Shown here: piece after piece, positions 1-64,000 of the stretch | How positions within the stretch are numbered: the first letter of the stretch is position 1 | Layout of the letters: each line of letters starts with the position of its first letter | From: Myxococcota bacterium | GTDB taxonomy: Bacteria; Myxococcota_A; Bradymonadia; UBA4248 | NCBI GenBank assembly: GCA_045599245.1 | Contig: JAZRVP010000136.1 | Location: forward strand, 34,555-98,554 | DNA length: 64,000 nt | Reading direction: 5' to 3' | Translations under genes and position numbers: made by a program | The notes under the pieces: model-generated | Seen by the model: the letters and a program-made list of their open reading frames with translations, nothing else | Told to the model about the DNA's origin: nothing | The model's database searches: none

Positions 1-314
1 ATCGTCACAATATTGAGACTATTCTTAAATCCCTTCGCATCAGCATTGGGTGAAGCAATATCCATAAAAATGATATCCGTATTGCGCATTGAGTAATGCT
101 CACGCACATTTTCCGGAAGCTTCTGGATTTCTTTCTGGCTCAGGCTACCGGAAACCAAAATCCAACCGCCTGGTGGCACAATCGTAAATGTTCCGCCATT
201 ATATTTATCCGATTCACCAACGGCACCATCTTCTGCTTTATCCTGCGCAAAAGCACTCGCTGAAAAAAGCATTGATGCCATCATTGCCACTGCCAAACCA
301 CGACTAAATTTCAT
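1..314 (-). CDS. Secreted hypothetical protein, 3' end runs off the window
   Basis: Hand translation from ATG at 314 gives MKFSRGLAVAMMASMLFSASAFAQDKAEDG..., a Sec signal peptide with AFA cleavage; the frame stays open to position 1. Confidence 0.75.
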   Translation of the reverse strand, partial: MKFSRGLAVAMMASMLFSASAFAQDKAEDGAVGESDKYNGGTFTIVPPGGWILVSGSLSQKEIQKLPENVREHYSMRNTDIIFMDIASPNADAKGFKNSLNIVT

Positions 315-407
315 ACACGACCTCACATAGCACACAGAACAAAACCCTCTTTTGACTACACTCTAATGCGCTTTCTGTCAACATTTGAGGTTCTCTCAAC
401 AACAGAC

Positions 408-433
408 AAAAAAACGGCGGCTTTCGCCGCCGC
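408..433 (-). terminator. Intrinsic terminator after the beta-barrel gene
   Basis: Minus strand reads GGCGGCG-AAAG-CCGCCG followed by T7, just downstream of the stop at 456. Confidence 0.7.
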
Positions 434-455
434 CATATTTCTCGTTGCCTTTTAT

Positions 456-1367
456 TTAAATAGCAAAACCAACATTCAAGCTGAAAAGAAATCCGTGAAT
501 GGGTTCATCCTGATTAACTTCGCCCAACCCTAGAGGTGCTTCATCCGGGGCTTCTTCAATCGTGTATCGAAGATCAAGACCAATTTCAAAACCACCGGCT
601 ACCAGGCTGATGCCACCGCCAAACTGGGCTCCGAACTGCGGAAAACGTTTCTCCTGATCGAGATGATCATTGCCGTCATCCAACGTTACAAACGTAACTG
701 AAGCTGCTGCAACGCCATAAACATCAAGCGAACCATAATCAAAGACATGGGCTCTCAAACCCAACGAAATCGGAACTCTGAAATATTCATCTATTTCATT
801 GCCGATATCACAGAAACGTCCAAAGAGATAATCGTTGATAAATTCCACCGAAATCCAACGAATCGGACGATATTTCAAATAAAATCCAATACCGCCCGCA
901 GCCTTGCTTGAAAGTTCAGCACCATCCGTCAACACGATATTGCTGTTCGTTACACCAACACCACGAAGGCCAAGACCAAAGCGCGAACCTTTCTTCTTTT
1001 TCTTCGTCGTTGTCGTTGTCGTTGTCGTTTCTTCAACCACAACCGTTGTTGCAGGTTCTTCAACAACAACAATCGGACCACGTGGTCTTACGTTTGTACG
1101 ATAGTGACGAACAACAGGAGCCGGACGAGGACCAGGACCATAACCGGGACGAGGACCAGGGCCGTGACCAGGACCATAACCAGGACGAGGACCGGGACCA
1201 GGGCGCGGACCAGGCTGAGCCAAATCCATTTCAAGTTCCAGCGCCGGAATTTCTGACACAAACGTATCTTCTTCCGGAAGCATGTCACTCAGGGAAACCT
1301 CTGCAAATGCCGATGCCGGAACAAGCATCAATGCACCAGCCAATAAAAAAGCCTTAATCTTTGCCAT
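456..1367 (-). CDS. Outer-membrane beta-barrel protein with N-terminal Pro/Gly-rich segment (303 aa)
   Basis: AGGAGA RBS and signal peptide (ASAFA); GPRPGPG repeats and a poly-Thr/poly-Lys run; alternating amphipathic beta-strands ending FLFSLNVGFAI. Confidence 0.75.
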   Translation of the reverse strand: MAKIKAFLLAGALMLVPASAFAEVSLSDMLPEEDTFVSEIPALELEMDLAQPGPRPGPGPRPGYGPGHGPGPRPGYGPGPRPAPVVRHYRTNVRPRGPIVVVEEPATTVVVEETTTTTTTTKKKKKGSRFGLGLRGVGVTNSNIVLTDGAELSSKAAGGIGFYLKYRPIRWISVEFINDYLFGRFCDIGNEIDEYFRVPISLGLRAHVFDYGSLDVYGVAAASVTFVTLDDGNDHLDQEKRFPQFGAQFGGGISLVAGGFEIGLDLRYTIEEAPDEAPLGLGEVNQDEPIHGFLFSLNVGFAI

Positions 1368-1461
1368 CTCTATTTCTCCTTAAAAAAAGTGATTACTTTT
1401 TTCATCCGCCATAAGGCCTGTTGCTTTACTATCAACTTCTATGCCAACTCATTTCTTTTGT

Positions 1462-3381
1462 CTAAAAATCAAGTTCCTCCGCATCATCTGCATGCGACAT
1501 AACAAATTTAAAACGTGGCTTCGGATCATTGCCCATCAATTCCGATACCACAGTCTCTGTTTCTTCTTCATCGCCAGGTGCAATTTCTACCCTCAACAAA
1601 CGTCTCGTCGCCGGATTCAACGTCGTTTCATACAGCGTCTGCGGCATCATCTCACCTAGTCCTTTAAATCGCGATATCTGGACATCCTCGATCTTCTTGT
1701 GATTTTTTCGCAACAACTCATCTCGCTCTTTCTCATCCAAAACCCAATACGTCTTCTTCCCAATATCAACGCGGAAAAGCGGCGGCTGTCCAATATAGAC
1801 ACAGCCCGCATCGATCAGCGGCTTCATCTGACGATAAAAGAACGTCAGCAATAACGTCGAAATATGATGTCCGTCACTATCGGCATCCGCCAGAATAATC
1901 ACCTTGTGGTACCTGAGATGATCCAGTGTGCAATCTTTGCCAAGGGAACAACCAAGTGCATTGGCAATATCACAAAGTTCTTTATTCTGTTGAACTTTGC
2001 CGCTTCCTGCTGTCTCCGCATTCTGAACTTTGCCGCGAAGCGGAAGTATCGCCTGTATCCTGCGATCTCTTCCCTGCTTCGCTGACCCGCCTGCTGAATC
2101 CCCCTCAACCAGAAACAGCTCACACTCCAACGGATTATTCGAGGAACACTCCGCCAGTTTCGCCGGAAGATTCAATTTTCTCGAACTGCTCACTGTCTGC
2201 GTAACATTTAATGCCGCCTGGCGCGCCGCCTGACGCGCTTTTGCCGCCAATATCACCTTGTCGGCTATCACCTGTCCCGCTTTCGGATGTGACGCAAGAA
2301 ATGCCTCAACTTCATTCTTCACCGCATTCGATATCCATGTCCGGATATCGACATTTCCTAGCCGCCCCTTCGTCTGCCCCTGAAACTGCGGATTGCCAAT
2401 AAACAGACTTATCGCTGAAAATAAACCCTCTCGAATGTCCTCCGACATCACACTCACACCGCGAGGTACCATATTGTGCGCATCCATATACGTCTTTAAC
2501 GCACGCTGAACGCCATCCCGCATCGCCCCTTCATGTGTTCCGCCATCCGGCGTCGGAATCGCATTCACAAAGCTTTGGGTCACTTCCCGATTCTGATCAC
2601 ACCAGCAAAGTGCAACATCAAATCGACCCTGCTCATCATCCTTCGACAACGTGCAGATATCACCCTGTACTTTCTCCGTCCCCGCACTCTCAATCATGTG
2701 CGAAATTAAATCACACAAACCTCCCGCAAAACAAAACTCCTCATGCGTTTTTTCCACGCGATCTTCATACGTTATCTTTATCCCATTGATAAGATAGGCC
2801 TTCGTCTCAAGACGCTCCCTGATAACCTCCGTATCAAACATCACATCGGGAAATATTTCCGGATCCGGACGGAAAAATATCGTCGTGCCCGTCAGACGAC
2901 TCGTCCCCACTCGCTTCACTTTCGTCTGCGGCTGCCCCTTGCTGTACCTCTGCTCAAAAATACCGCCATCCCGCTCAATATGCGCCTTAAAATCTATACT
3001 CAGTGCATTGACAACACTCGATCCAACGCCATGAAGTCCGCCCGATGTCCTGTAATTATTATTGTTAAACTTGCCCCCGGCATGAAGCTTCGTCAATATC
3101 ACCTGAAGAACACTCTCTTTCGCCACAGGATGCTCATCAACTGGTATCCCTCGCCCATCATCCTTCACCGTGATCGAACATCCATCCTCATGCAATATCA
3201 CGCTGATACGACTCGCAAATCCGTTCATTGCCTCATCAATAGAGTTGTCCAGTATCTCCCACAATAAATGATGAAGTCCCGTCTTGCCCGTCGATCCAAT
3301 ATACATTCCCGGACGAAGACGCACCGCTTCAAGCCCTTCAAGTATCTCTATATCCTTTGCTGAATAACTCTTATCACTCAT
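1462..3381 (-). CDS. parE: DNA topoisomerase IV subunit B (type IIA B subunit, about 639 aa)
   Basis: LEAVRLRPGMYIG, ENSIDE-like DNSIDE, GGLHGVGSSVVNALS, Toprim EGDSAGGSAK, PLRGK and DADSDG motifs; lacks the long proteobacterial GyrB insert. Start set at MSDKSY (3381) with GAGG RBS. The ParE versus short GyrB call is inference. Confidence 0.8.
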   Translation of the reverse strand: MSDKSYSAKDIEILEGLEAVRLRPGMYIGSTGKTGLHHLLWEILDNSIDEAMNGFASRISVILHEDGCSITVKDDGRGIPVDEHPVAKESVLQVILTKLHAGGKFNNNNYRTSGGLHGVGSSVVNALSIDFKAHIERDGGIFEQRYSKGQPQTKVKRVGTSRLTGTTIFFRPDPEIFPDVMFDTEVIRERLETKAYLINGIKITYEDRVEKTHEEFCFAGGLCDLISHMIESAGTEKVQGDICTLSKDDEQGRFDVALCWCDQNREVTQSFVNAIPTPDGGTHEGAMRDGVQRALKTYMDAHNMVPRGVSVMSEDIREGLFSAISLFIGNPQFQGQTKGRLGNVDIRTWISNAVKNEVEAFLASHPKAGQVIADKVILAAKARQAARQAALNVTQTVSSSRKLNLPAKLAECSSNNPLECELFLVEGDSAGGSAKQGRDRRIQAILPLRGKVQNAETAGSGKVQQNKELCDIANALGCSLGKDCTLDHLRYHKVIILADADSDGHHISTLLLTFFYRQMKPLIDAGCVYIGQPPLFRVDIGKKTYWVLDEKERDELLRKNHKKIEDVQISRFKGLGEMMPQTLYETTLNPATRRLLRVEIAPGDEEETETVVSELMGNDPKPRFKFVMSHADDAEELDF

Positions 3382-3617
3382 TACGACCTCAAATATTACG
3401 CATCCGCCTTTCGGATGATTCGTCTCCACGTCTTCTAAATCATTATGCCCCTTCAGGGGCAATTTATTTTTTATTGCCAAATCATTTGACGTGATTACCC
3501 TTGATTTCTGGCACTCGAAAATGGGATTTCTTCTCAATAAGCCCCTTTCCGACCCAACTTTACTTATCATACAATACATTGACACTCGCATTTATGCCCG
3601 TGTCTGGAGACTTTTGC

Positions 3618-6086
3618 ATGGATTCTCAAAACGGTAAAAAGAAAAAATCCTCCCGAAAATCTGTCGATTCTCAGCCTGAAATCACCGATACCAAAACCAC
3701 TCAATGCGAGGATCCCGCCGACTCCGTCGTGTTTCAATTTCCACTCCTGGCTCTGACCGATCTCGTCATTTACCCTGGCGCTCTCACCATCATTAAAACC
3801 ACTTCCGAAGACCAGGTTAAAGCCGTCATGGCGGGAATGCATGAAAAAGAATATGTCATGGCAATCCCCATGATTCCTCAGCCTTCTTTCTCTGCGCTCG
3901 AAAAAAGTGACATCAATTCCTATTACAAAATGGGAACTCAAACGCGAATCATTAAACTCATTCGGGTTGAAGACGAACCTGAACCGACCTGGCAGATCAC
4001 GATGCGCGGCGAAAATAGAATGAAGCTTGAAGGCATCGCCATTGACAGAACGAAAAAATTCTGCCGCGCTGTCGTATCCCCTGTCGAAGACATCCCGCTC
4101 GCTATCATCGGTGAAGCCGTTTACGAAGACCAAACACTGCTCAGAACCGTCCGTCAGTCCGCTAAAAATTACTTTGAACGCTGCCAAATTGCACCGAACA
4201 ATCTCAAAGAACTCCTGCGTCTGCTCGAACAAATCCGCTCAGCCGCCACACTCTCCGACTTTATCTCCGCTCACATCGACATGCCCTATCCTCAGCATGC
4301 CGCTCTGCTCGCCACACTCGACGTCCGCGAACGACTTCAACTCCTGCTCAACATCATCTCCAGTCAGCTCGAAGTCGTTAAACTCGTCGCAAATGCCGCT
4401 CAAAAAGTTCGCACTGACCTCGATAAACAGCAGCGCGATTACTTCATTCGACAACACATCAAAGCTCTCAAAGAACAACTCTCTGACGAACCCAATTCCG
4501 ATACCGACGATCTCAAAGAAAAATTGGATAAACTCGACGCCTCAAAAGAAGTCATCGATTACATCCAAAAACAGTGGAAACGCCTCCAGTATCTCCCACA
4601 GGTCAGTGCCGAATATTCCGCAGCTCGAACACATATCGAAACACTTCTCGACATTCCCTGGCACAAATACACTCAAGACCACATCTCACTGACTGACGCT
4701 CGTCGAATCCTTGACGAAGATCATTACGGCCTTCAGGACGTCAAAAACCGCATCCTTGAACACCTCGCCGTTCTCGCTCTGCGTAAAGATCTCAAGGCCC
4801 CTATCATTTGCCTATACGGCCCCCCAGGCGTCGGTAAAACCAGCATCGGTAAAAGCATCGCTCGCGCTCTCGGCCGTAAATTTGAACGCATCAGCCTCGG
4901 CGGCATCCACGACGAATACGAAATCCGAGGTCATCGCCGAACCTATATTGCAAGTATGCCCGGACGCATCGTCCAGGCACTTCGACACGCTCAGTCCATG
5001 AACCCCGTCATGCTCCTCGATGAAATCGACAAACTCTCCAATGATATGCACGGCGATCCCTCCAGTGCCCTGCTCGAAGTCCTCGATCCCGAACAACACA
5101 ACGCTTTCGTCGACAACTATATTGAAACCCCCATCGATCTTTCTCAAGTCCTCTTCATCACAACCGCTAACAGCCTCGACACAATTCCCGGCCCTCTTCG
5201 CGATCGCATGGAAATTATCGAACTTCACAGCTACACTCACGTCGACAAACGATTCATCGCTTCCGACTTTCTCATTCCAAAACTTCTCAAAGAACACGGC
5301 CTGACCAAGTCAAACCTTGTCATCTCTCCCGAAACTCTCGATCAAATCATCTCTCACTATACCCGCGAAGCCGGCGTCCGACAGCTTGAACAAAAACTCA
5401 GTTCTCTGTGCCGAAAAGTCGCTGCAAAAGTCGTCGAAGCCCTCGAAGACGGAAAAAAACGCCCCCGCATTTCTATCAATACAAGACATCTCGAGTCCTA
5501 TCTCGGGAAAAAACAATACGATTTCGACCTCATTGAGCCAAACCGTCTGCCTGGAATTTCAACCGGACTGGCCTGGACCCCCGTCGGCGGAGATATCCTC
5601 TTCATCGAAACCAACCAAATGCCCGGAAAAGGCGAACTCGTTCTCACTGGACAGTTAGGAAACGTCATGCAGGAAAGTGCAAAAGCCGCAATGACGCTCA
5701 TCCGTTCTCATGCTCAAAACTACGGCTTCAATGCAGAAGACCTTGAAAAACGCAACATTCATCTCCATGTTCCCGCAGGCGCAACGCCAAAAGACGGCCC
5801 CTCCGCCGGCTGTGCCATCTTCACGGCAATTTACAGCCTCCTCAAAGACATCTCCGTCCCCGCTCAAATCGCCATGACCGGCGAAATTTCCCTCCGGGGG
5901 GCAGTACTTCCCGTCGGCGGCATCCGCGAAAAAGTTCTTGCCGCACACCGCTCCGGCATTCGAACCATCATCCTCCCAGAAAAGAACATCCGCGATCTCG
6001 ATGAAGTTCACGAATCCGTCCGAAACGACCTCCTCTTCATCCCAATCTCAAACATCGATCAGCTCATTCCCGCTGTTTTCGGCTGA
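3618..6086 (+). CDS. lon: ATP-dependent Lon protease (about 822 aa)
   Basis: LON N-domain, Walker [24 protein letters not shown] and catalytic PKDGPSAG motifs; start ATG 3618 with GGAGA RBS. Confidence 0.97.
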
Positions 6087-6103
6087 ATTTTGATGTTTCC
6101 GGC

Positions 6104-6156
6104 GCTATGCACGTGCCGTGCATACGCTGCCGGGCTCAGGCTTTCGGCTTGACGCC
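6104..6156. repeat. Two bulged-hairpin (REP-like) copies after lon
   Basis: GCTATGCAC-GTGCC-GTGCATA(C)GC and GGCTCAGGC-TTTCG-GCTTGA(C)GCC. Confidence 0.65.
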
Positions 6157-6223
6157 GATACGCCTTCGCAATCTTTTTTGCCCTCCCTCCTCCCATCCAC
6201 CTCTGTCCATTCTGACATCGGAT

Positions 6224-7084
6224 ATGCAACACAAAATCATTATTCTTGGCGAGTTGCTCTGGGACTGCTTTGAACAATCAAAAAAGGCCGCAGGCGCACC
6301 GTTTAATTTCGCAAAACATGCACTCTCTTGCGGCTTATCCCCTCTTCTCATCTCTGCCGTCGGCCTCGACGAAGACGGTACCGAACTCATCAATGCAGTC
6401 CAAAATTCTTCTGTTTGTTCAAACATTTCCCGCGTCCAGTCCCCCACTGGAAAAGCAATCGTTCACACCACAAACTGCCACAATTCATTTGAACTCATCG
6501 AACCTGCCGCCTGGGATGAAATCGCCCTTCCCCCCGAAACACTCGATATCATTCCTTCAGCCTCTGCTCTCTACTTTGGAACTCTCGCGCAGCGCGCTCA
6601 CAAAACTCGCCAAACCATTCAAAACTGCGCCAAACTGTTCCAAAATCGAATGCGAATCTGTGACATCAATTTGAGACCGCCATTCATCACAAACGACATC
6701 ATTTTATGGTCCCTGGCTCATTGCAATATTCTAAAAATGAGCGATGAAGAAACCCCTCAAATCGCACAACTCTTAAGTTTATCGCCAAATTCCACTCCAG
6801 ATCACGTCGTTCAGACATGTTTTAATCAATTTCCCATCGACATCATCGTTGAAACAAGAGGCCCGAACGGCGCAGCCGCCTGGCACCGAAACGGAACCTC
6901 TGCAACAACCCAGGCACAATCCATCACCAATTGCTCGACTGTCGGCGCCGGAGATGCCTTTATTGCCTCATTTTCTGCTCAAATTTTACAACAATCGCCC
7001 TTACAAACCGCCCTCGAAACCGCTGTCATCTATGCCTCTTCCGTCATTGCCAACCCCTCTTACACCTCTCCCCACCCAGTTTAG
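6224..7084 (+). CDS. PfkB-family carbohydrate kinase (fructokinase-like, about 286 aa)
   Basis: IILGELLWD, AGAPFNFA, DINLR, LKMSDEE, ETRGPNGA and TVGAGDAF PfkB signatures; start MQHKII at 6224. Confidence 0.9.
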   Translation: MQHKIIILGELLWDCFEQSKKAAGAPFNFAKHALSCGLSPLLISAVGLDEDGTELINAVQNSSVCSNISRVQSPTGKAIVHTTNCHNSFELIEPAAWDEIALPPETLDIIPSASALYFGTLAQRAHKTRQTIQNCAKLFQNRMRICDINLRPPFITNDIILWSLAHCNILKMSDEETPQIAQLLSLSPNSTPDHVVQTCFNQFPIDIIVETRGPNGAAAWHRNGTSATTQAQSITNCSTVGAGDAFIASFSAQILQQSPLQTALETAVIYASSVIANPSYTSPHPV

Positions 7085-7672
7085 GGCCCCCCAGTCCCAC
7101 CGACTCGCCAACCCGTTTTTTTGTGAGTCCAGCGCACAAAATAAACTCCTCCACCGGCGGCTTTTTCTCTTTTGAAAAAGTCACCCGGACCAGAAGGTGT
7201 TTACTCTCAATACGCTTTGGTGCCGTAAACGAACCATACTCAATGTGCTTCGTCAAACAATTGAATCTGTTCCGTTACGTTATGTGAGGCTTCTTTCGCA
7301 TCCTGACGCAATTTCAATGCACTCCTGCACTTGAGATAATGCAAAAAACACATCCATTGCACCGATAGCTACTCGTCAGCAAAATCATGGACAGGGCGGT
7401 GCTCGTACTGACATCTCATTGGCTCCCCAAAAGCAGAGCCCCATTGCCCTGCATATTATATGATGCCTTCGAGATCCGTTTGTTACAGATTTATTTTTCT
7501 GGGTTCCCAAAATGGCAAATAAAAGCCTGAATAATGCACATCACGAGCAGAATAACGTGTATAAGATCATTGATTTATGCAGCTATGAACATGCCATCAC
7601 AGCCCGCACTCGACATCTGTGCTTGAGCATATTCATGCATACACAGCCCTTTGTCACAATTCAGCCAGGGGT

Positions 7673-7903
7673 AATTCACAAATCTGCTGAAATTTGGGCA
7701 GAAATTGACGAAAACCGGATTATTACGCAATTTTAAGGCAGAAAATAATGAGAGCCAGTCGAGGCGTTGTGAACAACGCCTTGGTCCCGGCGAGGAACAA
7801 GGGATAGACAGCCCAAAAGGCTTATACCATCTAAAAATATTGAGGTTTCCAAAGAGCAGAGCCCCGGAGGGGTCTGAGGCAGAGCCCCGACTGAACAGTA
7901 ACC
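7673..7903 (+). mobile_element. Modular MITE-like dispersed element, copy A
   Basis: Shares AATTCACAAATCT.CTGAA, TATT(A/T)CGCAA..TAAGGCAG, CCCAAAAGGCTTAT.CCATCTAAAAATATTGAGGTTTCCAAAG and GCAGAGCCCCG..AGTAAC with the copies at 29332, 34609 and 54540. Confidence 0.65.
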
Positions 7904-7929
7904 TTTTAACAAAAAACAAAACTTTTTTC

Positions 7930-7958
7930 TTGACCCAATACTCGTTCTCCCTTATAAG
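7930..7958 (+). promoter_or_regulatory. Sigma70 promoter of tRNA-Phe
   Basis: TTGACC-17 bp-TATAAG followed by a GC-rich discriminator (CGCCCCCGC), about 45 nt upstream of the tRNA. Confidence 0.7.
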
Positions 7959-8002
7959 CGCCCCCGCTTCACGGCGAAAACACTTGCGGTTTTCCCGAGG
8001 TT

Positions 8003-8075
8003 GGCTAGGTAGCTCAGTAGGTAGAGCAGGGGACTGAAAATCCCCGTGTCAGCAGTTCGATTCTGTTCCTAGCCA
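8003..8075 (+). tRNA. trnF: tRNA-Phe (GAA)
   Basis: Acceptor stem GGCTAGG/CCTAGCC, D-arm GCTC-AGTAGGTA-GAGC, anticodon arm GGGGA-CTGAAAA-TCCCC and TTCGATT loop; CCA is not encoded. Confidence 0.97.
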
Positions 8076-8077
8076 TA

Positions 8078-8106
8078 AGGCGCTGTTCAATACAGCGCCT
8101 TTTTTT
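8078..8106 (+). terminator. Intrinsic terminator after tRNA-Phe
   Basis: AGGCGCTG-TTCAATA-CAGCGCCT followed by a T-run. Confidence 0.85.
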
Positions 8107-8197
8107 GTTCTTTGAACATTCGGGCCTATAAATACACTTCGTGTGAAGTGACTCGTCACTTCTTTGTCAGACGTTTTCAGGCTTCAGGATCTTTGCC

Positions 8198-10309
8198 ATG
8201 CACATACAAACGACGATGGGTCACCCGACACCTCTCGGGGCAACCGTCTCTGCAGAAGGCATTAATTTCGCCATCTATTCGCAAAATGCCACATCTGCTT
8301 TTCTGGCTCTCTTTGACCACCCTGATGATCCCGCCCCTTCGTGCCACATCCGTCTCGATCCTAAATGCCATAAAACAGGCGATGTCTGGCATATCTTCGT
8401 TAAAGATCTCAAACCAGGTCAAATCTATGCCTGGAGAATGGACGGCCCTTATCGCCCACTTAACGGACACCGTTTTAACGTCAATAAACTTCTGCTCGAT
8501 CCCTATGCCAGAGCCATGATCGGAACCATCGATATGTTTTCTGACGATCTCTACGGGTTCAATCGCCGTTCGGCCATGAAAGATCGCTCTTTTTCTCCAA
8601 CCGACAGCGCGCCCGTCACCGCCAGATGTGTCGCTTTGCCTCAGCCTCCCATCGACTGGGACACCGAAAACCGCCCCCATCATCCCCTTTCTCAAAGCAT
8701 CATTTACGAGTGCCATGTCAAAGGAATGACAGCTCATTCCTCCAGCTTTTCGACTAAACCCGGAACTTTTCTCGGGCTCATCGATCGCATTCCTCATCTC
8801 AAATCACTCGGCATTACAGCCATTGAACTTCTCCCCGTCGCTCAGTTCAATGAATTGGAACCGCCTACACTTATCGATCCCGTCACCGGAAAACTGAATA
8901 AAAACTACTGGGGATACGCCACACTCGGTTTCTTCAGCCCGCATCAGGGATACGCCAGTGATGCCACCCCGGGAGCCGTCGTCTCCGAATTCAGAACTAT
9001 GGTCCGCGCCTTTCATGAAGCTCAGATCGAAGTCATTCTCGACGTCGTCTTCAATCACAGCGGTGAAGGCGGAGAACACGGCCCGACAATCGAGTTTCGA
9101 GGACTGGACAATGCCGTCTACTATATGCTCGAACAACGCGGCAAATACGCCAATTATACCGGCTGCGGAAACACAATGAACTGCAATCACCCCGTCATGA
9201 AGCATCTCATCATCGAATGCCTCCGATACTGGCTGGTCGAGATGCACATCGATGGTTTCCGTTTCGACCTCGCCACGATCCTTGGCCGTTCAAACAAAGG
9301 CGAATGGATTAATGACCCTAATCTCGGTCTTTTGAGTGATATCGCAGACGATCCCATACTGAGCGGATGCAAGCTCATTGCCGAAGCCTGGGATGCCGGC
9401 GGACTCTATAAAGTCGGCGGTTTCCCCAAGGCCTGGGCCGAATGGAACGGAAAATTCCGCGATGATGCCCGCAGATTTTGGCTCGGTTATGACCATACCG
9501 CCCTCGAACTGGCCAGACGTATTACCGGAAGCAAAGACTGTTTCTCGGAAAAAAACGATGCATCTCAGAGCATAAACTTTATCACGGCTCACGACGGTTT
9601 TACCCTGCGCGATCTCTGCTCATACAAAGAAAAACATAACGAACGAAACGGCGAAAACAATCGCGACGGCAGTTCTGACAACATCAGTACAAACTTCGGC
9701 ATCGAAGGCGAAACAAACAACCCTGAAATCCGACGAAAAAGACTTCAGCACGCCAAAAATCTTCTCGCCACACTCTTTCTTTCTCGCGGAACCCCCATGC
9801 TGCTCGGCGGCGATGAAATCTGGAGAACTCAGTCCGGAAACAACAACGGTTTCTGTCAGGACAGTGAAATTTCCTGGATTGACTGGACTAAAAACAACGA
9901 ATCTCAGGAAATTTTCAACTTTACTCGTCAGCTTATGATGTTGAGAAATCGTTACAAAGCCCTTCGACAAACGGATTTTGCCGATCCCCTTACCGCCCGT
10001 GTCAGCATCGACAGCCTGCGATTTCACGGCATCCATGTCGATACTCCGGACTGGGCCGACTGTTCACATTCGATCGCTTTTGAACTCATGGACGGCCCTC
10101 AGGAACCCCATTTTTACATCGCCATGAACGCCTGGAAGGAGCCTCTGGCTTTCGATCTGCCAAAACGAACCTGGCTTTCCCTTATCGATACCAGCCAGAA
10201 TTCCCCTGACGATTTCTTTGCCCCCGAAAACGCCCCGCGCTTCACGGACTCTCGACTCACGGTCAAACCGGGAAGCCTCCGGGTTTTGATGTCTACACGA
10301 TGTATATAA
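8198..10309 (+). CDS. glgX: Glycogen debranching enzyme / isoamylase (GH13, 703 aa)
   Basis: GHPTPLGAT, LLDPYA, IYECHVKG, NYWGY, LDVVFNHSGEG, DGFRFDLA, EAWD, INFITAHDGFTLRDL and GTPMLLGGDE motifs. Confidence 0.96.
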   Translation: MHIQTTMGHPTPLGATVSAEGINFAIYSQNATSAFLALFDHPDDPAPSCHIRLDPKCHKTGDVWHIFVKDLKPGQIYAWRMDGPYRPLNGHRFNVNKLLLDPYARAMIGTIDMFSDDLYGFNRRSAMKDRSFSPTDSAPVTARCVALPQPPIDWDTENRPHHPLSQSIIYECHVKGMTAHSSSFSTKPGTFLGLIDRIPHLKSLGITAIELLPVAQFNELEPPTLIDPVTGKLNKNYWGYATLGFFSPHQGYASDATPGAVVSEFRTMVRAFHEAQIEVILDVVFNHSGEGGEHGPTIEFRGLDNAVYYMLEQRGKYANYTGCGNTMNCNHPVMKHLIIECLRYWLVEMHIDGFRFDLATILGRSNKGEWINDPNLGLLSDIADDPILSGCKLIAEAWDAGGLYKVGGFPKAWAEWNGKFRDDARRFWLGYDHTALELARRITGSKDCFSEKNDASQSINFITAHDGFTLRDLCSYKEKHNERNGENNRDGSSDNISTNFGIEGETNNPEIRRKRLQHAKNLLATLFLSRGTPMLLGGDEIWRTQSGNNNGFCQDSEISWIDWTKNNESQEIFNFTRQLMMLRNRYKALRQTDFADPLTARVSIDSLRFHGIHVDTPDWADCSHSIAFELMDGPQEPHFYIAMNAWKEPLAFDLPKRTWLSLIDTSQNSPDDFFAPENAPRFTDSRLTVKPGSLRVLMSTRCI

Positions 10310-10418
10310 AAACTATATTTTTAAGTGTAGACTATCGGATATAAGGCTGGTTATATGCCGACTAGCCATTATTATAACTATATATGCGTGCCTTTCTAAC
10401 GATACGGCACGCCATTCA

Positions 10419-10440
10419 GCCTATGCCTCTGGCATACGGC
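10419..10440. repeat. Bulged-hairpin copy after glgX
   Basis: GCCTATGCC-TCT-GGCATA(C)GGC; a degenerate copy lies at 10386-10412. Confidence 0.65.
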
Positions 10441-10533
10441 CTTTTGCCGTCTGCTATGTGCTCGGTCGCCGTTTGTGCGACCTGCGCGCATACACAGCCG
10501 GCTTTTCAAAGATACTCTGAACAAAACACAATG

Positions 10534-10596
10534 TTAGTGATTAGTGGGTAGTGATTAGTGGGTAGTGGTTAGTGATTAGGATTTAGGATTTAGTTA
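10534..10596. repeat. Heptamer tandem array (9 units of (T/G)TAG(T/G)(G/A/T)N)
   Basis: ttagtga ttagtgg gtagtga ttagtgg gtagtgg ttagtga ttaggat ttaggat ttagtta. Confidence 0.85.
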
Positions 10597-10680
10597 GGCA
10601 AACGAAAGCTAAATCCTAATCTACATAATTCTAATTTTAGCCGTTTGGTATGAAATAGCCTCGCGGCGGCGGCGTATTGC

Positions 10681-10716
10681 CCCTGTCGAGGCGTTGTGCA
10701 CAACGCCTCGACAGGG
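10681..10716. repeat. 36-bp perfect palindrome with a 28-bp core that recurs elsewhere
   Basis: CCCTGTCGAGGCGTTGTGCACAACGCCTCGACAGGG; the core recurs at 29425-29452 and, degenerate, at 7758-7785. Confidence 0.9.
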
Positions 10717-10814
10717 AGAAATCCCTTTGAAACAGCGCCGTATTTCACCTTGAAGCAGCGTGGCAACGCAGCAACAGGGGAAATAGGCACGCACGGGAGC
10801 CAATTCATATAAAA

Positions 10815-10879
10815 AGACTTGCGTATGCCGCACGGCATAGCAAGTCTCAAAGCCTGCGTATGCCATCAGCATAGCAGGC
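10815..10879. repeat. Two bulged-hairpin copies after the S41 gene
   Basis: AGACTTGC(G)TATGCCG-CA-CGGCATAGCAAGTCT and GCCTGC(G)TATGC-CATCA-GCATAGCAGGC. Confidence 0.75.
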
Positions 10880-10892
10880 CACCCGAAAATGA

Positions 10893-13800
10893 TTACTTGC
10901 GATTGATATGGAATGATGAAGCCGTTTCGGTATCAATGCGATCGCGAGCCACAATGACGAGGCTGTTGTCCCCCTGTTTTAACGGAACATCAATGACAAT
11001 GCGTTTGTCTTTGCCCGTCATCAAACCGTAATCGAGCTTTTCAACCTTGAGCTCGAGACCGTCATGCGTCCAGACATAGGCTTCGTAATCGCGCAAAGCC
11101 TCATTGTCAGAAAGATCAACCATAATCGCAGCCGACGCCGACTGTTCCGTATGAGAACGTTCCTCAAATCGAATGACCGGTGCCTGATAGCTGAAAACTG
11201 CATCCATTTTGGACGCAGGATAAACTTTTTTCGGCTCCCTGGCCTTATTGTCTTTATCGTCGCCGGCCACGTCTTCTGCGTTTTCTTCGGCCTTTGCCAC
11301 CGGAAGCTCCTTTGACTTTTCGGGAGGTTCCACCGGCATGGGTTCATCGGAAAGAACATCGGAAAGCTGTTCAGAACTGACAAAGGCACAGGGCAATAGT
11401 TCGTCTTCGTTCCAACAGACGCCGGACAGGCCATTGGACATCGGATATACACGAACATTCTGAGCCGTCCTGACGCCAGCCAGACGATACCCATCCTTTC
11501 GATGTGAAAACAGCTCGGCACCCGCCGCAAGACTCTTTATCACCGCTTCGGCTTTCGGTGCCCCGTCCACTGCCGGCTGAACAGGAATAATCACCGGCTG
11601 AACGATATTCGTATCATACTCCTCATCCGAAATGCTCAGGTTGAGAAAGACCTCATCGGGATTAAACAGATGATTGCGTTTTATGCGTTTCGAAGGCGGT
11701 TTCTGCGGCTTGTCCTGACTGACATCGAACTTGAGAACAACGAGACGAGACTCCCCGACGTGGAGATTTTCAACCGTCGCCTTGCCCTGCTGAAGCAGAA
11801 CTCCGCTGCCCGATTCATTCGCAATATTGACGCGAATTTTCTTCGAATCCATTCCGCCGATATTTTTGATCCAAAGATACATATCGACAGACTCGCCACG
11901 GCTCAGACGGCCGTCTCCATTGCCACGTTTGATGTCATCCATCCAGTAGGTATAGACAAAATCCGGTTTCTTACCGTGAAGGACGGATGCATTAAACTGC
12001 CCCTTTGTCGCAAGAGGCTTGTTTTGGAGATGGGCATCATCGCCCTGATAAAACTGAATATCCACGAGATCGTCACGCGTCGGGAAAGACTTTGGAAGCT
12101 TGATTTTGACAGGCCACTCGCGCTGCGCCCCCGGCTCCACCCTGCCAAAGACAAAGGCGCGTTCGTCAAAGGCTCCATTATTCGACGTCAAAACGGCCGA
12201 AAACTGCGTCAAATCACCCGCCTCACACTCATTTTTGACCCACATCACGAGTTCATTTGACTCATTATCCGCAGGAAATACGAGCGTTTCTCCTTGAGAG
12301 GCATTCTGATCCCTGAACTTCACACCCCACGAAAAACTGTCACACACCGGCTCCTTCGGCTTCGCTGCAGACCAGTCGATTTTCAGACCGCTCATCGCCT
12401 TGCCAAGTGCCGAAAGATACGATCGTCCATACTGCGCAAAAAATGCCTCCGAATTTTTGACAATTTCATCGGCTTTCGATGATTTGGCCTGCTTGATAAA
12501 TTCGATGGCAAAACGCGTTTCATCGTCTTCGGTATAGTCTTCGGTCGAACGAAGATCATACGTCGAAAGCCCCAGTTCTTTGGCTCTCTTTTCCTCTTCC
12601 TTGGACGGTTCATACAGATAGCGAAGTATCGCAGCACTCGTTCTTTCCTTCGTTCTGTCGCTGCGAAGAGACTGTTCAAGTGACGATTCCCGCCGAATGT
12701 TGTGGGTTTCAACGAGGCTGACACCGTCCTTTTCACCGACATACGATGGAACGAGACGAATATCGGGAACAATGCCCGTACCCTGAATGGAAATATCGCC
12801 GGGCGTCAGATATTGAGCCGACGTAATTTTAATGGCACTGCCGTCGGGATTATCCTTGAGAATCTGAACACTGCCTTTGCCGAAACTTCTTTCACCGACG
12901 ATCACGGCACGATGATGCGCCTGAAGTGCGCCGCTGACGATTTCGGATGCCGAGGCGCTTCCTTCATTGATGAGCACGACGATCGGATAATCCCGTTCTT
13001 TGCCGTCAAATCTGGCTTTCATCGAGTCCCTGTCCGATTTCGATGCGCCTTCGACGCTCACGATCGTGTCGCCTTTATTGAGGAACTGTTCGGCTACCAT
13101 CACCGACTGATCGAGAAGACCGCCTGAATTGTTGCGAAGATCGATGATAAGACCTTTCATTTTCGGCATCGCCGAATGAAGTGCCGCCAAATGAGTCTGG
13201 ACCTCTTCCGCCGTCGATTTGTCAAAGGATTTGAGCTTGATATAACCGACATTGTCTTTTTTCAGGGCACTGGACGTGACGCTTCTGATTTCAATAACTT
13301 CTCGCGTGATCACAATCGGCTTCGGCTCCGTCCATCCTTTTCTCTGAATGTATAGCGTCACTTTGGTTTTGGGCTCGCCGCGCATGCGATCGACCGCATC
13401 CTGAAGCGGCATATTTTCTGTCGATTCATCGTCAATGCGAACAATGATATCCCCGGCTTTGATGCCGGCTTTCCACGCCGGAGAGCCTTCCATCGGCGAT
13501 ATGATGACAAGATTGTCGTCGCGAATGCCGACCACAAAACCGCAGCCGCCAAAACCGCCATTGCCCGTCATCACATCTTCAAACAAATAGGGTGGAAGCA
13601 GGTTTGTGTGCGGATCGAGAGTGCTGAACATGCCATTGATCATCGCATATTCGAGTTCGGCCGGATCCATGGGGTCCGTCAAATGCGAATAAATATAATT
13701 GTATGCCTCTTCACTCGTCTGATACGCATCCGCAAGTGAATTGATATTGGCCAGATTGAAATGACGGCTCTCAATGCCGACATGAAGAATAAGGGACGAC

Positions 13801-14147
13801 GGATTATCATCGATGCGGCGATCAAACTGAGCCACGACTTCAGGCACCATGTTCTGTATCGCATCAATCCCGTGAATCGTCATATTTCGCCAGTTAATGC
13901 GATCCGGATCGACGTAGCGATGATTGAGGAGGATGAGAGAAAACTGCATCAGCCTCAGGTTCCGGGCTGCTTTTTTTACGACGGTTCCGGCCTCTCCATT
14001 TCCCGCAATCGGATCGCTGCCGACCGAGTCATCCGACTGGTGCATGAGCCCCGGGGCTGTATTTTCACCCGTCTTTATGCTGCATCCGGCCATCAGCAAG
14101 GCAGCCAGAATCGGAAGAAAAACAGTATACGTCTTGCAATACTTCAT
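10893..14147 (-). CDS. S41 C-terminal processing protease lipoprotein, MXAN_5808-like (1084 aa)
   Basis: Lipobox LMAGC; LDPHT, PDZ domain (GFGGCG...SPAWKAGIKAGD), DLRNNSGG, catalytic SASASEIV and GKGSVQ; long C-terminal beta-rich (CARDB/Ig-like) extension. Confidence 0.88.
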   Translation of the reverse strand: MKYCKTYTVFLPILAALLMAGCSIKTGENTAPGLMHQSDDSVGSDPIAGNGEAGTVVKKAARNLRLMQFSLILLNHRYVDPDRINWRNMTIHGIDAIQNMVPEVVAQFDRRIDDNPSSLILHVGIESRHFNLANINSLADAYQTSEEAYNYIYSHLTDPMDPAELEYAMINGMFSTLDPHTNLLPPYLFEDVMTGNGGFGGCGFVVGIRDDNLVIISPMEGSPAWKAGIKAGDIIVRIDDESTENMPLQDAVDRMRGEPKTKVTLYIQRKGWTEPKPIVITREVIEIRSVTSSALKKDNVGYIKLKSFDKSTAEEVQTHLAALHSAMPKMKGLIIDLRNNSGGLLDQSVMVAEQFLNKGDTIVSVEGASKSDRDSMKARFDGKERDYPIVVLINEGSASASEIVSGALQAHHRAVIVGERSFGKGSVQILKDNPDGSAIKITSAQYLTPGDISIQGTGIVPDIRLVPSYVGEKDGVSLVETHNIRRESSLEQSLRSDRTKERTSAAILRYLYEPSKEEEKRAKELGLSTYDLRSTEDYTEDDETRFAIEFIKQAKSSKADEIVKNSEAFFAQYGRSYLSALGKAMSGLKIDWSAAKPKEPVCDSFSWGVKFRDQNASQGETLVFPADNESNELVMWVKNECEAGDLTQFSAVLTSNNGAFDERAFVFGRVEPGAQREWPVKIKLPKSFPTRDDLVDIQFYQGDDAHLQNKPLATKGQFNASVLHGKKPDFVYTYWMDDIKRGNGDGRLSRGESVDMYLWIKNIGGMDSKKIRVNIANESGSGVLLQQGKATVENLHVGESRLVVLKFDVSQDKPQKPPSKRIKRNHLFNPDEVFLNLSISDEEYDTNIVQPVIIPVQPAVDGAPKAEAVIKSLAAGAELFSHRKDGYRLAGVRTAQNVRVYPMSNGLSGVCWNEDELLPCAFVSSEQLSDVLSDEPMPVEPPEKSKELPVAKAEENAEDVAGDDKDNKAREPKKVYPASKMDAVFSYQAPVIRFEERSHTEQSASAAIMVDLSDNEALRDYEAYVWTHDGLELKVEKLDYGLMTGKDKRIVIDVPLKQGDNSLVIVARDRIDTETASSFHINRK

Positions 14148-14247
14148 CGCACTCCCTTCATATATTGATCTAAAATTTCAAAACAGAAATTGCGGACGAC
14201 CGCATCATAGATTAACAAACGCATCGTCCGAATAAAATATGCCCGAC

Positions 14248-17200
14248 TTAACGCCCAAGACGCTGCATTGCCGCCTGATCATTGAGCCGAATCGCCTGTT
14301 TCAATGCAATCTCGCGGCAACGCGCCGAAAGCTCCGGATCGGCATACTGCTCCGAAAGGGCCAGAGCCAGTTCGGCACAGTACAGAATATCGGCATCCAC
14401 AACCATGCTTTCTTCGAGCATTTGCCCCAGCCTGAACAGAATATCCTGGAAGCAAGGCCAGTCATAAGTCGCGGCACAACACGGCAGAAGCTCCGCATAA
14501 AGCCAGTTCAAATCTATACTCTGACCGGCATGCTCGATCAGTTCTATCTGACTCAGAACAAGTGTTTTGGCCTCGGTATATCGCTGTCTGGAAAGCAGAA
14601 GGAGAACGAGATTGCAAACAGCCGTCGTTCCGTCCAGGGAATTCACTTCGCGATAAATATCCAGGGCACTGCGATAATAATTCTCTGCCTGCTCCGGCTG
14701 GTTGTAACCAAGGCGATAGATTTCACCGATATCATTCATGCAGTTTGCCGTATAGACGCGGTAGCCCATCTGCCGGAAGATATTCAGTGCATATTCCAGG
14801 TTCTGTCTGGCTTCTTCAAAAAGTCCGCCGTGCTGGAACGTATTTCCGAGGGACTTGTATGACCGGGCAAGGCCATACTGATCATGAGTATAGGCCTGAA
14901 TTTCAACGGCCTGCTGGAGATAAAAACGCGCCAGTTCGAGTTCATGGCGCATGTCACAGATGCGTCCGATGAGCCACAGGGTTTCCGCCCGGTCATTGTA
15001 GTACTGAGCACGACGGCGTTCCCCGATTTCATTAAAGAACTGGAGCGAAGCCATCAGGACATCGATCGATTCAGTCACGTTGTTTCGAAGCTGAAGGAGC
15101 TGACCTTTTTCTTTATTGCCGAGGGCCTGAATGACCGGCGAGCGCGTCTGAACACCGAGTTCGAGTGCCTTTTCAATCAGCGGTTCGGCTTCGTCGAGCC
15201 GGCTTTCCTGAAGAAGCGTGTCGGCCTGTGCAAGCCAACCCAACGCCCGAATTGGACTCTTTTCATCGGCTCGACATGACTCAAGACACGCCTCACGCTT
15301 TTCAAAAAGCTCGTGCGCTATCTCATATTCATTGCGCTGACGACGGAAAATGGCCGCCTGAAGAAGCGGTTCAATGCACGCCTCATACGCGCGGGCCTCG
15401 TACAAATGTTCCGATCTTCGCTCGTGATAAAACGTCAGCGCATCCGAAAAATATGCCTCCAGCATATCGGCACAGGTGTGATGATGCTGACGGAAGCGCG
15501 CATTCTCTTTGGTATAACGAATGAGGGACTCGCGAAGAAGCGCATGAATAAAACGAACAGACGGATACCGAAGCTCAAACAGCTGATGCTCAAGCATCGC
15601 TTCCATCGTCGTGACATTGCTTCCAAGCTCAGCCATCTGACAGGCAATGCGCCACTCATCGGCATCGAACTGCGTCCCGAGACAGGCCGCAATTTCCAGC
15701 TGTTCAATCGCAATGCTCTGGACTTTGGAATCGCGGAAAATCGCACGGAGTCGCGAAAGCCAGAGCTCATGAAGCGAATCGGGAAGCTCCACCGACTCCC
15801 CTTCCCTGACCTTAAACCCATTCGGCCCCGGCACGAGAAGACCGCGTTCAACCCAGTCGCCGACGAGCTGAATCGCGAACAGCGGCATGCCGCTCGTGCG
15901 CTGCGCAACCTGCTGACAGAGCTCCTCATCCAGACCGATAAGCTCCCGAACCAGCGCAAGATGGTCTTGCGGCGGAAGCGGCGAAATGTTGAGCATTGTG
16001 ATGCGGCGATTCAAAATGATGCGCTTAAACGCCGTCTCCTGCGACGAATCCGTCTGAACTTCCTCGCTTCGGCTCGTTGCCAGAATGAGAAGCGGGATAT
16101 CCTCCGCCATCGGATTCGTCATCATGAAGCTGATAAAATCGATCGAAAACGTCGAATAATGGACATCATCAAGCCAGAGTACGGCGGCCCGATCATGACA
16201 TATTCGGCGAAGGAAACGGCACAAAACGGCATACTGTTCCTCGACATCGTTAAAATGAATGCCGGGAACCGGATTTTCGGGATCATCCTGAAGCTGCATG
16301 AGCTCCAGCATGGGCAGCGCGTCGTCGTATTCCTCTTCGAGATGATGCTCGCCCAAAAACCACTTAATGCGTTCCAGAGCCTTGTTTCTCGTGAGCCCAT
16401 CACAGCTCAGATAAAACATCATGGCGCGCGCAATGCCGAGTGAATTCTGATGGTCCTCGTAGTGAAGAGCCTTGAGGGTATGGGCTATGGAAAGCTCATG
16501 GGCGCGCTGTGTCATCCATTCGACGATGCGCGACTTGCCCGTACCGCGCGGCCCGTCCAGAAGAATGCACCTCGGTATCCGGTCCGCTCGCGTTGCCGTG
16601 AGCTGGGAATAAATGATATCGCGCTCGGACTCCCGGCCAATCATGGGAATGGCACGAAGGCCCCAGAGACCGAGACCGGCCCCCATCAGCTGCCCGAAAC
16701 GATCGTCAAACCCCTCGCGGCGCCACGACGTCGGCGCCGGAACGATGCGCTTGTTCTCATAAATCAGAGCCGGAAGCATCTGGCGCTGGCGATAGACCTC
16801 GGCAAGCGTGGAAAGATCGTGCTTGGCCGGCGATTCGACCTGCGCCGGTTCAATTCCCCTCGTCACAACCACCGCGATGTCCGATGAATCCATCCGCATC
16901 GTCTCGCCCATGTCGGCAAGCAGGTCTTCGGCTATATCGCCGCCGTCCCCCTTGATGCGAACGGCCATGCTCTGTGACTTGAGCGAAACCTGATCCGGCT
17001 GATAGAGCGTGTCAAAGATGTTGGAATTGCTGTTGAATTCGACGACATTGTATTCGCAGGAATCGGGTGCGGAAATCTGCCCCGACGAATGATGCACGCT
17101 TTCGACTTCGGGCGTTTCCGGATCCGGCAGACACACGAGCTCCCACGCTGCCTCGGCCGCATACTCAAATCGATCCGATACTTTCTTGGCAAGCATTCGC

Positions 17201-17967
17201 GAGAGCCATCCCTGAAAGCCCTGCGGAAGATGCGCCCCCGTCACAGGCTCGGGATTTTCGTGAAGCTGGCATCGAAGAACATCCGTCCCCGTGACATTCG
17301 AAAAAATTCGTTTGCCCGTCGCAAACAGATACGCAAGACACCCGATGGAATACAAATCGGTCCACGGCCCCTGGTCCCGGGTCTGGTTTAAAATCTGTTC
17401 TGGCGCCATATAGCGAGGCGTCCCCGCAACCATCCCATTGGGAAGCTCTTGCGTTCCAATGGCCTTGGCAATGCCGAAATCGGTCAGCATGACGCGGGAC
17501 TGTTCCCCGTCATGCATGAGAAGGATGTTGCCGGGCTTGATATCGCGGTGAATGACATCACGGGCATGGGCATGGGCCAGGGCATCGAGCAGCTCAAGGA
17601 TGAGAAAGCGCATCTGAAGCCACGGCAGTGGCGACTTTGGCTTGGGAAGCGTCCCGCCCGTTGCCAGTTCCATGGCATAATACTGGCTGCCGCTCGCAAT
17701 CTGTCCATCCGATGCGGCAAACAGCGCGTCGTCCGTCACGCCGTAGTCCAGAACGCGAATAATTGACGGATGATGAAGATGCGCAACCGCCCGAACCTCG
17801 TTCGTAAATGACTGCCTGAACGTCTCGTCCTGCGCCCCAAGAGCCGTCAGGACCTTAACCGCAACATGCAGGTCTTGGCTTCGATGGACCGCTTCCCACA
17901 CCACGCCCATGGAACCCTTTCCAATCGGCTTGATCAAATCAAATGGTCCTAATACCAAGTTCTCCAT
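14248..17967 (-). CDS. Ser/Thr protein kinase-P-loop ATPase-TPR protein (about 1239 aa)
   Basis: GKGSMGVVW, VAVK, HRDIKPGN, DFG and GTPRYMAPEQ kinase motifs; GPRGTGKS Walker A; WLDDVH Walker B; C-terminal TPR-like helices; start MENLVLG with GAGG RBS. Confidence 0.92.
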   Translation of the reverse strand: MENLVLGPFDLIKPIGKGSMGVVWEAVHRSQDLHVAVKVLTALGAQDETFRQSFTNEVRAVAHLHHPSIIRVLDYGVTDDALFAASDGQIASGSQYYAMELATGGTLPKPKSPLPWLQMRFLILELLDALAHAHARDVIHRDIKPGNILLMHDGEQSRVMLTDFGIAKAIGTQELPNGMVAGTPRYMAPEQILNQTRDQGPWTDLYSIGCLAYLFATGKRIFSNVTGTDVLRCQLHENPEPVTGAHLPQGFQGWLSRMLAKKVSDRFEYAAEAAWELVCLPDPETPEVESVHHSSGQISAPDSCEYNVVEFNSNSNIFDTLYQPDQVSLKSQSMAVRIKGDGGDIAEDLLADMGETMRMDSSDIAVVVTRGIEPAQVESPAKHDLSTLAEVYRQRQMLPALIYENKRIVPAPTSWRREGFDDRFGQLMGAGLGLWGLRAIPMIGRESERDIIYSQLTATRADRIPRCILLDGPRGTGKSRIVEWMTQRAHELSIAHTLKALHYEDHQNSLGIARAMMFYLSCDGLTRNKALERIKWFLGEHHLEEEYDDALPMLELMQLQDDPENPVPGIHFNDVEEQYAVLCRFLRRICHDRAAVLWLDDVHYSTFSIDFISFMMTNPMAEDIPLLILATSRSEEVQTDSSQETAFKRIILNRRITMLNISPLPPQDHLALVRELIGLDEELCQQVAQRTSGMPLFAIQLVGDWVERGLLVPGPNGFKVREGESVELPDSLHELWLSRLRAIFRDSKVQSIAIEQLEIAACLGTQFDADEWRIACQMAELGSNVTTMEAMLEHQLFELRYPSVRFIHALLRESLIRYTKENARFRQHHHTCADMLEAYFSDALTFYHERRSEHLYEARAYEACIEPLLQAAIFRRQRNEYEIAHELFEKREACLESCRADEKSPIRALGWLAQADTLLQESRLDEAEPLIEKALELGVQTRSPVIQALGNKEKGQLLQLRNNVTESIDVLMASLQFFNEIGERRRAQYYNDRAETLWLIGRICDMRHELELARFYLQQAVEIQAYTHDQYGLARSYKSLGNTFQHGGLFEEARQNLEYALNIFRQMGYRVYTANCMNDIGEIYRLGYNQPEQAENYYRSALDIYREVNSLDGTTAVCNLVLLLLSRQRYTEAKTLVLSQIELIEHAGQSIDLNWLYAELLPCCAATYDWPCFQDILFRLGQMLEESMVVDADILYCAELALALSEQYADPELSARCREIALKQAIRLNDQAAMQRLGR

Positions 17968-18097
17968 AACCCTGTTCCTCTCAATTTTCGCGTGCACTTC
18001 ACCCTGCACACATACATACGCATACACATTTTAACATTACGCTTTCTGGAAGCAGATTTCATTAGATATTTGATGTCACGGGGACAAAAATGAGGGC

Positions 18098-18159
18098 GAC
18101 GGCCTATGCCAAAGGCATACGGCCGTCTGGGGGCGTGCTATCTGACGATACGCACGCCC
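18098..18159. repeat. Two bulged-hairpin copies in a divergent spacer
   Basis: GACGGCCTATGCC-AAA-GGCATA(C)GGCCGTC and GGGCGTGCTATC-TGAC-GATA(C)GCACGCCC. Confidence 0.75.
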
Positions 18160-18394
18160 GTCTTTATTTTTTTTTTCGCCCTGCCTCGATGCCCCGTTTT
18201 GACGTCATCGCAAGCCCTGACGCGCCTGTCATGCAGAGGTAATGTCCACATCACGATGCTTTTCCGGCACAAATTTCAGGCCGGTGAAAATTGTAAAACT
18301 GCCGTGCGTTGTGCTAAAAATGAAAAGCTGCCAGTCAGAGCAGCATTTTATTTACAGCCGGCCAGGCCGGTTTTCACCCCGAGGACAAAGCCAA

Positions 18395-19051
18395 ATGCTG
18401 AGCGTCAAAACTTATGAGATGGATCGCCTGAGAAACACGACTGTTCACAAATTCTTCTCTCGCGTTGAGGAGCTGATAAAATCAATTTATGGCACCAGGA
18501 CCTGCGACATGGCCGTCAATTTTCTTGAGGCCTCCCAGGCGTTTGAACTTGCGCTCAAAGGGTGCGACGAAACGAGTGCCGCAGCGCTTGAAGAAGCCGA
18601 TGATCATGCCGATGACGCCTGGGGATCGCTTCAGGCCCAGATCATGGCCTCTCTTCGCCACCCAAACCCCGAAAAACAGGCAGCAGCCGCAAGCGTCTAT
18701 ATGATATTTGCAGAATTCAGCAACCCGACGCGCCTCAATTACGACGAGGAATACGAACTCATCAAAACCCAGGTTGATGCGCTTCGAGCCCTGCCGCAAA
18801 AGACACTCGACCTGGCATACGTCACCGAATACATCGACGCCCTCGAAAAATGCCGGACCGATTTTCTGGAACTTCTGTCTCGCGCCTCCGGGGATGAAAG
18901 CAGCCGAAGCGCCCGAATAAAAAAGGCCCGAAAAGACGCCATGGCAGCCTATCAGCAGTTCTCGGAGACGCTCAATGTCATGCTTCGCATCAGCTCCGAC
19001 GGGGAATTTGTGCGTCTTGCAGAAGGCCTCAACGCGCTCATTGCAGGATAG
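18395..19051 (+). CDS. DUF6261-like helical protein (about 218 aa)
   Basis: RLRN.....F, EADDHADDAWGSL, HPNPEKQAAA and NPTRLNYDEE match the remembered DUF6261 pattern; GAGGAC RBS before ATG 18395. Confidence 0.7.
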   Translation: MLSVKTYEMDRLRNTTVHKFFSRVEELIKSIYGTRTCDMAVNFLEASQAFELALKGCDETSAAALEEADDHADDAWGSLQAQIMASLRHPNPEKQAAAASVYMIFAEFSNPTRLNYDEEYELIKTQVDALRALPQKTLDLAYVTEYIDALEKCRTDFLELLSRASGDESSRSARIKKARKDAMAAYQQFSETLNVMLRISSDGEFVRLAEGLNALIAG

Positions 19052-19170
19052 CCATTTACCATTTACCAATTGAAGCAGGACTGTGATAAACTAAAGTGCC
19101 AATTTTCATTCTTCAAGCTTTCCGGACCGTTTTCGGAAAGCCGGGATGACCTTTCCTGACAGGGTAAAAC

Positions 19171-20400
19171 ATGAATCCTTCCCTCCGCTGGACATTGACG
19201 GATGGCCCAACGAGACGCCAACAGGTGATTGAAGCGCTTACAAGAGGTGATGAAGACTGGTCGAAGTACGTGGCCGGGATGTCAGGTGTCAAAGATATTT
19301 CGAATGGTCTGGACCTTCGGGGGATAGACCTTCAGGGGGTCGATCTTCGCCGGGCCAAACTCGCGCATGCCCATCTCGATCATGCGAATCTGTCGGGTGC
19401 CAATCTGAGCGGAGTCTGTCTCAACTACACGTTTGTTCGCGAATCGAACCTTGAGGGAGCGGATTTGAGCGGCGCCAGCCTGACCGGGGCGGATTTTCAG
19501 GCCGTCAATCTGGCCAATGCCAATCTTTCGGGTGTTCTGGCCAAGGGAACGCGTTTCAGCGGCTCTAATCTGGAAAATGCCAACCTGAGTCATGCCGGTC
19601 TTTCGGGAGCGGATTTTCGCAACTCGAACCTGAACAATGCGAATTTTGAAGAAGCAAACGGCGATTTTGCATCATTTGCGTACAGCCAGGCGACACAGCT
19701 CAAAGCGCGAGGCGGTTCATTTAAGAAATCGAACTGGTACAAGGCGAACCTGAAGGAAGCTTGTTTTGAAAAAGCGGCGATGACCGAAGCGGATCTGTCG
19801 TATTCGGTGTGCGAATGTGCGAATTTCAGCCATGTGGAGCTGAGCCGGGCAAAGGTTCGGGAAGTGAACCTGACGCAGGCGAATTTGTCGGATTTGAGTG
19901 CCGTTTCAACGACGTTTGTGCAGTCGATACTGTCGGGTGCAGACTTCAGCCGTGCCATTCTCAACGATGCGAATTTCAATCATTGTTATGCGCATTCGCC
20001 GGCGAATTTTGAGAGCATTCAGGGGCAGGGAGCCTTTTTTATGGAAGCGGATTTCAGCCACTGCCGTTTTGCGGGAGCGCAGCTTCTTCGCAGCATTTTT
20101 TGCGAGAGCAAGATGTCGGAGGCCGATTTTTCGGGTGCCGTCCTGTCGGGGTCGAACCTGCAGAAAGCGACGGCGCGCCGGACGAATTTCTCGCATGCGG
20201 CACTTGACCAAATGACGCTCACGGGTGCGCTTCTGACGGAAGCCAACCTCAGCTATGCGCGCATCGGCAGTACGTATGTCACGCCGTCGATGATCATGAG
20301 TGCCAATGTGGAGGGTGCGATCATCGATCCGATGCTTGAAGAAACCATCGCAGCCGCCATGACGGCCGGAACCCCGGTGTACGCCGAAGCGGAACACTGA
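19171..20400 (+). CDS. Pentapeptide-repeat protein (409 aa)
   Basis: Continuous A(D/N)(L/F)SGA-type repeats over about 340 aa. Confidence 0.93.
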   Translation: MNPSLRWTLTDGPTRRQQVIEALTRGDEDWSKYVAGMSGVKDISNGLDLRGIDLQGVDLRRAKLAHAHLDHANLSGANLSGVCLNYTFVRESNLEGADLSGASLTGADFQAVNLANANLSGVLAKGTRFSGSNLENANLSHAGLSGADFRNSNLNNANFEEANGDFASFAYSQATQLKARGGSFKKSNWYKANLKEACFEKAAMTEADLSYSVCECANFSHVELSRAKVREVNLTQANLSDLSAVSTTFVQSILSGADFSRAILNDANFNHCYAHSPANFESIQGQGAFFMEADFSHCRFAGAQLLRSIFCESKMSEADFSGAVLSGSNLQKATARRTNFSHAALDQMTLTGALLTEANLSYARIGSTYVTPSMIMSANVEGAIIDPMLEETIAAAMTAGTPVYAEAEH

Positions 20401-21152
20401 TGTCAACCAATGCGGTCGAAAAGAATGCCCAGGCCCTGAACCAGCTGCTTCGCCGGGATGGAAAAAAATACGGGAAGGCATGGCGCAGCCGGATACGCGA
20501 CCTGCTTTCGCAGACGTTTAGTGCGCTCAATGCGAAGCCTCTGGACGGCGCCCTTTGTCTTCGTCTTTCGGAGCAAATCGAAGCCGAACTCCAGGCGGCC
20601 GAAACGGGCGAAGTTGATGTCACGTCAGGGGCGCCGCAACCGTCACCCTCGTCAGACTCGCGTATGGGCGCGGCCCATAGCGAGTCGTCATCGCCTATTG
20701 CGAACAGCAATCGCGATGACCATGAGGGGGAGACGCGTATGGGCACGGCCCATAGCGTCGCGGGGGACGCCTGCCCCGCCAAATCACGAGAAACAGGCGA
20801 TGAACCGGCTCAAAGCGAAGTCCCGGTGCCGGAACCGGGTGCCGTACAGGAGCCACCGCCAACGCCCCCGGAAGAAATCGGGCTTTTCGATCTCATTCAC
20901 GTCGAAATCCGGTGTTTTTTCAAGATAAGAGCGTGCACGCGGCCGCCGTATATCGGTCGTTTTGTCACATTTGCCGACCGATTTGCCGAAGTCAAGCAGG
21001 AACATATCGACAAATTTATCGGCGTTCTTTCAAATTCAGAAGACGAATTCAGCGCGAAAACCGAAGTCGAAATCGGGTATCGCGAAGACCTGTTGCCGGA
21101 CATGCCGGAGCGCGGGCTTGTGCTTCACCCGAAAAAGAAAAATAAGCATTAG
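20400..21152 (+). CDS. Hypothetical protein (250 aa) with a low-complexity linker containing repeat hairpins
   Basis: TGATG overlap with the upstream gene; helical N-terminus, linker and a C-terminal globular-looking segment. Confidence 0.65.
   Translation: MSTNAVEKNAQALNQLLRRDGKKYGKAWRSRIRDLLSQTFSALNAKPLDGALCLRLSEQIEAELQAAETGEVDVTSGAPQPSPSSDSRMGAAHSESSSPIANSNRDDHEGETRMGTAHSVAGDACPAKSRETGDEPAQSEVPVPEPGAVQEPPPTPPEEIGLFDLIHVEIRCFFKIRACTRPPYIGRFVTFADRFAEVKQEHIDKFIGVLSNSEDEFSAKTEVEIGYREDLLPDMPERGLVLHPKKKNKH
20655..20759. repeat. Bulged-hairpin copies inside a CDS
   Basis: GACTCGC(G)TATGGGC-GCG-GCCCATAGCGAGTC (20655-20686) and GACGC(G)TATGGGC-ACG-GCCCATAGCGTC (20732-20759), with a degenerate copy between them. 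Confidence 0.8.
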
Positions 21153-21237
21153 CATTCATCAACAAACCATCAAATCATCCATGCCGCCATGGACAGAGGA
21201 CGCGCAGACAGACGTCCGTTTTCGTATTGGAAAGACT

Positions 21238-24200
21238 ATGAAACTGAAGAAACTGGCGATACTGAGTGCCCTTTTACTGACGTCCTGCACGGGGCTGGAT
21301 GCAGGCTGGAAAGCGCAGCGGGCGGGAGATTATGACGAAGCGCAGCGCCAGGCGATCATTGCGCTGAGCAAAGAGCCGAGAAATCCGTCCGTTTACCAGC
21401 TGATAGCGACGACGGCGCTCTCGAAAGGCCAGTATGATTCGGCGCTCAAGGCGGCGGAGTTTGCCAGTTCCCTGGACGGCGGAAGCGAAAAGTCCGAAAC
21501 GCTGATACGGGACATCCAGGTGGCGCGAAAGAACTGGGAAGGCGTGTGCGAAATCGGGCAAAAAGCGGTGCAGGCCGGCCGGGTCAGGCCAGGTGATGCG
21601 GCGATATACCGCGAAAGTTATGACGCGCTATCGGGCAAAGGCGAAAGCTACGGCTGTCTCCAGGTTCTGGAAGCGTCCGGAGAAGAGGTCGAGGGCGGGG
21701 ATGCGGTCAAGTCGGCGTATGCAGCAGCGCTTGCGGCCAAGGGTCTGAACCGTGAAGCGCTTCGCATTGAAGAAACCGTAGCCGAGCCCGCAGTTCGTCA
21801 GCTTCGAGCGTCGCAAAGGCTGTATGCGCTCCAGCGCCCGGAAGAGGGACGCAGCCTTCTTCGCGACTACATCGAACAGAGCGATGGATCAAGCCACGAA
21901 ACCCGCATAAAAGAAGCCTCGGAAGTCGCGGAAATGAATCGAGACTGGGGATTTTCGGCAGAAATTCTGTCGAAATCGGAGCTCGAAGAGAATGAAATCC
22001 GACATGCCATAGCCCTTCGCCGATCGTTCAGGCCGGAGGAATCGGATGCGCTTCTGACGCGTCATTTTGAGCGAACGAATCGGGATGCCGCGACGGTTCT
22101 GGATGAAGTGAACCGGCTTTCGGATGCGGGGTATGGAGAAAAAGCGGCGCAGGCCTATTTCACGTGCCAGTCGTGTCAGAGCGATGTCGATATGAGCCTT
22201 TTGGCGGCGGACAAGCTGTATCAGTCCGGAGAACTTTCCGCGACGACGCAGCTCATCGGGCAGCTTGGAGAGAGCCATTCGACGGATGCCGGACTTCAGA
22301 AACGGCTGTTTGACTGGTGCCGAAAGAAGAATCTGAATGCACAGGCGCTTGTGTGCGCGGAACGCGCGGCAAAACTCGGGCCTCTGGACGATGATTTTCA
22401 GGCGGCGCGTCTTGAGCTGTATGTGGCAAACCGCGAGATCCGAACGTATGAAAGGGAATCAAGTGCATGGATAGCCAGTCTTGAGGCACCGGCCATGAAA
22501 GCGCGAGAAACGATTGCCCGGATCGATGCAAAGCGCAACAACTGGCAGGGGGTTTTCAACGCCCTCGATCCTGCTGCCCAGAGCGTGGTATTTGAAGGGA
22601 AAACGGCCGAATATTATTTCAAATCGCTTCGCGTTCGCAAAGAGCATGAGGCACTTTACAAGGCACTCGAACGGCATGGCGAAGACCTGACTGCCCTCGA
22701 AAAGAGCCAGTATTTTGACAACGCGGAAACGGAAGACCTTTTCAAAAAATGCCTCGAGCCGCTGCTTTCGGGGGCAAAAGGAGAGAAACTGGATGCCGAA
22801 CTGGCGCTTGCCGTCTATTATCTGACGACGCAGGGAGATGTGGAAGCTGGCCGCCGCGAACTCGACAAATACCTTGAAATATCAGAAAAATCGTCCATGG
22901 CGTATTCGGTTGTCGTCAAAGAGCTTCGAAGCTACGGCCTGACCGATGTTGCAATCGAATATACGGAACAGTGGACCCAGGCCCATGAAACGGATGCGGA
23001 ACCGTACGGCATTCTTGGCCGTCTTTATCTGACGAAAACGTGGCTTGACAAAGTGCCGGGAGCATTCAGCAGCTATGTCAAATACAGTCCCAAGAGGAGA
23101 CAGGCACTCCGTTTTGGGTTCCAGGAATACGGACGGTTTAATCAGGCAAAAGCGGGACTTTTGTGGCTTGAAAGCGAAGTTCTGCCGGAGCGCGAAGGAG
23201 ACTGGGAAGGGATATATGCCCTGACGGAATCGCGTCAGGAGGAGTATCAGAGGACGAGAACACCGAATCAGGAACTTCGCCGGGAGCTCATCGAAAGCTA
23301 CATGAAACTGCTCAAGATGGCGCCGGACAATGCCGCAGAATACGGCTCGCAACTGGCCAATCTCAAGGCATGGCCGGAATCGTGTGAAGCCTTTGATGCA
23401 GCCGAGAAGTCAGGCAAGAAGCTGAATGCCGGCCTTCGCATCACGCGAGCGCAAATGGCGATACGGGCCAACAAACCAGCCCAGGAAATCCGGCGTCTCG
23501 TGGGGATGGTCAACAACGATGCCGAGACGTTCGACATGGTGGCCATGCTGGCGAGTGAACAGTCACTGGAATACGGTGACAGTATTCTTGAAAAGGCACT
23601 GTCGTCCGAAAAGCAGGAGAGCCGGATCAAAGCGTATGACAATCTGGTCCGCATGAAGCGCAACGAAGGGAAGCCGGAGGAGATAAAGAAGTACTCGAGT
23701 TTGCTCGAGAATGCATCTCCAAACAATGTGAATATCCGGATGAAGATTGCAGAAAATGCGTTGAGCAACAACGAATTTGACGAAGCGGTGCGTCAGCTGA
23801 CCATTCTTCAGGCGGAGCGTCCGGATGCGCGGGATGTGCTGATGCTTGAGATGAAAACGGCGCGCCGAGCCCCAAACCATGCGGGAGCCCAGGCCCTTCT
23901 TGCAACGACATTCGATGCCGCCGAAGGCGTTTACCATCGCCTGATCTGGATTTCCGAAATATTTGAACAGTTCAGTGATTACAAGCGTGCGCTCTATTTT
24001 GCAGAAAAAGCCGAAGCATCGTCCCCCATGCGCGGCGACAGTCAGTCGATAAGACTTCTCAAGCTTGAGCTCAGAACGGGAACCGATATTACGAGTGAAG
24101 AATTTGCAAACCGTCTGAATACCGTGCGAGCATCGAAGGTCTGGAATGTGAATTACATTCAGGAACTGGCGGAAGAAGCGCAGCGTGACGGCTATTATGA

Positions 24201-26394
24201 CCTAGCCCAGAGCTGGATGAGGGAAGCGATCTCTCTGGCGCCGGAAAATCCGACGATAAAGCGGCGCCGTCTTGAGATGGCACTGTCCACAGAGTCGGAG
24301 GGACTGATCGCATCCAGTCTTGAAAAAGCGATTGATGCACCGGTTGCGGAAGTCATGGATCCGCTTGTTTCCAACGAATCGATGATGGATGCGATATCGG
24401 CGATCGATTTGTTTGAGCAGACGGGAGAACTCGAGATGGCTTCGGCCTCATTATTGAGGATTCTGCCCTACTACGTCGAAGCGAGAGGGATTACGGCGGC
24501 ACTTCGCGCCCTCAAGGATGATACCGAAGCGGTGGAAAATTATCGGACGGATGCCATCAACGTTCTTGCCGGTCATGCGTCGATTGGTGAAACGCCTTGT
24601 GAGGCCCTGGTCTATCGAAGTGAACTCGATGATCCGAAGGTATGGGCGACACTGATCGAACGATGTCCCGATGCGCAAACCAGTCTTTTTTCAAGTCTGA
24701 AGTCTCTTCGAGCGAAGTTTATTGAGCGATATAAAGAGAATTTTGATGCCATCGTGTACGACACCCTGGTTGACAGACATCGCGTCAAAGAAGCGAAATC
24801 GTATGCCGAAGCGATGGGGCTCGCCCTGACGCCGTACGACAGTTTTGAGCGCGCGATCTATGCAGGAAATGCCCTGGATGCCCTCAAACAGGTCACAGTG
24901 AATCCTGTGTCACCGGAGGACATGCCGCACGTATTTTCACTTCTTGTGAATGCCGGTTTTTCACGAGAAGCCATTGATTATGCCGAGAACCACATCAATG
25001 AAATGAGAGCGGATGAACAACTCGGGGTTGCCTCAGCGGCAGTTCTTCTCGGCGCAGATGAGAAAAAGTTTGGAGCAATTCTACCTGGCGCGACGCCGAA
25101 GATATATGAAACGATGGATAGCCGTGATGTTGCACGTCTCGTTGCCGTGTCAGGAATTCGGACGTGGCTGAAAACGACACCATCGGCGGAAATTTCACTG
25201 GTCATCGAGACCGCGCTCAAGTGTGCGACAGTGAATGAAGGTCAAAAAGCCGAGATACTTCAGGCGATTGATGAAGAGATATCGCACAGAAGCTCACGTC
25301 TTCCCCTGACGGTAACCGTTGCGCAGTCGGAACTCGATGCGAATCTGAACAAAGAAGCGGATGCGCATTTGTCACAAATGCGCAGGATGCTCCCGTCGTC
25401 GGACTACGTGTATCGAATGAGTTCGGTTGCGAGTGCGCGTATGGGAAATCAGAATGAAGCCTGGCAGTATCTGGAAGAAGGTTCACTTTGCGCCACTGAT
25501 CTATCCGATTACTGGAATCGTGCCTCGGAACAGCATTCAAACTCGCCGTTATCCTTACGTCAGAAAATCAACGAAATTCGGCGATCGATTTGGCCAAGAG
25601 ACACAAAACTCCAGATCGAAGCGATACGACTGTCACTCGAAAACGGGGATGGATCGTCGGCAGAACTCTGGGCCAATGAAGCATACAAAACAGGCGGATA
25701 TGGTGCGATAAGCCAGATAGCGGACGCCTATATTGAAGCAAATGCCGTCAGTGCCATTCCGGAAGTCATTCTGACGGAAAACACGAGTGTAACTCAGCAG
25801 ATACGAGGCCGGATTCAGCTGGAACGCGGGGAAACAGAAGCCGCATCCCAGACATTTTCAGATGCCGCGAAGCGAGCGCCGTGGCCGCCCAAAGTCTATG
25901 GCGAGGCAATCGAAGCCTTTTTGGAACATTCCCATCCGGAAAAAGCCGAACAGCTCATTGCCCTGATGATGAAGAATTATCCGCATTCAGCGACGGCGTA
26001 TGCCTATCGTGCGGCCTATTTCCTTCGTGAAAAGAAGACCGAAGAAGCATGGAACGACTACATGACAGCGCGCCGTTTGTCTGTCAGTACGAACTCATGG
26101 CTCGGGCTCCTTGTGAGAGAAACCGTTCTTTTGAATGAAATAGCGTTTGCGCAAAAAGTATTCGAATATGAGTCGAGCCATGGTTCCAATGACGAAACAA
26201 TTTGGCTAGACTCGGTAATTTCAGTGAGCCTGAACGAGACGTTATGTGCGCGCGAGGGCAAGACCAAGGAAGAGTTTGCACGTCAAGGCATGAATTATCT
26301 GGAACAGGTTGTGCCGCAGGCCGGTCTGTTTATGAGAAATAATCCGGAACTCTCAGCGCGTTTCTCAAGGATGAAATCGCGAGCCGCCAAATAG
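21238..26394 (+). CDS. Giant TPR-like alpha-solenoid lipoprotein (about 1718 aa)
   Basis: MKLKKLAILSALLLTSC lipobox; repeated TPR-like helical hairpins along the whole length. Confidence 0.8.
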   Translation: MKLKKLAILSALLLTSCTGLDAGWKAQRAGDYDEAQRQAIIALSKEPRNPSVYQLIATTALSKGQYDSALKAAEFASSLDGGSEKSETLIRDIQVARKNWEGVCEIGQKAVQAGRVRPGDAAIYRESYDALSGKGESYGCLQVLEASGEEVEGGDAVKSAYAAALAAKGLNREALRIEETVAEPAVRQLRASQRLYALQRPEEGRSLLRDYIEQSDGSSHETRIKEASEVAEMNRDWGFSAEILSKSELEENEIRHAIALRRSFRPEESDALLTRHFERTNRDAATVLDEVNRLSDAGYGEKAAQAYFTCQSCQSDVDMSLLAADKLYQSGELSATTQLIGQLGESHSTDAGLQKRLFDWCRKKNLNAQALVCAERAAKLGPLDDDFQAARLELYVANREIRTYERESSAWIASLEAPAMKARETIARIDAKRNNWQGVFNALDPAAQSVVFEGKTAEYYFKSLRVRKEHEALYKALERHGEDLTALEKSQYFDNAETEDLFKKCLEPLLSGAKGEKLDAELALAVYYLTTQGDVEAGRRELDKYLEISEKSSMAYSVVVKELRSYGLTDVAIEYTEQWTQAHETDAEPYGILGRLYLTKTWLDKVPGAFSSYVKYSPKRRQALRFGFQEYGRFNQAKAGLLWLESEVLPEREGDWEGIYALTESRQEEYQRTRTPNQELRRELIESYMKLLKMAPDNAAEYGSQLANLKAWPESCEAFDAAEKSGKKLNAGLRITRAQMAIRANKPAQEIRRLVGMVNNDAETFDMVAMLASEQSLEYGDSILEKALSSEKQESRIKAYDNLVRMKRNEGKPEEIKKYSSLLENASPNNVNIRMKIAENALSNNEFDEAVRQLTILQAERPDARDVLMLEMKTARRAPNHAGAQALLATTFDAAEGVYHRLIWISEIFEQFSDYKRALYFAEKAEASSPMRGDSQSIRLLKLELRTGTDITSEEFANRLNTVRASKVWNVNYIQELAEEAQRDGYYDLAQSWMREAISLAPENPTIKRRRLEMALSTESEGLIASSLEKAIDAPVAEVMDPLVSNESMMDAISAIDLFEQTGELEMASASLLRILPYYVEARGITAALRALKDDTEAVENYRTDAINVLAGHASIGETPCEALVYRSELDDPKVWATLIERCPDAQTSLFSSLKSLRAKFIERYKENFDAIVYDTLVDRHRVKEAKSYAEAMGLALTPYDSFERAIYAGNALDALKQVTVNPVSPEDMPHVFSLLVNAGFSREAIDYAENHINEMRADEQLGVASAAVLLGADEKKFGAILPGATPKIYETMDSRDVARLVAVSGIRTWLKTTPSAEISLVIETALKCATVNEGQKAEILQAIDEEISHRSSRLPLTVTVAQSELDANLNKEADAHLSQMRRMLPSSDYVYRMSSVASARMGNQNEAWQYLEEGSLCATDLSDYWNRASEQHSNSPLSLRQKINEIRRSIWPRDTKLQIEAIRLSLENGDGSSAELWANEAYKTGGYGAISQIADAYIEANAVSAIPEVILTENTSVTQQIRGRIQLERGETEAASQTFSDAAKRAPWPPKVYGEAIEAFLEHSHPEKAEQLIALMMKNYPHSATAYAYRAAYFLREKKTEEAWNDYMTARRLSVSTNSWLGLLVRETVLLNEIAFAQKVFEYESSHGSNDETIWLDSVISVSLNETLCAREGKTKEEFARQGMNYLEQVVPQAGLFMRNNPELSARFSRMKSRAAK

Positions 26395-26407
26395 GCATTG
26401 GAATGAT

Positions 26408-27685
26408 ATGAACGCCATAAAGATAAGAAAAGGAATTTTGACGGTCAGTCTGACCATTTTTTTGGCGATGGTATTTTGTGCCTTCAGTGTGATGCATGAT
26501 GCACAGGCAGAAGAGGGCCATGAGCAAATCACAGGTGTATCCGGATCGAATAAACAGTCCGTAAAATCCAAAACAAAGACAACCGACAAATCAGCCAAAT
26601 CGACCAAGTCCAAACCATCCAAACCGAAGCAGACGACGAGTGCGACCAAGAAAACTTCGTCCAGCAGTACCAAAAAGGCGTCGAGTACGCAGAAAAAGAA
26701 CGGCAGCAAATCGTCGAAAAAGACGTCTAAAGGCAAGAAAGGCGGTTTTAAAGACATAAAAAATGCGGCCGCAGAACGCGAATCAGAATCGTCCGAGGTG
26801 ATGTTCAGCGAAGAGGAAATCGAACGCTATCGAGCGATGCCGTTTGAAACCTGGGAAAGTCCGCGCGAAATCTCGGAAACAGGCTTTCCGATTGAACCGG
26901 GATTTGCGCAGCCGTATCCATACGGGAATTTGATGAGACAATTTTGCGGCGGAACGAAGCGCAAGCTGCATCGCGGTCACGACATCGGGATTGTTGGTGA
27001 AGAAAATGGTGGTCTTGGAACGGTAATCAATTCGGTGACCCGGTCTGTTATCACATTAATCGGGAAAACGGGCGAGGACATCGGAGAATTTGGCAAACAG
27101 GACAAACGAACGGGTGAAATCGTTCGAACCGGCAAAAAGTATCCGCGCCAGATACTCGTTCCAGGTTATGGCGTAGTCTATCCATTCTCATTGAATTACG
27201 GACGTTGGCGAAGCGGAGTTGTCATTGTGACCAAAGTTCTGGATGGTCCATTAAAGGATTACACAATACGCTATATGCACATGGCGGCGGTTCGTCCCGA
27301 CCTGAAGGTCGGAGATGTTGTAGAAGCTGGTGAACACATTGCACTCATGGGAGCGACAGCAGTGATGGATTCTCACCCCCATGTCCATATTGATATGTCC
27401 ACGCCAACGGGAACGAGAGCAGACCTGGCGCCGTATATAGGGATATCGGCAGAACCAGGATCGTGCCGAGCGGCGCAAAAAGCGGCACAAAAAGCATCGA
27501 AATCCAAAGCGACATCTAAAAAATCGAGCAAATCGTCGAAGAAAAGTTCGACGAAAAAGAGTTCGACGAAAAGCACAAAGAGCACAAAGAGCACATCACC
27601 CAAAAAAAGGAGCCGTTCGTCCTATACGACGCAAAACACCGTGACAGAAAGCCCCAACATTATGATTCTGGACCGGACGGTATAG
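26408..27685 (+). CDS. M23-family metalloendopeptidase with Lys/Ser/Thr-rich tails (425 aa)
   Basis: HRGHD (HxxxD), YMHM, VKVGD-like LKVGDVVEAGEHIA and HPHVH zinc motifs; N-terminal signal/TM segment. Confidence 0.88.
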   Translation: MNAIKIRKGILTVSLTIFLAMVFCAFSVMHDAQAEEGHEQITGVSGSNKQSVKSKTKTTDKSAKSTKSKPSKPKQTTSATKKTSSSSTKKASSTQKKNGSKSSKKTSKGKKGGFKDIKNAAAERESESSEVMFSEEEIERYRAMPFETWESPREISETGFPIEPGFAQPYPYGNLMRQFCGGTKRKLHRGHDIGIVGEENGGLGTVINSVTRSVITLIGKTGEDIGEFGKQDKRTGEIVRTGKKYPRQILVPGYGVVYPFSLNYGRWRSGVVIVTKVLDGPLKDYTIRYMHMAAVRPDLKVGDVVEAGEHIALMGATAVMDSHPHVHIDMSTPTGTRADLAPYIGISAEPGSCRAAQKAAQKASKSKATSKKSSKSSKKSSTKKSSTKSTKSTKSTSPKKRSRSSYTTQNTVTESPNIMILDRTV

Positions 27686-27824
27686 GTAAAAGTTGACATA
27701 GAAAGTGAATGAACGTAAAAATGTTGGCATAAAACTGGAATTGATATTAATTTTATGAAATTGATGCATTTAGTATCAATGGAAATTTAATCATGTCTCA
27801 TCTAACCATACAAGGAGAAAGACC

Positions 27825-28460
27825 ATGAAACGTTCACAATTATTAAGTTTAGTTTTTGGCCTGGCGTTATTGGTTCCGTCGATGGCATTGGCGCAGCCGG
27901 GACATCCGCAGCCGCAGCCTGGTCAGCCGATGATGGCTCCCGGTCAGCCGGGACATCCGGGTCCGAATGCGAAACCCAATGATCCGCATGCGCAGCCTGG
28001 TCCAAACAATCACGGACCGGCACCTGCACCCGGAAAACCGGGACCTGGACCTGCGCCGCATCATGGCCCGGCCCCTGCTCCACATCATGGCCCGGCCCCT
28101 GCTCCGCATCATGGACCTGTCCCCCCTCCTCCTGTGATTGTTCATCCGGCACCTGTTCCACCTCCTCCTGCACCGCAGGCTGTGATGAATCATCACGATT
28201 TCGAGCGGCTTCTTCGATCCATTGATCGGGCACCGTTCAAAGGAGACAAACTGTCACGCATTCAATCGGCAGCGGCAACGAATCGATTTTCCTCGCAGCA
28301 GGCCAAAGAATTGCTCCAGCATTTGAGTTTTGACAATGATCGCGTCAAAGCTGCATGCAGTCTTTATCCGAGTGTAGTCGATGCAGCCAACTGGCACATT
28401 GTTTATGAAGCATTTTCATATCCGGCAAGCCATGCTCAGGTTCGCCACTGCAGTCGCTAA
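27825..28460 (+). CDS. Secreted DUF4476-domain protein with Pro/His-rich N-terminus (211 aa)
   Basis: AGGAGA RBS, signal peptide, GPAPAPHH repeats, then MNHHDFERLL...FSSQQAKELL...SFDNDRVKAA...YPSVVD typical of DUF4476. Confidence 0.8.
   Translation: MKRSQLLSLVFGLALLVPSMALAQPGHPQPQPGQPMMAPGQPGHPGPNAKPNDPHAQPGPNNHGPAPAPGKPGPGPAPHHGPAPAPHHGPAPAPHHGPVPPPPVIVHPAPVPPPPAPQAVMNHHDFERLLRSIDRAPFKGDKLSRIQSAAATNRFSSQQAKELLQHLSFDNDRVKAACSLYPSVVDAANWHIVYEAFSYPASHAQVRHCSR
28059..28117 (+). repeat. 24-bp coding tandem repeat (HHGPAPAP)
   Basis: CATCATGGCCCGGCCCCTGCTCC(A/G), about 2.5 copies. Confidence 0.8.
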
Positions 28461-28477
28461 CGACAGCAACCAACCAA

Positions 28478-28562
28478 GACTAACAAAGGCCGCGCGAGCG
28501 GCCTTTAAAGAATTTGAAAAAGCGGCGAAAGGCCGCATAAAAAAGGCCGCGAAAGCGGCCTT
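28478..28562. terminator. Triple hairpin / bidirectional terminator between convergent genes
   Basis: AGGCCGC-GCGA-GCGGCCT, GCGGC-GAAAG-GCCGC and AAGGCCGC-GAAA-GCGGCCTT with flanking A/T runs. Confidence 0.65.
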
Positions 28563-28566
28563 AAAA

Positions 28567-29241
28567 CTATTCTTCGTTACGATATCGAACGTACCAGTCG
28601 TAGACGTTACGAACATATTTTTGTGTATCGGCGAAAGGGATGCCGCCGGCCTTAGCGACATTTCCGGGTCCGGCATTGTAGCCGGAAAGGATGAGATTGA
28701 TATCGCCGTCATAACGGTCGGAAAGCCGACGCAGATATTTGGTACCGCCGAGGATATTTTGATGTGGATCGAAAGGATCGGAGACATTCATGTGAGAGGC
28801 GGTACCCGGCATAAGCTGCATAAGCCCCATGGCGCCGACGCGGCTGACGGCCTTAGGGTTGAAGTTGCTTTCGATTTTAATGACAGCTTTGATGAAGGCG
28901 AAAGGGATACCGTAAAGTTTAGAGGCCTCGGCGATATAGGCATCATATCGATGGGAGGGATCATTAGGGTCATTTTTTCTGACCTTGAGGACCGTTTTAT
29001 CAGACGCAGGAGAACTGGCAGAAGCGACTGCAGGCTGAGCCTGAGTTTTGTGAGCTTTCGGAGCACTATTCCGTGTGCTTGTCTTAATCACATCCAGTAA
29101 TTTGAGATCCTTGCGAGGCTGTGTGGTAAGAATAACCTCACCGCTATTCGTCTGATAACGATAGATATCCGCATGAGCCATGGCAGGAAAGCCGGCAAAG
29201 ACAAACAGAATCGCTATTTTGAAGAATTTTGACATACGCAT
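28567..29241 (-). CDS. Lytic transglycosylase (SLT) with N-terminal DUF4124-like domain
   Basis: Signal peptide AMAHA-DIYRY; AVIKIESNFNPKAVS, GAMGLMQLMPGT and YNAGPGNV motifs. Confidence 0.92.
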   Translation of the reverse strand: MRMSKFFKIAILFVFAGFPAMAHADIYRYQTNSGEVILTTQPRKDLKLLDVIKTSTRNSAPKAHKTQAQPAVASASSPASDKTVLKVRKNDPNDPSHRYDAYIAEASKLYGIPFAFIKAVIKIESNFNPKAVSRVGAMGLMQLMPGTASHMNVSDPFDPHQNILGGTKYLRRLSDRYDGDINLILSGYNAGPGNVAKAGGIPFADTQKYVRNVYDWYVRYRNEE

Positions 29242-29331
29242 AATCTTTAGAGAGAGAACACAAAACAACACTTTATTGTAAAACAGACGTCTCAAAAAAA
29301 GCAAATTTTGAGAGAAAAAAGTGACAAAGGT

Positions 29332-29708
29332 GGTTACTACTCACCGGGGCTCTGCCCCGAACCCCGCTGGGGCTTTGCCCTTTCCTCAGTTCGCAATATG
29401 AAATGCACTTCGCCGAGCCTGTTGGTCGAGGCGTTGTGCACAACGCCTCGACTGGCCGTTCATTTCATTTGCTCACTGGGCTCTGTGGTTTTCGCCATTC
29501 ACAGGATGGCGAAAATCCTCGGCCCCGCCAAAGGGCTGAGCCCTTTGGAAGCCTCAATATTTTATAGGGTGTATAAGTTTTTGGGGCTGCCTAACTATGC
29601 TTCCTCGCCGGGGCCTCTCGCCCCGGCTTTCCTCAATATCTATCTTAGAATTGCGAAATAATTCGTCATTCGTCAATCTCTGCTCATATTTCAGAAGATT
29701 TGTGAATT
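29332..29708 (-). mobile_element. Modular MITE-like element, copy B (377 bp, with extra hairpin modules)
   Basis: The reverse complement aligns with copies A and C at both ends; internal additions include TTTTCGCCAT..ATGGCGAAAA and the 28-bp palindrome. Confidence 0.65.
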
Positions 29709-29758
29709 AACCCGGGATGAGCTGTCATTGAATAGTAAAAAAAAAGGGATATTGAGGT

Positions 29759-29786
29759 TTGACATATTTAAGGGCGCGCATATAAG
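29759..29786 (+). promoter_or_regulatory. Putative sigma70 promoter of secA
   Basis: TTGACA-16 bp-TATAAG, 50 nt upstream of the start codon. Confidence 0.55.
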
Positions 29787-29836
29787 TGGATGGCCATTTT
29801 TTGGCCTTAAATTTTTTTGCATACCCCGGAGAAGCC

Positions 29837-32800
29837 ATGTCTGTCAGCGATATATTCAAGCGCATATTTGGCACAAGCCACCAGCGCATGATGAGAAAAA
29901 TTCACCCCATCATCGTTCAGATTAACGATATGGAATCACAAATTTCGTCGTTAAGCGATGAAGACCTGAAGGCGCAAACGCCAAAGTTCAAGCAGATGCT
30001 AGAAAATGGAGCATCACTGGACGATATTTTGCCGGAAGCGTTTGCAACGGTTCGAGAAACGGGCAAGCGCGTGTTAAATATGCGCCATTACGACGTTCAG
30101 CTGATAGGTGGTGTTGTTCTTCATCGTGGAATGATCTCGGAAATGAAAACGGGTGAAGGTAAAACCCTCGTTGCAACGACCCCGATGTATTTGAATGCCC
30201 TGTCAGGTAAAGGCGCACACCTCGTGACCGTGAACGACTATCTGGCCTCCCGAGACGCGGACTGGATGGGACAGATTTACAAATTCCTCGGTCTTTCCGT
30301 AGGAAAAATCCTCACAGACATGGACAACAACGAGCGTCGTGATGCCTATAACTGTGACATTACTTACGGAACGAACAACGAATTTGGTTTCGACTACCTT
30401 CGCGACAACATGAAATATCAGCTCTCTGATTATGTTCAGAGAGGCCACAATTATGCGATTGTCGACGAAGTCGACTCAATTTTGATCGATGAAGCGAGAA
30501 CCCCGCTTATCATCTCGGGTCAGATGGAACAGGATCTCAATTTGTACAAAGAGATCAACAAACTGGTTCCGTTCCTGAAACGCGACGAGGATTACACGGT
30601 CGATGAAAAAGCCCAAAGCGTCGCGCTCAACGAAAGCGGTATCGAAAAGCTCGAAAAACACCTGAATATTGAAAACATTTACGAGCCGAAATACATCGAA
30701 TATCTGCACCACGTCAACAAGGCACTTCAGGCGCATACGCTCTACAAACTGGATCAGAACTACGTCATTGAAAACGGCAAGATCGTCATCATTGATGACT
30801 TTACGGGTCGAATGATGCACGGCCGTCGCTGGTCCGATGGTCTGCACCAGGCGATTGAAGCCAAAGAAGGCGTTGAAATTCAGGCCGAGAGCCAGACGCT
30901 TGCGACGATTACGTTCCAGAACTACTTCCGCATGTATGAAAAGCTGGCCGGCATGACGGGTACCGCCGATACGGAAGCCGAAGAGTTCAAGAAGATCTAC
31001 AAACTGGAAGTCGTCAGCATTCCGACGGCCAAGAAGATCATCCGCAAAGACTATCAGGACGTCATTTATTTCAACGAAAAGGCGAAAATAGCGGCGATTG
31101 CAGAACAGATAAAGACGTGTCACGAAAAAGGACAGCCGATTCTTGTCGGTACCGTGAGCGTCGAAAAGAGTGAAGTCTTCAGCAAAGCGATTCAAAGACT
31201 GGGCATCGAACACAACGTCCTGAACGCGAAGAATCACAAACGCGAAGCGGAAATCATCGCTCAGGCCGGCCGAAAAGGCGCGGTAACGATTGCAACAAAC
31301 ATGGCTGGCCGAGGGACGGACATCCTTCTGGGCGGCAATCCGGAATATCTGGCACGTCAGGAAGTCGGAAGCGAATCCGATCCGAGATATGCCGAAAGAC
31401 TCGCCTATTACAAAGAGCTTTGTGCAAAAGAAAAAGTGGAAGTCCAGGATGCAGGAGGCTTGTTTATTCTGGGTACGGAACGCCACGAATCGAGACGTAT
31501 CGACAACCAGCTTCGAGGCCGTGCCGGACGTCAGGGCGACCCGGGCGCAAGCCGTTTCTTCCTGTCCCTTGATGACGATCTGCTTCGCATCTTCGGCGGA
31601 GAAGAACTCAAAAACCGTATGGCGATGTTCGGCATGGAGAAACAGGCTGATATCCCCATCGAAGCAGGCATCGTGTCAAAATCGATCGAAAGAGCTCAAA
31701 AGAACGTCGAAGGCCGCAACTTCGATATTCGTAAGAACCTTCTCGAATATGACGACGTCATGAACTCGCAGAGAAAATCGATCTATGAACTTCGCAGCAA
31801 AGTCCTTGCAGGCGAAAACCTTGAAGACGAAGTTCTGGATGCCTTTGAAGCAATCGTCTATTCACTGGCCGACGAATATATGCCGCCCGAACTGGCGTAT
31901 GAAGACTGGAACATGGACGCAATCGTCAAATCCCTGGACGGCATCTTCGGCTATAAATTTGATATCGATGTTTCCGGAATAGGACGTGCGGATCGCGACG
32001 CAAGAATCTCACTGATTTGGGACAAAATCGAAGCCCATTACAAAGACCAGGTGTCCAAATTTGATGAAATCGCGAAGGCGATGGAAGAAAATCTCGGCGA
32101 CAACAATCCATACAAAGGACAGCACGGCGTCGATTTGCTGATGGAACTGGCGCAGAACTATTACCTTCGCGAAATCGATCACTTCTGGCGCGCGCATTTA
32201 ACGGCAATGACAGGACTGCGAGAATCGATATCTCTCCGAGGCTATGCACAGAAAGACCCGAAACAGGAATACAAACGCGAAGCCTACACGCTGTTTGAAA
32301 AAATGATGCGCAACATCAAGACGCGCATGATGACCCAGGTATGCCGAGTCAAACCGGAAATGCCCGATTTTTCACGACTTGGTGTGAAAAAGCCAGCCGC
32401 ACAGACCAAACCTCAGCAAGCCGTCCAGGCTCCCAAAGCCGATGACAAGCAGGTCAATGAACTCAAAGCCATGGCCGCCGAAACGAAGAAAAAGTCCGGT
32501 TCTCCGTCAATGGCCGAACTCATGGCAATCGCCCAAAAACCAAAACAGGAAGAGAAAAAAGCTGAAACGCCCAAACGACCGCTCTCATTGGCAGAACTGA
32601 TGCCGGTTTCGATTGCCGATGCCGCAAAACTCCAGCGGCAGGAAGCCGAGGCTCCGAAGAAACCCATGTCGATGGCCGATTTGATGCCTTTGTCCCTGAC
32701 GAATGCCATGAACGAGGCAAAAGAAGCACAGCGCCGCATGATGGAACGCATGCAGGAAGAAGCCGAAGAAGCCGAAGAAGCCGAAGAGGAACCCGAGGAA

Positions 32801-33412
32801 GATATCTCGATCACGATGGGCACACCTGCCGCCGAAGCGGAGGTCGAGGACGAAGAATCGGAGGTCGAGGACGAAGAATCGATGGAAACGGCATCGTTTG
32901 AAGATGAGCCATACGTTATTCGCGCCGGCGAATCCGACGACGAAAGCGAGACGGCAAAAGCTGACGACGAAAACGAGACGGCAAAAGCTGACGACGAAAA
33001 CGAGACGGCAAAAGCTGACGACGCAGTAGAGGCAAAAGCTGACGACGCAGTAGAGGCAAAAGCCGATGACGCAACAGAAGCCAACGCCAATGACGCACAA
33101 GCGCCAGCCCCGAAAGAAGAAATGGCAGGCTTCACACTCAATCGTCCGGCCAAAAAAGACGATGATCTGGCTTCCCTCTTTGGCAGCAGCTCCCTTTCCA
33201 ACGGCCTCGATTTAGACGGCCTCGATGATTTCGACGATTTTGCCCCGGCAGGTTCCGATATGGACAAACTGAAATCACCGAGTATGCCGACATTAACCAA
33301 CGATTTGTTGAGCGGCCTTGATGATTCAATGGATTCAGAGACGGATTCGGAAGCCTCATCCACGGAAGAGGACAGCGATCCGTTTGGCATCTTTAAGAAT
33401 TTGGGTCTGTAA
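29837..33412 (+). CDS. secA: Preprotein translocase SecA with a long acidic C-terminal extension (about 1191 aa)
   Basis: MRHYDVQLIGG, EMKTGEGKTL, TVNDYLA, VDEVDSILIDEARTPLIISG, ATNMAGRGTDI, ERHESRRIDNQLRGRAGRQGDPG and YAQKDP motifs; GGAGA RBS; no SEC-C motif. Confidence 0.98.
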   Translation: MSVSDIFKRIFGTSHQRMMRKIHPIIVQINDMESQISSLSDEDLKAQTPKFKQMLENGASLDDILPEAFATVRETGKRVLNMRHYDVQLIGGVVLHRGMISEMKTGEGKTLVATTPMYLNALSGKGAHLVTVNDYLASRDADWMGQIYKFLGLSVGKILTDMDNNERRDAYNCDITYGTNNEFGFDYLRDNMKYQLSDYVQRGHNYAIVDEVDSILIDEARTPLIISGQMEQDLNLYKEINKLVPFLKRDEDYTVDEKAQSVALNESGIEKLEKHLNIENIYEPKYIEYLHHVNKALQAHTLYKLDQNYVIENGKIVIIDDFTGRMMHGRRWSDGLHQAIEAKEGVEIQAESQTLATITFQNYFRMYEKLAGMTGTADTEAEEFKKIYKLEVVSIPTAKKIIRKDYQDVIYFNEKAKIAAIAEQIKTCHEKGQPILVGTVSVEKSEVFSKAIQRLGIEHNVLNAKNHKREAEIIAQAGRKGAVTIATNMAGRGTDILLGGNPEYLARQEVGSESDPRYAERLAYYKELCAKEKVEVQDAGGLFILGTERHESRRIDNQLRGRAGRQGDPGASRFFLSLDDDLLRIFGGEELKNRMAMFGMEKQADIPIEAGIVSKSIERAQKNVEGRNFDIRKNLLEYDDVMNSQRKSIYELRSKVLAGENLEDEVLDAFEAIVYSLADEYMPPELAYEDWNMDAIVKSLDGIFGYKFDIDVSGIGRADRDARISLIWDKIEAHYKDQVSKFDEIAKAMEENLGDNNPYKGQHGVDLLMELAQNYYLREIDHFWRAHLTAMTGLRESISLRGYAQKDPKQEYKREAYTLFEKMMRNIKTRMMTQVCRVKPEMPDFSRLGVKKPAAQTKPQQAVQAPKADDKQVNELKAMAAETKKKSGSPSMAELMAIAQKPKQEEKKAETPKRPLSLAELMPVSIADAAKLQRQEAEAPKKPMSMADLMPLSLTNAMNEAKEAQRRMMERMQEEAEEAEEAEEEPEEDISITMGTPAAEAEVEDEESEVEDEESMETASFEDEPYVIRAGESDDESETAKADDENETAKADDENETAKADDAVEAKADDAVEAKADDATEANANDAQAPAPKEEMAGFTLNRPAKKDDDLASLFGSSSLSNGLDLDGLDDFDDFAPAGSDMDKLKSPSMPTLTNDLLSGLDDSMDSETDSEASSTEEDSDPFGIFKNLGL
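32936..33082 (+). repeat. Coding tandem repeats in the SecA tail
   Basis: 27-bp GACGACGAAA(A/G)CGAGACGGCAAAAGCT x3, then 24-bp GACGACGCAGTAGAGGCAAAAGC(T/C) x2 plus a degenerate copy. Confidence 0.9.
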
Positions 33413-33420
33413 TAAAGGGT

Positions 33421-33634
33421 GCGCGCCTATGCGCCGTCGGCGCATACGGTGCGCGAAATGCCGGGCTATCGGCTCTCGCCAATACGCCCGGCAAAACAGT
33501 TTTTGGGCCGTTTCATAAAACGGCATACCGCCCCCGAGCGGTTCTCATTCTGCACACGATATTGCGGCTGCGTATTGAGCTTTGCGAAATAGCGGCCGCG
33601 CGAAGTCGTATGGGCACCGCAAGTGCCCATAGAC
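33421..33634. repeat. Three bulged-hairpin copies between secA and dapF
   Basis: 33421-33454, 33461-33491 (CCGGGCTATC...AATA(C)GCCCGG) and 33605-33634 (GTC(G)TATGGGCAC...GTGCCCATAGAC). Confidence 0.75.
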
Positions 33635-33648
33635 GAAGCCCCCATATA

Positions 33649-34482
33649 TTAAAAGAAACGGTCGGAAATTTTGCCTTCAAAAACATGAGAAGCCGGTCCC
33701 CGAAGCTTGACATGCTTGAGATCATCGGGAACAGTCACGGAAAGAACGCCGCCCGGCGCATGAATTTCAATGGTCTGATTGAGCAGATTGTGATCGAAAG
33801 CATAGGCAACAGCAGCCGCAGTACAGCCCGTTCCACAGGCCAGAGTCGGCCCGACGCCACGTTCATAAACCGTCAGATCGATCGCGCTTTCAGAAACGGG
33901 ATGAATGAACTCGATATTGCTTCGATCGGGAAACGTGGGGTGATTTGAAAGAAACTGGCCGGCCGAATCGAGGGCATCAAGCGGTGAATCGACTTCAAAA
34001 ACGGCATGAGGATTTCCAACATTGACGATTTGACCGACCCATTTCTGCTTTTTTTGCATGATAGTGACGCGATCCTGGCGTTCGACATGAGCCATTTCGA
34101 CTTCGAGCTGCCAGGCATCCCCATTTGAACGAATGCACTGAACGATCTGCGTTCCCCCCTGCGTGCCAATGCGAAGAGGCATCTTTTTGTCAAAACCATA
34201 AAACTCATAGAGATAACGCGCAGCACAACGAATTCCGTTCCCGCACATTGCAGCAATCGAACCATCGGCATTGATGATGTTCATGGCGGAATCCATTTCG
34301 TCATCATGATTGATGGTTCGCGTGATAACGAGGACGCCGTCGGCCCCGATTCCTTTATGCCGGTCGCATAAATCCCTGGCAATCAAAGCACAAGACCGGA
34401 CAAGAGAATCATCATGACGAGCATCAATGAGAATGAAGTCGTTCCCGGCAGCTTCGTATTTTTGAAATTTGAGAGAGGCCAT
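33649..34482 (-). CDS. dapF: Diaminopimelate epimerase (about 277 aa)
   Basis: KY...GNDF, CDRHKGIGADG, NADGS..AMCGNGIRC, VGNPH, NIEF and ERGVGPTLACGTG motifs. Confidence 0.96.
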   Translation of the reverse strand: MASLKFQKYEAAGNDFILIDARHDDSLVRSCALIARDLCDRHKGIGADGVLVITRTINHDDEMDSAMNIINADGSIAAMCGNGIRCAARYLYEFYGFDKKMPLRIGTQGGTQIVQCIRSNGDAWQLEVEMAHVERQDRVTIMQKKQKWVGQIVNVGNPHAVFEVDSPLDALDSAGQFLSNHPTFPDRSNIEFIHPVSESAIDLTVYERGVGPTLACGTGCTAAAVAYAFDHNLLNQTIEIHAPGGVLSVTVPDDLKHVKLRGPASHVFEGKISDRFF

Positions 34483-34608
34483 TAAATTCACCTTATGAAA
34501 ACAGCCATTCGGGCGGCACGATTCAGAAGCGAGCAAACAACCAACCCGCAATACTTATCAAAATGAATGCATATTTATCATTTATTATCCACACAATAAA
34601 TATATTTA

Positions 34609-34726
34609 GGTTACTACCTTGTTCCCCGCCGGGGCCCCACCCGGTTCTTTTCTGTTTCTGCCTTATCATTGCGTAATAATTCGATTTTTGCAATCTCTGC
34701 CTATACTTCAGTAGATTTGTGAATTG
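34609..34726 (-). mobile_element. Modular MITE-like element, copy D (118 bp, internally deleted)
   Basis: Reverse complement reads AATTCACAAATCTACTGAAG...CGAATTATTACGCAATGATAAGGCAG...CCCCGGCGGGGAACAAGG joined directly to TAGTAACC. Confidence 0.6.
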
Positions 34727-34868
34727 CCCCAAGCCGAGTCGTAACCAAGACGGAGTATATACACCTACATTTTAGTGCTCGAATGTGATAAATGAAGAGA
34801 ATCGCCGCATGATCCAATCGTCGTTCGGATCGGCAAAACATCTTGGAAAGCAGCCAAGGGGTCTGGGA

Positions 34869-35792
34869 ATGAAGGACTTTCTCGTACGCATACTGACGAG
34901 TGAACGATTTATCGTTTTCGTCATTCTGGTCAATGCCATCGTCATTTTTTTGCAGGAAAGCGGCCTCAATGTTTTTGTCGTAAATCTGATCGATGTGATC
35001 TGCACATTTATTTTCCTGATAGAAATGATCGTGAAGCACATCCATCTCGGCGTGAAAGAGTACTGGAAATCAAAACTCAACTGCATGGACGGAATTCTGG
35101 TGCTGATATCGCTGCCATCGGTATTGACATTTTTCTGGCCGGACAGCGTCGTCAATCTTTCATTCCTGTTGGTACTCCGTGTTCTGAGAATTTTCAGATT
35201 TTTCAGGCTGGTGAGTTTTTTCCCGTATTTCACGACGATTGTTGCGAATTTCAAGCTGGCCCTACGGCAATCAAATGCCGTTTTGCTCTGTTTTTTTATA
35301 CTCATCATCACGGTTGCATTGATAGGATGCTGCATATTTAAAGAAATTGCGCCGGAGTATTTTGCGACCCCCCTGGACTCGATTTATTCGACCTTTAGGC
35401 TGTTCACCGTGGAAGGCTGGTACGATATTCCGGATGCCGTAGCACGCGGCATGAGCAACCCGTTTTGGGCACATGTCGTTCGATTTTATTTCTGCTTTTT
35501 ATTACTGGTCGGAGGAATAATCGGGATGTCTCTCATCAACTCGATATTTGTCGATGCGATGGTGAGCGACAACAACGATGAACTCAAGTCGCAGCTTGAT
35601 ACGGTAGAAGCCAAGCTCAATGAACTCATCAAAGCACAGGAAAAACAGACGCCTGAAACCGAAGACATCGCACCGTTGCCGGTCGAAACGATGAGTGAAG
35701 ATGAGCTTCGTGCCCAGATTGAAGCCTTAAGCAGCAGGCTCGATACGCTCAAACAAACACTTGAAGCCCGGCAAGACCAGGAACAAGGTTAA
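34869..35792 (+). CDS. Voltage-gated cation channel, 6TM Ion_trans family (NaChBac/CavAb-like)
   Basis: S4 RVLRIFRFFR with Arg every third residue; pore FRLFTVEGWYDIP; S6 followed by a coiled coil. The start at MKDFL is inferred. Confidence 0.9.
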   Translation: MKDFLVRILTSERFIVFVILVNAIVIFLQESGLNVFVVNLIDVICTFIFLIEMIVKHIHLGVKEYWKSKLNCMDGILVLISLPSVLTFFWPDSVVNLSFLLVLRVLRIFRFFRLVSFFPYFTTIVANFKLALRQSNAVLLCFFILIITVALIGCCIFKEIAPEYFATPLDSIYSTFRLFTVEGWYDIPDAVARGMSNPFWAHVVRFYFCFLLLVGGIIGMSLINSIFVDAMVSDNNDELKSQLDTVEAKLNELIKAQEKQTPETEDIAPLPVETMSEDELRAQIEALSSRLDTLKQTLEARQDQEQG

Positions 35793-35917
35793 GATATTGA
35801 TGAATGGCCGACCAACAAATAACGCGCGACCTCTCAAAACGGCTATACAACCGATGGTAGAAGAATGATATGACGGCTTGAGAAAGCTCTGAAGGCGTTC
35901 AGAACCGAGTTCATGCG

Positions 35918-36709
35918 ATGAAAGAATTTGATGAAATCACCCAGACCATAAGCACATTCGATCCAATCACACTGGAAGAGATGAAAGCGGTTCGCATGAT
36001 GAATCGAACGGACACGAAATACGTCGTTCCCATCAGGTCACTGGTTGAACTTTTGAAGCTTGCGGTGCAGGATTACCGCATCCAGGAAGTCGATGGGGAA
36101 CGAAACATCGCTTATCACACGGTGTATTACGACACGCCTGATCAAAAGATGTACATTGCACATCAAAACGGGAAGAAAACGCGCGAGAAGATTCGCCTGA
36201 GAACGTATGTATCATCGGGACTTTCATTCTTTGAGATAAAAAATAAAAACAACAAAGGAAGAACAGACAAAAAGCGCATTCAAATAGAAGAAGAGAAAGA
36301 TTTTCTTCTTCAGCCGGAAACGCAAAAGTTTTTGTCCAAACACGCGATGTATTCACCGGAAGAGCTATCGGCACAGCTCGAGAACTTTTTCAAACGCATT
36401 ACGCTGGTCAATCGCGGAATGACGGAACGCCTGACGATCGATACGGATCTTCGATTTCGCAACCTTCTCAATGATAGAAAAAGTGCTCTGCCCGGCGTCG
36501 CAATCATAGAACTCAAGCGCAATGGCCGAACGCCGTCGCCGATGTATGCCCAATTGATACGAATGCACATTCACACATCAGGATTTAGCAAATATTGTAT
36601 GGGATATGCCCTGACGGATCCGAAGCTCAAGCAGAATCGGTTCAAAGAACGCGTCCGTTGGGTCACCAAAATCAATGCCCAGGCTGACGAAGACCAGCCT
36701 GAAACGTAA
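35918..36709 (+). CDS. VTC-domain (polyphosphate polymerase-like, CYTH fold) protein (263 aa)
   Basis: MMNRTDTKY, TVYYDTP, REKIRLRTY, FFEIKNK, RITLVN, ERLTIDTDLRF, IIELK and FSKYCMG motifs. Confidence 0.88.
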   Translation: MKEFDEITQTISTFDPITLEEMKAVRMMNRTDTKYVVPIRSLVELLKLAVQDYRIQEVDGERNIAYHTVYYDTPDQKMYIAHQNGKKTREKIRLRTYVSSGLSFFEIKNKNNKGRTDKKRIQIEEEKDFLLQPETQKFLSKHAMYSPEELSAQLENFFKRITLVNRGMTERLTIDTDLRFRNLLNDRKSALPGVAIIELKRNGRTPSPMYAQLIRMHIHTSGFSKYCMGYALTDPKLKQNRFKERVRWVTKINAQADEDQPET

Positions 36710-36722
36710 CGGAACAGAAGCG

Positions 36723-37358
36723 ATGGACCAAATCATTCAGCTGCTCATTAGTTTTGGAATCAACCTTGCGGTTGTATTTGTCATTATACAGCTCTTGTAT
36801 TATCCGAAGAGTCATCGCAAGGACTATTGTTTTACTTTTTTCCTGATGAGCGTAAGCATCTTTCTGCTGATATTTGTATTAAATGACGTGAACATGAAAA
36901 CGGGATTTGCCCTGGGTCTGTTTGCGATATTCAGCATTATGAGATATCGAACGGATGCGATGCCGGTTCGAGAAATGACTTATTTGTTCCTGATCATAGC
37001 GATATCTGTCGTGAACGCGATGATAGGGGAATTAAATCCATACGTGATTGGCGGGGCAAATATTCTGTTAATCGCGAGCATATTCGGCACGGAACTGTTG
37101 AGAGGCCGCAGTCATGAGATGACGAAGCTTGTTCAATACGATCGGATTGATTTGATCGTACCGGACAAACGCGAAGAAATGATAGAAGATCTGACCAAAC
37201 GAACCGGCCTGAAGATCAAAAATGTCGAAATCGGTCACATCGATTTTTTGAAAGATTCGGCGATGTTGAAAGTCTATTATGAAGGCGAAAAAGGAGAAAC
37301 AAATTCAGTCAATCACGTCGTAAAGTTTCCCAAAGGAGACAACGGGGATGATGATTGA
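36723..37358 (+). CDS. DUF4956-family membrane protein (about 211 aa)
   Basis: GFALGLFAIFSIMRYRTDAMPVREMTYLF signature; canonical partner of VTC genes. Confidence 0.9.
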   Translation: MDQIIQLLISFGINLAVVFVIIQLLYYPKSHRKDYCFTFFLMSVSIFLLIFVLNDVNMKTGFALGLFAIFSIMRYRTDAMPVREMTYLFLIIAISVVNAMIGELNPYVIGGANILLIASIFGTELLRGRSHEMTKLVQYDRIDLIVPDKREEMIEDLTKRTGLKIKNVEIGHIDFLKDSAMLKVYYEGEKGETNSVNHVVKFPKGDNGDDD

Positions 37359-37463
37359 TGTGAATGGCGATTAATTTCTTGCTTTTACAGGATATGAACA
37401 AAAGATTTTGATAGAGTGAGATGAGTTGTTTGTGCGCCCTGATGAATAAACTTGGGAGAAAAC

Positions 37464-40400
37464 ATGTTAAAACGAACGATAATGATGTTGATGTGTTGCT
37501 GTGCGGCGGCGCCATTTTTGATGAGCTGTTCGGAAGAGTCAAATGACGGGAAAAAAGAAGAATGTCCCGCGACATGTCCCAAGGGGTGCAAGGAAGACGG
37601 TGTAACATGCAAGGAAGAGGTCAAACCTGAATGTCCCGAAAGTTGCACCAACGGGTGCAAAGAGGACGGCACAACGTGCAAAGAAGAGGTCAAACCTGAA
37701 TGTCCCGAAACCTGCACCAACGGGTGTGAAGAAGACGGTGTGACCTGTCGTGAAGCGAAGCCCACGTGTCCTGAAACCTGCACCAATGGCTGTGAAGCGG
37801 ATGGCGTAACCTGTCGAGAGGTGAAACAAAAGTGCCCGGCCGAGTGCCCGAAAGGGACGAAATGCAACTATGAAAAAGGGGAATGTGAAACCATCCCGAT
37901 GTTCAGCTGTCCGTCCAAATGTCCGGACGATGCATACTGCGACGAGACGACGAGCAACCAGTGCATGAAAAAAGTCGCGGAAGAAACGTGTCCTGTATGT
38001 CCGGACGGAAGCCTTTGCGATGACACAACGGCGGGAAAATGTGTTCAGGATGGAAAGAGCATTTGTCCGAAATGTTCCGAAGGAAGCCGGTGTGACGAAA
38101 CAAAAGGCAGATGCGTCACAGCCGGTGGCGATGATGCATGTCCGGAGTGTGCCGTCGGAATATGTGATGAAACGAAACACGTCTGCGTGATGGACTCGCA
38201 GGAACAGGTTTGTCCCAAATGTGCCTCCGGGAGCTACTGCAACGAAACGACGATGGGACACTGTGTCCAGGACAGCAATCCGAACCTTCCAGGATGTCCG
38301 GCGTGCCCACAGGGCGCATACTGTGACGACACGACAAACGGCCTGTGCCGCAACAAGGGTTATGTCGAGCCGGAAATTCATGAATGCGAACCTGGAGAGC
38401 TCAGATGCTACCGGGATGTTTTGCAGAAATGCAGTGATTCATTTGTATTTGTCGATGAAGAAAACTGTGCCGCGCACAATGAAGAAGAAGGCGCAGACAT
38501 GAAAGCCTGTTTTGCAAACAGCAAGGGCAAAATTGGCTGCCATATCACGGAGTGCACACCGGGAACGTCGAAATGCAAGAGCAATGAAATTCAGTATTGT
38601 GACGAATTTCATCAGTATCAGCTCGGTGAAAACTGCTTGAGCAAGGAAGAGACGCCGATATGTGAAACGGCGGGCAATGCAGCCAGCTGTGTTGCAAAAT
38701 GCGAAAATGGAACATCGAAATGCGTCGGAAAAACCATCATGGCGTGCAATGAAAGCGGCCTGTTCAAACTGAGCAAAACCTGCAAAGCAACGCAGGACTG
38801 CGTTCAGACGGATGAAAGTGCAAGCTGTGTCGATCACGAATGCAAAGCAAATGAATCGAAATGCGAAGGAAGCGTCCTGTATACATGCAGCAACGGCTGG
38901 TGGAAAGCCGGTACGAACTGCGAAGTAATTGGCGAACTGTGCATACAAAACGAAAAGACAGCGTCCTGTGTCGAAAGAAAATGTGAAGAAAACAAAAAAA
39001 CGTGTGACGGCATTTATCTCAGGACGTGTGAAAAGAACGCGCTGGTGAACACATCCTGCAAAAGCCTGGGCAGCGATTATCAGTGCATCGAAAAAGTCGC
39101 CGGCCAGGCTGAATGCAAAGAAGTCATCGTTTTCAACCTCGGGATGTCCGACAAAGACAACGATTCGATCGCGGACTGGATCGAATGCAACTATGAAGAA
39201 GAAACCAAAGACGAAGACATCGATTATTCGAAATGCGATGCGATCGACACGGACGGAGACACGACTCCGGATTATTTGGATGAAGACAGTGATGGAGACA
39301 CTATTCCGGACAGCGAGGAAGCGAATAATGATCGAGGACGCTACGAGCCGGATGATGCCGACTATGACGAGATTCCGAACTATCGCGATTTAGACAGCGA
39401 CAACAACGGAATTCCGGACAAAGACGAATATCAGAACGGCAGAGACCTGGATAATAACGGAACACCGGATTACCTGGACTATGATAACGACGGGGATGGC
39501 TTTAGCGATGCCGAAGAAATACATGGTATTATTGTGACCAAACCGGCACCGCCAGAAGGGCATTTTTCGGGCTCATGTGATGGGCGCAATCTGATTGGAG
39601 ATGCGTCAAATCCGGTGGACTGTGACGGAGACACGACGCCGGACTACAATGATCCGGACAGCGACGGGGACGGCCTTCCTGACCGGATCGAAGGCATGAT
39701 TCGTCTCGCCTCGAACGGCTTTTTAGCGCGTTACAGCAAGGATATCGATGGCGACGGGATCGATGACAAGACGGAATGCGGTGTCGATATTGAGAGCGAG
39801 AACCTCTCTCTGTCAAGCTGCCTCGATTCGGACTGTTACAATACCAAGGACGAAAACGGCTGTTATGTGTATGGGTATAATTCGGCGTCCTGCGACGGCA
39901 TCCCGGATATGCTGGAAAAAGACAGCGACGGAGACGGCCTGACGGATGCGTTTGAAAGAAAATGGCTCTCGGATGCGACAAAAACAGATACAGACGGGGA
40001 CTGTGTGACAGACCTCATCGAGTATGGTGCACAGACCGATCCAACGAATCCCAAAGACAATCCACAGACAAAAGGCAATTTTGTATTTGTCGTCCCCTAT
40101 CTCGAAGCGTCATCCCCGAAGAAACAGTCCCTGAGTTTTGAAACATCGGTTCAGGCAATGGATCTGTTCTTTATCTTTGACTACACGGGATCGATGGGGG
40201 ATGAAATTGCCTCTCTGGCAACGGGGCTGAACAAGATACTGGATACACTTCAGTGCAAGGATTACAACCGGGAATGTCTGGACAACAGCGACTGTAATGA
40301 CATTGAGAACGCGATATGTTCGGAATCTGGTCGATGTATTCAGAGTCCGAGTTTTGGAGATGGCTGCATTGACAAGATGCAGTCGGGGATAGGCTTCTAT

Positions 40401-41372
40401 ACGAACCTGGACACGTTCTGGGTTGGAAGTGTTGTGAGCAAGGATGTCCAGAGTACGCTGGATGCATTGAATGCGCGGTTTTATTCGTACACGACGACAA
40501 ATCCGGCCTACAGCGTGGCGTGTCTGCCGGGGAGCATGGAGCCTCCCTACCAGAGTCCAATCTGTGCCCTTGTAGGCAATGAAATATATGACGGCATACA
40601 GTATTGTAAAAACATGTACAGCAAGTCGTGCAAAGTTGCGCCGACAGCATTGACAGGATGTGGAACCTATTCGTCATGCAAAATAGGCTGTTCGACGAAC
40701 AGTTCCCGCATAGGCTGTGCAGGTTTTCGCCGGGATGCGATTCGCATTATCATTCAGGCCTTTGACGAGGATGACTGCATATACAATACTGGCGGCAATG
40801 AACGATGTCCTGCCTTCCAATCCGACATAGGCAAGGTCCTCAAAAATTTCAAGACGCGATTTATCGGTCTTTGGGGCAGTTATACGCAGTCGATTGCGCA
40901 GGATATCAGCCAGCAGGTCAACGGAACGAACAAATATGCGTACAAGGCGACGGACTCAGAGCTGGCAAACAAAACGCTCCAGGGAATAAGAGAAATCACG
41001 CAGGGGATGCCGCTGGACATCACGTCGAGCATCGAAGACATTGATGAAAACGCGAGCAAACTCATCGAGAAACTCGAAATCAATCTGGCGGGTGGAGATA
41101 TCGTTCAGAACCGACGATGTGCGAAGATCACGAACACGATCACGGATTCCGGGAGCATCACGCCGGGGATATCGCAGCTCACGCCGGGGACGGTTGTGTG
41201 TTACGATGTGATTCCGGTTGAAAATCAGAGCATATTCCCGGCAAAAGACGAGCCGCAGGTGTTCAAAGCGCGAGTGAAACTTTCCGGCGACGGTTCAGTA
41301 TTGAATTCAGGTGTGGCCTATTTTCTGGTTCCTCCGGTCATTGAAGATGACAAGGGAGAGGCAGGAGAATGA
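37464..41372 (+). CDS. Cys-rich lipoprotein adhesin with TSP3-like Ca-binding repeats and a beta-integrin-like VWA domain (CglD-like architecture, about 1302 aa)
   Basis: Lipobox FLMSC; Cys-rich repeats; at least 8 DxDxDGxxD motifs; DLFFIFDYTGSMGDEI MIDAS-like motif; C-terminal PGTVVCYDVIP...PQVFKARV...YFLVPP. Confidence 0.75.
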   Translation: MLKRTIMMLMCCCAAAPFLMSCSEESNDGKKEECPATCPKGCKEDGVTCKEEVKPECPESCTNGCKEDGTTCKEEVKPECPETCTNGCEEDGVTCREAKPTCPETCTNGCEADGVTCREVKQKCPAECPKGTKCNYEKGECETIPMFSCPSKCPDDAYCDETTSNQCMKKVAEETCPVCPDGSLCDDTTAGKCVQDGKSICPKCSEGSRCDETKGRCVTAGGDDACPECAVGICDETKHVCVMDSQEQVCPKCASGSYCNETTMGHCVQDSNPNLPGCPACPQGAYCDDTTNGLCRNKGYVEPEIHECEPGELRCYRDVLQKCSDSFVFVDEENCAAHNEEEGADMKACFANSKGKIGCHITECTPGTSKCKSNEIQYCDEFHQYQLGENCLSKEETPICETAGNAASCVAKCENGTSKCVGKTIMACNESGLFKLSKTCKATQDCVQTDESASCVDHECKANESKCEGSVLYTCSNGWWKAGTNCEVIGELCIQNEKTASCVERKCEENKKTCDGIYLRTCEKNALVNTSCKSLGSDYQCIEKVAGQAECKEVIVFNLGMSDKDNDSIADWIECNYEEETKDEDIDYSKCDAIDTDGDTTPDYLDEDSDGDTIPDSEEANNDRGRYEPDDADYDEIPNYRDLDSDNNGIPDKDEYQNGRDLDNNGTPDYLDYDNDGDGFSDAEEIHGIIVTKPAPPEGHFSGSCDGRNLIGDASNPVDCDGDTTPDYNDPDSDGDGLPDRIEGMIRLASNGFLARYSKDIDGDGIDDKTECGVDIESENLSLSSCLDSDCYNTKDENGCYVYGYNSASCDGIPDMLEKDSDGDGLTDAFERKWLSDATKTDTDGDCVTDLIEYGAQTDPTNPKDNPQTKGNFVFVVPYLEASSPKKQSLSFETSVQAMDLFFIFDYTGSMGDEIASLATGLNKILDTLQCKDYNRECLDNSDCNDIENAICSESGRCIQSPSFGDGCIDKMQSGIGFYTNLDTFWVGSVVSKDVQSTLDALNARFYSYTTTNPAYSVACLPGSMEPPYQSPICALVGNEIYDGIQYCKNMYSKSCKVAPTALTGCGTYSSCKIGCSTNSSRIGCAGFRRDAIRIIIQAFDEDDCIYNTGGNERCPAFQSDIGKVLKNFKTRFIGLWGSYTQSIAQDISQQVNGTNKYAYKATDSELANKTLQGIREITQGMPLDITSSIEDIDENASKLIEKLEINLAGGDIVQNRRCAKITNTITDSGSITPGISQLTPGTVVCYDVIPVENQSIFPAKDEPQVFKARVKLSGDGSVLNSGVAYFLVPPVIEDDKGEAGE
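37560..37830 (+). repeat. Coding tandem repeat of about 69 bp (CPE(T/S)CTNGCxEDGxTCxExKP) x4
   Basis: Visible in both the protein and the DNA (GTCAAACCTGAATGTCCCGAAA). Confidence 0.8.
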
Positions 41373-41422
41373 CCCTGAAGCAGGCGATAAGATTGCGCGT
41401 CTAATAGATACGACGCGCGTCG

Positions 41423-41463
41423 AGCCGGGCTATTGCAAATTGCAATACGCCCGGCTTTTTTTG
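41423..41463 (+). terminator. Terminator formed by a bulged-hairpin copy
   Basis: AGCCGGGCTATTGCA-AAT-TGCAATA(C)GCCCGGCT followed by a T-run, between convergent genes. Confidence 0.75.
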
Positions 41464-41492
41464 ATTGTGTTCCGTTACAGCCAAGTACATCC

Positions 41493-42707
41493 TCATCGAA
41501 TGCCGTATTTTTGGATGATATAATCCATATCCTTGTCACCGCGTCCCGAAAGGTTGACGAGAATAGCTCCTGTTTTGAGCTGTTTTGCCATTCGAATGGC
41601 GTATGCAACCGCATGACTGCTTTCGAGAGCGGGAATAATGCCTTCCTTTCTGGAGAGCAAAAAGAAAGCATCAATGGCCTCCTCATCGCCGACGGTATCA
41701 TATTTGACGCGGCCGATATCACGAAGGAGACAATGTTCAGGTCCGGATCCTGGATAATCAAGTCCGGAAGCGATGGAATAGACAGGCGCAGGCTCACCGT
41801 TATCATCTATTAACATGATTGTCTTAAAGCCGTGCATAATGCCCGGCGTGCCATACGTCAAGCTGGCGGCATGCTGTCCGATCATGGGGCCAAGTCCCAG
41901 AGGTTCAACGCCGTACAATTTGACATCTTCATCGGCGAGGAAACCGGAAAAAATGCCCATTGCATTGGAACCACCGCCGACACAGGCCACGACGTGATCT
42001 GGAAGAATCCCTGTCATTTCGAGAAACTGTTCCCGTGCCTCAACGCCAATGACATGCTGAAAATCTCTCACGAGCATTGGAAATGGATGCGGTCCCATGA
42101 CCGAACCAATGCAGTAGATGGCGTCGTGATACTCCTTGAGATAGGCATCGAAAGCCGCATCAACAGCCTCTTTGAGGGTCTGAAGACCATGCGTGACAGG
42201 AATGACATTGGCCCCGAGTATTTTCATTCTGGCGACATTAGGCGCCTGTTTGGCGATATCAACTGCCCCCATATAAACATCACATTCGAGCCCAAAATAA
42301 GCGGCCGCAGTCGCAATCGCAACACCATGCTGTCCGGCACCGGTTTCGGCTATGAGCTTTTTCTTGCCCATATATTTGGCCAGAAGCCCCTCACCCATGC
42401 AATGATTGAGCTTGTGGGCACCTGTGTGGTTCAAGTCTTCACGTTTGGCATAAATCTGAACACAGCCAAGTGAATTGGAAAGACGTTCCAGGTGAGAAAT
42501 CGGCGTGGGACGCCCCTGAAATTCCTTACGAATTTTGCGCAAATCACTGATGAACTTTGCCGATTTACTGATGGTATCATAGGCATAAGTGATTTCATCA
42601 ATGGCAACCTGCAAATTTTCGGGAAGAAAACTACCTCCATAAGGCCCGAAAAAGCCGTCCTCATTGGGGGTATTTTTAAGATATGAGTCGAGATTGTTAA
42701 TCTTCAT
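41493..42707 (-). CDS. trpB: Tryptophan synthase beta subunit (about 404 aa)
   Basis: [25 protein letters not shown] (PLP Lys), [32 protein letters not shown] and NLSGRGDKD motifs. Confidence 0.97.
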
Positions 42708-42853
42708 ATTGTTCCTAACTACCAAAAACGCAAAACGCCAAAAATCCCTTTTCCCTTGAGAAAAGTGAGTTTCAGCATTGAAAAAAGACGCCTCAAGCGT
42801 CACTACCCGACGGGTAGATATATTCTATTATTTCATTTATGAAATTGAAAAAT

Positions 42854-42882
42854 AAAAAACGCGCCCAAAGGCGCGTTTTTTA
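42854..42882 (-). terminator. Bidirectional terminator ending the Cys-rich array
   Basis: AAAAAACGCGCC-CAAA-GGCGCGTTTTTT. Confidence 0.85.
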
Positions 42883-42896
42883 ACCGAAAACCGAAA

Positions 42897-45800
42897 TTAC
42901 TTCAGCCACGGAATGTTCACTGTGCTCCCGTTCTTTTCGCTGAATTTCTTCATCGTACTGGACCATGGAGTCTCGCAGCTTGCATCGGAAGCTTTTGAAC
43001 AGCCAGAGAATGTATTCTCCAGCATGATCGATGTATTGCCGCCTGTCTCAAGAGCAAGTGACGCGGCATCTGGAGAAAGACCTCTAAATTCGGGTTCTCC
43101 ATCCCTGCCCATGAAATTCAACTTCGTTGCCTTATCATTCTTATTATCGCGTTTAAGCCAGAATACATTTTTATTTGTCGCCAGCTTCAAATGGTAACGC
43201 AAATCGTCCGGATTAGAATCATCCACCAACTCGACAATACCGTCCGGAACATTATTAAACAGATAATATGAATCGTGAGCAACCGTTGGACTCTTTGCCA
43301 AACCATCGGTATCCGTCGAGGAAAATCTATTAAATCTTACGCCTGAAAAGACATTTTCAAGTGAAAGTTTGCCAGAAATTGCATCAAACAGACCAGCAAT
43401 ATTAGCATTTGATTTTGAATAAACATCGGCATAGTAAACAAAATCTTTCAATGCCACATCATTATTACCAATAGCAAAAATTCCAAAATGTTTTGTTGCT
43501 ATAACATAAGGAATTGCAACAGCCATACGCTCGATTTTGCCGCTTAAATTATTCACGACGCCAACATATCCATCGGGAGCAAGCACTCTGTCGATGACGA
43601 TTTTGACATCGGAAACATTGCTTCCTTCATCAACATCGGAGAACACCATCGAACGATACGAACCCGCAACCTTCACATTTCCTATATGAGCGTCAATATC
43701 TTTAAGTGTACAACCAGACTTGACTTCTCTAACCAGGCCATCCAGGTCACCTTTATAGCTCTCACTGCCGGTTATGGTAATATCGCCAATCTTCAAATTG
43801 ACTTTTTCAAGTGAAGCATTGTTGTTGGAACATGTATTTGCCAAGCCTACGACATAATACGGCGTCGAAATGTTGCCAATCGAAATTGAAACATCAGACA
43901 TCTGTCCGGAATAATTACGACTGATACCGTTGAAATATCCATCAGCATAAGTCGAAACTTTTTTACCACTCTGCGTCACATTTCCCATTTGAATGGAAAC
44001 ATTATTAAGGCTGGCATTGGCAATTTCATTTGCAATGCCATAAACTTCCTTAACATTAGAAATATTACCGATTGAAATCGTTGTTTTATCAGCAATATTT
44101 AATGAATCCTTAGCTAATTTTTCAGCCAAACCATAATATTTTCCACTCAAATTCAAATTTTCGGTCTTGATATCCAGTGAATTCAAGGAATTATTAGAAA
44201 TCGTTTTAGCATACCCATAATAATTAGCTGCCTTAATATCATTGGCTTGTAATTTTGCTGCGCCAGAGATCGTTACATTCGATAAGCTCGTCGCGCCGCC
44301 ATAATAATCGCCGGTTGTCGAAATATTATTGATCACGCGTTTAAAATCACCGGAAACAGAAACCTTCTCAACACTAGATAAAGATGCAACAGTCGATGTC
44401 GCTGTAATATCATTCACTGATATCTCAACATTACCTTTGTGTTCAACCTGACTAACCTTCGTATCTGCAACAGAATAGAAATTACTGGATGAAACATCAT
44501 TGATTTTAATTTTGATATCACCAGATGACGTGACATTACTAATCTCTTTGATGAAACAAACCGGAGACTTGTCGACAAGCATATCTCCAATTTCAACATT
44601 TAAGCCACCGACGAGATTGGTACGTTCCATTTTCCAACCAAGCATTTCAACCGTCCCGGAATCACCATAGATTCTCGAAGCATTAACGCTCGGTGCAATT
44701 AACCATGAATCGGTTGTCGTAAATGCCAAAGCCTTCAAAAGACGATTCTTAATCAAAGCATAATCCGGTATTTCAACAGATGCCTTGCTCACAACACTCG
44801 AATCGATTGTACCAAAAAGACCATTGAAACCATTATTGACAGTACAATTACTCAGTGTGCAATTATCGGTAACATTACCTTTGAACTTGACATTGCGATA
44901 TTGGTTACCATAAGCATCTAACTCAGCTTCGGTCATAATGGAAAATTGATAGGGTTTAGTATCTTTAATCGTGTTTCCATCAATGAAACTTGCATCCATA
45001 CCGAGAATTGGACGCGATTCAAGGTTGATATTGCCGTTTACGGCAATGTCGGAAATGTTGGAAGCCACAATATTCGTTGCAAATACAGAACCGCCAACAC
45101 CACGAACTGAGTAGTTTAACGTCAGATTGCGAACATTGGACTCATTGATTGTGCCAAAGAATGAATCGACGAGAGAACAAGATTTGCCGTCTGCATTCTT
45201 AAAGAAAATGCGGTGATTATTGCCATCGAAATCGACGTGATCGAGCACAATGGGTTCCCAGCGAGCTACGCAAGTCGCATCAGGAATTTCAAAGGGTTTA
45301 TAATCCGAGTCTGTCGTCTTATGAATGACGACTGTCGTCGTTGTGGTGCATTCTCCGCCTTCGGTGTTCTCGCCGCCTTCGGTATTCTCGCCGCCTTCGG
45401 TGTTTGCACAACCTTCGCCGCTTTCAGTCACAATGATTTCCGGCCAATGCGTTTTAATCGCTTCAAACGGAAAATCTTTAATATCTTCTTCGCCGTATGC
45501 TTTTGAAAGATCGACATCTTTCATCAAACGAACGGTAAACGTTGTCTCATGTGATATTTCACAAATGGAAGACTTGCCGTCCGGAATGTCACATCCACCG
45601 CATTCTTTGACTTCAACTACGCCATTATTGCAAACTGCAGCGGATTTTCCATCGGAAGAGCAAACATCGACATAAGTCTCCGGATCGCAGCAATCGCCTT
45701 CGGCGAGTGTGGTAGCATCTTCAGCTGGCACATTGCAGGTGTTGCAGTTCGTCTCGCCGCAACCGTAGCCACAGGCTTCTTCGACGACGATGCCGTCTTG

Positions 45801-47792
45801 ACAGCTCAGATATTTATCATCAGCACAAACAGAAACGAATTCCTCCGCAATACAGCAGTTGCCTGCGACCAGTTCCGCACCCTCTTCTGCAACGACACAT
45901 TTTGCACACGATTTATCGTCGCAGCCATACGCACACGTCTCTTCAACGGCAATGCCTTCTTTGCAATAAACCAACGTTCCCTCACTGCAATAAGGCATGA
46001 ATTCATCATTGACGTCGCAGCAATCGCCACCTTTCGGCTCATCATCTTCATCGATGACGCGGCACAAACTGCAACTGTTGTTCAAACAACCAAGTTCACA
46101 TTGTTCAGAGACAATCTTGCCGTCTTTACAAACCAGCAAATTGCCATCAGCACAAACAGGGGCAAACGTTTCCGTACTGCAGCAGTCACCGACAGCGGGA
46201 TCAGCATCTTCGGCAGTCACGGTACAAGCAATGCATGCATTTTCGCCGCATCCAAGCTTGCAATTTTCCTCGACAATGGCGCCATCGACGCAAACCGTAG
46301 CTTTGTCATCTGTACACGTCCCAACATAAGAGGCAGCATCACAGCAGTTACCGACACCGGGATCAGCCCCTTCCTCAGGCTCTGTACAAGCCGTGCATGT
46401 ATTTTCACCGCATCCAAGCACACAATCTTTTTCGACCACGACGCCATCGACGCAAACCAGGGCCTTGTCATCGGAACACGATCCAGCAAAAGCGGCTTCA
46501 ACACAGCAGTCACCCACTGCCAAATTTTCATTATCAGCCGGCACGTTACAGGCAGGCTTCGTTCTATCTTTAGCGAGCTCCACACGAAGACGTTCAAAAT
46601 CTTTTGCATGCCAAATTTCGAAAATCCGGTTGCCGTCCTCATCCGTCACGTAGTTGCAGTCAGTCATTGCATCATCCGTGATATTCGGATTGTATGGACA
46701 AACATCCTCGCTGTCTGCAACGCCATCCTGGTCGGCATCCTCTTCGGGCATTTCAACACAAGCGTTTTTCAAACAGGCATGATTTTCAGGACAATCTTCA
46801 TTGGACAAACATGCATAACAACGGTTGTCCGCTGGATCGCACTTTTTGTCGTCCGAGCAATCGACATCGGCTTCGCATTCAAGTTTGCATGCATTTGAAA
46901 CACAGATTTCGTTTCCGGAACAGTCACTGTTTTCTTTGCACTGAACACAAACAGAGTCTGCGCAAAGCGGCTTATCCTGGGAGCAGTCATCGGACGCCGT
47001 ACTGTCACTACATTCGGGCACGCAGGCATTCCTTTTACAAACCAAAGCACCAGAACAGTCATCATTTTCGATGCATTCAACACAAAGATTGCTGTCACTG
47101 CATTTTTGTCCGGACGAACAATCGCTCGCGGATTTACAGTCAACACATGCGCCGGACATACAGAAACCGCCTTCGCAGTCGGCATCTTCTTTACAGCCGC
47201 TCATGCACTGGCCTTTGTGACATGTCATTCCATCGCCGGAGCAATCTGACGCCTTCTCGCATTCAGGCACGCATCGACTGTTTTTGCAAAGCAAAGCATC
47301 TTTGCAATCCTCGTCTTTGGCGCATTCCGTCTTGCATTTTCCCTCTTTGCAAACGAGTCCATCCGAACAATCGCCATCTTCGGTGCATTCGGGAACACAT
47401 TTATTCGACTTACAGACGGCATCTGTACAATCGGCATCACCGGAGCATTCCAATACACATCGGCTCTGACGGCAAACCTTGTTGTCTTTGCAGTCAAAAT
47501 CAAATTCACATTCGGCTTTGCATTTGTGATCGGTACAAATCAAACCGCCCGAACAATCGGCATTTTCGTTGCATTCAGGGGCACAAAAGCCATCTTTGCA
47601 AACGTCAGGACTTGAACATTCTGCGTTGGTTGTACACGGAGTCACGCAGGTATTAGTTGTGGTATCACAAGTCTGATTATCGGCACATGCACCATTGCAT
47701 GGTTTTGATTTATCGTCATCACCGCAGCTGTTCAAAGACAGTGCTGCAGTTGCTGCAGCGACAACGACAAAAAGCAAACGAGAGTTTTTCAT
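42897..47792 (-). CDS. Giant Cys-rich lipoprotein with a GLUG-type beta-helix C-terminus (1631 aa)
   Basis: GAGGAG RBS; lipobox LSLNSC; about 11 CxxDxDC repeats; one TSP3 motif (DADQDGVADSEDVCP); six 8-Cys repeats; VRLMKDVDL, WEPI and FDGNNHRI motifs, then Asn/Ser-rich beta-helix repeats. Confidence 0.75.
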   Translation of the reverse strand: MKNSRLLFVVVAAATAALSLNSCGDDDKSKPCNGACADNQTCDTTTNTCVTPCTTNAECSSPDVCKDGFCAPECNENADCSGGLICTDHKCKAECEFDFDCKDNKVCRQSRCVLECSGDADCTDAVCKSNKCVPECTEDGDCSDGLVCKEGKCKTECAKDEDCKDALLCKNSRCVPECEKASDCSGDGMTCHKGQCMSGCKEDADCEGGFCMSGACVDCKSASDCSSGQKCSDSNLCVECIENDDCSGALVCKRNACVPECSDSTASDDCSQDKPLCADSVCVQCKENSDCSGNEICVSNACKLECEADVDCSDDKKCDPADNRCYACLSNEDCPENHACLKNACVEMPEEDADQDGVADSEDVCPYNPNITDDAMTDCNYVTDEDGNRIFEIWHAKDFERLRVELAKDRTKPACNVPADNENLAVGDCCVEAAFAGSCSDDKALVCVDGVVVEKDCVLGCGENTCTACTEPEEGADPGVGNCCDAASYVGTCTDDKATVCVDGAIVEENCKLGCGENACIACTVTAEDADPAVGDCCSTETFAPVCADGNLLVCKDGKIVSEQCELGCLNNSCSLCRVIDEDDEPKGGDCCDVNDEFMPYCSEGTLVYCKEGIAVEETCAYGCDDKSCAKCVVAEEGAELVAGNCCIAEEFVSVCADDKYLSCQDGIVVEEACGYGCGETNCNTCNVPAEDATTLAEGDCCDPETYVDVCSSDGKSAAVCNNGVVEVKECGGCDIPDGKSSICEISHETTFTVRLMKDVDLSKAYGEEDIKDFPFEAIKTHWPEIIVTESGEGCANTEGGENTEGGENTEGGECTTTTTVVIHKTTDSDYKPFEIPDATCVARWEPIVLDHVDFDGNNHRIFFKNADGKSCSLVDSFFGTINESNVRNLTLNYSVRGVGGSVFATNIVASNISDIAVNGNINLESRPILGMDASFIDGNTIKDTKPYQFSIMTEAELDAYGNQYRNVKFKGNVTDNCTLSNCTVNNGFNGLFGTIDSSVVSKASVEIPDYALIKNRLLKALAFTTTDSWLIAPSVNASRIYGDSGTVEMLGWKMERTNLVGGLNVEIGDMLVDKSPVCFIKEISNVTSSGDIKIKINDVSSSNFYSVADTKVSQVEHKGNVEISVNDITATSTVASLSSVEKVSVSGDFKRVINNISTTGDYYGGATSLSNVTISGAAKLQANDIKAANYYGYAKTISNNSLNSLDIKTENLNLSGKYYGLAEKLAKDSLNIADKTTISIGNISNVKEVYGIANEIANASLNNVSIQMGNVTQSGKKVSTYADGYFNGISRNYSGQMSDVSISIGNISTPYYVVGLANTCSNNNASLEKVNLKIGDITITGSESYKGDLDGLVREVKSGCTLKDIDAHIGNVKVAGSYRSMVFSDVDEGSNVSDVKIVIDRVLAPDGYVGVVNNLSGKIERMAVAIPYVIATKHFGIFAIGNNDVALKDFVYYADVYSKSNANIAGLFDAISGKLSLENVFSGVRFNRFSSTDTDGLAKSPTVAHDSYYLFNNVPDGIVELVDDSNPDDLRYHLKLATNKNVFWLKRDNKNDKATKLNFMGRDGEPEFRGLSPDAASLALETGGNTSIMLENTFSGCSKASDASCETPWSSTMKKFSEKNGSTVNIPWLK
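45350..45410 (-). repeat. 18-bp coding repeat (NTEGGE) x3
   Basis: ttctccgccttcggtg / ttctcgccgccttcggta / ttctcgccgccttcggtg. Confidence 0.8.
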
Positions 47793-47811
47793 GTTTTCTC
47801 CTCAGTATGGA

Positions 47812-50800
47812 TCAATATTTTGTAATCAAAGTATCAATAAACAAAGCTGCTCCTTTAGAGCGAACATTGGTTGCTGCTTGTGCACCTTTTCCCGGTTCAG
47901 CGATTTCCGGGTCAGCGATATTATTTCCCGCAGAAACAGAGCCAAAGGCTTCATCGCCGTATTTTGCGACGAGCTCCATTGGCAGAGAAAATCCGCAATT
48001 TTCAAGCGTAAAACGATTCTTAGCACTAAAACACGGTTGTTTGGAAGTTGCTTTATCACAATCATCAATGACATTGCGGTTGCAAGCCAACAGATAGGAT
48101 ACGGCGCGTCCAGCGATACCACCGGCGCCGGCGCCGCCGCCGCCGCCATGACCGCCGGCACCGCCGGCTGTTGCTTTCTGACACTGCCAGTTACCTATCA
48201 AGCCGTTCTGTTCTTCATAACCTTTGGAAGTTCCTGCCTTGCCGCCCAAACCGCCGTCTGCGCCGCTTTGGCCCGTACCACCGGAACCGGCAACGGCATG
48301 GATTTTTGTTCCATCGAGCACAATTTTGCTCTCACCGGTTGTCATAGGCATCAACAAAAGACCAATGGCAGAACCGCCAACGCCGCCGGCTTTTCCGCCT
48401 TCGCCGCCGCAACCGCCGCCGCCGCCGCTTCCGGCATTGGCCCAGGCACTGTCTGCGGCGCCCTTACTAAACATCTGATAGACGGAACCACCGCCGCCGC
48501 CGCCGCCGTTACCACCAATCACACCATGAATATCCGTCAGGTCGGCATAATTATCCTTCACTCTGACGACCATGTCATCTTCAAGCCCAGTGTAATCAAG
48601 CTTCAGATTTGCGCTCGTCCCGTTGACACCATTTGCGCCATCTTCACCTGCCGCACCCGTGCCTTTCGCCAGATCGATATCCCCCTTGTCACATCCACCA
48701 TGCGAAACACCACCACTCACGGTAAGACCTGCACCGCCGGCAGCGCCATCTTCTAATCCTTCGTGATCCGCTCCAGCGGCTCCCGATTTGCCCATCGGCT
48801 CGCCATCATATTTCGTAGACGACACGGTATGCGGTTCAGACCTCATATATCCGGCACAGCCACCCTTGCCGCTGCTGACGCCTCCGCACTTATTGTCATC
48901 CGGACAATACTCCTTTGTATAGGATGAATTAACATCATCATCTGCATGTACAAACCCGTTGATGCCATTCACACCATTCGTACCGACAGCCACTTCTCCC
49001 TGAATATCCATGCCATCCGGAGCCGTGACTGTCATCTCGACATTCGTAAGTAACAGTTCCCGGCATCCCGACTTGCCACATGTCAGACCAATGAGCGTCA
49101 CACCTTCCGTTTTAGTCAGGCCCTCTTTAGACGACATTTCAAATGCAATATCCGATATCGAAAGCGAAAATGACTGACTCACCATCATCGGACGTATCAT
49201 CACATAATACGGATCACTCAAGTTCTCGAGAACCCAACTCTGGCGCGACTTGTCTTTATCTTTATGAACCCACAACAGATTCTGCTCTTCCGGCTTCTGA
49301 TTTGACGTCAATCCGCCATAAATGCGAAAATCCGTCGCCGAAAATGAGCCTTCTTGATAACAGGCATATTGATTGGCTTTAAAATCCTTCACATCTTTCG
49401 ATTTTTGGGCCAAATCCGAATGAAACGCAAACAGGCTTGCAAAGGTCACATCCGAAAGCGGCGCCAGCTGCGTCAGTTTTACAATGCTCTCCTTCTCACT
49501 GCTCGGGATCACCAGACCTTCGGTCAAATTCGCCGTTATTTCCTTGTTGACCAGAATGTCGGGATAAACTGAAAACGCTTTCCCGTCCTCATTGTGATAA
49601 ATAACATTTTTCTTACTTAATGCCGCCTTTATCGTGGCAACTGGCTTCAAACCGACGTTTTCTTCGTATTGTCCGCTATTGCTGTCCGATCCTGAATATG
49701 TGCCCTGAATATCCGGATAGACAAATATCGCCGATTTCAAGTCATAGTCGAAGCCGTCACAGTTTGAATCGATGCCGTCGCCATAAAAATCCCACTCTCT
49801 GGCATGGTACAGAGCAATACACGTCTTCTCTGCCCCATCCTCTACCTCAGATATCGACGGCATCGCGCCAATCCGACACAAATTAATCGATCCATCCGCA
49901 TTGACCGGCCCCTCGTAATCGTCACTTTTCTTATATTCGACGTACGTGTTGTCCGTAATAACACATGGATAACGAATTTCCATCGGCTCATGACAGACAT
50001 TCTGCAGACAAATCAAATCTCCCGTGCAGTCGGTATCTTTACCACATTCGACACACCTTACGCCGTCGCAGACTTTCTTTGTGCCGGTGCAATCCGAATT
50101 CTTCGCGCATTCCGCCTTGCAGACTCTGTCCAAACACATATACGGCGCCGGACAGTCACTCGTGTCACTGCACTGCGTCGTACATTTCTGGTCTTTGCAA
50201 TAGGCCGGTGCCGTACACTCGCTATCGTTCTGACACTCTGGACGACAACGATTTTTACGACAAACAAAACCGTCGGAGCAATCCGCATCTTTTTTGCATT
50301 CCTGAACACACTTCTGTGCCTTGCAAATGAGATTTCCACTGCAGTCTTCATCCCGGTTGCACTGAACATTGGGATCGATACAACGATTATCCGAACAATA
50401 AAGCCCCTTGGGACAGTCCCTATCCGTTTCACAGTTCAACGGATCGATGATGCAGCGAGACTCACTGCAGATGTATGACTGCGGACAATCATCCACGGTC
50501 GAACATACAGGAGACTCCTGACATTTTTTATCCAGGCAGAGCAAACCCTCATCACAGTCATCCTGAGACTCGCAGTCTTTTGCCACGCCGCAAACGCCGG
50601 AAAAGCAATCATATCCATTTGGACACGGCGTTGCTTCATCACACGACGGCGCCTTTTGGCAGCCCCCTTCCACACAAAGCTCACCCGCCACGCAATCCGC
50701 AGCCTTTTCACAACTATTTTCAACCTTGTTTAGGCATTTTCCACCCTGGCACGTCTTTCCGTCCTTGCAGTCCGCATCAGACTTGCACTCAGGCTCTTTC

Positions 50801-51177
50801 TGGGCATCGGCACAAACACCACTCTGGCACGTCTTTCCATCCTTGCAGTCCGCATCCGTCTTGCACTCAGGTTCTTTCGCATCGGCACAAACGCCGCTCT
50901 GGCATGTCTTCCCGTCCTTGCAGTCCGCATCCGTCTTGCACTCAGGCTCTTTCTGCACATTGGCACAAACGCCGCTCTGGCATGTCTTCCCGTCCTTGCA
51001 GTCCGCATCCGTCTTGCACGAATCGTCCAGCGAAACGGCCTCGCAGCTATGGCTTTCAACATTATAGGTCTGCCCCTCCGGACACTTTGGCTCAGAACTC
51101 CCCGAGTCATCATCACAGCCATACACATCAAGACAAGCGACAAGAACACTCGCCAGGAACAGATATTGATATTTCAT
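47812..51177 (-). CDS. Cys-rich lipoprotein, paralogue P1: MopE-like motif plus Gly-rich (PGRS-like) C-terminal module (about 1121 aa)
   Basis: MKYQYLFLASVLVACLDVYGC; about 13 CxxDxDC repeats; WDFYGDGIDSNCDGFDYD; GGxGGxG tracts with GGCGGEGG. Confidence 0.75.
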   Translation of the reverse strand: MKYQYLFLASVLVACLDVYGCDDDSGSSEPKCPEGQTYNVESHSCEAVSLDDSCKTDADCKDGKTCQSGVCANVQKEPECKTDADCKDGKTCQSGVCADAKEPECKTDADCKDGKTCQSGVCADAQKEPECKSDADCKDGKTCQGGKCLNKVENSCEKAADCVAGELCVEGGCQKAPSCDEATPCPNGYDCFSGVCGVAKDCESQDDCDEGLLCLDKKCQESPVCSTVDDCPQSYICSESRCIIDPLNCETDRDCPKGLYCSDNRCIDPNVQCNRDEDCSGNLICKAQKCVQECKKDADCSDGFVCRKNRCRPECQNDSECTAPAYCKDQKCTTQCSDTSDCPAPYMCLDRVCKAECAKNSDCTGTKKVCDGVRCVECGKDTDCTGDLICLQNVCHEPMEIRYPCVITDNTYVEYKKSDDYEGPVNADGSINLCRIGAMPSISEVEDGAEKTCIALYHAREWDFYGDGIDSNCDGFDYDLKSAIFVYPDIQGTYSGSDSNSGQYEENVGLKPVATIKAALSKKNVIYHNEDGKAFSVYPDILVNKEITANLTEGLVIPSSEKESIVKLTQLAPLSDVTFASLFAFHSDLAQKSKDVKDFKANQYACYQEGSFSATDFRIYGGLTSNQKPEEQNLLWVHKDKDKSRQSWVLENLSDPYYVMIRPMMVSQSFSLSISDIAFEMSSKEGLTKTEGVTLIGLTCGKSGCRELLLTNVEMTVTAPDGMDIQGEVAVGTNGVNGINGFVHADDDVNSSYTKEYCPDDNKCGGVSSGKGGCAGYMRSEPHTVSSTKYDGEPMGKSGAAGADHEGLEDGAAGGAGLTVSGGVSHGGCDKGDIDLAKGTGAAGEDGANGVNGTSANLKLDYTGLEDDMVVRVKDNYADLTDIHGVIGGNGGGGGGGSVYQMFSKGAADSAWANAGSGGGGGCGGEGGKAGGVGGSAIGLLLMPMTTGESKIVLDGTKIHAVAGSGGTGQSGADGGLGGKAGTSKGYEEQNGLIGNWQCQKATAGGAGGHGGGGGAGAGGIAGRAVSYLLACNRNVIDDCDKATSKQPCFSAKNRFTLENCGFSLPMELVAKYGDEAFGSVSAGNNIADPEIAEPGKGAQAATNVRSKGAALFIDTLITKY
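50733..51018 (-). repeat. Near-identical coding tandem repeats (CK(T/S)DADCKDGKTCQSGVCA..KEPE) x4
   Basis: GTCCTTGCAGTCCGCATCCGTCTTGCACTC-type unit recurs every 69-75 bp. Confidence 0.9.
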
Positions 51178-51227
51178 TTTTTCCCTTATCATCAGCAAAA
51201 TGACAAATGCATTTTCGTTTTTGTGGC

Positions 51228-51295
51228 GTCGGACTATGCCTTTCGGCATACGCCCGACCAGTTTTGCTATGGGGACAAATCCCCATACGCAAAAC
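51228..51295. repeat. Two bulged-hairpin copies between P2 and P1
   Basis: GTCGGACTATGCC-TTTC-GGCATA(C)GCCCGAC and GTTTTGCTATGGGGA-CAAA-TCCCCATA(C)GCAAAAC. Confidence 0.8.
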
Positions 51296-51321
51296 AGCCA
51301 CTCTTATATGATTCGCGCTGA

Positions 51322-54300
51322 CTACTCAATAACTGCCATATAAATTATTTGAGGCTCACCAGTCACCGGATTGAGACATGTTCTATCGGCATCACCAACC
51401 GTCATTGGAATATCGACCGTACCTGTCTTGCCACCTGCTGCGACGCCGCAGGTTTTCGTCGAACTGGCGCGCAGAATATTTTTCTTTCTTGTGCCGCCAT
51501 TGCCGCTCTTTTGACCATACGCAGTATCTCTCATCGTCAACCCGTTGAGATACTGACTGGCATAGTCCCCGGGTTTCTTGATCAAATGATCCGAAAACGT
51601 AAAGCCACAATTGCCTAATGATTTCGAATCCACAAACTTATCACTTGAAACACCGAATGATCGCGGACAAATGGCAACGATGGGATAAGCCCAACCTGCT
51701 TTTCCGCCGGCGCCTGCGCCCCCGCCGCCACCGGCCCCACCGGCTCCGCCACTGGCAAGACGCTGACACTGCGTATCACCACCAAACGCACCCTCGCGAG
51801 CATACAACAAAGCCTCACCACCATTGGCACCATCGCCACCCAAACCACCAGCCTGTGCACGACCACCACTTCCGTTGTAAACGGCAATAGCGTCCTTATC
51901 TGCGCTGTGATTGAACTCAATTCGGCTGCTATCCGCGCCTTTTCCACTTGAACGAACCGCAATACCAATCGCTGAACCACCCGTACCACCGGCAAATCCA
52001 CCTTCACCGCCGCATCCACCGGCTCCGCCTGAGGCAGCATAACACTGCGTATGGTCTGATCCCTTGCCCATCCAGCAACGAAATACAGCGCCGCCTCCAC
52101 CGCCTACACCGGGAAGGCCATACTTTCCTTTCGACTTCGTTCGATCACTCCTCACCCAAAGCCCTTCACTGGTTTCGGTAAATCCCATGATCGTGTTTTT
52201 GCTTGCACCATTTTCACCATTGGCACCGCCAACGCCATTCTCGCCTCGATAATTATCCCTCTCATTCGAACACGCCGTATCAAGGTCACAACTTTCATCA
52301 AAAAATACACCGCTTCCACCCGAAGACTGACTCTGATTAATAGTATTACCCAATCTATCCCTTGAAGCAAGCGAAGGACGTCCGTCCAACTTATCTCTAT
52401 AATGCCCGCCCTGATACGACTTGCCATATCCCCCTATGCCGCCCAGACTTTGCGTCAGAGCATTGGCAGTCCATTCATAGCCGCACAAATAATCTTTATC
52501 TTTGTTGAAGGCGTTATTATCATAAATGATAATATAATCATTATTATCAGCAGTCACATTATGTTCATCACGCACAGCATTTGAGCCAGCCATTGCCCCA
52601 TTCGTTCCATTCATGGCATGACTCAACTCATTCGACGCATTGAACTCCGGATATGAATACCCCGCAATCCCCACAACTTTGATTGTCGTATCAGTGAGCA
52701 GAAGTTCTTTCACCCCGCCAACGGTTCCATCAATGCCGATAAACGTGACGCCATCCGCAAACCCAACGGGGAGAGTAAAATTTACTTTCGGAGACATATT
52801 CAGACTAAAGTTCATCATCGCCAAAGAAAGCGGATACTTCCCACTTTCCGGAGACACCAGCGAATATACCATGCGAGGGTCTTTGACATTCGATGTGTAA
52901 AAGTCGTCAACGACCCAATCCACTTGTGTCGGCACTTCTTTATCAATTTGCCAAAGATCGTGTTCCGCCGTCAAAACCGCTTTTTCAACAGTTTTACGTT
53001 GAAAACCGCCATAAATCCTAATCAATCCATCCGGCTGATTGCGCTCTGTCTGGGCAGCTTTTTCATATTTGCACACACCGGCATCGTCACATTTTTCGTC
53101 ATAATAGCTAAACAAATATTTATTCGGATCAAATTCCGCATTTTTTATCATGTTAATAGCCAACTGCGAATGAAGCCCGTACGCACTGATTATTTTGCCA
53201 TCCTTAACCATCCCGGCTTTATTCGGAAGTTTCGACGCATCGAAATTATAGAATTTTGCAACAATATTGGACGGCTCCGATACAGGAACTCGTATGGGCG
53301 ACTTTTGAACATCCATCTCTTCGCTTGTCACCGAATACACGCCTGTTTCAACAACAATATCATGATAGAAATTCTTATCCGAATCTTTGGCTGCCGCCAT
53401 TGCCTTATTAATCGTCAAAAATGTCTTGGCACCATTTTCAATATTCTCTTTTTGTGACACAAATACTGTATGATTGGTATCATAATCCGCACCGTCACAG
53501 TTCGCATCAATGCCGTCGCCATAAAAATCATATTCTCTCGGCGTATATATCGGAAAACATTTATTCTCTTTTACATAACCAATTTGACATATATTAATAG
53601 ATCCATCTCCATTTTTTAACAATTTATAGGAACCAGCAGTCGCATCGGAATAAGTTTGATATGAAGCTGAACCTACACCGGCCTTGAGCTGCTCATAAGG
53701 CGCCAGTTTCGTAATGACACACGGCACAACATCTATTACCTCATCGATAATACAGCTCCCTTCTGAACATACTTTGCCATCCTCACAATCTTCATCCGCT
53801 GCACACGTCTTTTCTTCGGATGACGGCTTGCAAACACCTTCTACACACACATTGCCATCCTCACAATCTTCATCCGCTGCACACGTCTTTTCTTCGGATG
53901 ACGGCTTGCAAACACCTTCTACGCACGCCTTGCCATCCTCACAATCCTCATCCGCTGCACACGGCTTTTCTTCGGATGACGGCTTGCAAACACCTTCTGC
54001 ACACACATTGCCATCCTCACAATCCTCATCCGCTGCACACGGCTTTTCTTCGGATGACGGCTTGCAAACACCTTCTACGCACGCCTTGCCATCTTCGCAG
54101 TCGGCATCCGACATACACTCTGGATCGGAAGACGTTTCACAGACTCCGGACTTGCAAACCTTGCCTTCGCCGCAGTCCGCATCCGTCGTACAAGTTGTTT
54201 CGACCGTTCCGGGTTCACATTGTTTTGTATCACTATTCATAACCTGCCCATCCGGACAAGTTTTGGAAGTGTCACCAGACTCATCACCGCATCCAGCCAT

Positions 54301-54351
54301 ACCCAAACATGCGGCAAGAATACTCGTCATAAACAAATAACGCGTTTGCAT
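51322..54351 (-). CDS. Cys-rich lipoprotein, paralogue P2 (1009 aa)
   Basis: GAGGAGA RBS; lipobox GMAGC; CAADEDCEDG repeats; YDFYGDGIDANCDGADYD; Gly-rich module. Confidence 0.78.
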   Translation of the reverse strand: MQTRYLFMTSILAACLGMAGCGDESGDTSKTCPDGQVMNSDTKQCEPGTVETTCTTDADCGEGKVCKSGVCETSSDPECMSDADCEDGKACVEGVCKPSSEEKPCAADEDCEDGNVCAEGVCKPSSEEKPCAADEDCEDGKACVEGVCKPSSEEKTCAADEDCEDGNVCVEGVCKPSSEEKTCAADEDCEDGKVCSEGSCIIDEVIDVVPCVITKLAPYEQLKAGVGSASYQTYSDATAGSYKLLKNGDGSINICQIGYVKENKCFPIYTPREYDFYGDGIDANCDGADYDTNHTVFVSQKENIENGAKTFLTINKAMAAAKDSDKNFYHDIVVETGVYSVTSEEMDVQKSPIRVPVSEPSNIVAKFYNFDASKLPNKAGMVKDGKIISAYGLHSQLAINMIKNAEFDPNKYLFSYYDEKCDDAGVCKYEKAAQTERNQPDGLIRIYGGFQRKTVEKAVLTAEHDLWQIDKEVPTQVDWVVDDFYTSNVKDPRMVYSLVSPESGKYPLSLAMMNFSLNMSPKVNFTLPVGFADGVTFIGIDGTVGGVKELLLTDTTIKVVGIAGYSYPEFNASNELSHAMNGTNGAMAGSNAVRDEHNVTADNNDYIIIYDNNAFNKDKDYLCGYEWTANALTQSLGGIGGYGKSYQGGHYRDKLDGRPSLASRDRLGNTINQSQSSGGSGVFFDESCDLDTACSNERDNYRGENGVGGANGENGASKNTIMGFTETSEGLWVRSDRTKSKGKYGLPGVGGGGGAVFRCWMGKGSDHTQCYAASGGAGGCGGEGGFAGGTGGSAIGIAVRSSGKGADSSRIEFNHSADKDAIAVYNGSGGRAQAGGLGGDGANGGEALLYAREGAFGGDTQCQRLASGGAGGAGGGGGAGAGGKAGWAYPIVAICPRSFGVSSDKFVDSKSLGNCGFTFSDHLIKKPGDYASQYLNGLTMRDTAYGQKSGNGGTRKKNILRASSTKTCGVAAGGKTGTVDIPMTVGDADRTCLNPVTGEPQIIYMAVIE
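53764..54160 (-). repeat. 78-bp coding tandem repeat (CAADEDCEDGxxCxEGVCKPSSEEKx) x4-5
   Basis: TTTTCTTCGGATGACGGCTTGCAAACACCTTC recurs with a 78-bp period. Confidence 0.92.
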
Positions 54352-54365
54352 AAGTTCTCCTCATT

Positions 54366-54433
54366 TTTTTCACAGCGTCCCTTCTGGATGCACAACATTA
54401 TTTTTCACGGCGTCCCTTCTGGATGCACAACAT
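54366..54433. repeat. Direct duplication with a 35-bp period in the P2 leader
   Basis: TTTTTCAC(A/G)GCGTCCCTTCTGGATGCACAACAT x2 with one mismatch. Confidence 0.92.
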
Positions 54434-54539
54434 AAAAAAATTTCGCTTCATACCAATACAACATATACCTTATTATCTAAGAAATCATAGTATTATTATC
54501 TATAACCTTCTGATTTTGGGTTACATCTCAGGCAGGGGA

Positions 54540-54726
54540 AGTTCACAAATCTTCTGAAAAGAGTATTTCGCAAATATAAGGCAGTAATTGTCGAGAGCCG
54601 GGTTTGGAACCCTAACGGGTAAAATGGTTAGGCAACCCAAAAGGCTTATGCCATCTAAAAATATTGAGGTTTCCAAAGGGCTCAGCCCTTTGGCAGGGTC
54701 CGGGGCAGAGCCCCGGATAAGTAACG
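54540..54726 (+). mobile_element. Modular MITE-like element, copy C
   Basis: GTTCACAAATCTTCTGAA...TATTTCGCAAATATAAGGCAG...CCATCTAAAAATATTGAGGTTTCCAAAGGGCTCAGCCCTTTGG...GGGGCAGAGCCCCGG.TAAGTAAC. Confidence 0.65.
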
Positions 54727-54728
54727 AT

Positions 54729-54841
54729 AAAAAAAAAGCCTGGCGTATTGACCCAAAGGTCAATAGCCAGGCTTAGAAGGGCGTATCGGCCCAAAGGCCG
54801 ATAGCCCGAACAAATGGCGTGCCGGTTCTGCCGGCAGCCAT
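54729..54841 (-). terminator. Three bulged hairpins after the 1639-aa gene; the last on the minus strand carries a T9 tail
   Basis: AAGCCTGGC(G)TATTGACC-CAAA-GGTCAATAGCCAGGCTT preceded by A9; further copies at 54779-54807 and 54814-54841. Confidence 0.75.
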
Positions 54842-54852
54842 GTCACAACCTC

Positions 54853-57800
54853 TTAGATATCATATTTGCATTTTGATGCATCCTGACCATTGCTGCCCGT
54901 CGTGTATTTGAACTGAACTTCAATGTCTGCGACGTTATCCCAGTTGATACCGGCATTTTCGCCTGCATTCGGATCGAAGACGATCGTGTAGGTCGCCATC
55001 AACGGGAAATTGGCCAAACCGTTGTAAACCGTGACTTCGGAGAAGTCGGTATTGTCGCTCAGTTTATAATTACTGCCTTCTTCAACATTGTACATACCGG
55101 CGGTAAGACCATCGCTGAACGGATCGGTCATGAAGGTCGAAACTTTACCAAAGGACGTACGGGAACCAATCGAATTGGCGATGGCTTCGATGTTGGAGTG
55201 GCAGGAAATGAGCTGGCTCTGGCCGCCGTAGAACAACGAAACGGAGGGTTTGGCATCACCGCTTTCGCGAATGCGTTTGCCTTCTTTGCTGACGAAACGA
55301 ACGCGGATTTCGGAAATCTTCGCATTGCAGGAAGTTGCAAGGTTTGCAAATTTCGAATTGAGATTGAAGGAACCGCTGTAGAATTCGCCTTTCTTGAGCA
55401 TGTCACCCGCATTGCCATCGACGGAATAACGCGTCATAGCGCTGACAGGAAGGGCACCGGCTTTCAGGATGGTATGGAAACGATCGGCAGCGGAAACGCC
55501 ATCGATATCGGCATCGCCTACACCAATGCGGTTGCGAAGTGAAACCGTAACCGTGTTGTCGGATCCCTTGCCGGAACCGCAGTTATCGCTCAAGTCATTG
55601 AGCTGTTCTTTCAGAACCTTGAGGTCATTTGTACCGCGAGCCGTGTAAATCGAACGACGAATTTCAACGAACGGACGAACCGTCATGTATTCGATGGCCG
55701 TCAGGTAGTCATTGAGATCGTTGCGTGCAAACTCGATGTATTTCTCAGCGAGTTCGAGATCGCTGGCATGCTGGAAGAATTTGGAGGCCGAGAAGGTGAC
55801 GTCGTTGAGGGCTTTGTAGCGTTTGAGTTTATTGTTGTACTGGTCGGCAACGAGTTCAGCTTCCTGAGCAATTGTCAGATAATTGACGAGAGCACGGGCA
55901 CGGGCAAGTTCTTTGATCTTGACGTTGTAAGCAAGTGTCACGAGATCGAGGGCCGCATTGGCAAAATCATTGCGCATCTGCTGAAGCTCCTGAAGATCGC
56001 GTTCATACTTCTCCTGGTTCTCATTGCTGAGTTTAAGGGTCTGGATGGCGCCTTCGAGTTCTTTGATCTTCGCCTCAAAGTCCTCTTTCTGCCCCTCAAC
56101 TTTGCCCTTGGAAGTGGACACAGTCACCTTGAGATTGTTCAGCGTCTCCTGAAGTTTGGCTGCACTGTCAGCCGCATTCTTGGATTTTTCTCGATCATAC
56201 AATTCGATGGAGAACGCCGTCGCCTTTTCGGTAATGCCGGCAGCTGCAGCTGCACCTGCTTCAACCGTCTGGAGAACTGTTTTCGCTGTACCGAGTGCAG
56301 CTGATGCAGCCTTAGCCGAAATGCTAGCTGTCAAATTTGCCGCCCCAGCCCCCATACCGATGGAGTTCGTATTGTTTAAAATCCCCTCCAAATACTGGTG
56401 TTGAATTTCCTGTTCTGCATCTTGAATCGAATTATCAAGATAAATACCCGAGATATTGTTGGCAGCCTGAGCAAGTGTGTAAGCTTCCTGGAAAGCGAGG
56501 TTCGAACCGGCGGCACCTTTCCATTTGCTGAAGTTATCCTTTTCAGCCTCGTACGCATTCTTAAGACTCTTGAGCTGTTCTTCGGCCTCCGCAGAGCTAA
56601 ACCCGGCGATCCCTTCCATATACTTATTGATATCAGCCAAATTCGTTGAAATGCTATCAATCATCTTGGTACGCTGTTCGTGCCAGCTATTGATGGCTGC
56701 TTCATACGCATTGGCGGTGTTGTCATTGTTGGCAACTTTCTGGCGAAGGACTTCGTATTCAGCCATCGCCGTTTCATATTCCTGCTGTGCCTGACGATAG
56801 TCGAGAATGGCAGAACCGGCCTTGCTGTTGACCGTACCATCCATGCTGACAGGATTGGATTCAAGGGCGAGGTTACCACCGCAAGCCGCCATCACTTCTT
56901 CTGCCGATCCAGGCTGAAGTTTTTCTGAGCAGTTGCTGTAATTAACAACCTGCTGAATCTTTATCATATTGTCGCTGCCGCCTTCCTGCGTCAAATCAAC
57001 TTTTGCTTTTGTCTGAGAATTAACGCTGAAACCACAGAAATACGGTGCAGTATAAATCTGACATGTCTGGCGATCTTCCGGTGTCGTGCAGTCTGCCGGA
57101 TAACCGCAAAGAGAAACGAGCTGCGCACGAAGGGCTTCAAGAGCTGTCAAATAATTGTCATTGTTCTGAAGTTTTGAAATCTCTTCATCATCCAGTGTTT
57201 TCAGGATCTTGTCGAGTTCCGTTTTCGCCGTATCCACCGAATTCGTCGCATTTTGATCCAGCTTCTTGAGGGCATCGGTGATTTTTTCTTCCGTCAGGCT
57301 CGTATTTCTAAAGATTTCACCATCTCGCATGAATACAAGTGATTCAAATGACTGATCGAGGGACGCAATCTTGGAAATCGTGTCATTGAGATTCGCACCG
57401 TATGTCCCGTTGAGAGAACCCTGATCTGCATTCAGGTTGATCTTTGATTCAATAAGGCCGGCAAAATACAGATCGAAGAGCAGAGGACGAAGTTCCCTGG
57501 CCGCTTTTAGCCTTGCGGAATCGTTCTGTGTCAATACATCGTGACGGCGAGCGCTCAAGGCCATGGCTTCTGCCACCGACTGCCACGTCTGAGCCATTTC
57601 ACTCAGAATTGCATTTCGGTTGCTGGTCAACTCGCTCACGCTGTCGGCATTCGCGCTGCCGACAACCGTCTGAGAAAGCATTTCAAGCGTCGTCTGCGTA
57701 AACTGTTTCGTCATGACATCATACTGACGACCCAAAACGTCCTTGTTGTAACGAGCCAGCAAATCCGAGTTGAAATCATTGAGAATTGATGCCGCAAATG

Positions 57801-59772
57801 TTCCCTCATACGTTGCACCGCCAAGCCATTCCTTGCGAATTTCGGTATCGCTGTTCCAGGCAAGATATTCTTCGGCAAGATAAGATTCTCTCATCATACC
57901 CAGCCATTTGTTCATGGCATCGGCTTTTTCATCGTCGGTGGTCAGTGTATTGGACAGATATTTGCGCGCAATCAGATCCGCACCACACAAAAGTTCCGGA
58001 CGATCATCGCAAATTCCGCAGGTGGAGTCTGCACATTTCGTCGCAAAATCATTGAAGTTGTTGATACCGCCGCAAACATCGACAAGCGTTTCTCCCGAAG
58101 ACGGAGCGGACTGGGTCAGAACGGTTTCGAGTATCTTCGACAGTCTGGTTTTGTCATTCAATATGTAGCTGACACCCGTGTTCACACAGAACCAGCGATC
58201 ATCTTCATCCAACGCATTATATTCATCCAACGTGATACTGGAGCCGCTTCCCGTCGAACTCAACTGGCATTTTGTAAGTTTGTCATCGCACGCCGCTTTC
58301 TCATCCTCATCCTCGATATCCTTACACATTGAAGGATCAATGGCACCAATCAACTTTTTAATATCATTAAACGTACAGACATCTTTTGGTGCTTCATCGA
58401 TACCTCGAATGACTTCACTCGCCACCGCATGATCTGAAGATGCCAATTCCGCATCCATACCATACGAACGTTTCACCGAAATGGTTCCGGTCATATCGGT
58501 CGAATGATAAACCGGCCTCACGTTGTCACCTTCGATTTCATTTTCGCGGTAAAGACCGATCATGTGATCCGTGATAATGCCATCCAGCGCATGCGATGAG
58601 GCATCATAATTATTGAATTCAATTCTCATGCTTCGGCTCATCTTTTCATCAGCCGAAACCAGCTTGCTGCCTTTAAATACGAAATCATTCGACGCAAACT
58701 TAGCCACAAAGCTCGGTTTTTTCGAGGTTGTCACTGCAGCGTCTTCTTTCGCCAGTTCGACCTTTACCCAGGTGTTACGGTCATTTCCACTTTCATCCAC
58801 CGTCGATTCCGGCGAGAAAATATCGCTCGGGCTTACCGGCATGTAGAGCGTCATTTTTTCAATGGCGTTGAAATCGGCAGGCTTCGCGGGAACGGTCTCG
58901 ATGTACATACGAATGGGAAGCGGCGTTCCTGAAAGAATATCAGGGGTCACATTTCCTTCATAGTAACCGGAGGCATCCTGCGGATCGATCATGAGAATGG
59001 GGAAATCGCCGGCATTCGATACGATTTCAACCATTTCAGAATTCAGGCTGTCATTCAATCCGTCACGAAGTCTCGCTCTCTTGGCGCGAATCTTCGACGC
59101 ATCGATATCAAACTTATACGTATAGCCGCCGTTACCTTCTACGGCTTTTGCCGATTTCAGAACGGGAATTTCGCTGTCATTCGTTTTGACTGCGTAGAAA
59201 ACCTTTCCCAGTGATTTTTCCGCGACAAACTGTGTCGTCTGTTTGCTGTCGGAACCAAGCGTCGCAACCTGCGGCACGGCTTCCATGATGTTGATCGAAT
59301 TGACAACGCCATTTTTGCCATCATCCTGACCGATAACGCTGCGTACAACGTTTGTCTCTTTTTTGGCCATAAACTCGAGATCGAGAAGAAGCTTTGATTT
59401 CTCTTCGGCCTTCATATCGGAGGCAGAAGCGATCTTGTCATTGACGCTCTGAACTTCTTTCAAATATGCTTCAGTCACACAGCGACCGCGTGTCGCCTGG
59501 CAATAATAGCCGTCTTCACATCCAAGCTTATTTCCATCGCACTGCATAACGCACTGATTCTGGAAGCAGAATGATCCCGTCTGACAGTCCGTATCGAGCA
59601 TACAGCCTCGATTGGAATTCATGCTCATCTCGTACAGAGCCTGACCTGTGGTTGTTATTTCTTCTTGCGGATCCGGATCCACAACAGGCTTTTTATCTTT
59701 GGAATCATCGCTACAGGCACCTGCCACGAAAGCAAGCATCGCTATTACTGACATAAAACGCAGTTTATTCAT
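54853..59772 (-). CDS. Giant coiled-coil lipoprotein with a TcA-like C-terminus (about 1639 aa)
   Basis: GAGAGG RBS; MNKLRFMSVIAMLAFVAGAC; short Cys-rich domain; beta-rich region; long heptad helices around an Ala/Gly hydrophobic stretch; C-terminal KISEIRVRF...FPLMATYTIVFD...INWDNVADIEVQFKYT. Confidence 0.7.
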   Translation of the reverse strand: MNKLRFMSVIAMLAFVAGACSDDSKDKKPVVDPDPQEEITTTGQALYEMSMNSNRGCMLDTDCQTGSFCFQNQCVMQCDGNKLGCEDGYYCQATRGRCVTEAYLKEVQSVNDKIASASDMKAEEKSKLLLDLEFMAKKETNVVRSVIGQDDGKNGVVNSINIMEAVPQVATLGSDSKQTTQFVAEKSLGKVFYAVKTNDSEIPVLKSAKAVEGNGGYTYKFDIDASKIRAKRARLRDGLNDSLNSEMVEIVSNAGDFPILMIDPQDASGYYEGNVTPDILSGTPLPIRMYIETVPAKPADFNAIEKMTLYMPVSPSDIFSPESTVDESGNDRNTWVKVELAKEDAAVTTSKKPSFVAKFASNDFVFKGSKLVSADEKMSRSMRIEFNNYDASSHALDGIITDHMIGLYRENEIEGDNVRPVYHSTDMTGTISVKRSYGMDAELASSDHAVASEVIRGIDEAPKDVCTFNDIKKLIGAIDPSMCKDIEDEDEKAACDDKLTKCQLSSTGSGSSITLDEYNALDEDDRWFCVNTGVSYILNDKTRLSKILETVLTQSAPSSGETLVDVCGGINNFNDFATKCADSTCGICDDRPELLCGADLIARKYLSNTLTTDDEKADAMNKWLGMMRESYLAEEYLAWNSDTEIRKEWLGGATYEGTFAASILNDFNSDLLARYNKDVLGRQYDVMTKQFTQTTLEMLSQTVVGSANADSVSELTSNRNAILSEMAQTWQSVAEAMALSARRHDVLTQNDSARLKAARELRPLLFDLYFAGLIESKINLNADQGSLNGTYGANLNDTISKIASLDQSFESLVFMRDGEIFRNTSLTEEKITDALKKLDQNATNSVDTAKTELDKILKTLDDEEISKLQNNDNYLTALEALRAQLVSLCGYPADCTTPEDRQTCQIYTAPYFCGFSVNSQTKAKVDLTQEGGSDNMIKIQQVVNYSNCSEKLQPGSAEEVMAACGGNLALESNPVSMDGTVNSKAGSAILDYRQAQQEYETAMAEYEVLRQKVANNDNTANAYEAAINSWHEQRTKMIDSISTNLADINKYMEGIAGFSSAEAEEQLKSLKNAYEAEKDNFSKWKGAAGSNLAFQEAYTLAQAANNISGIYLDNSIQDAEQEIQHQYLEGILNNTNSIGMGAGAANLTASISAKAASAALGTAKTVLQTVEAGAAAAAGITEKATAFSIELYDREKSKNAADSAAKLQETLNNLKVTVSTSKGKVEGQKEDFEAKIKELEGAIQTLKLSNENQEKYERDLQELQQMRNDFANAALDLVTLAYNVKIKELARARALVNYLTIAQEAELVADQYNNKLKRYKALNDVTFSASKFFQHASDLELAEKYIEFARNDLNDYLTAIEYMTVRPFVEIRRSIYTARGTNDLKVLKEQLNDLSDNCGSGKGSDNTVTVSLRNRIGVGDADIDGVSAADRFHTILKAGALPVSAMTRYSVDGNAGDMLKKGEFYSGSFNLNSKFANLATSCNAKISEIRVRFVSKEGKRIRESGDAKPSVSLFYGGQSQLISCHSNIEAIANSIGSRTSFGKVSTFMTDPFSDGLTAGMYNVEEGSNYKLSDNTDFSEVTVYNGLANFPLMATYTIVFDPNAGENAGINWDNVADIEVQFKYTTGSNGQDASKCKYDI

Positions 59773-64000: not shown

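Follow-up and report, generated by a model that had tools for sequence, protein, structure and literature searches.

The syringe-like α-helical translocation channel of Tc toxins is, to our knowledge, unique to them; nearly all known examples come from gamma- and beta-proteobacteria, with a few in Firmicutes, and each is accompanied by TcB/TcC. The TcA subunit forms a homopentameric prepore that converts to a pore, with injection driven by a long unfolded linker (an entropic spring) between shell and channel. TraA-type receptors, by comparison, consist of a PA14-like domain, Cys repeats and MYXO-CTERM; we know of no TcA-like module in TraA. Surveyed Tc loci are 96% from Proteobacteria and 3% from Firmicutes, and orphan tcC genes are known in classical Tc systems (PMC7861908). 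Teneurin-like YD-shell toxins of the lipoprotein type occur in more than 20% of Myxococcota, with no obvious delivery machinery (PMC13018210). Here we describe a Myxococcota lipoprotein family whose last ~650 residues are, at the profile and fold level, very distantly related to the channel and TcB-binding domain of TcA.

The gene lies in a window of 64,000 nucleotides, the whole stretch of DNA that was analysed, as a single open reading frame on the minus strand (54853..59907). Its first ATG, at 59907, would encode 1,684 aa; we rejected this start for the ATG at 59772, which gives a complete coding sequence (54853..59772, minus strand, stop codon at 54853-54855) of 1,639 aa with the N-terminus MNKLRFMSVIAMLAFVAGAC. 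The choice rests on three observations: the aligned start and signal peptide are common to 6 of 7 close homologues (the seventh, P0008, has no signal peptide), GAGAGG lies 6 nt 5' of this ATG, with the Shine-Dalgarno region read as AGAGAGGTGG (59776..59785, minus strand), and Cys20 is invariant across 70 aligned family members. Translation and family alignment place the signal peptide and its lipobox at residues 1-20 (59713..59772, minus strand; ending FVAGA, then C). The lipobox context is MNKLRFMSVIAMLAFVAGA followed by Cys20, the predicted lipidated residue, with Ser at +2, and almost every full-length member has a lipobox-type N-terminus. The protein thus carries the signal peptide and invariant lipobox Cys expected of an SPase II substrate. 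That it is a lipid-anchored lipoprotein is supported as far as sequence allows, and it may face the periplasm instead of the outside. The single lipoprotein frame of about 1,640 aa that an earlier note had called from this DNA is borne out by the length, the Shine-Dalgarno sequence and the lipobox. Upstream, a terminator-like hairpin (AGACGTCC-GAAA-GGACGTCT, then T8; 60083..60110, minus strand) follows the preceding gene, suggesting that our gene has a promoter of its own. Expression is seen in four metatranscriptome contigs that lie within the gene, and no ncRNA or tRNA was found in the 3' intergenic region.

Full-length homologues of the protein share 39-47% identity with it, and the family as a whole comprises ~120 clusters at 50% identity. 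Members with a named source are Myxococcota MAGs, and those that carry a name are called 'hypothetical protein'. Some 80 full-length cluster representatives are conserved throughout their length at 18-50% identity, pointing to selection on the whole protein. Conservation of Cys residues was scored on 70 aligned members, while 80 sequences were used for profile and AlphaFold work. A word-indexed homologue search with the 70-sequence alignment returned known close relatives only; 9 closer sequences served as the query for a metagenome scan. The architecture and gene neighbourhood described below are new and are annotated by no database.

The earlier note had proposed a TcA-like C-terminal third. 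Direct searches of Pfam, NCBIfam and, with phmmer/hmmsearch, PDB sequences returned nothing but coiled-coil noise, whether queried with the single protein or with 8- and 70-sequence profiles. The direct HMM test put forward in that note also failed, as PF18276 gave no match at E values up to 10 in any of 8 sequences tested (the window protein and 7 close homologues); the positive control, the TcA SepA, scored 3.6e-51. The nearest known relatives are the ABC-toxin A subunits TcdA1, XptA1/2, TcdA4, SepA, YenA1-A2 and TcaA-TcaB, with PF18276 (TcA_TcB_BD) plus the pore-forming domain. Using hhalign, we aligned an 80-sequence family profile with a 21-sequence TcA C-terminal profile (Prob 86%, P=4.7e-6, 447 collinear columns), with family residues 1008-1627 matching SepA 1885-2371 and the alignment reaching both C-termini. 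The C-domain alone also matched TcA up to both C-termini (Prob 82%, P=1.1e-5). Reversing one side gave P values of 0.19-0.4, reversing both brought the match back (P=1.1e-6), and 30 block shuffles yielded P values of 0.011 or worse. With 8 family sequences, only the last 47 residues aligned (P=0.024 against the TcA profile and 0.29 against SepA alone); detection of the TcA signal required the 80-sequence profile.

We used AlphaFold to model residues 975-1639 from the 80-sequence alignment (pLDDT 78.6). When this model was searched against the PDB with Foldseek (350,542 chains), TcA subunits of Xenorhabdus, Photorhabdus, Morganella and Yersinia took all of the top 20 places, with E values of 4e-11 to 3e-5 over 630-685 columns; the next match stood at 1.5e-3, and the PDB gave no other strong structural match. 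A previous model from 8 sequences (pLDDT 51), now superseded, had TcA subunits as its top 18 matches. Because TM-scores are only ~0.2 and the rmsd ~54 Å, the match is local and collinear and not a global superposition. Secondary matches were jelly-roll capsid proteins and coiled coils. Homology between the two families is visible solely at the profile-profile or structure level, and at both of these levels the predicted likeness to the TcA channel and TcB-binding domain was found, contrary to the refuting outcome named in the earlier note.

Within this module, AlphaFold secondary structure, hhalign and Foldseek delimit a long helical hairpin at residues 984-1326 (55795..56823, minus strand), which runs ~130 residues down and ~165 up and is aligned to the pore-forming (channel) domain of TcA. 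In the numbering of the modelled fragment, helices span 10-78 and 84-140 before the tip and 186-246, 252-277 and 279-352 after it. The protein is thus predicted to share the very long hairpin of TcA with its hydrophobic Gly/Ala-rich tip, flanked here by helices of 57-74 residues. Long helices inflate Foldseek-type scores. Few gaps interrupt the hairpin in the family alignment, so its length is conserved; just before it, residues 920-975 are an insertion of the window's clade (57-76% gaps family-wide), represented by ~20 residues in most members.

The tip itself, placed at residues 1115-1164 (56281..56430, minus strand) by AlphaFold, charge and hydropathy profiles and profile alignment, aligns with the SepA tip MLPNIYGLAVGGSRYGA. 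It overlaps the Ala/Gly-rich segment that the earlier note had quoted as IGMGAGAANLT...AAAAAG and put at about 56200-56385, and which occupies residues 1138-1178 (nt 56239-56361). Family-wide, the charged fraction is 0.09-0.13 in the tip versus ~0.3 in its flanks. For the tip, the family median of the best 19-residue hydropathy is 1.17, similar to the 1.29 of TcA tips and compared with 0.49-0.58 in the flanking helices; the value of this protein, 0.92, is on the low side and makes its tip only mildly hydrophobic. The tip is also the least conserved and least confidently modelled segment (pLDDT <50), and it is nearly absent in P0008. What the family keeps is its low charge, small-residue composition and length, so the segment proposed from the single sequence holds in these respects but not in sequence, which is poorly conserved.

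The hairpin is followed by a helix-plus-beta-sandwich domain at residues 1330-1639 (54856..55785, minus strand), delimited by pLDDT (>90), conservation (the highest in the family) and hhalign, which is remotely homologous to the TcB-binding domain of TcA. The peptides on which the TcA comparison was first built were located at residues 1339-1362 (LELAEKYIEFARNDLNDYLTAIEY), 1409-1416 (TVSLRNRI), 1485-1493 (KISEIRVRF), 1589-1600 (FPLMATYTIVFD) and 1609-1624 (INWDNVADIEVQFKYT). Profile alignment pairs TVSLRNRI with TcA TVSL, CNAKISEIRVRF with RRIKqISVsLP and WDNVADIEVQFKYT with LsDIILHIRYT, recovering the TVSL, RRIK and DIILHIRYT likenesses, which thus exceed chance resemblance; the LELAEKY pairing, in contrast, is shifted by ~25 residues. 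Over the last ~650 residues, the order of elements is that of TcA (helix down, charge-poor Ala/Gly-rich tip, helix up, helix-plus-beta-sandwich), and both families end in ...D(I/V)x(L/V)x(I/F)xYT.

These features bear on whether the protein is a pore former at all. It could be a structural or adhesive surface protein with a coiled-coil stalk and a beta-sandwich head, its TcA likeness reflecting an old shared fold or convergence. The low TM-scores, the weakly hydrophobic tip of this member and the capsid and coiled-coil proteins among the secondary matches fit such a view, as does the resemblance of the Cys-rich stalk modules to myxobacterial adhesin/receptor repeats (TIGR04201 in neighbours). 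However, the collinear match spans hairpin, tip and C-domain and survives the reversal and shuffle controls, TcA matches lead generic coiled coils by 5-8 orders of magnitude in Foldseek, and a charge-poor tip is kept family-wide at TcA-like levels. We consider this explanation improbable.

The N-terminal two-thirds of the protein have a different character. After the signal peptide comes a Cys-rich knot (residues 57-98; 59479..59604, minus strand), recognized by conservation and by BLASTP to neighbouring modules. Across the 70 aligned sequences, each of its 8 Cys is either invariant or conserved to 90% or more, and the knot resembles in type the DUF7107/Cys repeats of the adjacent giant lipoproteins (BLASTP E 2e-4 to 1e-3). 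The family conservation profile then defines an N-terminal domain at residues 160-450 (58423..59295, minus strand; motifs LPIRM, IFSPE and GLYRE), for which searches of Pfam and the PDB gave no match. Family conservation also marks a middle region at residues 466-915 (57028..58377, minus strand) with Cys pairs, the motifs LFDLYF and SLDQxFExLVFMRDGE, and conserved Cys at C466, C502, C529, C580, C588, C596, C889, C895, C904 and C913. By conservation, the Cys-rich N-terminus described in the earlier note and the conserved Cys of the middle, which the note called disulfide-rich, are real. The middle region sits where the TcA shell would be, and no similarity to the shell was detected. Aligning the full family with the C-terminal 1,200 aa of TcAs by hhalign produced nothing significant upstream of residue 868; the possibility that the N-terminal two-thirds are a diverged TcA shell is unsupported by this comparison, and at the sequence level they appear to be unrelated to it.

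Beyond this, the protein departs from TcA in several ways. It has 1,639 aa against ~2,400-2,500, shares only ~12-15% identity with TcA and is missed by PF18276. VRP1, ABC_toxin_N, neuraminidase-like and RBD domains are lacking, in line with the earlier note: Pfam found none of the shell and receptor domains PF20220, PF18413, PF18518 and PF03538 in the protein, while the control SepA carries PF20220, PF18413 and PF03538. The family alignment shows no clear counterpart of the spring linker. TcA has no signal peptide and is released as a soluble complex, whereas our protein has a lipobox (SPase II) signal and conserved disulfide-type Cys; sepA, for its part, adjoins holin and lysozyme genes. Finally, the family is found in Myxococcota and has no adjacent tcB/tcC in the window or in 28 related loci, unlike Tc loci, which belong almost entirely to Proteobacteria and Firmicutes (PMC7861908).

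We analysed the gene neighbourhood in the window and these 28 loci. Three neighbouring genes on the minus strand belong to a family of giant Cys-rich proteins, here C1. The upstream one (60155..63997; PF11617, a MopE-type motif; C1 HMM 5.5e-24) is probably cut by the window end, and its homologues directly adjoin family genes in three other loci (L001, L003 and L007). Downstream lie a giant lipoprotein with DUF7107 repeats and a lipobox N-terminus (51322..54351; C1 HMM 7.4e-19) and a second C1 giant lipoprotein (47812..51249; C1 HMM 1.4e-37, profile positions 545-1103). In 17 of 29 loci a C1 gene immediately flanks the family gene in the same orientation, an arrangement kept from 18% to 50% identity. 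Tandem paralogues of the family gene occur in at least 10 loci, and 8 loci carry an OmpA/TSP3 gene (C2), which was not found in the window locus. With these conserved partners, the protein cannot be called stand-alone, as the earlier note had it. A reading of the neighbours as paralogues of the protein was rejected, the Cys modules alone being shared.

The partners recall the TraA/TraB outer-membrane exchange system of Myxococcus, in which a myxobacterial Cys-rich-repeat surface protein is likewise paired with an OmpA/TSP3 protein: the best NCBIfam match of C2 is TraB, and C1 neighbours carry Myxo_Cys_RPT repeats. The TraB match, however, is confined to the TSP3/OmpA part and scores 88 bits where the cut-off is 700, C2 is absent from the window, and our protein has neither a PA14 domain nor MYXO-CTERM. 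Neither a TraA-type receptor nor an equivalog-level TraB, the pair that defines TraA/TraB, was thus found.

C1 adjacency could also mean that the TcA-like tube serves its own cell, spanning the periplasm or the outer membrane to export or surface-expose C1, with the OmpA/TSP3 protein as peptidoglycan anchor and other cells left unattacked. Sequence predicts the protein and each of its C1 neighbours to be lipoproteins, same-strand adjacency to C1 is strict from 18% to 50% identity, a peptidoglycan-binding OmpA partner occurs in 8 loci, the window and 28 loci yielded no gene for a cocoon or toxin, and arms of ~130 residues would, as modelled, reach ~195 Å, near the periplasmic width. On the other side, the window locus has no C2 gene, and C1 proteins of 1,000-1,750 aa with many disulfides would need to pass unfolded. 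We also know of no precedent for a TcA-type channel serving secretion, and we judge this conduit unlikely.

In agreement with the earlier note, no TcB/TcC was detected nearby. SpvB/TcdB and RHS-cocoon domains are absent from every large ORF of the window, and the window and 28 related loci (~360 kb in total) contain no YD motifs and no phmmer matches to SepB or SepC. The idea that C1 is a disguised TcB/TcC was rejected at the sensitivity used (hhalign P 0.6-0.8, no phmmer matches, no Pfam RHS). These results weigh on a further reading, that the protein is a true, highly diverged A subunit with orphan BC partners, delivering RHS/YD-shell or teneurin-like lipoprotein toxins encoded elsewhere. 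Those toxins are lipoprotein-anchored relatives of Tc components from the same phylum (PMC13018210) and represent the B/C side of the Tc machine, our family being the A side. The frequency of such toxins in Myxococcota (>20%) without obvious delivery machinery (PMC13018210), the orphan tcC genes of classical systems (PMC7861908) and the fact that family conservation peaks in the homologue of the TcB-binding funnel all favour this. Yet the two groups have no sequence relationship and are co-located in no locus examined, RHS/YD and SpvB/TcB similarity is absent from the ~360 kb, and the partner that is in fact conserved is C1, which resembles neither SepB nor SepC. We therefore give distal delivery little credence.

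The explanation we favour, and hold to be probable with some reserve, is a lipid-anchored envelope protein with a TcA-derived module, acting as a cell-anchored, contact-dependent device that perforates or translocates across membranes. The protein would be exported by Sec/SPase II and lipid-anchored in the envelope of its gut-associated Myxococcota producer. Profile and fold similarity show that the C-terminal ~650 residues share an ancestor with the translocation module of Tc (ABC) toxin A, comprising a ~200-Å helical hairpin with a low-charge tip and then the funnel-forming 'TcB-binding' domain. By analogy with TcA, which uses five protomers, several copies could assemble through their C-terminal domains and hairpins into an α-helical tube whose tip inserts into a lipid bilayer, with a partner docked by the conserved C-terminal funnel. 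This partner would be something other than an RHS cocoon; the likeliest candidates are the C1 lipoproteins and, in many relatives, also a second tandem paralogue and the TraB-like OmpA/TSP3 anchor. In place of the shell and receptor-binding domains of TcA, the device would have the N-terminal ~975 residues (Cys knot, conserved domain and Cys-stapled middle), which would fasten it to the outer membrane of the producer, making a cell-bound role likelier than that of a released toxin. It is possible, and we propose it only tentatively, that Myxococcota have domesticated the Tc channel, such that a lipid-anchored, cocoon-free form, together with its C1 partner and, in many lineages, a second paralogue and a TraB-like peptidoglycan anchor, perforates or delivers into the membrane of contacted prey or kin. 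Such a machine would be a new type of contact-dependent envelope apparatus.

This Myxococcota family, whose module is recognized by no current annotation pipeline, keeps the channel and funnel and has the rest swapped for a lipid anchor, another N-terminal body and other conserved partners. That channel and funnel are kept while all else is exchanged suggests that the channel is older and more modular than thought, and the family offers a minimal, shell-less version of it for study. It also bears on how the lipoprotein YD-shell toxins of Myxococcota are delivered (PMC13018210) and may supply a membrane-active part to the contact-dependent behaviours of these bacteria.

The gene occupies a single open reading frame at 54853-59907 on the minus strand of the window, in which an ATG at 59772 gives a 1,639-residue translation beginning MNKLRFMSVIAMLAFVAGAC. 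Six of seven close homologues share both the lipoprotein signal and the aligned start, the exception being P0008, a homologue without the signal. Because these starts agree, a GAGAGG sequence is read 6 nt 5' of this ATG and the lipobox cysteine (Cys20) is invariant across 70 aligned relatives, we take ATG 59772 as the real start. The lipoprotein signal described in the earlier note is supported at sequence level, and all the peptides it quoted were found in their places in the translation. Alignments of homologues also bear out its Cys-rich N-terminus, as a knot at residues 57-98, and the cysteines of the middle region, which are conserved.

In the intergenic region 5' of the gene, a 25-nt element (GGCATACGTCAGGCAT...) occurs twice, at 59943-59967 and 60023-60047, 80 nt apart, each copy inside a short palindrome, and could represent an operator or something REP-like. 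A clear terminator hairpin followed by T8 (60083-60110, minus strand), unlisted by the terminator scan, lies 3' of the upstream gene, which encodes a giant Cys-rich protein of the family denoted C1. At the other end, contigs from the gut metagenome run X2 reached a depth of 43-71 over 54203-55136, compared with ~6.7 over the rest of the gene, with many loose contig ends. This segment, around the 3' end of the gene and the intergenic region, matched nothing in Rfam and tRNA searches and may be locally repeated or shared between strains.

Standard annotation was uninformative: the protein had no meaningful match in Pfam, NCBIfam or all PDB sequences (phmmer), and family profiles of 8 and 70 members returned only coiled-coil noise from PDB sequences. 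PF18276, the TcB-binding domain model to which the earlier note had likened the C-terminus, had no match in any of 8 close relatives with E allowed to reach 10, against 3.6e-51 for the positive control, SepA, a genuine TcA from Serratia entomophila pADAP. Using a word-indexed search, we recovered only 7 relatives (39-47% identity). When the C-terminal domain was searched exhaustively with HMMER against 1.84 billion cluster representatives, 121 clusters matched. Of these, ~80 are full-length (1,400-1,750 aa) and end in the domain, and nearly all of the full-length proteins have a lipobox. Genome hits and named members all come from Myxococcota metagenome-assembled genomes (Myxococcales UBA4248, Sandaracinaceae and Polyangiales), the named members all being annotated 'hypothetical protein'. 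The family is conserved over its whole length, peaking at residues 1340-1620, while in a helical stretch (1040-1240) sequence conservation is poor and length is kept. These data show that the protein, with its lipobox, is under selection from end to end. The organism is present in gut metagenomes, and 4 metatranscriptome contigs map within the gene.

We compared family profiles with an alignment of TcA C-termini (SepA and 20 diverse A-subunit relatives) using hhalign. With 8 family sequences, only the last 47 residues aligned (P=0.024); with 80, 447 collinear columns aligned (Prob 86%, P=4.7e-6), pairing family residues 1008-1627 with SepA 1885-2371 and reaching both C-termini. The C-terminal domain alone gave Prob 82% and P=1.1e-5. 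With either profile reversed, the score of 58 fell to 18-21 (P 0.19-0.4); with both reversed, the match came back (P=1.1e-6). None of 30 block shuffles of the TcA alignment did better than P=0.011 (scores 20-31). The alignment reproduced the motif pairs proposed in the earlier note, except that the LELAEKY pair was displaced by ~25 residues: the Ala/Gly-rich tip falls on the TcA tip (MLPNIYGLAVGGSRYGA), TVSLRNRI on a ...TVSL... segment, CNAKISEIRVRF on RRIKqISVsLP and WDNVADIEVQFKYT on LsDIILHIRYT.

Predicted structures point the same way. With 8 sequences as input, AlphaFold gave a poor model of residues 975-1639 (pLDDT 51), and the best 18 Foldseek matches of this model in the PDB were all TcA subunits. 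With 80 sequences, pLDDT rose to 78.6 overall and exceeded 90 in the C-terminal domain. Here two helices (69 and 57 residues) precede a tip of low confidence at protein residues 1115-1164, and three more (61, 26 and 74 residues) follow it, before a helix-plus-beta-sandwich domain. The best 20 matches of the 80-sequence model among 350,542 PDB chains were all TcA subunits (XptA2, XptA1, TcdA1, TcdA4, TcaA-TcaB and YenTcA; E 4e-11 to 3e-5, 630-685 columns), ahead of polyomavirus VP1 (1.5e-3) and weaker generic coiled coils. TM-scores were only ~0.2; since the monomer model misses the global geometry, what agrees is local structure and its order, and there is no rigid superposition. The C-terminal ~650 residues are thus remotely homologous to the TcA channel and TcB-binding module.

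Across the family, residues 1131-1160, within the tip, have a charged fraction of 0.09-0.13, against ~0.3 in the flanks, and up to 49% small residues. For the most hydrophobic 19-residue window, median hydropathy is 1.17 in family tips (0.92 for the window protein itself) and 1.29 in 21 TcA tips, compared with 0.49-0.58 in the flanking family helices. By analogy, the C-terminal parts of several protomers would oligomerize into a tube whose hairpin tip inserts into a membrane. A rival reading is a structural protein that forms no pore.

Outside this module the family departs from TcA. SepA carries PF20220, PF18413 and PF03538, whereas our protein has no VRP1, ABC_toxin_N, neuraminidase-like or RBD domain in Pfam; hhalign against the C-terminal 1,200 residues of TcAs found no match upstream of family residue 868, and the long spring linker has no clear counterpart. 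The protein appears to be exported and lipid-anchored, judging by its signal peptide, whereas sepA adjoins holin and lysozyme genes. As the earlier note held, no TcB or TcC lies nearby: window ORFs, which include gyrB, lon, secA and a Ser/Thr kinase typical of ordinary chromosome, contain no SpvB, TcdB or RHS domains, and neither YD motifs nor phmmer matches of SepB or SepC (TcB/TcC-type queries) occur in the window and 28 related loci. There is thus no RHS cocoon near the gene. Alternatively, the protein could be the A subunit that serves YD-shell or teneurin-like toxins encoded at a distance (PMC13018210), that report being the only literature we found on Tc toxins in Myxococcota; surveyed Tc loci are 96% proteobacterial and 3% from Firmicutes (PMC7861908).

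The gene is not 'stand-alone', as first described. Comparing the window with 9 genome and 19 metagenome loci, we found that 17 of the 29 have a C1 gene immediately next to the family gene and in the same orientation, making C1 a conserved neighbour across Myxococcota. C1 proteins are giant lipoproteins (940-1,790 aa) with Cys-rich repeats and MopE-type motifs (PF11617); their central region is conserved and their C-terminus rich in Gly. They resemble neither SepB nor SepC nor, by sequence, any solved structure. Window members, all on the minus strand, lie at 47812-51249 (C1 profile 1.4e-37), 60155-63997 (5.5e-24) and 51322-54351 (7.4e-19). They are three of four giant Cys-rich proteins with DUF7107, Myxo_Cys_RPT or MopE motifs flanking the gene (42897-54351 and 60155-63997, minus strand), three of the four having a lipobox. 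A 33-nt tandem direct repeat (54366-54433; 97% identical, 35-nt spacing) sits immediately upstream of the downstream C1 start codon (54351). Further away, a 1,306-aa ORF (37452-41372, plus strand) without a Pfam match weakly resembles the gliding-motility lipoprotein CglD in NCBIfam (E 1.4e-5, far below the cut-off).

In eight loci, a ~500-aa OmpA/TSP3 protein is encoded directly downstream (L014:15525-17120, L026:12776-14284, L015:9480-10922; also L019, L020, L021, L027 and L029); in NCBIfam it comes closest to TraB, the outer-membrane-exchange protein of Myxococcus, yet scores only 88 bits against a cut-off of 700. Family genes, single in the window, often stand in tandem as 2-4 copies (L004, L006, L007, L012, L014, L015, L021, L024, L026 and L028), possibly forming hetero-oligomers, and 4-nt overlaps between the called genes in L014, L015 and L026 suggest translational coupling. 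The family has its own conserved neighbour set, different from that of TcA. One rival explanation is a self-directed envelope conduit for C1. In the reading we favour, a membrane-inserting tube, a partner would dock on the C-terminal funnel and the protein would serve a contact-dependent role. The protein contains a TcA-type translocation module, yet falls outside the TcA family as currently defined.
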